Shown: in pieces, positions 1-32,000 of the stretch
How the letters are laid out: every line of letters begins with the position of its first letter
Numbering within the stretch: position 1 is the first letter of the stretch
From: Candidatus Saccharimonadota bacterium
Lineage (GTDB): Bacteria > Patescibacteriota > Gracilibacteria > BD1-5 > UBA6164
Assembly (NCBI GenBank): GCA_963677765.1
Contig: OY782392.1
Location: forward strand, 240,001 to 272,000
DNA: 32,000 nt
Direction: 5' to 3'
Notes under the pieces: generated by a model
The model's database searches: none
What the model saw: the letters and a program-made list of their open reading frames with translations, nothing else
What the model was told of the DNA's origin: nothing
Program-made: the position numbers and the translations under genes

Positions 1-2
1 GA

Positions 3-506
3 TTACCTACATCAAAATGACTTAGAGCTTTTGTTAATTTTTTGATGCAACAAGTTCCTGAGTATTTTTTAGAAGTTGAAAATATAGAAAATAAAGCATG
101 AAAAATAAATAATATATGGGATTTTTCAAACAAGATAAGTTTTGAGTTAGCTAAAAACACTTGAGAAATCGCTTTTTTTGCTGTAGAAGAAAAAAATATA
201 ATGAATTATTCTGGTATTTGATATTTCCTAGAAAATAATCATTCTAGATTATGAAACTCTATTTTTTCTATTATAAAAATGCTTGATGACAAAGATAGTT
301 TTCTAAACTTCATAAAAAGTTTTCCTATAAATTCAAGCATAGATGTTTTTATATGAGAAGAAAATATACTTCCATTTCTAAAAGACTATACAATTATAAT
401 AAAAAAAGTTTATATAGATTGAATGGAAGCATATATATGAATTATATGAAGCCTAAAAATGAATTATAGCTTTAATATAAGTGCTGTAAACTGAATAATA
501 AAATAG
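3..506 (+). CDS. hypothetical protein, 5'-truncated by window edge
   Basis: Frame 3 is open from the window start to TAG 504-506 when TGA=Gly (10 in-frame TGA, hand count). Ends ...NISAVNGIIK*. No motif recognised. Confidence 0.5.
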
Positions 507-538
507 AAGAATAATTTTAAAAATTATTCTTCTATTTT
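500..538. terminator. bidirectional hairpin shared by convergent genes
   Basis: Arms aaaatagaagaataa (500-514) and ttattcttctatttt (524-538) are exact reverse complements. The left arm contains the + gene stop; the right arm encodes the last codons (KIEE*) of the - gene. Confidence 0.6.
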
Positions 539-712
539 ATTTATAGACTCTTGTCTTTTATTTAATGTATTAACAACATCTCTAGCATTATCTGGAGCAG
601 TATCCAAAGTATTTATATAGTTTTCTCAAATATCTTTAGTTTCTTGTATTACTTGTGATTCGCATGAGTATAAAAAACTAATAAATAAAGTTATTAATAA
701 TGTTTTTTTCAT
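524..712 (-). CDS. small putative lipoprotein (62 aa)
   Basis: ATG at 712, TAA at 524-526. MKKTLLITLFISFLYSCESQ... has a hydrophobic signal followed by a Cys (lipobox-like LYSC). Lies 8 nt downstream of the rluD stop on the same strand. Confidence 0.55.
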
Positions 713-720
713 ATAAATAT

Positions 721-1656
721 CTAATTATATTTTAAATCTCATATTATTTTTTTCATATCTGGTTTCAAGTCTCATATGAATTTTTGTTTTTTTCAATATA
801 AATCAAATTCTAAACTATATGCATGTAAAGCCTGTCTAGATAATCAAAATTTTGAAAATACTAGATTATTGATTTTTTCTTTTGAATAAACTTTATCTCA
901 TATTATAGGAAATCCTATACTTGATAAATGAACTCTTATTTGATGAGTTCTTCATGTTTCTATATTTACTTTCAAAAGACTATAATTATCCCCTATATAT
1001 CACAACAACTCAGCATTTGTAATAGCTATCTTTGGATTAATAGGATTTTTTGTAGTCATTTTTAATCTATTATTCGGATCTCTTCAAATATAACTCTCTA
1101 TTCTAAATTTATCTTTTGATACTTTTCAATAAACTATAGCTAAATAATTTTTTGTTATTTTTCTATCTTTTATTATTTCTGATAAATAATTCATCATTTT
1201 ATCAGTTTTTGCTATAAGTATAATTCAAGAAGTATCTTTGTCTAACCTATGTACTATTCAAGGTCTTTCAACTCATCATATACTCGGCAAATTATCTTTA
1301 CAATGATATAATATAGCATTAACTAATGTGTTACTATTACCTCATTCTCAAGGTACAGGATGTACATTTATAGAAGAGTCTTTATTTATAATAAGTATTT
1401 CATTATCTTCATATATAATATCTATATCTATTTTTTCTGGTTCTATTTTGTCTAAAGATTTTTTTATAATATGAACCTTTAATTCATCTCTAGATGAAAT
1501 TTTTATATTTTTATTTACTACTTTTCAATTTACAGATAAATTTCATGAATCAATAATTTTTTGTATATAACTTCTAGAAAAATCATTAAAAAGAGTAGAT
1601 AAATAAATATCTACTCTTACTTTTTTTTCAGAATATACACAAAAATTATATATCAT
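721..1656 (-). CDS. rluD: RluA-family 23S rRNA pseudouridine synthase (RluD-like), 311 aa
   Basis: Code-25 translation gives an S4-like N-terminus (VRVDIYLS...SRSYIQKII), the catalytic motif GIVHRLDKDTSGIILIAK (the final G is a TGA, 1225-1251), TGRTHQIRVHL, PIIGDKVY and LSRQALHAYSLEF. Confidence 0.9.
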
Positions 1657-1666
1657 TATTTTATAA

Positions 1667-2065
1667 TTATAATCATAATGATGATTTTATATCATCAATT
1701 TTATCTTGATCTTGATTTTCTTTTTCTTTTGCTTCTATTTCAGCATTATATAAATCACCTAAATCAATCCATTCTGATTGTTGTTTTGCAACAAGTTTTT
1801 TTATATCATCTGGATGTTGTTTAGCTAATTCTCTGAATTTTTCTCTTTCTTCTGTAAAAACTTTTATCAATTCATCAAATTGAAATTGAGACAAAGTAGG
1901 AACAGCATCAATAACTCTCTTTTTTTCCATAGTATTAAGAGAAAGACTATATTTTAATAAGTCTAAAAAATCTTTTTCATCAACTTGAACATCTCAAGAG
2001 TGATTTTCTATCATTGATAGAACTAAAGTATCTACTTCTTGTTCTCTCAAATTATTTTCTTGCAT
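1667..2065 (-). CDS. hypothetical acidic protein (132 aa)
   Basis: ATG 2063-2065, TAA 1667-1669. This extends the track ORF 1673..1930 at both ends by reading through TGA. Sequence: MQENNLREQEVDTLVLSMIENHSGDVQVDEKD...KSSLGL*. Likely cotranscribed with rluD (10-nt gap). Confidence 0.6.
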
Positions 2066-2149
2066 AAATTAATTGAAAAATACTAAATTTAGTTTATATT
2101 ATAACAATAAATTATATTTTTCAATATTATTTTTTAACAAAATAAAAAA

Positions 2150-2701
2150 TTGTCAGTTTTTAAAGATAAAGCCATAGTATTAAAAATAGATAAAATAAAA
2201 GACAAAGAATTATTATATAGCTTATTTACATATGAATACTGAAAGATAAAGGCAAATAAAAAATATTCAGCAAGAGAAAAAAGTATTGATTTATGAAATA
2301 TAATAAACTTTGAAATACATACAAAAGAAAACCTAAGTATTCATAAGATAAAAAATATAAAAATAAAATCTGTATTTGATATAAAAAAAGAAAAAAAATT
2401 TTCCTGTATAAATTTATATTTGGAATTATTAGCCCTAGTTTATAGAGAGATTTCTCCATGAATTCAAAATAAAGAAATATTTGAAATAGTAGAACATATA
2501 AATACATACGAAAACATAGAAGATATAAAAATTATTTTAGCTAAAATAAAAATCAAATACCTACTATGAAATATTTGATTAGAACATAACAATACAACAA
2601 TAAAAAAAATATTAAAGTTTATTTCAATTAATCACATAAATGAAATATTAAAACTAAGTTGAATAAATGAAGAATTAAAAAAAGAATTAGAAAAAATCTA
2701 A
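2150..2701 (+). CDS. recO: RecO-like recombination mediator, short form (183 aa); start uncertain (TTG)
   Basis: The frame is open from 2138 to TAA 2699-2701 and has no in-frame ATG near the 5' end, so TTG 2150 was chosen. The N-terminus KDKAIVLKIDKIKDKELLYSLFTYEYGKIKANKKYSAREKS resembles the RecO OB-fold pattern, followed by a helical region (FSCINLYLELLALVY). No CxxC zinc finger. Confidence 0.5.
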
Positions 2702-2707
2702 TTCTTT
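2681..2707. terminator. bidirectional hairpin between recO-like gene and LRR-MAM pilin gene
   Basis: aaagaattag (2681-2690) pairs with ctaattcttt (2698-2707), with a 7-nt loop. Flanked by an A-run upstream and a T-run downstream. The recO stop codon lies in the right arm. Confidence 0.6.
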
Positions 2708-2712
2708 TTTTA

Positions 2713-5676
2713 CTATTTTTCTCAAACAGTTATAGCATCTATAGAAAAATCTCATTGATAATTATAACCTGAGACATAATTAATAACTATAAAAGCAGTA
2801 TTACTAGGTAAATCTATATCAGGAGTTTTAGTCCAAGAAGAAGTATAATATGAATGTTGTTGTCCATTAATAGTATATAATGGATTTCATCAATTTAAAA
2901 CATTATTACTAGCATCTCTAGCATAAACACTTACATCTCACATATTAGCTCAATACATATGATAGTAAAAATTTATATAATTTGAATCATCTGTAACATT
3001 ATATATCAATGCTGATGATTTATTAGAAAATCATTTATTATTATCACTAGCCTCTACAAATAAATAAGTATTTCCATCATAAGATCAACTAGGTCAAGTA
3101 TTCCAAGATTTAGTATAACCAGTACTATAATACCAACCATAAGCAGGTCAGTTTTTATTTCTACTTCATATATAAGTCACAGACCAATCTCAAGTATCAT
3201 TTCATTCAAAATTAGTAAAACTTCCTGATGCTTCTTTACATATATTTGTTATATCACCATATCAAGCCAAGTTTTGATCTAATATAGTCCATGTATTACA
3301 TACGCTTGATAAATTTTTCATTCTAATAGAATAAACTTTATCATCTAAACTAATAGTCTTTCAAGCATAAGTATAATTATTTAATACACTCAAATCTTGA
3401 AGACTAGAGTTATTATGTAAATAAAGATTATCTATATTTAAGCTTTGTAATCATGATAAATCAACTACTGAATTGTCTGATAAATCTAGAGTCCTAAGAG
3501 AAGATAAACCTCTATTAAAAACAGTTAAATCATTTACTGAGTTTCAACTAGCATCTAATGACTCTAAACTAGATTTCCATTCAAATCATGATATATCACT
3601 AATGTTATTATCTGAAATATCTACATCAACTATAGACCATTTATCTGTTATTTTTGATATATCACTTAAATTATTATTTGAAACATCTACATATGATAAA
3701 TCACTTGCATTTAATCAGTTAAGATTTGTTAAATTATTATTTGATAAATCAACTCTTACTAATGTCCAAACTGAATTTAATCCTCAAATATCAGTTAAAC
3801 TATTATTTGAAGCATCAAAATTTCAAGCAATTCTTCAAATTTGACTTAATCAGTTAAGATTAGTTAAATTATTATTACTAATATTTAATTCTCATAAAAC
3901 TTCTCTTAACTCATTGAAGTTAGCTAAATCAGAATCAGTTAATCATGCTCAAGAACAATCTATATTTCAGTTATAAGTTCAATTTGTCGAATTAAAATTA
4001 TTATCAAACTCTGTTTCACTTATTCAACACATTGAAACTAATACATTTTTAAAATCAAGATAAGGAGCAAAACTACAAGAAGATCAATCCCATGTATATC
4101 AAGATAAACAAGTATATTTACAAGAGTTAGATTGATTTACAGAACTATATCAAGTAGTAAAACTAGGAGTCCATGAACTTCAATCCCATGTTTGTGTTAT
4201 AGTAGATCAATCCCACCATGTAGATCATGTAGGCAATGTTCAACATGACTCTGTTCTAGTATCTGCTACACATGAACTTCAAACCCAAGAATAATTAGTA
4301 TCACAAGTATATTTACATGCATTTAATTGTTCTGTAGAACTATATCAAGTAGTAAAACTTGGTGTCCATCAACTTCAATCCCAACTTTGTACTATAGTTC
4401 AAGTTCAATCCCACCATATAGCTCAAGTAGGCAATGTTCAACATGATTCAGTTCTTCATCATGCAACACATGAAAATCAATCCCAAGAATAGTTAGTATC
4501 ACATCTATATTTACATGCATTCAATTCTTCTGTAGAACTATATCAAGGAGTAAAACTTGGTGTCCATCAACTTCAATCCCATGTTTGTGTTATAGTAGAT
4601 CAATCCCACCATACTGCTCATGATGGTAATATTCCACAAGCTTCATTTCTAGTAGAAGCTATACATTCATTAGTTGAAGAATTATAATCATAATTATCTT
4701 CACATTTGAACCTACAATCATAAGTACTAGCAGACAAGTTATATTGAGCCTGGTTACTAGGTAAATATTGTCATGAAGTTTCATCCCAATTTTGAGTTAT
4801 GCTAGATTCCGTATTCCATTGAAAATTTGAACTAGGAGCTCATTCACAAGCAACATTATATAAAGTTTGTGCTCATGGTTCACATTCTGATCAATTCCAA
4901 GTAAATCAAGTTTTACATTTAAAATAACAAGGAGAATCTGAATTACTATTTTGCCATGGGGTATTTGATTGAGTTGGAGTATTTATCAAATAATCAGCAT
5001 AAGCATAAGGTTCAGCCTGACATCAATATACATTATCTGCAAAATTATCAACTACATCAGTTATATTGCTAAAAATATCATCTCATGTATTTGAAACTAT
5101 TCTATCATTTCTAAGAAGTACATTAATTAAATCACTATCACCTGTTTCTATATTAAAAGGAGAGCTATATTTTTCTTCTATAGGTACCATTTCACTATCA
5201 AAAAATACTCATACTTCTTTATTTCATACTATGTAAGGAACAAGTCATTCATTATTTTTAACTATAACTTTTTCATATCATAAACTAGTTAGACTAGATT
5301 CATTTTCTAAAAATGTTAAAAGTTGAAAATATTTTCAATCAGCTGATATAGTATAAGTAAAATATCTACCTGTACTAGGATCAACTCATTCCATATTGTA
5401 TTCTATTTTTTCTATAAGGCTAGGTCAAAAATAACCTTGATAAGCTATAGTATCTCAATTATTTTGAATTTCTATAGCTCATTCTGGCATCAAAAAATCA
5501 CCTGAGTTTATTTTTAATGCAACTCAGTCCCTTATATTATTCAATTGAGAAATTCTATTAGAATCTCTTACTCATGATAGATAAGATGTAAAAGATATAA
5601 ATGATATTGTAGCTACAATAGCTATAATAGTCATTACAATTATTAGTTCTATCAAAGTGAATCACTTTTTATTCAT
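2713..5676 (-). CDS. giant modular type IV pilin-like adhesin: prepilin N-terminus + Cys/Trp repeats + LRR array + C-terminal MAM-like domain (987 aa)
   Basis: ATG 5674-5676, TAG 2713-2715; length is divisible by 3 and I met no TAA/TAG in frame. The N-terminus MNKKG|FTLIELIIVMTIIAIVATISF is a class-III signal (G-1, F+1, E+5). It continues with 3 x 65-aa repeats (CGTLPTGAIWWDG..TQ.WDGSGWTPSFTTGYSST..LNACKYTCDTNYSW.G.SC), LRRs (LNISNNNLTNLNGL, VDLSNNNLTNLNGL, VDVSNNNLSDISKI, LDLSDNSVVDLSGL), and MAM-like motifs (GDWSV...GPSGSYDGNTYLFVEAS...FYYHMYGANMGDVSVY...YQGDFSIDAITV). Confidence 0.85.
3376..3942 (-). repeat. leucine-rich repeat array (coding, about 22-24 aa period) inside the 2713..5676 CDS; approximate bounds
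   Basis: Repeated L..L.L.(S/D)NN.(L/I)(T/S)(D/N)(L/I)..(L/I) units in the code-25 translation. The track's 123-aa + strand ORF 3473..3844 is its antisense shadow. Confidence 0.7.
4066..4650 (-). repeat. three tandem about 195-bp (65-aa) Cys/Trp-rich coding repeats
   Basis: The landmark caatcccacc recurs at 4208, 4406 and 4601 (spacing 198 and 195 nt). The three protein units are highly similar and each ends in an EGF-like C-K-Y-x-C-x(3)-Y-x-W-x-G-x-x-C. Confidence 0.8.
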
Positions 5677-5739
5677 AATAAATAGTTATTTTAGTTATAA
5701 ACCATTATATTTTACTACAAACAAGATATAAAAAAAAGA

Positions 5740-5772
5740 AAAACTACTTTACAATCACAGTAAAGTAGTTTT
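5740..5772 (-). terminator. hairpin downstream of the 5776..7434 gene
   Basis: aaaactacttta (5740-5751) pairs with taaagtagtttt (5761-5772), with a 9-nt loop. Lies 4 nt after the stop of the LRR-pilin gene. Confidence 0.6.
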
Positions 5773-5775
5773 AAA

Positions 5776-7434
5776 TTAATCACAAATATGATCAACATTA
5801 GGATAAGAACTTCAATTTTGGTTTCTAATAGTCCAATTATTACAAATATTAGAACTATTATGCATTTTTGTAGTATAGTTTCTAGTATTAATTTGAAAAA
5901 TTCAATTAGTTTGAGTTATTGTTCATAGATAACTTACATTATCTAAAGAATCATTTCATGATAAATTAATATATGTTAAATCTCTCATATCTCTAAGAGC
6001 ATAAGTTGTATTAATATCATTATTCATCAAATTTAAATATTCTAATCAATTAATTCAATATAGTGAATTAATATTTGATATATTATTATTTGCAAGGTTT
6101 AATATTCTTAGAGTATTTCTTCATCAGATAGAAGAAATATCTGTAATATTGTTATCAGACAAATCAAGAGATAATAAATTATTCATACTACTAATAGATG
6201 ATATATTAGTAAGATTATTATCACTAATATCCAAATAATTTATACTATTTAAATTCCTAAGTCATTCTAAGTCAACTAATTGATTTCAAGAAAAATTAAC
6301 ATTAACAAAATTATTAGAAGATCTATTAGATAAAATAGATATATTAGATAAAGAATTATTTTGTATACTAAATAATCAACCTACATATTCTAAGTTACTT
6401 AATGGGTTCAAATTAGTTATGTAATTATTATCTAGAACAAAATTTCAAGTTATTCTTCTAAATCATTGAAATAATAATAAATCATCATCTCTAAGACCTA
6501 TTCAATCACAAATTATATCTCAATTATATTCTCAAGTAGAAGAATTAAAATTAGAGTTAAAAGTTGTTTCTGTTATATTACATTCTCAAGCCAACAAAGA
6601 TGAAATATCAGAGTAATCTATTTCTGGAATAACTCATTCTGGAGCTATTTCACAAAAAAGACCAGTATATCAACTATCACAACTATAACTACAAGAAGCT
6701 CAATTATCAGATTTAACCCAAGATTGATTTACTTCACTAGGAGTTCATTCAAAAAATATAGCATTTGGATAATCAGGTCTAGCCTCACAATAAAATCAAA
6801 CATCTACATAGCAAGGCCATTCAGGATTAATACTTTGATTAGATATAGGTGAAAGCTCCAAACCTGATTCAAAAACTAACTTATATCACTCATCTATAGA
6901 ACAATCGATATTAACATCTCATGAATTAGTTCTATTTATTGGATTATAATCTGAATCAGTAAAAACTCATAAATTATTTTTTCAATAAACATAAGCAAGC
7001 ATAGATTTAGAGTTCAAAAGAAAATTATCTTCATATGTTTTTTTAGGTGCATTTCAAGGTCTTTCCAAAAGAGCTAAAACATCATAATCTTTTTGATTTG
7101 TAGATATATTAACTGTATAAGCTTGTTTTGTAAGTGGATCCTCTCAACTTCAAAAGAATTTTATTTTTTTTAACATATTATCAGATATATCTCATTGACT
7201 AGAATATTTTTCTCAATCAATATAAATATCAACAGAGTTATCTAATCCTAGTTTTTCTTGTCTTGCAAAAGCAAATTCTAATCAGTCTCATATATTTTGA
7301 ACTTGATTAATTCTATTTGTATCCCTAGAATCTTCTAAATAATTAGTATAAGCAACAAATCATATAGTAGATAATATAGTTAAAACCGATATTGTTATTA
7401 ATAACTCAACCAGTGTAAAAGCTTTGTTTTTCAT
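5776..7434 (-). CDS. modular type IV pilin-like LRR protein (552 aa), paralog of 2713..5676 without the MAM domain
   Basis: ATG 7432-7434, TAA 5776-5778. MKNKA|FTLVELLITISVLTILSTIGF is a class-III signal. It continues with an EGF-like Cys module (CSYSCDSGYTGLFC), an LRR N-cap (CNITETTFNSNFNSSTGEYNGDIIC), about 10 LRRs (LDISDNNLTNISSI, LDLSDNNITDISSI, LNLANNNISNINSL) and a C-cap CNNWTIRNQN (compare CNTWTILDQN in the paralog). Confidence 0.85.
5925..6499 (-). repeat. leucine-rich repeat array (coding) inside the 5776..7434 CDS; approximate bounds
   Basis: Periodic L..L.L..N.I..I units in the code-25 translation. Confidence 0.65.
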
Positions 7435-7452
7435 AAATAATATTATTATTTT

Positions 7453-8148
7453 TTAATATCCAACATTTTCCCTAATTCTTTCCAACATAGATTTATCTAC
7501 ATCACTTATATTTTTTGGCATAATAGCTTCTATTTTTACTATCAAGTTACCTTCTTTTCATAATTCTTTTTTTCAAAATCATTTTACTCTAAGTTTTGTT
7601 CAAGGTTTTGTTCATTCGGCTATTTTCACCTTGGCTTTTTGTCAATATACTCAAGTAACTTCAATCTTACATCATAGTATTAAATCAAAAATTGGTACTT
7701 CATAAGTTTTTTCAAAATCAAGAGTTTCTTCTTTTTTAGTAGTATTTTCTTGTCTATAATTTGATCTTTTGTTTCATCACATTCATCATCAGAATATATC
7801 TTCAAAATTAAATTCAAATCATCAAGTTCTAGATCTTTGATTTCATCACATTCATCAGAATATATCTTCAAATCATCAAAATCAAGCTCATCATCAAAAA
7901 GGGTTTCATCATCAAGATCAAAAAGGATTTCATCATGCTTTTCAAAACATATCATATTGTTTTCTTTTTTGATCATCATATAGAGTATCATAAGCCTCCC
8001 CTACTTTTTTAAATTTTTTTTCTGCCTCACTATCTCATTTATTTCTATCTGGATGGTATTCCATAGCTTTTTTCCTATATGCTTTTTTTATCTCTTCTTT
8101 ACTAGCATTTTTTGAAACTCATAATATATCATAATAATTATTTGACAT
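7453..8148 (-). CDS. dnaJ: J-domain co-chaperone (DnaJ/CbpA-like, no zinc finger), 231 aa
   Basis: [69 protein letters not shown] is a canonical J domain with HPD. It is followed by a G/F linker (GGNPFGSGGGNPFGGGAGFGGFEDIFGG...) in which every Gly is a TGA, then a short C-terminal substrate-binding-type domain (KVKIAEGTKPGTKLRVKGFG...GNLIVKIEAIMP). Confidence 0.85.
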
Positions 8149-8206
8149 TTTATTTATTTTGGTTATAAGTTATATAATATATAATTAAAACTAATTCTAT
8201 TAAAAT

Positions 8207-8647
8207 ATGTGAAAAATTACAAGAATTATTCTATCAGTTTTTATATTTTTTTCAATAGCAAATATAGGTTATGCTAACAATTTATCAATAGATAAAACCC
8301 TAGATTTTTACTTTGGATTAGAAGATAGAAAATTAAACTTAGATGAAATAAATAAATATAGTTATAAAGACTATTCAAAAACAAAAATGCTAAATGACTT
8401 CATATATCTTGATTGATTAATGAGATGAGAAATAACAAGATTATATAGAAATGAAGATATAGATTATAACAAAATGAACTGAATTATAAGTAACTATAAT
8501 AAATTTATTTATCATATAAATAAATACTTTTACTATGAGTATTTATCTGAGATATCTAACTATAGCGAGATATCTATTGCAAGTGATAGAAATTTTGAAT
8601 TTGCTAGATGATACTTTCAAAAAACTAAAAATATTATTCGTAGATAA
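8207..8647 (+). CDS. small secreted hypothetical protein (146 aa)
   Basis: ATG 8207, TAA 8645-8647. MGKITRIILSVFIFFSIANIGYA|NN has a signal-peptide-like N-terminus. The protein is rich in Tyr and Asn. No motif recognised. Confidence 0.55.
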
Positions 8648-8650
8648 TAA

Positions 8651-8677
8651 AAAAAGTGATTAAATTAATCACTTTTT
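8651..8677. terminator. bidirectional hairpin between 8207..8647 and the coupling-ATPase gene
   Basis: aaaaagtgatt (8651-8661) pairs with aatcacttttt (8667-8677). The stop of the minus-strand gene (8665-8667) sits at the loop/stem boundary. Confidence 0.6.
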
Positions 8678-11121
8678 TTATTATCTATAGCCTTTTGTTG
8701 TTTAGCTAATTTTTCTTTTTCTTTGAAATCTTGCTTTTTCTTTTCCCAAGCAATTTCTTGTTTATCTAAATCATCTATTGAACTATATATTTTTGACTCA
8801 ACACTTTCTTTTGATTTAGAGTATTTTTCACGAGATACTTGTAGTATTTTTTGATATCTTTTTTTAAATGACTCTTCATTTTTCTTATTTGGAGCAAATG
8901 TAGATGCTGAAAAAACTCAAGAAGGCATTCAATCAATTAATTGTTTTGTATAAATATTATATTTTTTCAAATTCATCAAATCATCTTCATTTATATCTCA
9001 AGCTAAAACTTCTTTCAATATATTTGCATCGTGATATCAAACTTGAAAAGAAACAACAGATCAAACATTACCAAATACTGCTCATCTTACTGATTCTTGC
9101 ATTTGATCAATATATTGATTTGCCATAACAAGGTTTAGTTTATATTTTCTTGCCTCACTAAGAATAGTAGCAAAACTATCAGTAGCAAAGTTTTGAAACT
9201 CATCAACATAAAGATAAAAATCTTGTCTTTCTGATTCTGGAGTATCTGACCTACTCATGGCATCAATTTGAAACTTTGTTACCAACATGGCTCATAATAA
9301 AGCAGAAGCATCTTCTCAAATTTTTCACTTAGAAAGATTAACTATAATAATTTTTTTATTATCCATTGCCCATCTAATATTGAAGCTATTTTTGGGTTGT
9401 CATAATACATTTCTAAGTATTGAACTTGATAAGAATTGTCATACTTTGTTAAGTATAGGTCATACAGCTTCATTTCTTTGATTTGGAGCCATTTTAGCAA
9501 ATTCTCAAGTCCAAAACTTTTTAACCACTGGGTCTTTTATTTTATTTACAACTTTATTTCTATAAACTTCACTAGTAAGCATTAATGGTATAGAAATAAG
9601 TGTAGTATTTGGGTATTCTAATAAAGCTAAAATAGTATTTCTAAGTATATACTCCAACCTTGGTCACCAACTATCTCAAAATATTTTTTTAAATATTCAA
9701 ACTAATCATGAAGCAACCAAAGGTCTAAGTTCAGGGCTCACATTTTCTAGCATATTGAAAGCAATAGGCCAAGAAGTATCACTTGGATCAAAAATAATTG
9801 TTTGATTAGTTCTGCTTTTTGGTATAAATCATATTATAGATTCTGCTAAATCACCATGTGGATCAATTACAGCTACTCCTCTTCATTTTCTAATATCATC
9901 AATTATCATATTTTCCAAAAGAGTAGATTTTCACATTCATGTTTTTCATAAAACATACATATGTCTTCTTCTATCGTTTGGTCATATACCAAAACTCATA
10001 TTAGTTCATCTAAAATTAGTTTTTCAAATTGGAGTTAAATTTGTTTCTGGAACTATATCATCTGTTAAATCAGGATCTATTATTGGCAAATTAGATGGGG
10101 GTTCAAATGCACGAGAAGAAACCCAATTGATTTGTGGAGTTTTAACATAACTAGTAGGTAAATGAACTAATCAAGATAGCTCATTTGTAGATAATATTAT
10201 TGAATTATCTACTTTTCTTTTTTTAGCTCTATATATAGTTTCTTGATCATTATATATTCAATCTAAATCAAATGAATTAAGTCAAAAATATGAAAAAACT
10301 GACAATGTAGAAAATATTTCTCTAATAGTTCATTTTGATTCTACTTTGTCCTCTCAAGCATGTATGATATTTATTGATGTATCATATCAAGATAAACTAA
10401 GTTTATTTTTCATAAAGTTCAATACTGAATCTTTTTCATTATTAACAACTTCTCAATCTTCTGTATCTGCTTTTTTGAAAAATAAATTAATAAACCAGGC
10501 TAATATATAAAATGGGAAAAATAATATTTTAAAATATATATATTTATTACTAAGTAATATTTTTTTTATAAAACTAGGATATTTTGATAAAACTATTTTA
10601 ATTATATTATCTTGATTTTTTTTCCAATTATCATCTTTTAAAGGAGTAAAGTTTATTTGAAAAGTATTCAAAGTATATTTACCTGTTTTTGATAATGCTG
10701 ATGTAATACTAGAAAATGGATCTACTATATCATTACTAGCAGCTTCTTGAAGCTCAGTAAATGTTTTTATAGGATAATAATGATGTTTTGATAATGAAAG
10801 TTTTCATATATGTATTTTTGAATCTGGAATATTTTCCAAATAATCCCCTACTTCTATTATTTCTACATCTGTAAAATGTGCATATATTTGATTTGATAAA
10901 AAGTTGGCATATTTTCTTGGAGATACGATAAAAAACCTGATTCTGTTTCATACCTTTGTTATTTCAAAAGAAAAAGTAGGTTGAGAATCAGTTTTTTTGA
11001 ATATTTTCTTTGTAGAAAAATCTTCAAAAACCTTATGAAGTATAATTAAAATATGCTCAAATACTCATGGTCATTTGAGATTATTTTTATCTACTAGTAT
11101 TTCAAGAACAACTTTATTCAT
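8665..11121 (-). CDS. VirD4/TraD/TraG-like (type IV coupling protein-like, HerA/FtsK-superfamily) membrane ATPase, 818 aa
   Basis: ATG 11119-11121, TAA 8665-8667. Walker A is HMYVLGKTGMGKSTLL (all three G of GKTGMGKS are TGA) and Walker B is FYLYVDEFQNFAT. Also present: ILSEARKYKLNLVMANQYIDQ, typical of TraD/VirD4-like C-terminal modules, a central hydrophobic hairpin (YIYFKILFFPFYILAWFINLFF), and a K/E-rich tail. Confidence 0.75.
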
Positions 11122-11182
11122 ATTATTTTACTAGTTTTTAATATAATTAAATTTTACTATATTTTTACTAATTTATCAAATA

Positions 11183-11629
11183 TTAAAACAAAAACTTTTT
11201 TGCAAAAATTTTATGTAAACTACATTTAACTCTAATTTCAAACTCATCTAAGTCATAATCATCAAAAACAACAACACTATCACTATCTACCGATAAAAAT
11301 TTTTCATCAACTAAATCAGAATATTCATCATATAATCATACCCAAGTTATTCTATGATCATCTCACATTGGATGTGAATTATTTCATATAATAACTTCTA
11401 TAGAGAAATCATCTCTTGATACTTCTATATCATGTTCTAAATCAATTTTATCAACAGTATTTTCATCAATATATGTAACTTCTTCATTGATATGATGAAA
11501 ACTATCATACTCATTACAAACAGGACAAAACTCAAATTGATCAATTTTAGTTCAAGCTTCTATTCAATCTACTTCATCTCATATAGATTCATCATAAACA
11601 TAGTTACAATTAACACATAAATATTTCAT
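11183..11629 (-). CDS. rubredoxin-like domain fused to a superoxide reductase (neelaredoxin/desulfoferrodoxin-type) domain, 148 aa
   Basis: The N-terminus YLCVNCNYVYDES...FEFCPVCNEY has two CxxC knuckles. The C-terminus has LEHDIEV, SHPMGDDHRITWVGLY (HPMxxxHxIxW) and KCSLHKIF (CxxH), which matches the SOR iron-ligand pattern. Confidence 0.65.
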
Positions 11630-11691
11630 TTACTTGATTTTTAAATATAAAAGTTATTATTCATTATAGATTATAATAAAATAAAAAAATA

Positions 11692-12408
11692 ATGAAACAA
11701 TTTTTTGATAAACAAGATTTAGAAAAGCTAAAAAATAATCTAAAACTAAAAAATAATGAAAGCAATATAGAAAAAGAACTATATAATAGAAGTTATAAAT
11801 ACCTAAAATATATAAAGTTTTTACCATGATTATTAATGGTTTGAATATGAAACTCTATAGCTATGAATTGAGCAACAAAAGATAGTGATATAGACCTATT
11901 CATAGTAACTACAAAAAATACTATGTGGTTAAATAGAATAATAATAACTTTTATTTTTAGTATTTTATGAGTTAGAAAAACAGAGAAAAAACACGCAAAA
12001 ATGTTTTGCTTAAGTTTTTTTGCAACTAGTGATGGATTAGATTTTAATGATTGGAAAATAGAAAATGATATATATTTATACTATTGGATACTTACATTCA
12101 AACCAATAATAAATTATAATAAAACTTATGAAAAATTTATTTTCTTAAATGAAAAATGGACATCTCTTGATAAATACAAAGAAAAAATAGAAGAAAATAA
12201 AAAATATATATATTATAGTTGAAATAAAAATATTAACAATAAGTTTTTATGATTTTTTGATAATATAATAAAAAAAATATTCATAAAAAAAACTTATAAA
12301 ACCTACAATAAAATATGAAAACCTTATTGAATAATAATAAATAATAATTTATTAAAATTTCATAATAATGATATTAGAAAAAAGATAAAAAAAGAAATAT
12401 TAGATTAA
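11692..12408 (+). CDS. Pol-beta-superfamily nucleotidyltransferase-domain protein (238 aa)
   Basis: ATG 11692, TAA 12406-12408; frame checked line by line. GNSIAMNGATKDSDIDLFIVT fits the G[GS]-x(9-13)-D-x-[DE] nucleotidyltransferase signature. The remainder was not recognised. Confidence 0.55.
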
Positions 12409-12422
12409 TCTAATATTTCTTT
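12391..12422. terminator. 32-nt perfect palindrome; bidirectional terminator that also encodes both convergent C-termini
   Basis: aaagaaatattagatt|aatctaatatttcttt is centred between 12406 and 12407. The + stop is 12406-12408 and the - stop is 12405-12407. Confidence 0.7.
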
Positions 12423-13733
12423 TTTTAATAGTTTAACTTCAACTTTTCAAATTTTTGCATTATCTATATCCATAATTTTGAAAAGTAACTCTCTTTTATA
12501 TTGAGAATCATCTTCATAGTCCTTTAAAACATTGAACTGTATTTTTTGTCAATTTGAAGGAAATCAATCAAGTACATGAGTAATAACATAACTCAAAGTT
12601 TCTCAATCAAACTCCTTTGAATCCAGTCCTATATCTTCTAAATGTAAGTCATATTTTTCTAATATTTCTTCTATTAGTATATCACTTTCAACTCTATATT
12701 CTTCATTTCAAATTTCTATAAACTCTTCACTCTTTCTATCAGTTTCATCTCTTATTTCTCAGAAAACTTGTTCTATTATATCTTCAATAGTTACAAGTCA
12801 TGATACTCCTCCATATTCATCTATCAAAATAGCTAAAACTTTATATGAGCTTTGGAATGTATCTAGAAGTTTTGAAATAGATTGATTTGAAGGTACTTTT
12901 AAAACTTTTCTTAATTTTAAATCTTTTATAAGTTTTTGAGAATTACCATTTTTATATTCTCTAATAAGATCTTTTCAAGTAATAAAGTAATCTATTTTAT
13001 CAATTGTTTCAGTATAAACTGGTAGTCTAGTATGAGTATGAGTAAGATAATATTCTACAGCTTCTTCAACACTACAATCATCGCTTATAGCATCTATTTT
13101 AACTCTTGGAGTCATTATTTCTTCTACTATAGTTTCATCAAATTGAAGTATAGATTTGATTTTTGTATGTTCATTATCATCTAATCATCATGATTGTTTT
13201 CACATATCTATAAATGATTCTATTTCTTCATCAGTAATCATTTGAACTTTTTGTTTTCATGAAAAAACTTTTATAAGAATTTCCATAAAGACAATTAGAG
13301 GAAAAAGTATAAACATTAATACTTTATATATAGGAGCTACTGTCAAAGAGATTGATGCAGCATTTTTAGTTGCAATACTTTTTGGAATAATTTCTCAAAA
13401 AAGTAAAAGTAAAAATGTTATAACTCATGTTGATATTCATATTGCTGTTGATTCGGCAATTCAAAGTCATCAGTTTCTAGCTATACCTATAGAAATAGAG
13501 GTAGCCAAAGATGCTGTAAAAGTATTAACTAGATTATTTCATATCAATATAGTAATTAATAATCTATCGTTATTTTCTTTTATCTTTTTCAAAGATTTAG
13601 ATCAGTATTTTTTATTTTTTACTAAACTATCAATTTTATGTTCTGCTAAACTCATCAATGCTAATTCCGTTCAAGAGAAAAAAGCTGATAACATAAATAA
13701 AACTATAAAAAGCAATATGAGTAGGGGGTCCAT
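12405..13733 (-). CDS. CNNM/CorC-HlyC family transporter (DUF21 membrane domain + CBS pair + CorC_HlyC), 442 aa
   Basis: [93 protein letters not shown]. This is the classic TlyC/CorB-type layout. Confidence 0.85.
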
Positions 13734-13802
13734 TTTTAAAAAGTATTATAATTAAATTAAGTAGGCGTATTTTATTTATATTTTAGCTTTTGTAAAGAAA
13801 AT

Positions 13803-13832
13803 AAAAGTATGATTTTAAAAAATCATACTTTT
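13803..13832 (-). terminator. hairpin at the end of the minor-pilin operon
   Basis: aaaagtatgatttt (13803-13816) pairs with aaaatcatactttt (13819-13832). It overlaps the first two bases of stop codon 13831-13833. Confidence 0.6.
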
Positions 13833-15498
13833 ATTTATTTCATACCATAATAAAATTTTCTCATATATAGTTTTTTTCTCATCAAACAAGTACATGATTA
13901 ACCATTGTTTCTATGGTAGATGGATAAGAATCGTTTATAGGATTTATATATATTCTTCTTCATATTTCAGTTAAATCTCAACTAGAAGGAACTTCCTCTC
14001 AAATCATTCTTATAGCTAAGTTTTCATTTGCTCTATTTGTAAAATATATAGAATAATCTTTATCTCTAAAATTGAATTCAAACTCATTTCAAGTTTTATA
14101 TGTACTAAGAGATAATGTATTTCAGTTTAGTTGTAAATATCAATAATTTTCACTTAGATTAAAAGTTTCATATACATTTACTGGTAATAGAGTATTTCTT
14201 TCTCTATAAGCATCTCTATCAAATTCAATTATTTTTATATCATAATCAAGAGTACCATCCATTGTAAATAAATCAAATTTTAAATTTCATCTAGTAACAT
14301 CTCATGCTTTTACTGTTTTTATAGGATTATCACTATTAAAGATATTATCATCTATAAATTCATTTGTTAGATAGTTATTCCAATATATATTAAAAAACTC
14401 TTCTTGATTTGGTAATATACTAGAAAAAACTGTCATTCTTGGCAAGACATCATCATCTATAAAATCTCATGGATATGCAACTGATCAAGTTGAACTAGAT
14501 CTATAATCATCTGAGTTCATATTATCATCAATGAAATCATCTCAACCAACTCATGAGCTATCAAAATATAGGTCAGTATTGTCATCGTCGTTAAAAGTTG
14601 TTTCTATATACCATCTTTCTTCCCCTGTTCAACCCCATTCAGATATTTCTACAGATGTTATATTTAAAAACCTATTATATCAATCAGCTTCTATAATTAT
14701 TTTAGTTACTCCTAATCAAGTAGAAAAATATCAATAAGAAAAGTTTTTCTCAACAACACTATCATTTCTAACTCATGATACTGTTGTAACAAGTTCACTA
14801 CCATCTTCTAAAACCAATCTTATAGTTCAGTTATTCCAATAAGTACTAGAATTATTTACTTTTTTATAAATCGTTATTTTTGATAATATTTTAGGAGTAT
14901 TAAAATCCAACGCAAGACTTGGATCAGTTGATTTTTTAGAAAGGTATTGAGTATTATCATTACCATCAAATATTCTATCTGGACTTTGTGTACCACTATT
15001 TCAATCAGTTGTGTTAGTTAAATCTATACTAAGATTTGAATTTCAAATAACTTGTTCATCATAAAAAACTCAGTTATCAATATCTCTTAATTCTCAATTA
15101 TAATAAACTCTAGTATAATCTTGAGTTTCAGGATCAAAGAATAATCTTACTCCCTCTCAATTATACTCAAAATAACAATAAACCGTACCATAGTCATAGT
15201 ACATTTCTGAAGACATTCATTCTTGTCTAACTGTTGTTCAACTCATAGTTATATTAGTTGGACAAGATATAAAATCTGTAAAACCTCATCAGTTTCAATT
15301 ATATTGCCTAACAGATTCTATATTTATGTTTCATTTATCTGTAATCATAGCAAAAACCTCTTCTGCATTTCTTCAGATACTGATATTATTATTCATAATA
15401 TATGTATTATTATAAACAACATATCAAATTATTAGTGCTATATTTATAAGTATAAGAGTATAAACAAAAATACTTGCTCTTTTTTTGTTTGATTTCAC
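13831..15498 (-). CDS. PilX-N-like membrane-anchored protein with a discoidin/galactose-binding-like domain (555 aa); GTG start
   Basis: GTG 15496-15498 directly follows an in-frame TAA; TAA stop at 13831-13833. The N-terminus KSNKKRASIFVYTLILINIALIIGYVVY resembles the PilX-type hydrophobic anchor and has no E5. The central region IFDGNDNTQYLSKKSTDPSLALDFNTPKILSKITIYKK...ITSVEISEWG resembles the F5/8-type-C (CBM32-like) pattern. Confidence 0.6.
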
Positions 15499-15510
15499 TT
15501 TTTAGAAATA

Positions 15511-16149
15511 TTAAAAAACTAAACTATATTCATCAATTATAAGATCATCTAAATAAAAATCTTCAAAATTTTCATCAAATAATGAATCATCATATAGATT
15601 TATTACACTATAATACATGTTTACTGATGCTCAACTTCAAAATGATTCTACTCTAAAATCTTTTGTTCTCAAATCTTGAAAAATCTTATCAAGGAAAAAC
15701 TTTTTATTATATATTTCATCAGGATTATTTCCTATATCTATCATCTCATCTGGAGTCAAATATCTATATCATAAAAAATTATCCCCATATAAATAATTTC
15801 TTTGAATTAGATTAGTATTTATATCTACTATTCAAACAAGTATTCATTCTGATCAATCTAGTTTTTCTAAATACAAAACATTATTTGGATTTTGAGCTCA
15901 TGTATAACCAGGTTCAGTAATTCAACTAAAAACAACTACGTCTGAGTATCATCATCTAATAAATCTTTGCATAACGTCTTTGAACTCAAATCATTGTTCC
16001 ATAGAACTAATTTTTACATCATTTGTCACAAGTTCTTCAACACTATCAGTTATAAAAACAAATATAACAAGAAACAATATACTAGATATAGCTATTGTTG
16101 TTATTAGTTCTACTAGTGTAATAGCTTTATTATTTTTAAAAAATTTCAC
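15511..16149 (-). CDS. minor type IV pilin-like protein (212 aa); GTG start
   Basis: GTG 16147-16149, TAA 15511-15513. KFFKNNKA|ITLVELITTIAISSILFLVIFVF is a class-III signal-like segment (A-1, E+5). Lies 12 nt upstream of the next gene. Confidence 0.65.
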
Positions 16150-16211
16150 AATTACAAAAAATTAATTATATTATTTACTAAATATAATATATATATTAAT
16201 CATTTTGTAAA

Positions 16212-17558
16212 ATGAAAAATAATAAAAGGGCCGACTCTATAGCCTGAATAATAATTGCAGTTTTTATATTGTCTTTTGCTTTAATGGGAATAATAAATGT
16301 TTTGGACTACAATAAAGATGTTACTCTAAATTATGAAAAAGAAACATGAGAATATATACTAAAATCAAATGCTCAAAATATTCTTAAAAATATAGATATT
16401 TCAAAAATAAAACAAGATGAAATTTTTTATATAAATAAAAACAATACTACAAAAGAATATGAAGTTCTAACTTGAGCTACAAATGAAAGATACAAATATA
16501 TAGACATCAATTGAGATAATGTTGATCCTAGTGTAGCTGTATGAAAAACTTTTGAAAGATATTTTCAAAAAAAGATTGATATACTTAGACATGATATAAA
16601 ACCACCTGAAATTGACAATCTAGTATTTCACTTCGATGCAAATAATATAGATGGATATAATAATTCTACTATAAGCAATTGAGATACTGTAAGTGTTTGG
16701 AAAAATCTAGCAAATAACTGAGTTCCAGATGCTGTTGACAAAAACAACATATCAACATTCAGTTCTACATATAGCTCTCAATTACCTACTTATAACAAAG
16801 ATTGATTAAATAATAAACCAATGGTAGAATTTAACTGAGTAGATCAAATGTTAGCTATGGAAGTATCTCCTGAAGTAAGTTCAAACTATTTATCATGTTG
16901 AATAGAACCTATTTTTTTCGAAGAAAAATCATTTGCTATAGTTTTTAAAACATGAGGTGATATAGTAAATAGTCAAATGGTTTATGAACAATGATGAGAT
17001 GCTATTTGATATAATTTTATGATATTTGAATGAGAAGTATGGGCCTGAATTCATAACTATGCAACTTATAATAAATATTGGTGTGCTTGAGATAGAATAC
17101 CATATGAATGGTCTCCTTATAAAAATAGAGCTGTTTATTTATGAGATGTTTTACCAGATACAATTTATTTCGTAATGGTAGTTCATGACAGTACAAATAA
17201 AGATTTATTATGAAATCCTATACCTAGTGATAACAGATTAAAAATATATTTAAATTGAATTCTAGTTAGAGAAGTTGATAATGTAATGCCTCAATGAGAA
17301 CATTTTCACTGATGAATATGAAATATTTTCAATAGAAATGTTAATCCAAAAAATTGAGATTTAATTGATGATTCATGAAGTAATAATGCTGCATATTTTC
17401 AAGGAGGTATATGAGAACTTATTTCACGGAATCATGCACTAACTGAAAATGAAATAAGATGAGTACAAAATTATTTTAGTGAAAAATGGTTATGATGAAC
17501 TTCTAGTATAAGATATGATATAGTAAATACATATATAAACGAATACAAACAATATTAA
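16212..17558 (+). CDS. membrane-anchored LamG/concanavalin-A-like lectin-domain protein (448 aa), probable pilus-associated
   Basis: ATG 16212, TAA 17556-17558. Has an N-terminal hydrophobic anchor (RADSIAGIIIAVFILSFALMGII). The C-terminal motif AAYFQGGIGELISRNHALTENEIRGVQNYFSEKW is typical of bacterial Laminin_G_3 domains. Lies 20 nt upstream of a pilin gene. Confidence 0.6.
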
Positions 17559-17578
17559 AAATTAAACAAAAACAAAAT

Positions 17579-18385
17579 ATGAAAAAAAATTATAATTGAT
17601 TTTCTTTTGTCGAACTAATAGTAAGTGTAGCTATTTTAGCAGTAATAAGTACTATATGATTTATATCATATAGTAGCTACCTTTGAGATTCTAGAGATTC
17701 TCAAAGAAAATCTGATTTAGCACAAGTATGATCTGCACTAAAAGTATACAAACAAAAGAGATGATACTATCCAGATCCATGAAATGATTTTTCTATAACT
17801 CATTTTTGAGAAGAAGTTGCAAAACAAGGTAAATTTGACCAATGAGTTAGATTAAATACATTAGACAAACTACCAATGGACCCAAAAAATCAAGTAGCAT
17901 ATCAATATTCTATAACTAGAAATGGACAAGAATACGAAATGGTAGCAACTTTAGAAAACGAAGATAGCCCTATAGCATTATTGAATGGTACATATAAAAC
18001 AGCATCTGTAAATGTATTGCCTTCAATAAGCCTTGCTATATCAAGAGAAACAACTCAAACTGCTGAAATAGCAATATGACAAACAGATAGTGAATGAATA
18101 GACTGAAGTGAAAATAGAAACAGATTTATATTTGATTCTCAAGACCATAACCTTGCTTATACATTTGAAGAACCATATAATCACAAATCAGACTGAACTG
18201 ATTTAGATACAATAATTGCTGATTTAAGAACAAAAAATCTATTTTGGCAAAATACAGATTTTAGAAATTGTGCAGAGATTAAAGAATCTTGAAAAAATTT
18301 AAAACCTGATAATAGATCAACTCAATATCAAGTTATAGATAGTACAACTTGAGATTTAAGAAATGAAAATTGTATTTTTAACTAA
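17579..18385 (+). CDS. type IV pilin / GspG-like pseudopilin (268 aa)
   Basis: MKKNYNG|FSFVELIVSVAILAVISTIGFISYSSYLGDSRDSQRKSDLAQVGSALKVY, then ...LPMDPKNQVAYQYSITRNGQEYEMVATLEN. A C-terminal Cys pair (NCAEI...NENC) is present. 14 of 17 Gly codons are TGA (hand count). Confidence 0.85.
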
Positions 18386-18419
18386 AAAAATAAGTAGAGA
18401 ATTCTCTACTTATTTTTTT
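18384..18419. terminator. 36-nt perfect palindrome between the pilin gene and hisS
   Basis: aaaaaaataagtagagaa|ttctctacttattttttt. The pilin stop is at the left edge and the hisS stop (18410-18412) lies inside the right arm. Confidence 0.65.
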
Positions 18420-19729
18420 ATGTTTTTAACAATATCAGATATTTTAACTTCTATTTGTTCTCATAGTTCTAGATTTTTTAATTGAACAATTCAATTATTA
18501 AATTCCTCAGAACCACAAATTATAACATATCTTATATTTTTATTATTGGCATATTTTAGTTGTTTTTGAATTTTTGTATCAGAATCTAAATAAATTTCAC
18601 TATTAATTCATGAGTTTCTTAAATCTTTTAATATAGATAGATTTCAAGACAAAGTATCTTCTCACATATTTACTATCATAACTTCAGATGTAGTTTTAGA
18701 TCAAATTGTTATTTTTCACAAGTTATTCAAAACTGATAATAATCTAGTTAATCATATACTACCCCCTACTCATGGATAAGAGTTCTTTGTAAAATTAGAT
18801 GCTAAATTTTCATATCTACCTCATGAAGATATACTTCAAAGTTTTTCTTCTCAAGATATAAAAGTTTCAAAAACAGTACCAGTATAATAATTTAATCATC
18901 TAGATATAGCAGGGTTTATTTTTATATAATATTCTTCTACTCATAGAGAAATCAAATTTTCATAAACAAATTTTAATTCTTTTAATCAAGTTTTTAACAA
19001 TTCGTTAGAACTTTGTGAATAAATTTTTATTAAATCTTCGCTAGTTTTATCCTCTCAATTGGCTATAAATTCAAATATTGATGAAATTTGTGAATCATTT
19101 AATCAAACTCAAATAAATAATTCTTGTAACTTATCTTTTCTTAATTTATCTTTTTTATCAATTATAGATATTGTTCCAACTATATCTGATATTTCCAAAG
19201 TTTCTAAAAATCATTCTAAAAACTTTTTATTATTTATATTTATAACAAACTTTCAAAAATCTAATTCTCTTAATGAGTTATAAATAGTTGTTAATATTTC
19301 AACATCTGCAAAAAGTGGTAATTTTCAGTTTCAAATAATATCTATATCTGCTTGATAAAACTCTCTATATCTTCCCTTTTGTGGTCTTTCTCATCTATAA
19401 ACTCTAGATATATGTTGTCTTTTAAAAGGAAAAGTTAATTCTCACTCATACATTGCAACATAACGAGCAAGAGGAACAGTTAAATCAAATCTTAAACCAA
19501 GTCATTTATCATCTCAAACCTCTCAGTTTACTCTATGAATTCAATAAATCTCATTATCATCAGCTCATTTAGATAATAATACATCTAATCTTTCTAGAAC
19601 TGGTGTATCTATTGGTGTGAATCATGATAAACTATAATTTTTTTTGATTATATTTTTATATTTTTCTTCTACTAACTGAAACTCTGGTAAATTGTCTTGA
19701 AATCAAGAAATAGCTTGTGCCTTTATCAT
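18410..19729 (-). CDS. hisS: histidine--tRNA ligase (439 aa)
   Basis: Motif 2: [27 protein letters not shown] (19358-19396 region). Also RFDLTVPLARYVA, GLNYYTGTVFE and GGRYENL. Confidence 0.9.
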
Positions 19730-19896
19730 TATAAATAATAAGTTAAATATATAATTTTTATATATAGTAACTAAAATTATCAAAAAATAAACCTATTTTT
19801 CATAAAATAAAATGATAATATTTGTTTTTTTGATAAAATTGTAATATTATTAATAATGAATAAATAAAATTTTTAACAAAATAATCAATAAGTATT

Positions 19897-21033
19897 ATGT
19901 TTTGAAAGAAAAAAATAGACTTAAGTTCATATGTAAAAGATGATAATAAAAAAGAAGAAAATTTAGCTTCTTCTAATCAATCTGAAGAAAATGAAATAAA
20001 AACAAATGAAGAAAATGAAGTAGTTACAAAAAAAATAAATACTAGTGCCCTAAAAGTTACTAACAAAAAAGAATTAGAAAATACTACTCAAGAAACAGAA
20101 GAAACTATTGAAATTGAAAAAACAGAAGTAAATAATAAAGATTTAAATAATTCTAATATAGAATATAATTATGAAACTGTAGTTTCTGAAGTTATAGAAG
20201 AAGAAAAAGAAGTAGTATCTACAGAAGATAACAAAGAAGTAGAAACTCAAAATCTTGAAGATGAAAAAGAAGAAAATTCAGAAGAAATACAATCAGAAGA
20301 AACAGAAGAAGAAGAAAATAATTCTGAAAAAGTTGAAGAAAAAATAAATTATAACTATGAAACAACTGTAGAAGAAAAAAAAGAAGAAACAGAAGAAGAA
20401 AGACAAAAAAGAATTGACGAGCTAACATCAAAAGTAGAAATTGATGATGAAAAATTAAAATACGAAGAAAAAGAAATTTTTTGAAATTATAAATCTGACT
20501 ATGATAAAGTAGAAGAAAAAGAAGAAATTAATAATGAAAAAGTAAATAAAAATATAAATGAAGTTGAAAATATTGAAGATTCTACAGTAAAAAATGAAGA
20601 AAAAAAAGATAATAAAGAAGAAAATTGATTAAAAAAAGTTAAAAAACCTATAAAAAAGAAAAATATTATTATATCTATAATAAGTTTAATAGTAATTACT
20701 TGAACTGCTACTACTTATTTGTTATATAGTAACTGACTTTTTCAAAAATGACCTCTTGTAGCTGAAATACAAGAAGAAAAAATCCCTGAATGGGAAATGG
20801 TTTCAGAAGAAATAAATGATTATAAAATAACTTATGAAACTAGAACTTTTGATAATTGAGATACAGAATATAGATTTAATGATCAAGTTTTTACTAAAAA
20901 ACAAGATTTAGATGAAAATATAAATAAATATATAGAATCTTTAATCGAAGAAAATAAAGAATTAACAAAAGAAGAAATAGAAAAAATAATTATTGATAAA
21001 ATAATAAAAAAATATTTAGAAAGAACTATGTAA
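19897..21033 (+). CDS. bitopic membrane protein with a long acidic E/K-rich N-terminal region (378 aa)
   Basis: ATG 19897, TAA 21031-21033. About 250 aa of low-complexity E/K/N sequence contains a duplicated (I/N)YNYET(V/T)V element. This is followed by a single TM (IIISIISLIVITGTATTYLLY) and a C-terminal domain of about 100 aa. Confidence 0.6.
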
Positions 21034-21044
21034 TATAGTTCTTT
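21020..21044 (+). terminator. hairpin with the stop codon in its loop
   Basis: aaagaactat (21020-21029) pairs with atagttcttt (21035-21044), followed by a T-run. Confidence 0.55.
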
Positions 21045-21168
21045 TTTTTATTTATCACATTTTTATAAGAATTTGTCAATATAAAATAACTATATTTTTA
21101 TGCTAAATATATGATTTTTATAAAAAAAAGTGATACACTAAATTTATATATTAATTATAAAGGAATTT

Positions 21169-22395
21169 ATGGCTAACAATATCGCAGAAATTGAAAAATT
21201 CCCGATAAAAAGAGAGATTTGAGACACAGTAAGTTATGTTTCAAATATTTTTAAGCAGGCCATAGATAAATGAGCATCAGATATACATATCGAACCACAT
21301 GAACATTTTTTACTTATAAGGTTCCGTAAGGATGGTGATTTCATGATCATAGATAAACTAAACAGAGAACATATTTCAGCAGTAGTAACAAGACTTAAGG
21401 TATTATCAAAAATTAAGATTGATGAAAATAAAAAACCTCAAGACTGAAAGATAGTATATTACTATGAAGCTGAATGAAAAAATATAGATATCAGACTTTC
21501 TACCCTACCTACAAGTTACTGAGAAAAGGTAGTAATGAGAATACTAAAACAAGATGAATCACTAATAAATATTGAAGCTCTTTGATTGATAGATGTAAAC
21601 CTACAAAAAGTAAGAGAAGCTCTTAAAAGTAAATATTGAATAATGCTTGTTGCATGACCTACTGGTTCATGAAAATCTACAACACTATTCTGAGTACTAA
21701 AAAACTTTAATCCATTAGAATTAAATATATCAACTCTAGAAGATCCTATCGAATATGATATAGAATTCGTAAATCAATCTCAAGTAAAACCAGATATATG
21801 ATATACATTTTCTTCATGACTTAGATCATTAGTTAGACAAGATCCAGATATCATAATGGTATGAGAAATCAGAGATAAGGAAACAGCAGTACTAGCTGTA
21901 GAAGCTGCCCTAACATGACACTTGGTATTATCAACAATACATACGAACTCAGCAGCAGGTACAGTACAAAGACTTATAAACATGTGAGTTGAACCATTCT
22001 TACTAGCTTCAGCAATGAAAATGGTAATAAGTCAAAGACTTTGAAAAAAGATATGTCCTCACTGTAAAGAAGAACAAAAAATATCAGAACTACAAAAGAA
22101 AAAAGTAAAAGAATTTTTAGGTCCTATACTTGATGAAAATGACATAAAAAATGCTAAATTTTATCATTGAAAATGATGTGATAAATGTAGTTGAACTTGA
22201 TATAAATGAAGACTTGGTATACATGAAGTTCTTATAGTTTGAGATTATTTAGAACCACTTATATTGAATAAAGAAAGTGCTAATGCTATGAGAGATTTAG
22301 CAATAAAACACTGAATGGTAACAATTGTACAAGATGCGTTAATAAAAGCTTTAATGTGACAAACTACTGTAGAAGAAGCTTTTAAATTAATTTAA
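21169..22395 (+). CDS. pilB: type IV pilus assembly ATPase PilB/GspE family, short form (408 aa)
   Basis: An AAGGA sequence lies about 5 nt upstream of the ATG. Walker A LVAGPTGSGKSTT at 21652-21680 has two Gly encoded by TGA. Also present: Asp box LEDPIEY, Walker B DPDIIMVGEIRD, His box LTGHLVLSTIHTN, and a tetracysteine CPHC...CDKC. Confidence 0.9.
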
Positions 22396-22409
22396 TAATA
22401 CATATAAAA

Positions 22410-24311
22410 ATGTTTGGTTTTTCAAAAAAAATAAAAAATGTAAATAATGCTGATGTAAAGGCATTTGATTGAGCAGTAAAAGCAATAGAAATATATATTG
22501 CTCTTTCAGAGTGGGCAAAAGCAAAAAAAGCTATTGAAGAAATAATGCTAAAAGAAAAAGAATCTTTGACTAACTATATAGAAAAACTATATAGAGAAAA
22601 ATGAGATGTTGAAGCTGAAAAAATAAAGTTAGCAGAAACTAAAAAATTTTCAAAAAAAGAAGCTCAAATAAAAAAATTAAAAGAAAAAGTAATAAAACTA
22701 GAAGCAAAATATATAGAAAAAATAGAAAAAGATAGATTTCAAATAAGATTCAAAAAAATAAAAGATGAAATAGATACTCTTATTTGAAAAAGAAAATCTG
22801 TTCAAGCAATGTGAATTTTACAAAAATTCTTAGAAGAAAACAAAGAAAATTCTATAGTTATTAAGTTTTATAATACTCAGAAGAAAAAAATTCAACTTAA
22901 TATAGAAAAACAAAGAAAACTAGAACAAGATAAAATCAGGAGTAATGCTAGAATGGAAGCTTTGAACCTTATAGGTGAAACAACTAATCTAGATGATGAA
23001 AAAAATAGTAAAAAAGATGATAAAAAAACTTTTGCAAAGAACTTGCTAAAAAAACTAAATTTTTATAAAAATATAAAAACAAAAATCAAAAGGAAAAAAC
23101 TTCTTGATGAAATAAATCTTTTGATAGAAGAAGATAGTAAAGCAAATGATGAGCTTGCAGAAAGAAAATTAGAAAGTATACATAAATGATTAGTAAAAGA
23201 AATAAGCAAAAACAAAATGATTGGTTATGACTTATACTGAAAAATATTATGAGCTGATAAAATATCTGGTGATACTTTTTGAATAGAAGAAACATGAGAT
23301 AAATATAAATTCTTTATATGAGATGCGACTGGTAGATGAATAAAGGCAGGTTTTGTTATAACTATGCTTACTAGGTTGTTTAAAGAAAATATTAAAAAAG
23401 ATTTAAAAGAAATAGTATTAAATGTAAATAATGGTTTAAAACAAGACTTAAAATCTAGAAACTTTATTACTTGAATATTTTTTGAAGTAGATAAAAAATC
23501 AAATGATTTAGGATATGTATGAATGGGACATGAACCAATTCTTGTATATAGAGCAAAAGAAAATAAAGTAGAAAAAATTATTCCAGGTTGATTGGCAACT
23601 TGAATTAGAATTATAAAAGATGCTAATGAAATAAAAGTAAAAAATATACAACTAGATGACTGAGATGTTGTTATTACATATAGTGACTGAGTAGTTGAAA
23701 ATAAAAACTTAGAATGAGAATCTTATGGAATAAATAGACTTATAGAAAACTTTAAACTAGTAGCTGAAAATGAAAAAAGACCTAGAGTTATATATGATTA
23801 TTTAATAAATGATTTAAAACTATATGGTGGTTGAAGTAATTTTGGAGATGATGCAACTCTTATAATTCTTAGAAGAGATTCAAATAAAGATATAGTTTCA
23901 GAAGAAGATAAGTATTTAGACGATTTAAAAGCAAAAGAATGATTAGATAATAAAGAAGTTAAAAAGTTAAAATGAAAAACCAAAAAAGAAATAGAAAAAG
24001 AATTAGAAGAAATTAGAAAAGCAAAAGAAATAAAAAGAATACTAAAAGTATTAGAAAATCTTTACTATACTTGAGAAATATTAAAACTAAAAGAAGAAGC
24101 AATAAGATTTATTAAAAAATGATATATTCATAAAAAAATCAATTTTTATTTAAGAAAAGCGATAGAAAATGAGAAAAAATACAAAATTGAACAAAAAAAT
24201 CAAAAAATGCAAAATAAATATAATGTATTAAAAGAATTATATAAAAAATGAGATTATACAACTGTTATAAACGAAGTTGAAGAAATAATCGCGAAAGACG
24301 GAAATATTTAA
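22410..24311 (+). CDS. SpoIIE/PP2C-family phosphatase domain flanked by long K/E-rich coiled-coil regions (633 aa)
   Basis: ATG 22410 (14 nt after pilB), TAA 24309-24311 (14 nt before pilC). The central domain reads ISGDTFGIEETGDKYKFFIGDATGRGIKAGFVITML...GMGHEPILVYR...GDVVITYSDGVVE...GESYGINRL...FGDDATLIILRR, matching the SpoIIE/RsbU-type Asp-containing motifs. Confidence 0.75.
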
Positions 24312-24325
24312 TAAAAATTTAAAAT

Positions 24326-25543
24326 ATGTTGGCTATTTGAAACAAATTTTATGATAGGTATTGAAACTTTGATAACAAGAAATTCATAGAACTTCTTGAA
24401 GAAGCAAAGAAAGCTCAATACAAATGAGTCAGAAAAAAATCAGGTTGATGAGCTATAGAAATCAACTTATTTCAAGGTGTTAGTAAAATGGAATTATGGC
24501 AATTCATAAACAAATTTTCTATATTTGTAAATTCATGAATTGATATAAAATGAGCACTTTGAATTCTGGTAAAACAAATAAAAAATCCAATGCTAAAAAG
24601 GATTTGAATGGAAATGAAGGAAAATATTGATCATGGTATAAGCTTGAGTGAAACTATGAATCAATACCCAAAAGTATTTGATCCACTAACTACTTCCCTA
24701 ATTTGAGTTTGAGAAAAAACATGACAATTAGGTAAAATATTAGCTGAACTAGATACAAACTTGCTTGAAAATATAGAGTTAAAATGAAAGGTAAAATGAG
24801 CGATGATTTATCCTGCTATACTATTGTTTTTAACTCTTGCCATGGTTGTATTTATGATGGTATTTATTGTACCAAGAGTAACAGAATCATTTGCAAAAGC
24901 TGGTGCTGACTTACCTGCTTTGACTCAATTTATAGTAAATGTTTCTGACTATATAGTTAATGATTGGTGAAAACTATTATTTTGAGTAGTAGCTGTTATT
25001 GCTTTTTTCAAAATACTAAAATCAACTTATTTTTGAAAAATTGGTTTAGCTATATTAGCAACAAAAATGCCAATATTTGGTTATGTAGTTAAACAATCTA
25101 ATATAGTATATTTTATAAAATCATTTACTATATTACTTGATTCTTGAGTTTTATTATTAGAATCAATGAAAACTGCTAGTAAGGTAGTACCAAATCTAGC
25201 ATATAAAAAAGAATTAATAAGAATCAAAAATGAAGTAGAGGTATGATTAACAATATCTAAATCTCTATGATTAAATCTTGATTATGAAGAGTCAGTATAT
25301 TTAAATAAATTATTTCCGGAAGAATTCGCATACGTAGTAAGTACTTGAGAAGAAACATGAAGTTTATCATGATCTCTAAAAAAAGTATGAGATAACTATA
25401 ATGGTGAACTAAAAAGATATATTTGAAACATGTCTAGTATGATGGAGCCTATTATTATCGTAATAGTCTGAGCCTTAGTTGGTACTATTGTAGTAGGTAT
25501 AATGTCTCCTTTCTTTGAAATGTGAGAAATCGCAAAAGGATAA
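24326..25543 (+). CDS. pilC: type IV pilus platform protein PilC/GspF family (405 aa)
   Basis: Two GspF-type repeats (FSIFVNSGIDIKGALGIL...SLIGVGEKTGQL and FTILLDSGVLLLESM...VVSTGEETGSL) and three TM segments. Ends ...GIMSPFFEMGEIAKG*. Confidence 0.9.
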
Positions 25544-25544
25544 T

Positions 25545-25572
25545 AAAAAATCTAGTAAATACTAGATTTTTT
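25545..25572 (+). terminator. rho-independent-type hairpin after pilC
   Basis: aaaaaatctagt (25545-25556) pairs with actagatttttt (25561-25572), followed by a T-run. Confidence 0.6.
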
Positions 25573-25642
25573 ATTTTTTTATATTATGATATATAATTAA
25601 AAAATTTTTTACTAACAAGTCTAGTAAATTATAAAAATTTAT

Positions 25643-25671
25643 TTGATTATATCATACAAAAAGTGTAGAAT
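25643..25671 (+). promoter_or_regulatory. candidate sigma70-type promoter for the major pilin gene
   Basis: TTGATT (25643-25648), a 17-nt spacer, then TAGAAT (25666-25671), about 70 nt upstream of ATG 25742. Hexamer matching in AT-rich DNA is weak evidence. Confidence 0.35.
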
Positions 25672-25741
25672 ATAGCTTGTCTAAGAAGACAATAAACTTA
25701 AAAATTTATTTTTGTATTTTATTTTTTAAAATATTGTGTAA

Positions 25742-26380
25742 ATGAGAAATACAAATAAAGCCTTTACTTTGGTTGAGCTTATCGTAGTTATTACTATATT
25801 AGCTATACTTGGTACAATAGCTTTTATATCTTTACAAGGATATACTGGTGAAGCTAAAAACTCTAAAGTTACTTCTGACTTAAGAAACATTGCTTCTGCA
25901 ATTGAAACTTCATCTACTAGAAATAGTGTTTTATTAGCTGATGTATTACTAGCTAATACAAATGTTTCATCAAATAATGCAGTTGATGTAACATCAACTT
26001 TTTGACCAAAAAATATAGCATTAAATAATACTGCTTCTGGAGTTACTTATGCTGTTGGTAATGTTGATTTTGCTGCAGTAGAACAAAATGGTGAAGATTT
26101 TAAAGATCCTAATGGTATAAAACCAGGTACTACTGATGAACAAGCTGATTATATTTTTGCTATGGTTACATCTCCTGATTTTAAAGCTTACCAATTAGCT
26201 GGTCAAATTATCGAAAATGATATTAAAAAATCAAGAGTTAATGGTACATTCTATACAGCTTCAGGTACAACAGCAAATGGTTTAATATCAGCTGCATCTG
26301 ATACTGCTAACAATGAATTAATTAATGGTGATCCAATAATTTGAACTACACCTACTCTTCCTGATTTATATAACAACTAA
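25742..26380 (+). CDS. type IV pilin, candidate major pilin (212 aa)
   Basis: MRNTNKA|FTLVELIVVITILAILGTIAFISLQGYTGEAKNSKVTSDLRNIASAIE. It has its own promoter region and a strong terminator. Only 2 of 15 Gly codons are TGA (hand count) and GC is visibly higher than in neighbouring genes. The track splits it into two ORFs at TGA 26006. Confidence 0.85.
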
Positions 26381-26386
26381 TATATA

Positions 26387-26434
26387 AACAAATAAAAAAA
26401 CAAGATTTTAAAAATCTTGTTTTTTTATTTGTTT
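26387..26434. terminator. long palindromic bidirectional terminator between the major pilin gene and pilT
   Basis: aaacaaataaaaaaacaagattt ... aaatcttgtttttttatttgttt; the arms are exact reverse complements. Confidence 0.7.
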
Positions 26435-26440
26435 AATTTT

Positions 26441-27526
26441 CTAAGCTAATGCTTCTTTTATAAGTTTTGGATTATTAGAAAATTTCATTCATTCATCTTC
26501 ACTAATAATTCATTTATGAATATATGAAATAATATCTGTTTCTAATAATTGCATTCATTCTCTAGCTCACATTTGTATAACTGAAGGAATTTGATGTAAA
26601 TCATTTTCTCTTATAAGATTGGCTATTGCTGAATTTTTTACTAGTATTTCTTTAGCTAATACTACCCCTGTACCATCACTACTTTTTAAAAGTCTTTGAG
26701 AAAATACAGCGATAAGAGAATCAGCTAACTGCATTCTTATTTGGTTTTTATCTTCTCAAGAAAAACTATCAAGTATTCTTGTTATAGTTTGATAAGCACT
26801 TCTCGTATGCAATGTAGAAAAAACTACATGTCATGTTTCAGAAAGTCTAAGAGCCATTTCCATTTCTTCTCTGTTTCTCATTTCTCAAAATAAAATAACA
26901 TTTGGATTTTGTCTCATCGCTCATGTAAGTGCAGTAGTATAATCAGGAACATCTTTACCTATTTCTTTGTGTTCCATAATAGATTTTTTATGTGGGTGAA
27001 CATATTCTATAGGATCCTCAATAGTAATTATATGTTTATTATAAGTTCTATTTATATAATCAATCATTGCTGCAAGAGTAGTTGTTTTACCTGAACCTGT
27101 AGGACCAGTAACAAGTATCAAACCTTGTCCTTTTTTTGTAACATCTTTATAAACATCTGTAAGACCTAAATTATCTATGTTTGGTATATCTGAAGTCAAA
27201 AGTCTTAGAACTACCATATAATTAGATAATTGAAATGAAATATTTGCTCTGAATCTTCTTTCTCAAAAAGTAAAAGAAAAGTCTAAATTTCTTGTTTTTA
27301 TTAATATATCATGTTGTTTTTCAGTCATAATAGATTGAGCAAATTCCATAGTATCTTTCCATGTAAATGGATCTAATCAATCATCAATTCTAATAATATC
27401 TCAACCAATTTTTATAGCAGGATGAGTTCATGCAGTAATATACATATCACTACCTTCATTATCAATCATAATTTGTAAAAGTTGGTCTTTCATTATATGG
27501 TCTGGTTTTATAACACTGTTTGTCAT
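26441..27526 (-). CDS. pilT: twitching-motility retraction ATPase PilT (361 aa)
   Basis: ATG 27524-27526, TAG 26441-26443. Walker A LILVTGPTGSGKTTTLAAMI (here all GGT/GGA), IITIEDPIEY, NPNVILFGEMRN, ETGHVVFSTLHT, and AIANLIRENDLHQIPSVIQMGAREGMQ. Confidence 0.9.
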
Positions 27527-27587
27527 AAGATTTAATTATATAAGTAAAAAATATAATATAATTATACTATAATTGAAAAAAAATAAC

Positions 27588-27629
27588 AAAATAAAGACCT
27601 AAAAATATATATTTTTAGGTCTTTATTTT
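27588..27629 (-). terminator. long hairpin separating the 27632..28501 gene from pilT
   Basis: aaaataaagacctaaaaata (27588-27607) pairs with tatttttaggtctttatttt (27610-27629). Confidence 0.65.
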
Positions 27630-27631
27630 TA

Positions 27632-28501
27632 TTATGATCTAGTAAATTTATTTCTCATAAAATAAGCACTTGATACTATAAAAGTAAGTAACATAACAAA
27701 CCAAGTTGCAGCTCATACTTCTGGGTTTTCAGCAGCATTTAAAGCAATTTCTTCAACTTCTGTTATTTCTTCTGTAGAAGTTTCTTCACTAACTTCTTCT
27801 GTAGTTAATTCTTCAACTGCTTGTTTTATTTCTTCTTCTGATATAGTTTGAATTAAACTACTTGTAGTAGAAAAATCATATAAATAATCATCAAATTCTA
27901 ATATATTAGAATCTACATCTCTAAGGTCAGATAACATTAACATATAATCACTAGATTTTTCTAATCTATCAACTAATTTTACATTTAATAAGTTATCTCC
28001 ATTTGCTGAAAAAGAATCTACTCTTAATTCAGATAATATTTTGTATTCTAATATTTGAGAAGTAACTTCATAGTTATAATAAATTTCAATAGTTTTTGAA
28101 TCTAATATATTTATTTTTTGTATTGATTTTGAGTTTTCATCATAAGCTAGATTAGCTATTTCTCAAGAAACAGATTCACTAACTGAAAAATCCATATCTC
28201 AATCAGCACCATATGCTCATAATAAGTTATATCATTCTCCTGCTTTTAATTCTTTTCATAAGTTTAATAAGACTTTTGAAGAATCTGCAGTATCAATTTG
28301 AGAAAATGTAACTTCTACATCTTTTATAACTCTAACATCCCCTGATACTTCACCATCTTTGAAAACTATATCATCAGATCAAACAACAGTTATATTTTTA
28401 TCATCAATAACTTGAATATCTTCTACATTAGAAGCTAAAGCTAAATTAATAGAAAAAACACTTAATATAAATAAACTGATTAAAGCCTTTATTGTTTTCA
28501 T
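27632..28501 (-). CDS. secreted protein with N-terminal signal peptide, acidic linker and C-terminal TM + basic tail (sorting-signal-like), 289 aa
   Basis: MKTIKALISLFILSVFSINLALA|SN...; then the acidic EEEIKQAVEELTTEEVSEETSTEEITEVEE; then NPEVGAATWFVMLLTFIVSSAYFMRNKFTRS*. Confidence 0.6.
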
Positions 28502-28577
28502 AAAATTATAGTTAATTATTATTTATTTTTAAATTACAAGTATTAAATCATATTTGTAGTTTTATGTCAAAGTTTAG

Positions 28578-28970
28578 TTAACTTTTTATCTTTTTTAAAT
28601 AAGATTCTAGTATAATTGATGCAGAAATAGCATCTTTTTTTCATTGTCTATCATTTACTCACATATCTGACAATATTAAGTCAGCTTCAAATGATGTAAA
28701 TCTTTCATCAACAGAATCAATTTTTATATCTGGAAAAATATTTTCTAGCTTAGAAATAAACTTCTTAGTTTTATCTAATTGTTTTGTATCATTATTATAT
28801 AAATCATATGGTAATCAAACAACTATTGTTTTAACATTATATGATTTTATATGTTTTTTTATAGTATCTACTAAAGCTACTCTATTTACTATTTCTTTTG
28901 GTATAACTATACCCTCAACATAAACTGCTAGTCAACATCTTTTATCTCATAAATCTATAGATAAATACAT
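28578..28970 (-). CDS. ruvX: Holliday-junction-resolvase-like YqgF/RuvX (130 aa)
   Basis: MYLSIDLGDKRCGLAV (GxD..R.G.A motif), VVGLPYDL, DERFTSFEA. Its ATG (28968-28970) overlaps the rplI stop in a TAATG arrangement. Confidence 0.8.
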
Positions 28971-29422
28971 TATGATTCTTGATTAACAAGTACTTTCAAT
29001 TTTGCCATTGCATCTTTACCTAGTTTTATAAAAACTTGATGCTCTCAAAGCTTTTTTAAATGTCCATCAGGTAGATCTATATGTTTTTTAGTAAGCTCAA
29101 TTTTGTATTTTTTCTTTATAGTATCAATAATATCTTTCTCTCATATTCATCAATAAACTTTTCAATTATTAAGAGTTTTCAGAGTAAATTCTAAAGTTTT
29201 TCAATTTAACTCTTCTGAAATCTTATGTCTATTTTCTATAAGCTCCATTTTATGTTTTTGTTCTTTTTTTATTTTTTCTTTATGTTTCTTTTCTGCCTCA
29301 GGAGTGAGCTCTATAGCTAAACCTTTTGGAAATAACATATTAATTGCATATCATGGTTTAACTTCTTTTATTTCTCATTCTTTTCAAACATTTATAACAT
29401 GTTTTAAAAATAATACTTTCAT
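28970..29422 (-). CDS. rplI: 50S ribosomal protein L9 (150 aa)
   Basis: [40 protein letters not shown] is a canonical bL9 N-terminal domain. Confidence 0.85.
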
Positions 29423-29489
29423 AGTATAACTATTTATATTATAACTAAACTTATTATAAAAATAATATGTTTTTTTTCAAATAAAAATA

Positions 29490-29513
29490 AAAAGGACTTT
29501 TTATAGTCCTTTT
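29490..29513 (-). terminator. hairpin at the nusA 3' end
   Basis: aaaaggac (29490-29497) pairs with gtcctttt (29506-29513), adjacent to the nusA stop. Confidence 0.5.
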
Positions 29514-30580
29514 TATTGTGCTTGAATATCTTCTATAGATATTCTATATCATGTTAATTTTGATGCTAAGTTTACATTTAAACCATTCTTTCAAACAGCT
29601 TTAGCTCTTTCAGATGAATCTATGTATACAATAGCTGTTTTTTCTTCGTCATCAGTTATTACTTTTTGAACTTCTGCTGGAGAAAGTGATTTTTTTATAA
29701 CTTCACTCATATCTCACAAATTTGCAATAATATCTATTTTTTCTCAACCTAACTCTTCCATAACATTTTTAACTCTCATTCATTTTTGACCTATAAGAGT
29801 TCAAACTGGATCAATTTCATCATAATTACTAGAAACAAGTAATTTTGTTTTAATTCATGCTTGTCTAACTACTTTATCTATATTAATAATCCCTTCACCT
29901 ATTTCTGGAACATTTTCTTCAAATATAGCAGATACTAATTCAGATCTTTTTCTAGATAATATAACTTTTGGAGCTCATGTTTCATTTTTTGAAACTTCAG
30001 CAACATATAAGTAAAATCTAGCTCAAGCAACATAATTATCTCTAGAAACTTGTTCTGATTTTGGTAATATAATTTGATTACCTTGATAATCAAATATAAC
30101 TTTTGAACCTTCTACTAATTCAATTTTTACATTTATAACATCACCTTGTTTTCATTCAAACAACTCATATATTTTTTCTTTTTCACTATCACCAATTTTT
30201 TGAATAATAACTTGTCTAGCAGCTTGTGATGCGATTCTACCAAAACTTTCTGCTGAATCACTGTTTTGAATTTCTTCAGTAACATCTAATTCTACAGTAT
30301 CTCATTCTTCAAAACCTTCTGCATCATCTCATAATTCTTCAAAACTAATTTCCAAAGCAGGATTAGTTACTTCTTTAACAAGAGTTTTTTCTAAAGTTAT
30401 TTCTAAAGATTCATTTTCTAAATCAATTTTTACATTAACTTCTTCATCTCTGTTACCATAATCTTTTTTATATGCTGTTTTTATTGCAGCTTCTATTATT
30501 TCTATAAGTTTTTCTTGAGCTATATTTTTTTCTTTTGATATAAGATTTACAGCTTGTTTAATTTGTTTTATATCTAACAT
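29513..30580 (-). CDS. nusA: transcription termination/antitermination factor NusA (355 aa)
   Basis: N-terminus MLDIKQIKQAVNLISKEKNIAQEKLIEIIEAAIKTAYKK; S1 region FGRIASQAARQVIIQKI...GDVINVKI; KH regions RQAGIKTKLLV...[29 protein letters not shown] and AVGKNGLNVNLASKLTGYRISI. Extends track ORF 30329..30580 through TGA. Confidence 0.9.
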
Positions 30581-30716
30581 AATTAATTTTAATTAATATA
30601 TAATTTTAAAACAAAACGAGAACTTGCCTATGCAAATCCCCGCCTTTGGTTGTCTTAATTACAAATATTATTATATTGTTTTATTTTTTTTTGCAATAGA
30701 TATTTTACAAAAAAGT

Positions 30717-30744
30717 AAAAGCAGAATTTATAAATTCTGCTTTT
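30717..30744 (-). terminator. hairpin after the 58-aa gene
   Basis: aaaagcagaattta (30717-30730) pairs with taaattctgctttt (30731-30744). Confidence 0.6.
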
Positions 30745-30920
30745 TAGCTAACGACAGGTTGTCCTGCAACTGGTTTTTTACCAAAGTCTTTAACAAAAGT
30801 TTCAACTGACATATCACAAGTAGATTCACCACCATGTGCATCTGATTTTGCAACAACAACTCTACCGAAAGAAACACTTTTTACTTTATACCCATAATAT
30901 GGTTTATTTGCTTTGAGCAT
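30744..30920 (-). CDS. small conserved-looking hypothetical protein (58 aa) with a strong Shine-Dalgarno sequence
   Basis: AAAAGGAGTTTTTATG on the minus strand (30918-30933). MLKANKPYYGYKVKSVSFGRVVVAKSDAHGGESTCDMSVETFVKDFGKKPVAGQPVVS*. No TGA codons. It has its own terminator. I do not recognise the family. Confidence 0.55.
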   Translation of the reverse strand: MLKANKPYYGYKVKSVSFGRVVVAKSDAHGGESTCDMSVETFVKDFGKKPVAGQPVVS

Positions 30921-31026
30921 AAAAACTCCTTTTATTTTTTTTGTACAATAATGTACACATATATTATAAATAATTTTTATTTTTAAGTCAAATAAAAAGA
31001 AGCTTTAAAAGCCTCTTTTTATAAAA

Positions 31027-32000
31027 TTACATTTTTTTTCTTAAAAAACTTGGAACATCTAAATCATCTTCTGGTTTAGGAGTAGCTGGAGTTTGAGGAG
31101 CAGAAGGTGTAACTCTAGAATCAGTTACAGGTTTTCTACCAAATGGATTTGTTTTTAATGGTCTACTAGATTCTCAAGCATATTGATTATTTGATTCTTC
31201 ATCAAATCAAGTTGCTACTACAGTAATTTTTAATTCACCATTATATTCTTCATTGATAGTTGCACCAAATATAATATTAGCATCAGAATCAACAGTTTCA
31301 GTAATAATTTTAGCAGCTTCATCAACTTCAAACATTGATAAATCAGTACCTCAAGTAATATTAAATAACAATCATTTAGCTCAAGCTATAGAAAGTTCTA
31401 ATAATGGAGAGTCTATAGCTGATCTAGCAGCTTCAGTAGCTCTATTTTCACCACTACCATAACCTATACCCATTAATGCAGAACCAGCATTTTGCATAAC
31501 AGAAGTAACATCAGCGAAGTCAACATTAATTAAACCTGGTTGAGTAATTAAGTCAGAAACACCTTGTACTCATTGATTTAAAATTTCATCTACTATTGAG
31601 AATGCATCTAATAATGGAGTTTTTTTATCAATAATTGATAAAATTTTATCATTAGGAATTGTTATAAGAGTATCAACTTTTTCTTTTAAATTAGTAAATC
31701 AATCTAAAGATTTACTCATTCTATTTTGTCATTCAAAACTAAATGGTTTTGTAACTATTCATACAGTTAAAGCTCATAATTCTTTTGCAACTTCAGCAAC
31801 AACTGGAGCAGCTCAAGTACCAGTACCTCAACCTAAACCACAAGTAATAAAAATCATATCTGCTCCTTCTAGAGTAGATTTAATTTCTTCTCTTGATTCT
31901 TCTGCAGCTTTTTTACCAATTTCTGGATTAGCTCAAGCTCATAATCAATTTGTTATAATTTTTCAGATATTTAATTTAGTTGGAGCTAAAGAATTATATA
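31027..32000 (-). CDS. ftsZ: cell-division GTPase FtsZ, 5'-truncated by window edge
   Basis: ...[18 protein letters not shown]...[26 protein letters not shown] (two TGA in the GGGTGTG signature, about 31804-31839)...NVDFADV...AGSALMGIG. The C-terminal tail [13 protein letters not shown] ends at TAA 31027-31029. Confidence 0.9.

Follow-up and report, generated by a model that had tools for sequence, protein, structure and literature searches.

The 32,000-nucleotide stretch of DNA analyzed here (the window) holds a monoderm-type type IV pilus (T4P) locus with genes for PilB, PilC, PilT, and a probable major pilin; of the six accessory pilin-like proteins, four bear sugar- or protein-binding domains. 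The reading that we favor, with moderate confidence, is that the locus specifies a retractile monoderm-type T4P equipped with a lectin-grafted four-protein minor-pilin set plus two stalked LRR pilins. We regard it as a richly equipped case of modular pilins, a strategy that is already known, and not as a new kind of system.

Genetic code, pilus machinery, and probable major pilin

The source is an uncultured, UGA-recoded member of Candidatus Gracilibacteria that uses code 25 (TGA = Gly). Only seven ORFs of at least 80 aa were present under table 11, and the window was tiled by long ORFs once TGA was read as a sense codon. Glycine was assigned on the basis of the FtsZ signature (GLGxGTGTxAAPV, where x is TGA), the x-rich G/F region of DnaJ, and a Walker A motif (GPTGSxKS). 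The genetic code, gene models, domain identities, conservation, and synteny were established directly. Translation with table 25, as the preliminary description of this DNA had advised, yielded all seven of its pilin-like genes as open ORFs at the positions it gave (987, 552, 555, 212, 448, 268, and 212 aa). Its five genes with a prepilin motif were likewise recovered: the pattern [GA][FI][TS][LF][VI]EL matched exactly five times in six frames (shuffled mean of 0.005), each time 4 to 8 residues past the start of a long ORF. Pfam N_methyl exceeded its cutoff of 21.2 bits in the 987-aa (34.2), 552-aa (24.7), and 268-aa (26.1) proteins and the probable major pilin (32.2) and was marginal (21.0) in the other 212-aa protein; TIGR02532 passed in four proteins.

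The + strand encodes the PilB extension ATPase (21169-22395; T2SSE, 398 bits), a SpoIIE/PP2C phosphatase (22410-24311; SpoIIE, 124 bits), and the PilC platform protein (24326-25543; two T2SSF matches, 164 bits). The machinery order PilC-SpoIIE-PilB is kept in the related locus L001, and L090 has SpoIIE-PilB up to where that locus ends. A 361-aa PilT-type retraction ATPase lacking an N-terminal extension is encoded on the - strand (26441..27526; T2SSE, 150 bits). Between PilC and PilT lies the gene for the probable major pilin (25742..26380, + strand; 212 aa), which has the leader KA/FTLVEL (here and below, the slash follows the putative -1 residue). TGA made up 13% of the Gly codons in this gene, whereas its share in the remaining six pilin-like genes was 76 to 87%; this bias is consistent with high expression and with the assignment of this protein as major pilin and of the others as minor. 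The motifs, the N_methyl matches, and PilB/PilC/PilT bear out the view that pilin or pilin-like proteins are encoded in a T4P locus. No prepilin peptidase and no PilMNO were found in the window, and no PilY1 homolog was recognized among the proteins scanned; PilD is reported to be widespread in CPR (PMC6744442). A J-domain (DnaJ-like) protein with an HPD motif and a G/F region is encoded at 7453..8148 (- strand), immediately upstream of the 552-aa pilin gene and in the same direction. The gene in this position encodes a 260-aa protein with no Pfam match in L001 and a PF00226 DnaJ protein in L005.

Two LRR pilins on Cys-repeat stalks

The gene at 2713..5676 (- strand) encodes a 987-aa modular type IV pilin with the leader MNKKG/FTLIEL. 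The protein comprises a pilin module of ~215 aa (nt 5032-5676), a stalk of five ~65-aa four-Cys repeats delimited on the repeat map and matching no Pfam family (nt 3952-5031), an internalin-type LRR domain made up of approximately nine 22-aa repeats and a Cys cap (nt 3172-3951), and a MAM domain (nt 2716-3171). This architecture recurs in seven of eight orthologs. TIGR02532 and internalin-like LRR models were matched, and the pilin-module profile matched ~20 solved T4 pilins via alpha1. The 552-aa modular type IV pilin (5776..7434, - strand; leader MKNKA/FTLVEL) has a pilin module followed by a single Cys repeat and a Cys-capped LRR domain. It is a paralog of the 987-aa pilin, with ~30% identity in the aligned pilin modules, and has orthologs in L004 and L005. 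The LRR+MAM and LRR modules named in the preliminary description all scored above Pfam thresholds, with LRR_4 at 40.9 bits in the 987-aa pilin, LRR_8 at 48 and LRR_4 at 36 bits in the 552-aa pilin (LRR cutoff, 27), and MAM at 30.8 bits over residues 847-984 (cutoff, 26.4). The pilin modules were the best-conserved parts of these large pilins (55-60% identity, dN/dS of 0.11), and in the closest 987-aa ortholog pair the MAM head was the fastest-evolving segment (dN/dS of 0.41 versus 0.08-0.19 elsewhere, from that one pair and with a value below 1). A terminator-like hairpin lies between the two genes (5772-5740), which appear to be separate transcription units. Both proteins thus have major-pilin-like Glu5 modules from which disulfide-rich repeats extend as a stalk for LRR (±MAM) heads of protein-binding type. 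On our favored reading, they would be built into the pilus either in the tip region or here and there along its length.

A four-protein minor-pilin set with two lectins

Four further genes form two divergent pairs, encoding the 448- and 268-aa proteins on the + strand (16212..17558 and 17579..18385) and the 212- and 555-aa proteins on the - strand (15511..16149 and 13831..15498). The 62 bp between the pairs (16150..16211) presumably form a bidirectional promoter region; promoter-like hexamers are present on both strands, with site counts at chance level in AT-rich DNA. A terminator-like hairpin (18383-18420) marks the end of the 268-aa gene. The four-gene set is kept in L001, L089, and L090, the last with the co-directional order 147->202->895, and the comparative loci indicated core sizes of ~250, 147, 205, and 390 aa for the 268-, 448-, 212-, and 555-aa proteins, respectively. 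Sequence comparison thus identifies these as a conserved four-protein minor-pilin set, which most likely acts as one complex.

Two members are canonical. The 212-aa protein occupies a J-like position (KA/ITLVEL, Glu5, GTG start), and its gene sits 12 nt upstream of that for the 555-aa protein; the orthologs L089_203 and L090_202 are also encoded directly upstream of the K-like gene, and L090_202 passes N_methyl at 25.4 bits. The H/G-like 268-aa pilin (leader NG/FSFVEL) has a GspG-like module (T2SSG, 18.5 bits; gspG model, E = 1e-7) and a C-terminal extension that ends in a Cys-Cys loop, and its orthologs in L089 and L090 are 41-44% identical. The I-like 448-aa protein (KRA/DSIAG) and the K-like, capping-type 555-aa protein (a basic leader ending in A, KRA/SIFVY) lack Glu5 and an N_methyl match, and neither has significant profile similarity to canonical pilin modules, GspI/J/K, or PilX_N. 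Because such similarity is absent, their assignment as pilin-like draws on how they are predicted to fold, how their N termini are built, and which genes surround them. The atypical N termini had been recognized in the preliminary description, but no profile supports its term PilX-like. Both families keep [AG] at the putative -1 position, the site being conserved as [AG]/S[IV]F[VI][YFH] in the 555-aa family, and their N-terminal helices are among the best-conserved segments.

Structures were predicted for homologs 53-61% identical to the window proteins, which they represent here. In the 448-aa protein a small pilin-like domain (aa 1 to ~130) is followed by a predicted ConA/LamG-like lectin beta-sandwich (aa ~130-448; nt 16599-17555). 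The window sequence itself had no Pfam LamG match. The protein has 42 full-length homologs. For the homolog P0005 (61% identical), the model (pLDDT of 81) shows a helix at 10-60, then a small sheet, and a beta-sandwich domain. Its best PDB match was the Streptococcus sanguinis lectin pilin PilC (7oa8, E = 3e-9; also 7oa7), followed by BoNT Hc and CBM40; the global TM to PilC was low (0.32-0.37) because the inter-domain orientation differs. The 320-aa L089 ortholog passes Laminin_G_3 (34.9 versus a cutoff of 27.6), and the 147-aa L090 ortholog has no lectin module. The LamG/ConA-like module proposed earlier is therefore confirmed at the fold level, as modeled for a close homolog.

The 555-aa protein has a long N-terminal helix and a conserved core in two parts (aa 1-140 and 300-555), with a discoidin/F-lectin/CBM32-like insert at ~aa 150-300 (nt 14599-15051). 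Discoidin scored below threshold in the window sequence (19.3 versus a cutoff of 28.2). The profile of the family (34 full-length homologs) matched fucolectin 2j1r (E = 7.8e-4), and the model of P0047 (53% identical; pLDDT of 77.6) matched the lectinolysin lectin domain and CBM32 with TM values of 0.75-0.81 and rmsd of 2.2-2.4 Å; model comparison assigned no fold to the family core. The close-homolog model thus confirms the fold of the anticipated discoidin module, which lies internally and not, as had been described, at the C terminus. The insert is the most variable segment of the family and is missing from P0074/P0075 and most of the 287 family clusters. Among the top 146 representatives, 68 measure 330-430 aa, and those listed align in two stretches (profile 1-145 and ~295-557). 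These comparisons identify the domain as an optional insertion; in relatives the core carries other decorations (Fib_succ_major, Cys repeats).

We suggest that this set is the counterpart, by analogy, of the HIJK priming/tip complex and of PilABC in S. sanguinis. Of its four subunits, two are canonical pilins with Glu5, one is small and non-canonical, and the fourth is large, lacks Glu5, and is of the capping type. Two lectins have been grafted onto this core in the present lineage, the ConA/LamG-like one by fusion to the small subunit and the discoidin/F-lectin by insertion into the large one. Pili grow from the base, so the complex would stand at the distal tip and would present both lectins to target-cell glycans, after which PilT retraction could draw the cell up against its host or prey. 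Since their carriers belong to one conserved set, the lectins are probably displayed together and not alternated. In this proposal we infer that PilD processes the proteins, that they enter pili, that they lie at the tip, that they form a complex, and what they bind.

The same proteins might instead be displayed without pili, their class III-type N termini merely anchoring or exporting large adhesins, or form a short pseudopilus; they would then resemble archaeal "bindosome" sugar-binding proteins or T2SS pseudopilins, outside long retractile fibers. We consider this unlikely. Four proteins do far exceed structural-pilin size, two lack Glu5 and an N_methyl match, incorporation into fibers is presumed, and elaborate adhesive surfaces are known on CPR cells (PMC8080830). 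However, the genes are syntenic with PilB/PilC/PilT and the major pilin across genomes, the large pilin modules are conserved beyond the needs of an anchor, and the non-canonical N-terminal helices are conserved in sequence beyond mere hydrophobicity. Furthermore, the modular pilins PilB and PilC have been located experimentally in pili (PMC8179133, PMC9934059).

Module exchange and comparison with known systems

Module swapping across related genomes, a check suggested in the preliminary description, was evident. At the position of the 987-aa pilin, L005 encodes a 1072-aa pilin with a DUF5122 beta-propeller in place of LRR+MAM; in related genomes a Cys repeat is replaced by TSP1, and the discoidin insert and the LamG module are each present or absent. 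Modules are thus grafted and lost between lineages, and the heads evolve faster. It had also been proposed that the modules are interchangeable tips, each pilus bearing one of several heads chosen combinatorially within a cell or population. The 987- and 552-aa pilins would suit such a scheme as paralogs with similar pilin modules, different heads, and apparently separate transcription; L001 has no 552-type ortholog between its J-domain and 977-aa genes, and heads differ between lineages. Within one cell, the proposal was not supported and is quite unlikely: no shufflon-like repeats or inversion/recombination sites were found, no recombinase was recognized among the window genes scanned, and every module is fixed in a conserved, syntenic family of full-length orthologs (42 and 34 homologs for the lectin carriers, and seven of eight orthologs for the 987-aa pilin). 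Moreover, the lectin carriers belong to the conserved four-protein set, whose genes overlap or adjoin one another, and this implies that the proteins are used jointly. We conclude that the modules are swapped over evolutionary time and fixed within a genome, no switching mechanism having been found. Truly interchangeable pilus-tip adhesins are those of the R64 shufflon, in which PilV is altered by site-specific DNA inversion within one gene; what the two have in common is the concept of a pilin whose C-terminal recognition segment comes in alternative forms and sets partner specificity, but no such repeats were found here and no recombinase was recognized among the window genes scanned.

The closest parallel to the favored tip complex in architecture may be S. 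sanguinis PilA-PilB-PilC (PilB-vWA, PilC-lectin; 7oa7/7oa8; PMC8179133, PMC9934059), likewise from a monoderm T4P whose minor pilins carry grafted adhesion modules. As in PilC, the modeled homolog of the 448-aa protein joins a short pilin moiety to a ConA-like lectin, and in both systems a partner subunit lacks Glu5 and two different binding modules are predicted on one tip. In contrast, no sequence homology is detectable, the lectin-bearing subunit is itself non-canonical and Glu5-less (PilC is canonical), and the second module is a discoidin domain placed within the large capping subunit, where S. sanguinis has a C-terminally fused vWA. The S. sanguinis set has three proteins, whereas the core here numbers four, and two stalked LRR pilins come in addition. 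As in HIJK (GspH-I-J-K; FimU-PilV-PilW-PilX), four minor pilins are encoded together beside the assembly machinery, with a small, medium, large gene order (here seen in L090). The largest subunit resembles GspK and ComZ in lacking Glu5 and having a domain inserted in its globular part, although that domain is a lectin (discoidin) here, an alpha-domain in GspK, and a beta-solenoid in ComZ. Unlike HIJK, a second subunit also lacks Glu5, and no member tested matched T2SSI, T2SSJ, T2SSK, or PilX_N in Pfam/NCBIfam.

The statement that module-bearing pilins are known from a few Gram-positive systems was too narrow, as more than 1,200 modular pilins with 264 architectures have been catalogued, many of them from CPR including Gracilibacteria (PMC8179133), and in Saccharibacteria minor pilins of lectin-like and beta-propeller type have been the subject of experiments (PMC11623550). 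Both LRR pilins (987 and 552 aa) fit the definition used in the InterPro catalogue (Raynaud et al. 2021, Dataset S1; PMC8179133), an N-terminal IPR012902 plus a domain that is not T4P-specific. The catalogue lists IPR012902-LRR (IPR001611), IPR012902-discoidin (IPR000421), and PF13385 architectures but not the MAM (IPR000998) architecture found in the 987-aa pilin; the 448- and 555-aa proteins would escape its screen because they lack a recognizable IPR012902 motif.

CPR T4P have repeatedly been proposed to import host DNA (PMC8080830, PMC11452946, PMC6744442), and the pilus might serve competence, with the large K-like subunit binding DNA like Thermus ComZ, itself a minor pilin into which a large domain is inserted (PMC8179133), and the carbohydrate-type domains being secondary. 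RecO adjoins the locus, but ComEA and ComEC are absent from the window, and the grafted domains are of lectin, LRR, and MAM types without known DNA binders. In TM7x, T4P-2 pilin mutants kept normal competence, whereas efficient binding to the host required PilX2, the minor pilin with a propeller (PMC11623550). DNA uptake and adhesion could coexist, and we judge the competence reading very unlikely. TM7x PilX1 and PilX2 are also large minor pilins with accessory domains (beta-jelly-roll lectin-like and beta-propeller) from a CPR lineage, PilX2 has a non-canonical signal peptide, and glycan and host binding are their proposed roles (PMC11623550). The phylum and genetic code differ, and that study reports no LRR, MAM, or discoidin domains and no Cys-repeat stalks for PilX1/PilX2. 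The 1072-aa L005 pilin ends in a beta-propeller and so recalls TM7x PilX2, a likeness of architecture.

Genetic code and prepilin signatures

With translation table 11, only seven ORFs of ≥80 aa were found in the 32-kb window, and long ORFs tiled it when TGA was read as sense. Codes with TAG or TAA as sense did not restore the ORFs and were rejected. Judged from conserved protein motifs, TGA must encode glycine in the window (code 25), because it stands at the positions marked x in the tubulin signature of FtsZ (GLGxGTGTxAAPV) and in a Walker A motif (GPTGSxKS) and builds the G/F region of a DnaJ protein. The GC content of the window was 22-28%, and the named close homologs of the 448- and 555-aa proteins discussed below were all from Candidatus Gracilibacteria. 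The preliminary description had delimited seven pilin-like genes, each of which was open under code 25 with exactly the coordinates and length proposed: 987 aa (2713..5676, - strand), 552 aa (5776..7434, -), 555 aa (13831..15498, -), 212 aa (15511..16149, -), 448 aa (16212..17558, +), 268 aa (17579..18385, +), and a second protein of 212 aa (25742..26380, +).

Public copies of these proteins (database homologs P0001, P0043, P0077, P0080, and most of the P00xx series) are mostly code-4 translations with Trp at every TGA, amounting to 6-10% Trp; P0001 is the same as the 448-aa protein of the window but for 30 Gly-to-Trp changes. Code-4 mistranslation (Trp for Gly) suppresses domain detection. 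Few of the mistranslated copies have any precomputed Pfam annotation, and such pilins are therefore probably under-counted in catalogues. The proportion of Gly residues encoded by TGA was 80-100% in most window genes, 76-87% in six of the pilin-like genes, and 13% (2/15 codons) in the 212-aa pilin at 25742-26380. The proportions for probably well-expressed genes were 0.44 (FtsZ), 0.50 (NusA), and 0.52 (PilT). Highly expressed genes seem to avoid the recoded TGA, and the share of Gly codons that it makes up may therefore be usable as a proxy for expression in code-25 genomes. On the basis of this codon bias, the low TGA share identifies 25742..26380 as the putative major pilin, with the other pilin-like proteins as putative low-abundance subunits.

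Prepilins were recognised by a short basic leader ending in Gly or Ala, followed by a hydrophobic α1N segment with Glu at +5 (PF07963/TIGR02532). The motif [GA][FI][TS][LF][VI]EL, which the preliminary description had seen in five genes, proved specific: it occurs five times across the six frames, each time 4-8 residues into a long ORF, compared to a mean of 0.005 in shuffles. The class III signature was present in the 987-, 552-, and 268-aa proteins and in both 212-aa proteins. Pfam N_methyl scores (cutoff 21.2 bits) were 34.2 bits for the 987-aa protein, 24.7 for the 552-aa protein, 26.1 for the 268-aa protein, and 32.2 for 25742..26380. The 212-aa protein of 15511..16149 was marginal (21.0 vs 21.2 bits), and its ortholog in the compared locus L090 scored above the cutoff (25.4 bits). 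TIGR02532 was above threshold in four window proteins.

The 448- and 555-aa proteins matched neither N_methyl nor TIGR02532 and failed the Glu5 test, with Gly at +5 in the 448-aa family and Tyr, Phe, or His in the 555-aa family. Both noncanonical families possess a conserved basic leader ending in Ala or Gly at -1, followed by strongly conserved helix residues, with site consensus sequences of [AG]|[DE][ST][IL][AVI]G (448 family) and [AG]|S[IV]F[VI][YFH] (555 family). The putative +1 residue of the 448 family is strictly acidic (33 Asp, 9 Glu) ahead of the Gly at +5, an unusual variant of the prepilin N terminus for which cleavage is only putative. Pilins that do not have Glu5 exist, including GspK, PilX, and Streptococcus sanguinis PilA (PMC9934059); the missing Glu5 therefore weakens the case for membership of the 448- and 555-aa proteins and leaves a pilin role possible.

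The pilin fold was defined as a long N-terminal α-helix packed on an antiparallel β-sheet. A model of P0005, a homolog 61% identical to the 448-aa protein (pLDDT 81), contains a 51-residue helix (residues 10-60), a small sheet of three to four strands, and a large β-sandwich. The model of P0047, 53% identical to the 555-aa protein (pLDDT 77.6), begins with a helix of ∼60 residues, and its core could be assigned to no fold. The profile of the pilin module of the 987- and 552-aa proteins matched ∼20 solved type IV pilins, through α1 only. Comparisons by hhalign of the 448 and 555 families with the canonical pilin-module alignment, and with each other, were not significant (probability of ∼3% or less). 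A profile scan of genome contigs with the generic prepilin motif only returned mostly ordinary pilins of 130-200 aa from many phyla. Long prepilin-motif ORFs in that scan were found in L008 (635 aa, a code-25 Patescibacteria MAG), L028 (679 aa, a MAG labelled uncultured Gammaproteobacteria), L057 (733 aa, a Bacilli MAG), and L060 (584 aa, an Oscillospiraceae MAG).

Stalked pilins with leucine-rich repeats

The pilin modules of the 987- and 552-aa proteins, of ∼200 aa each, are paralogous (roughly 30% identity) and are also related to the 268-aa pilin. In the 987-aa protein the module is followed by five four-Cys repeats of ∼65 aa, about nine LRRs, and a MAM domain. For the Cys-rich repeat there was no Pfam match; >100 nonpilin lipoproteins carry similar repeats. 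Within the 987-aa gene, three tandem coding repeats of 195 nt (4009-4596, - strand) correspond to Cys stalk units, and two of the copies are 87% identical at the DNA level. The LRR units are of 22 residues (LxxLxLxxNxL), and the closest NCBIfam models are those of internalins. Both proteins are modular pilins with every module above its Pfam cutoff: N_methyl, LRR_4 (40.9 bits), and MAM in the 987-aa protein, and N_methyl, LRR_8 (48 bits), and LRR_4 (36 bits) in the 552-aa protein (PF12799/PF13855, cutoff 27). The MAM match (PF00629, 30.8 vs 26.4 bits) spans residues 847-984 and profile positions 20-152 of 158; a weak MAM match was also present in the ortholog from L001, a syntenic locus.

The 987-aa architecture is kept in seven of eight orthologs. 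At the syntenic position in L005, the gene still encodes the pilin module and the stalk, with 45% identity over residues 1-537, and its product ends in a DUF5122 β-propeller (303 bits). This ortholog possesses about 8 stalk units vs 5 in the protein of the window, which suggests that stalk length varies by repeat gain and loss. The neighbouring 564-aa protein of L005 carries a TSP1 repeat in place of the Cys repeat found in the 552-aa pilin. A family-specific DNA pattern scan of metagenomes yielded L086 as its sole new locus. For this closest pair (window vs L086, 91% identical), dN/dS values were 0.11 for the pilin module, 0.19 for the stalk, 0.08 for the LRR region, and 0.41 for MAM, and the dN of MAM was six-fold that of the pilin module. 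At deeper divergence, the LRR region is the least conserved part of the 987-aa family.

Shufflon-like switching was rejected because the repeats detected were either imperfect AT-rich ones of chance origin or in-frame coding repeats, and no site-specific recombinase was recognised among the scanned window genes. With the modules also fixed in conserved orthologs, the earlier proposal of interchangeable pilus tips is supported over evolutionary time and is not supported in the sense of a switch within one cell.

More than 1,200 modular pilins in 264 architectures have been catalogued, with CPR bacteria prominent and an example from Gracilibacteria illustrated; the catalogue covers LRR, discoidin, and PF13385 architectures, and MAM is not listed (PMC8179133). 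The LRR+MAM combination on a Cys stalk is an incremental addition, as is the richness of the set, in which six accessory subunits bear four modules.

Lectin modules and the four-protein set

The discoidin family PF00754 scored 19.3 bits in the 555-aa protein, under the cutoff of 28.2, and matched 4 of 32 members of its family (best E of 5.6e-6). The profile of the 555 family retrieved fucolectin chains from the PDB (E = 7.8e-4), and the AlphaFold model of the 53%-identical homolog superposed on the lectin domain of lectinolysin and on CBM32 (TM 0.75-0.81, rmsd 2.2-2.4 Å). In the homolog model this domain has a fold of the discoidin type, and the window protein itself is sub-threshold by sequence. 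The discoidin module of the preliminary description was upheld as a fold on the homolog model, but it is internal (about residues 150-300) rather than terminal. This segment is the least conserved of the family, with column identities of 0.22-0.39 vs 0.5-0.78 in the flanks. An acidic cluster (DDNMNSDDYR...DFIDDD) lies at residues ∼321-350 of the 555-aa protein, with D324, D325, S329, D330, Y332, S336, and D348-350 invariant in 32 sequences. It maps to a low-confidence loop of the homolog model and might be a candidate metal- or Ca-binding site where the insert meets the core.

The 448-aa protein of the window matched no Pfam family, Laminin_G_3 (PF13385) included, and a precomputed PF13385 match was present in 1 of its 42 homologs. 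The ortholog L089_320 scored 34.9 vs 27.6 bits for Laminin_G_3, its lectin part giving no BLAST alignment to the window protein. Single-sequence and profile searches of PDB sequences with the 448-aa family returned nothing, so that the match came by fold search only: the homolog model had S. sanguinis PilC, a lectin-bearing minor pilin, as its best match (7oa8, E = 3e-9), with clostridial neurotoxin (BoNT) Hc and CBM40 lectin domains next. On this modelling evidence, the 448-aa family has a predicted ConA/LamG-like lectin fold. All four binding modules named in the preliminary description were recovered, LRR and MAM above Pfam thresholds and discoidin and LamG by fold on homolog models.

Full-length homologs numbered 42 for the 448-aa protein and 34 for the 555-aa protein. 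The set formed by these two proteins, the 268-aa pilin, and the 212-aa protein of 15511..16149 is conserved in L001, L089, and L090. The whole L001 locus (GCA_028691535.1) is syntenic (PilC-SpoIIE-PilB-x-HisRS-268-474-214-554-CNNM-...-ATPase-...-977, the last being N_methyl/LRR/MAM). L089 encodes proteins of 268 and 320 aa (Laminin_G_3) on one strand and of 203 then 405 aa on the other. In L090, genes for proteins of 147, 202, and 895 aa are consecutive and overlapping or adjacent, and a 248-aa N_methyl pilin is encoded near PilB. As judged by BLAST alignment, these counterparts are orthologous in every case. Identity to the 268-aa pilin of the window is 41-44% for the 268-aa protein of L089 and the 248-aa protein of L090, and the counterparts of 203 and 202 aa share 26-28% identity with the 212-aa minor pilin. 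Alignments with the 555-aa protein cover its residues 1-135 and 291-555 for both the 405- and the 895-aa ortholog, neither of which has the discoidin segment. The 147-aa protein of L090 aligns to residues 1-112 of the 448-aa protein with 44% identity and contains no lectin module.

An exhaustive HMM search with the 555 family found 287 representative clusters. Among the best 146 of these 287 representatives, 68 were of 330-430 aa, 9 were at the length of the discoidin form, and 18 exceeded 600 aa. The listed 330-430-aa representatives matched the profile in two stretches (positions 1-145 and about 295-557), and several of those >600 aa consisted of the core followed by a C-terminal extension, such as Fib_succ_major in the database protein P0232. 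By these alignments, discoidin is an insertion missing from most members of the family.

The set comprises four co-encoded subunits in a small-medium-large gene order, with a largest subunit that lacks Glu5 and carries an inserted domain, and with a small Glu5-less subunit. In these features it resembles two complexes, HIJK and S. sanguinis PilABC, that initiate pilus assembly and come to lie at the tip (PMC9934059). No Pfam match to T2SSI, T2SSJ, T2SSK, or PilX_N was found at E ≤ 1 in the window proteins, the 32 members of the 555 family, or the small core orthologs, and the earlier label of PilX-like for the 555-aa protein had no profile support in that protein or in those 32 members. The analogy supports a set that works like the HIJK or GspK-PilX tip minor pilins; the likeness is functional rather than one of family membership, because no family profile matched and the hhalign comparisons were not significant.

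Cultivated Saccharibacteria possess a lectin-like minor pilin, PilX1, and a β-propeller minor pilin with a noncanonical signal peptide, PilX2, and the latter is required for efficient host binding (PMC11623550). In the literature consulted on Gracilibacteria, pili receive generic mention only (PMC11452946) and no isolate is reported. A further incremental addition is a widespread four-protein core with an optional lectin insertion or fusion, in these lineages, many of which look UGA-recoded. It would add a third lineage, a recoded one, to those of the S. sanguinis and Saccharibacteria models. A conserved core that, depending on the lineage, has lectin modules inserted into it, fused to it, or missing amounts to a natural experiment in the gain of tip specificity. 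If contact with a host or prey cell is made through these heads, the hosts could be revealed with recombinant forms of the discoidin, LamG, LRR, and MAM modules.

Pilus machinery and neighbouring genes

Beside the cluster are genes for PilB (T2SSE, 398 bits), a SpoIIE phosphatase, PilC (two T2SSF matches), the 212-aa pilin of 25742..26380, and PilT. PilD and PilMNO were not found within the window; PilD is reportedly widespread in CPR bacteria (PMC6744442). The SpoIIE/PP2C phosphatase (22410-24311, + strand; 633 aa with a long coiled-coil N terminus) lies between PilB and PilC, as it does in L001, and is beside PilB in L090. It may link phosphorylation to pilus assembly.

In the mechanism that we propose, the four minor-pilin-like proteins would form a priming complex to which PilB and PilC add the polymerising major pilin. 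The fibre grows at its base, so that this complex would cap it and present the ConA-like and discoidin-type lectins together. The stalked pilins would add protein-binding LRR heads, with or without MAM, at or near the tip, and retraction by PilT would pull the cell onto its partner. Less likely rival readings are a display of the proteins at the cell surface that involves no fibres, tips that alternate, and a pilus for competence. A broader reading, which we advance tentatively and consider rather unlikely, is that the pilus tip is a multivalent recognition device on a lineage-wide four-protein scaffold, an unrecognised family of at least 287 clusters whose sources look largely UGA-recoded. 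Lectin, LRR, MAM, propeller, and Fib_succ heads would be grafted, inserted, lost, and swapped on this scaffold, and specificity for a host or prey would lie in the combination of heads, which would also drive host shifts. If true, the heads would be usable as molecular probes for the hosts of these uncultured bacteria.

Several further genes accompany the pilin clusters. A small J-domain protein (7453-8148, - strand), with an HPD motif and a G/F region almost wholly encoded by TGA, is directly upstream of the large pilin genes and co-directional with them; its position is occupied in L001 (260 aa, no Pfam match) and in L005 (PF00226, DnaJ). An 818-aa ATPase (8665-11121, -) with matches to DUF87, TrwB_AAD_bind, and TraG-D_C, and to DUF8128 as well in orthologs, resembles a type IV secretion coupling protein and keeps its place between the two pilin clusters in L001, L005, and L089. 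Two proteins matched no Pfam family: a highly acidic 378-aa protein with a single TM helix, encoded just upstream of PilB (19897-21033, +) where L001 has a 345-aa gene, and a secreted protein of 289 aa, anchored by a C-terminal TM segment, adjoining PilT (27632-28501, -).

Promoter scans gave matches at chance level in this 24% GC DNA. The pilin transcription units have perfect or near-perfect hairpins at their 3' ends (2676-2712, 5740-5772, 13799-13836, and 18383-18420). One of these lies between the genes of the 552- and 987-aa proteins; another, a perfect palindrome of 19 bp, separates the 268-aa gene from that for HisRS. The hairpins are likely (bidirectional) terminators.

Follow-up and report, generated by a model that had tools for sequence, protein, structure and literature searches.

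A SpoIIE/RsbU-type protein phosphatase encoded between pilB and pilC in the type IV pilus locus of Gracilibacteria

The analysed window (the whole stretch of DNA, 32 kb in length) carries a type IV pilus (T4P) core locus in which a gene for a protein with a SpoIIE/RsbU-type PP2C domain, hereafter X, is placed between pilB and pilC. With a probability that we put at roughly 0.55, X serves the T4P motor of Gracilibacteria as a dedicated accessory subunit in the cytoplasm, namely a platform-tethered RsbU-type phosphatase cotranscribed with pilB, pilC and the pilin gene. The presence of a phosphatase in the T4P core suggests a previously undescribed way to control the pilus. Gracilibacteria are tiny bacteria living attached to other microbes, and T4P are believed to serve CPR/Patescibacteria in attaching to hosts and taking up DNA. 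In a cultivated Saccharibacterium, life as an episymbiont has been reported to depend on T4P (PMC9894109, cited in PMC11452946).

An earlier note on this DNA, made from the sequence alone, had stated that no pilus machine with a built-in phosphatase was known to have been described, and the literature search likewise found none. Searches combining SpoIIE with pilB and pilC, RsbU with PulF, or PP2C with type IV pilus and PilC returned nothing, and the Gracilibacteria, Vampirococcus and metaproteomics papers with their supplements contained no description of a phosphatase in the pilus core. What is new is the arrangement of known parts; if the proposed role is true, type IV filament machines would have their first example with a protein phosphatase built in.

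Genetic code and domain identity of X

Translation of the window, which has a GC content of 24%, yielded 32 open reading frames of at least 150 aa with table 25, compared with 3 with table 11. Under table 25, X (22410-24311, + strand) comprises 633 aa and contains 24 in-frame UGA codons. Those at residues 304, 310 and 427, located in the catalytic motifs, align with Gly in SpoIIE of B. subtilis and Rv1364c of M. tuberculosis, both of them non-recoded, indicating that UGA is read here as Gly (code 25) and not as Trp.

The central part of X (aa ~259-490; 23184..23879, + strand) is a PP2C (PPM) domain of the SpoIIE/RsbU type. Residues 296-489 matched the Pfam SpoIIE profile (PF07228) over positions 2-191 of 192 with E = 9.6e-36 and 124 bits, against a bit cut-off of 25. 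The metal-binding motifs GDTF (D288, codon 23271-23273), GDATGRG (D305, 23322-23324), YSDGVVE (D426, 23685-23687) and GDDATLI (D480/D481, 23847-23852), all on the + strand, lined up with the SGD, SDG(M)G, SDG and DD motifs of SpoIIE in the alignment with PDB sequences. Moreover, the five catalytic Asp residues and the surrounding Gly, Thr and Glu residues were invariant in 41/41 sequences, comprising orthologues and fusion proteins with overall identities down to ~30%, which bears out the earlier assignment of a central PP2C domain with all of its Asp-containing motifs. The AlphaFold2 (AF2) model of P0003, an orthologue 67% identical to X modelled as a monomer, showed the PP2C beta-sandwich fold with a domain pLDDT of ~85-93, and a Foldseek search with this model retrieved SpoIIE (5ucg), RsbX (3w40), Rv1364c (3ke6) and SiaA (6k4e) at E ~1e-10, with RssB and PppA (6jkv) also among the structural matches. 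Taken together, X is best explained as a predicted catalytically competent PP2C Ser/Thr phosphatase of the RsbU/SpoIIE type.

No transmembrane (TM) segment was detected in X, the top 19-residue Kyte-Doolittle mean being 0.93 and falling within the PP2C domain, as the earlier reading of the protein had anticipated. Since X has no TM region, it was ruled out as an orthologue of B. subtilis SpoIIE, which possesses a multi-pass membrane N-terminus and an FtsZ-interacting domain. In addition, neither X nor a fusion protein matched any entry in NCBIfam or PADLOC, and a defence-system reading was therefore dropped.

Organization of the pilus locus

Upstream of X, the pilB gene (21169..22395, + strand) encodes an extension-type T4P ATPase of 408 aa (Pfam T2SSE, E = 3e-119) that carries a tetracysteine motif, and downstream of X, the pilC gene (24326..25543, + strand) encodes a platform protein of 405 aa with two T2SSF repeats (Pfam, E = 1.7e-48). 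The gaps on both sides of X are 14 nt long (22396..22409 and 24312..24325, + strand), so that the gene order and spacing proposed previously are confirmed by the coordinates and the two Pfam assignments. A pilin gene (25742..26380, + strand; 212 aa), whose product bears the methylation motif at its N-terminus (Pfam N_methyl), follows pilC, a position that is kept in related loci, and it is probably the final gene of the unit. Between it and the convergent pilT gene, which encodes a retraction ATPase of 361 aa (26441..27526, - strand; TIGR01420, E = 3e-121, above cut-off), lies a bidirectional terminator-like hairpin with a 20-bp stem (26387..26433). Further upstream, an acidic low-complexity protein of 378 aa with one TM helix and no Pfam match is encoded at 19897..21033 (+ strand); it may be a PilN/O-like alignment protein, and the membership of its gene in the pilus unit is uncertain. 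In related loci, at least 23 of them, a protein of this type is likewise encoded ahead of pilB.

Terminator-like sites numbered 9 in the region against 0.6 expected, and none of them was located between pilB, X and pilC, including the pilB-X gap. Promoter-like matches occurred at chance level (44 against 49.7 expected), the scan being uninformative at 24% GC, and no tRNA genes were found in the window. Cotranscription of X with pilB, pilC and the pilin gene is the best explanation of this organization, consistent with the earlier suggestion that the first three genes share a transcript.

Conservation of the arrangement and truncation of PilB

The order pilB-X-pilC was recovered in all 40 of the species-level genomes that have a full-length relative of X (32-96% identity), as well as in both metagenome loci of the clade (2/2), and the co-orientation of X with pilB and pilC was likewise kept across these divergent genomes (40/40 and 2/2). 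The median gaps were 13 nt between pilB and X (40 loci) and 16 nt between X and pilC (38 loci). The arrangement was found in code-25 Gracilibacteria lineages and, in the form of fusions, in a related standard-code lineage; it is thus not unique to this genome, a point on which the earlier note had proposed a synteny survey. None of the loci recovered bore the name Absconditabacteria, in a scan whose design does not bear on absence. Given that the arrangement occurs in 40/40 genomes and that the five Asp residues are invariant in 41/41 sequences, the placement of X between pilB and pilC is not a chance insertion. A control anchored on PilB recovered X in 2/2 close relatives and any PP2C gene within 5 kb in 0/78 distant T4P loci, and pilB or pilC was found near 0/40 of the loci with a PP2C gene only (L043-L082).

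The PilB of the window does not have the N-terminal domain of ~170-180 aa found in canonical PilB/GspE, and the TIGR02538 PilB profile matched it at positions 181-559 of 564 alone. PilB measured 403-419 aa in the 39 loci where a complete pilB adjoins X, and 396-401 aa where it adjoins a fusion, compared with a median of 575 aa in the PP2C-free T4P loci (77 loci). A short PilB therefore correlates with an adjoining phosphatase.

Helical arms of X

The PP2C domain is flanked by an N-terminal arm (aa 1-258; 22410..23183, + strand) and a C-terminal arm (aa 491-633 and the stop codon; 23880..24311, + strand), in which Lys, Glu, Arg and Asp make up 43-45% of residues. In the AF2 model of the orthologue, both arms are predicted to form long helices. 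The earlier description of charged, heptad-like arms thus stands with respect to charge and predicted helicity, but not with respect to the heptads: in a crude heptad test, which is not a validated coiled-coil predictor, neither arm exceeded the shuffled controls (z = 1.0 for the N arm and 0.0 for the C arm), and the score was good solely at residues 76-135. The label 'coiled coil' is accordingly not supported for these arms, as the test gave results no better than the shuffled controls. Profile searches of Pfam and PDB returned no match for the arms, and the N arm showed no likeness to SpoIIE outside the PP2C domain.

The N arm is modelled as several long helices, with weak conservation and low model confidence around aa 191-218; its conservation is 40-42%, and its module is duplicated one to three times in some relatives. 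The last ~40 residues before the PP2C domain (aa ~219-258; 23064..23183, + strand) correspond to helix 216-255 of the P0003 model, which continues straight into the domain, and have the same conservation as the catalytic core (56%). In the model, this helix stands where RsbU-type phosphatases have their dimerising coiled-coil linker/alpha0. The best-conserved part of X is the end of the C arm (aa 536-633, the last ~100 residues), with a mean identity of 66% as against 56% for the PP2C core, and it may be the part that faces PilC and docks or tethers X there. In the fusion proteins, the corresponding end is joined to the PilC N-terminus.

Natural fusions of the phosphatase with PilC

SpoIIE and T2SSF domains occurred in one polypeptide in at least 10 diverged clusters (50%-identity level). 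The fusion ORFs were continuous on DNA with T2SSE directly upstream at L083, L085/L086 and L087, and a continuous fusion ORF was also present on the DNA of the recoded L084. Their topology was consistent, running from a cytoplasmic PP2C domain through a low-confidence linker of ~150 residues to the N-terminus of PilC, which is known to be cytoplasmic. The model of a fusion contained no rigid phosphatase-PilC interface (pTM 0.45), pointing to a flexible tether alone. As read from these sequences, the natural fusions imply that phosphatase and PilC lie close together. The earlier guess that the arms tether X to the platform gains independent support because such fusion proteins exist. Neither a neighbour-joining tree of the PP2C core (15/100 bootstrap) nor hhalign comparisons of the arms (probabilities of 0.3-11%) showed that X and the fusions of the standard-code lineage go back to a common origin.

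Proposed role of X and alternative explanations

Known means of T4P motor control are ATPase exchange, c-di-GMP-binding N-terminal domains, PilM-type rings and lineage-specific adaptors, and with a PP2C enzyme encoded within the pilB-pilC core, or as part of PilC itself, reversible Ser/Thr phosphorylation at the platform would join this list. In the accessory-subunit reading, the conserved C arm would hold X at the cytoplasmic face of PilC, a role that in related lineages would be served by a covalent tie to the PilC N-terminus via a flexible linker. The helix directly before the PP2C domain may pair two copies of X and turn the phosphatase on, as in RsbU-type enzymes, with the N-terminal helical module as a putative input or partner-binding part. 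Active X would then strip phosphate from Ser/Thr residues on PilB, PilT, PilC or a close associate, and this dephosphorylation could gate extension versus retraction. X may also have taken the place, in regulation or anchoring, of the PilB N-terminal domain that was lost in these lineages. A bolder version, offered tentatively, is that the regulatory or anchoring domain at the PilB N-terminus was replaced, in Gracilibacteria as well as in their relatives with the standard code, by a Ser/Thr phosphatase subunit that is integral to the pilus and seated on or fused to PilC, and that a phospho-switch, rather than c-di-GMP or PilM-type control, sets extension versus retraction during host attachment or predation. 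The case is unusually testable owing to the existence of fused and unfused versions, a clean boundary between presence and absence, and the correlated loss of the PilB domain.

The substrate of X is a guess, as no phospho-partner was found in the window or within ~6 kb of related loci. A search for partner kinases or STAS proteins, which the earlier note had proposed for the genome, came back empty in the window and the related loci: no Pkinase, STAS, FHA or other obvious phospho-partner was present among all genes and small ORFs of the 32-kb window, and no kinase, STAS or FHA protein occurred among the conserved neighbours within ~6 kb in 39 sources (the window and 38 related loci). This result bears on a rather unlikely alternative, in which X would be the input phosphatase of a partner-switching pathway, sitting on the platform as SpoIIE does at the division septum and reporting the state of the pilus (host contact or load) through a small protein, STAS-type or similar, whose gene lies elsewhere, with gene expression or another process, and not the motor, as the output. 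The characterised SpoIIE/RsbU members (SpoIIE, RsbU/P/X, Rv1364c and SiaA), to which the top structural matches belong, act on small partners, the N-terminal helical module and linker helix fit the signal-input design of RsbU-type proteins, and the pilus locus itself encodes no candidate substrate. However, STAS/RsbW-type kinase modules usually adjoin their phosphatase and are missing from the window and the ~6-kb flanks, few regulators are expected in these reduced genomes, and a role inside the motor is indicated by the covalent fusion to PilC and by the N-terminal domain that PilB has lost in the same loci.

That same truncation of PilB wherever PP2C is present would also fit an improbable reading in which X is mainly a structural scaffold bridging PilB to PilC, replacing the PilB N-terminal domain and/or a PilM/GspL-type ring, with the PP2C domain as a body or ligand-binding module whose catalytic activity has become secondary or has disappeared, RssB being such a pseudo-phosphatase. 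In line with it, no Pfam match to PilM, PilN or PilO was found in the 32-kb window, conservation is higher in the C arm than in the catalytic domain, and the adaptor-type PP2C of RssB is among the structural matches; yet one would not expect a scaffold without catalytic function to retain the metal-binding Asp and flanking Gly/Thr/Glu residues that are invariant in 41 sequences. Finally, the possibility that X is an unrelated regulatory gene with no functional tie to the pilus, compatible with the fact that no pilus-related substrate of X is known, is strongly disfavoured by the synteny over deep divergence (40/40 and 2/2), the tight gaps, the repeated fusion to pilC, and the mutual absence of PP2C genes from 78 other T4P loci and of pil genes beside 40 generic PP2C genes.

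Comparison with known systems

X shares its catalytic domain, metal-binding Asp residues and fold with RsbU, RsbP and SpoIIE (PF07228), and the modelled junction of its N-terminal module to the PP2C domain by a long helix resembles that of RsbU. The PP2C domain is located at the C-terminus in RsbU, RsbP and SpoIIE, whereas X carries a conserved helical arm of ~145 residues after it; its arms match no known sensor domain, no STAS protein or kinase is encoded nearby, and X has its place within the T4P core, either as a separate gene or as a fusion. In RsbU, the linker helix dimerises and activates the phosphatase (PMC12143880), and the long helix N-terminal to PP2C that characterises such linker-regulated phosphatase dimers, which pair through the linker and an alpha0-alpha2 switch and are activated by a partner protein (Baral et al. 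2025), is present in the model of X.

The type VI secretion system (T6SS) of P. aeruginosa, which is controlled by threonine phosphorylation through the kinase PpkA, the PP2C phosphatase PppA and Fha1, offers an example of a phosphatase encoded in a nanomachine cluster and of post-translational control of assembly. X is similar to PppA in being a PP2C protein encoded within the gene cluster of a membrane nanomachine, but PppA is small, stands alone and lies beside a kinase and an FHA target, whereas X is long-armed, can be fused to PilC, has no kinase or FHA gene nearby and belongs to a T4P machine.

Previous studies in cyanobacteria have described clade-restricted cytoplasmic proteins, namely the EbsA-Hfq-PilB complex and HmpF, that associate with the PilB/PilC motor and on which extension depends (PMC11407516), indicating that T4P motors do gain lineage-specific subunits. 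Unlike X, EbsA, Hfq and HmpF do not belong to the PP2C class of enzymes; their genes do not lie in the pilB-pilC interval, and fusions of them with PilC are not known. Work on Synechocystis has linked Ser/Thr kinases, SpkA among them, the RsbU-like Slr2031 and phosphorylated PilA1 to T4P-dependent motility (review PMC7076178); in contrast to X, these genes are dispersed regulators outside the motor operon, with no physical link to PilC or PilB reported in that review (PMC7076178).

The pilus-core placement described here offers a functional context for a protein that is conserved in Gracilibacteria. Databases currently label this protein merely as 'SpoIIE family protein phosphatase'.

Genetic code and operon organization

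The window has a GC content of 24%, and ORFs of at least 150 aa numbered 32 under table 25 versus 3 under table 11, so UGA must be a sense codon because the coding sequence otherwise makes no sense. In X, the 633-aa SpoIIE/PP2C protein, the catalytic-motif UGA codons (positions 304, 310, and 427) lie opposite Gly residues of two non-recoded proteins, B. subtilis SpoIIE and M. tuberculosis Rv1364c, indicating that UGA encodes Gly and not Trp, i.e., genetic code 25 throughout the window (1–32000). X orthologues translated with the correct code also carried Gly at 17 of 17 UGA sites, although these residues are not independent and may be UGA-encoded too. Many database copies of window-type proteins are code-4 translations with Trp at all UGA sites, including P0001, the window's own X gene with W at each UGA position, and the catalytic motifs are thus distorted in public records.

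The X gene (22410–24311, +) contains 24 in-frame UGA codons. Table-25 translation confirmed the exact coordinates of the arrangement described in the earlier note, in which the 633-aa protein is separated by 14-nt gaps from pilB (21169–22395; a PilB/GspE-type T2SSE ATPase, E = 3e-119, with a CxxC...CxxC motif) and from pilC (24326–25543; T2SSF/PilC). The proposed SpoIIE-type PP2C domain was likewise recovered, as nearly the entire Pfam SpoIIE profile (PF07228) matched residues 296–489 (E = 9.6e-36) and the four Asp motifs aligned with those of the SpoIIE structures 5mqh and 3t91. No TM segment was found in X, in agreement with the same reading, and charged residues made up 43–45% of the arms flanking the PP2C domain. 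A pilin gene (25742–26380) lies 3' of pilC, followed by a convergent pilT (26441–27526), and the sole strong hairpin, a bidirectional terminator-like element with a near-perfect 20-bp stem (26387–26433), is located between these two genes. No terminator-like sites were detected among pilB, X, and pilC, and promoter-like matches in the pil region stayed at chance level, supporting the suggestion that the three genes are very likely cotranscribed.

Conservation of X and its synteny

More than 200 database proteins matched X, and the best 120 of them were 49–96% identical, nearly all full-length, and steady in length at ~630–640 aa; their sources label them Gracilibacteria, and they are named merely "SpoIIE/PP2C family phosphatase" or "RsbU". 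When 1.84 billion cluster representatives were searched exhaustively with a profile, ~30 full-length representatives emerged, with scores dropping sharply from E ≤1e-85 for these to ~1e-40 for matches covering only the PP2C core. In a synteny scan of one genome per species, full-length relatives (32–96% identity) occurred in 40 loci, all using in-frame UGA, with pilB directly upstream in 40/40 and pilC directly downstream in all 38 whose contigs were long enough (median gaps, 13 and 16 nt). X is therefore a conserved family and not an accident, which disposes of the random insertion considered earlier. By comparison, neither pilB nor pilC was found near the generic PP2C genes of the other 40 loci (Peregrinibacteria, Proteobacteria, Planctomycetes, and others). 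With the ascertainment reversed in a PilB-anchored metagenome search, close PilB relatives (77–82% identity) were followed by X and then pilC in 2 of 2 loci, and no PP2C gene occurred within 5 kb of PilB in the 78 loci at 43–51% identity, which had the usual pilB–pilC or pilB–pilT–pilC layouts.

Catalytic residues, arms, and predicted structure

Across 37 X orthologues and four SpoIIE–PilC fusion proteins, D288, D305, D426, D480, and D481 were invariant in all 41 sequences, as were G287, G304, T307, G308, G310, G427, and E430. Mean identity to the window protein was 40–42% in the N arm, 28% in the probably disordered, low-confidence stretch 191–218, 56% in both the helix preceding the PP2C domain and the PP2C core, and 66% in the final ~100 C-arm residues. 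Judging from these alignments, selection acts on both catalysis and the arms, and the conservation of the C arm above that of the enzyme core points to a specific binding surface. The window protein has Arg at aa 309 (23334–23336; GDATGRG), where 40 of the 41 relatives and fusions have His; the aligned residue is Asn in SpoIIE and Lys in RsbU, so that Arg is probably tolerated.

The AF2 model of P0003, an orthologue 67% identical to X (43-sequence alignment, mean pLDDT 76.6), comprised N-terminal helices at 16–31, 35–60, 67–126, 130–143, and 148–186, a low-confidence stretch (187–215), a 40-residue helix (216–255) running directly into the PP2C sandwich (259–486), and six C-terminal helices (498–626). 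Thus, the arms predicted in the earlier note as coiled coils were helical, but a crude heptad test did not exceed shuffled controls except at residues 76–135, and they are accordingly termed helical here. The top Foldseek PDB matches were a SpoIIE structure that includes a portion of the regulatory domain (5ucg), RsbX, Rv1364c, SiaA, and RssB, and searches of Pfam, NCBIfam, and the PDB gave no match to the arms. The N-terminal helical module is repeated in tandem, with one to three additional copies, in P0118 (L002/L030), P0121, P0127, and L038 (5158–7851), extending these relatives to 900–1,220 aa with the remainder of the protein constant in length.

Truncated PilB and SpoIIE–PilC fusions

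The window PilB (408 aa) matched just positions 181–559 of the 564-position PilB model and is without the ~170–180-aa N-terminal domain of canonical PilB/GspE, a region that anchors or regulates the ATPase by binding GspL or PilM, or c-di-GMP (MshEN-type domains). Short PilB co-occurred with the PP2C gene: lengths were 403–419 aa next to X (39 loci with complete pilB) and 396–401 aa next to the fusions, and in 77 PP2C-free loci of the PilB-anchored set the median was 575 aa, with 92% at ≥500 aa. This correlation suggests that the PP2C protein may have replaced the role of the PilB N-terminus.

The most informative new result is the occurrence of SpoIIE and T2SSF in one chain of ~1,030–1,120 aa among the matches ranking just under the X family (P0148, P0172, P0179, P0180, P0194, P0214, P0220, P0225, P0236, and the partial P0230), one of which bears the NCBI label Gracilibacteria. 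Continuous fusion ORFs were seen on DNA in the standard-code loci L083 (2626–5853), L085/L086 (1427–4558 in L085), and L087 (8001–11345), with no in-frame UGA, a GC content of 30–43%, and a T2SSE (pilB) gene of 396–401 aa directly upstream; together with L084, these fusion chains measure ~1,040–1,120 aa. The PilB of the standard-code carriers is 46–52% and their FtsZ 63% identical to those of the window, and in both, FtsZ and L9 are encoded close to the pil genes, indicating that the carriers are relatives of the window's lineage. In the recoded L084 (8001–11366; 52 in-frame UGA, GC 24%, no pilB upstream), the entire X architecture continues into PilC; this fusion is supported by a single contig and needs confirmation. 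In the AF2 model of P0220, the PP2C, C-arm, and PilC parts were confident and joined by a low-confidence segment of ~150 residues (597–745), suggesting a flexible tether rather than a docked interface. PilC topology places its N-terminus on the cytoplasmic side, and joining the PP2C end to this terminus fits a location of the enzyme in the cytoplasm, on that same side of the platform.

In the PP2C-core tree, X and the L084 fusion formed a clade (bootstrap 100/100), and X grouped with the standard-code fusions in only 15 of 100 replicates. PP2C cores of X and these fusions were 31% identical, compared with 32% between fusions and generic PP2Cs, and hhalign found no homology between their arms (probabilities 0.3–11%). 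Two possibilities are a single old insertion followed by rapid arm divergence and a PP2C recruited twice to the same place in related lineages; under either, the functional link between PP2C and the pilus is strengthened.

Proposed function and alternatives

X is considered functionally part of the pilus machine (probability about 0.8) and is probably an active phosphatase. RsbU is switched on when the linker preceding its PPM domain folds into a coiled coil and so brings the phosphatase domains together as a dimer, a mechanism argued to apply to different phyla and sensor domains (Baral et al. 2025, PMC12143880). X shares the layout of a helical N-module, a conserved long helix, and PP2C but differs in its additional C-terminal arm, and on this basis a platform-tethered, linker-regulated phosphatase is proposed, in which the C-terminal arm would be the tether and X would reset a Ser/Thr phosphorylation in a component of the motor or in a protein associated with it. 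As a tentative suggestion, the enzyme would act on PilB, PilT, or PilC, with a choice between extension and retraction as its output.

Alternatively, X could be a SpoIIE-like reporter of machine state feeding a partner-switching pathway, a role that its resemblance to SpoIIE would suit. Such a pathway would be encoded elsewhere: the genes and small ORFs of the window gave no kinase, STAS, FHA, or comparable partner, and neither did the conserved neighbours compared across 39 sources (the window and 38 related loci). This reading is considered unlikely. A mainly structural scaffold would agree with the highly conserved C arm and poorly with the invariant catalytic residues, and is more doubtful still. 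An unrelated passenger gene is highly improbable given the unbroken synteny.

The PpkA/PppA/Fha pathway of the T6SS is a near precedent for X, and a PppA structure was among its structural matches. Other near precedents are the influence of dispersed Ser/Thr signalling on T4P motility in cyanobacteria (PMC7076178) and lineage-specific PilB partners such as EbsA (PMC11407516). Full-text literature searches returned nothing on SpoIIE with pilB and pilC, nor on RsbU with PulF, and papers on the T4P of Gracilibacteria, Absconditabacteria, and other CPR did not mention a phosphatase in the operon. The parts are known, and the combination of PP2C with pilB/pilC is not described in the literature searched.

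Other genes in the window

The window holds at least five pilin-like genes in addition to pilB, pilC, and pilT, and no Pfam match to PilM, PilN, PilO, or PilD (prepilin peptidase) was found within its 32 kb. Conserved neighbours of X include an acidic single-pass membrane protein upstream, the pilin, pilT, a secreted C-terminally anchored protein, RuvX, and L9. The upstream gene (19897–21033, +) encodes a 378-aa protein whose long N-terminus is acidic and of low complexity, with a single TM helix, a ~110-aa C-terminal domain, and no Pfam match; proteins of this kind precede pilB in at least 23 related loci, which makes a divergent PilN/O-like alignment protein a possibility. The anchored protein (27632–28501, −; 289 aa) carries a signal peptide and, at its C-terminus, a TM anchor bearing a basic tail; it has no Pfam match, and in 20 of the 39 sources it is found beside pilT.

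In each of two very large pilin-like proteins (2713–5676, −, 987 aa; 5776–7434, −, 552 aa), an N-terminal methylation leader precedes Cys-rich and leucine-rich repeats, and the longer one terminates in a MAM domain; both probably serve in host recognition as adhesin-tipped minor pilins. Also near the pilus genes is an 818-aa VirD4/TraG/HerA-like coupling-type ATPase (8665–11121, −; DUF87, TrwB_AAD_bind, TraG-D_C), and a 148-aa ORF (11183–11629, −) joins rubredoxin and desulfoferrodoxin (superoxide reductase-like) domains.
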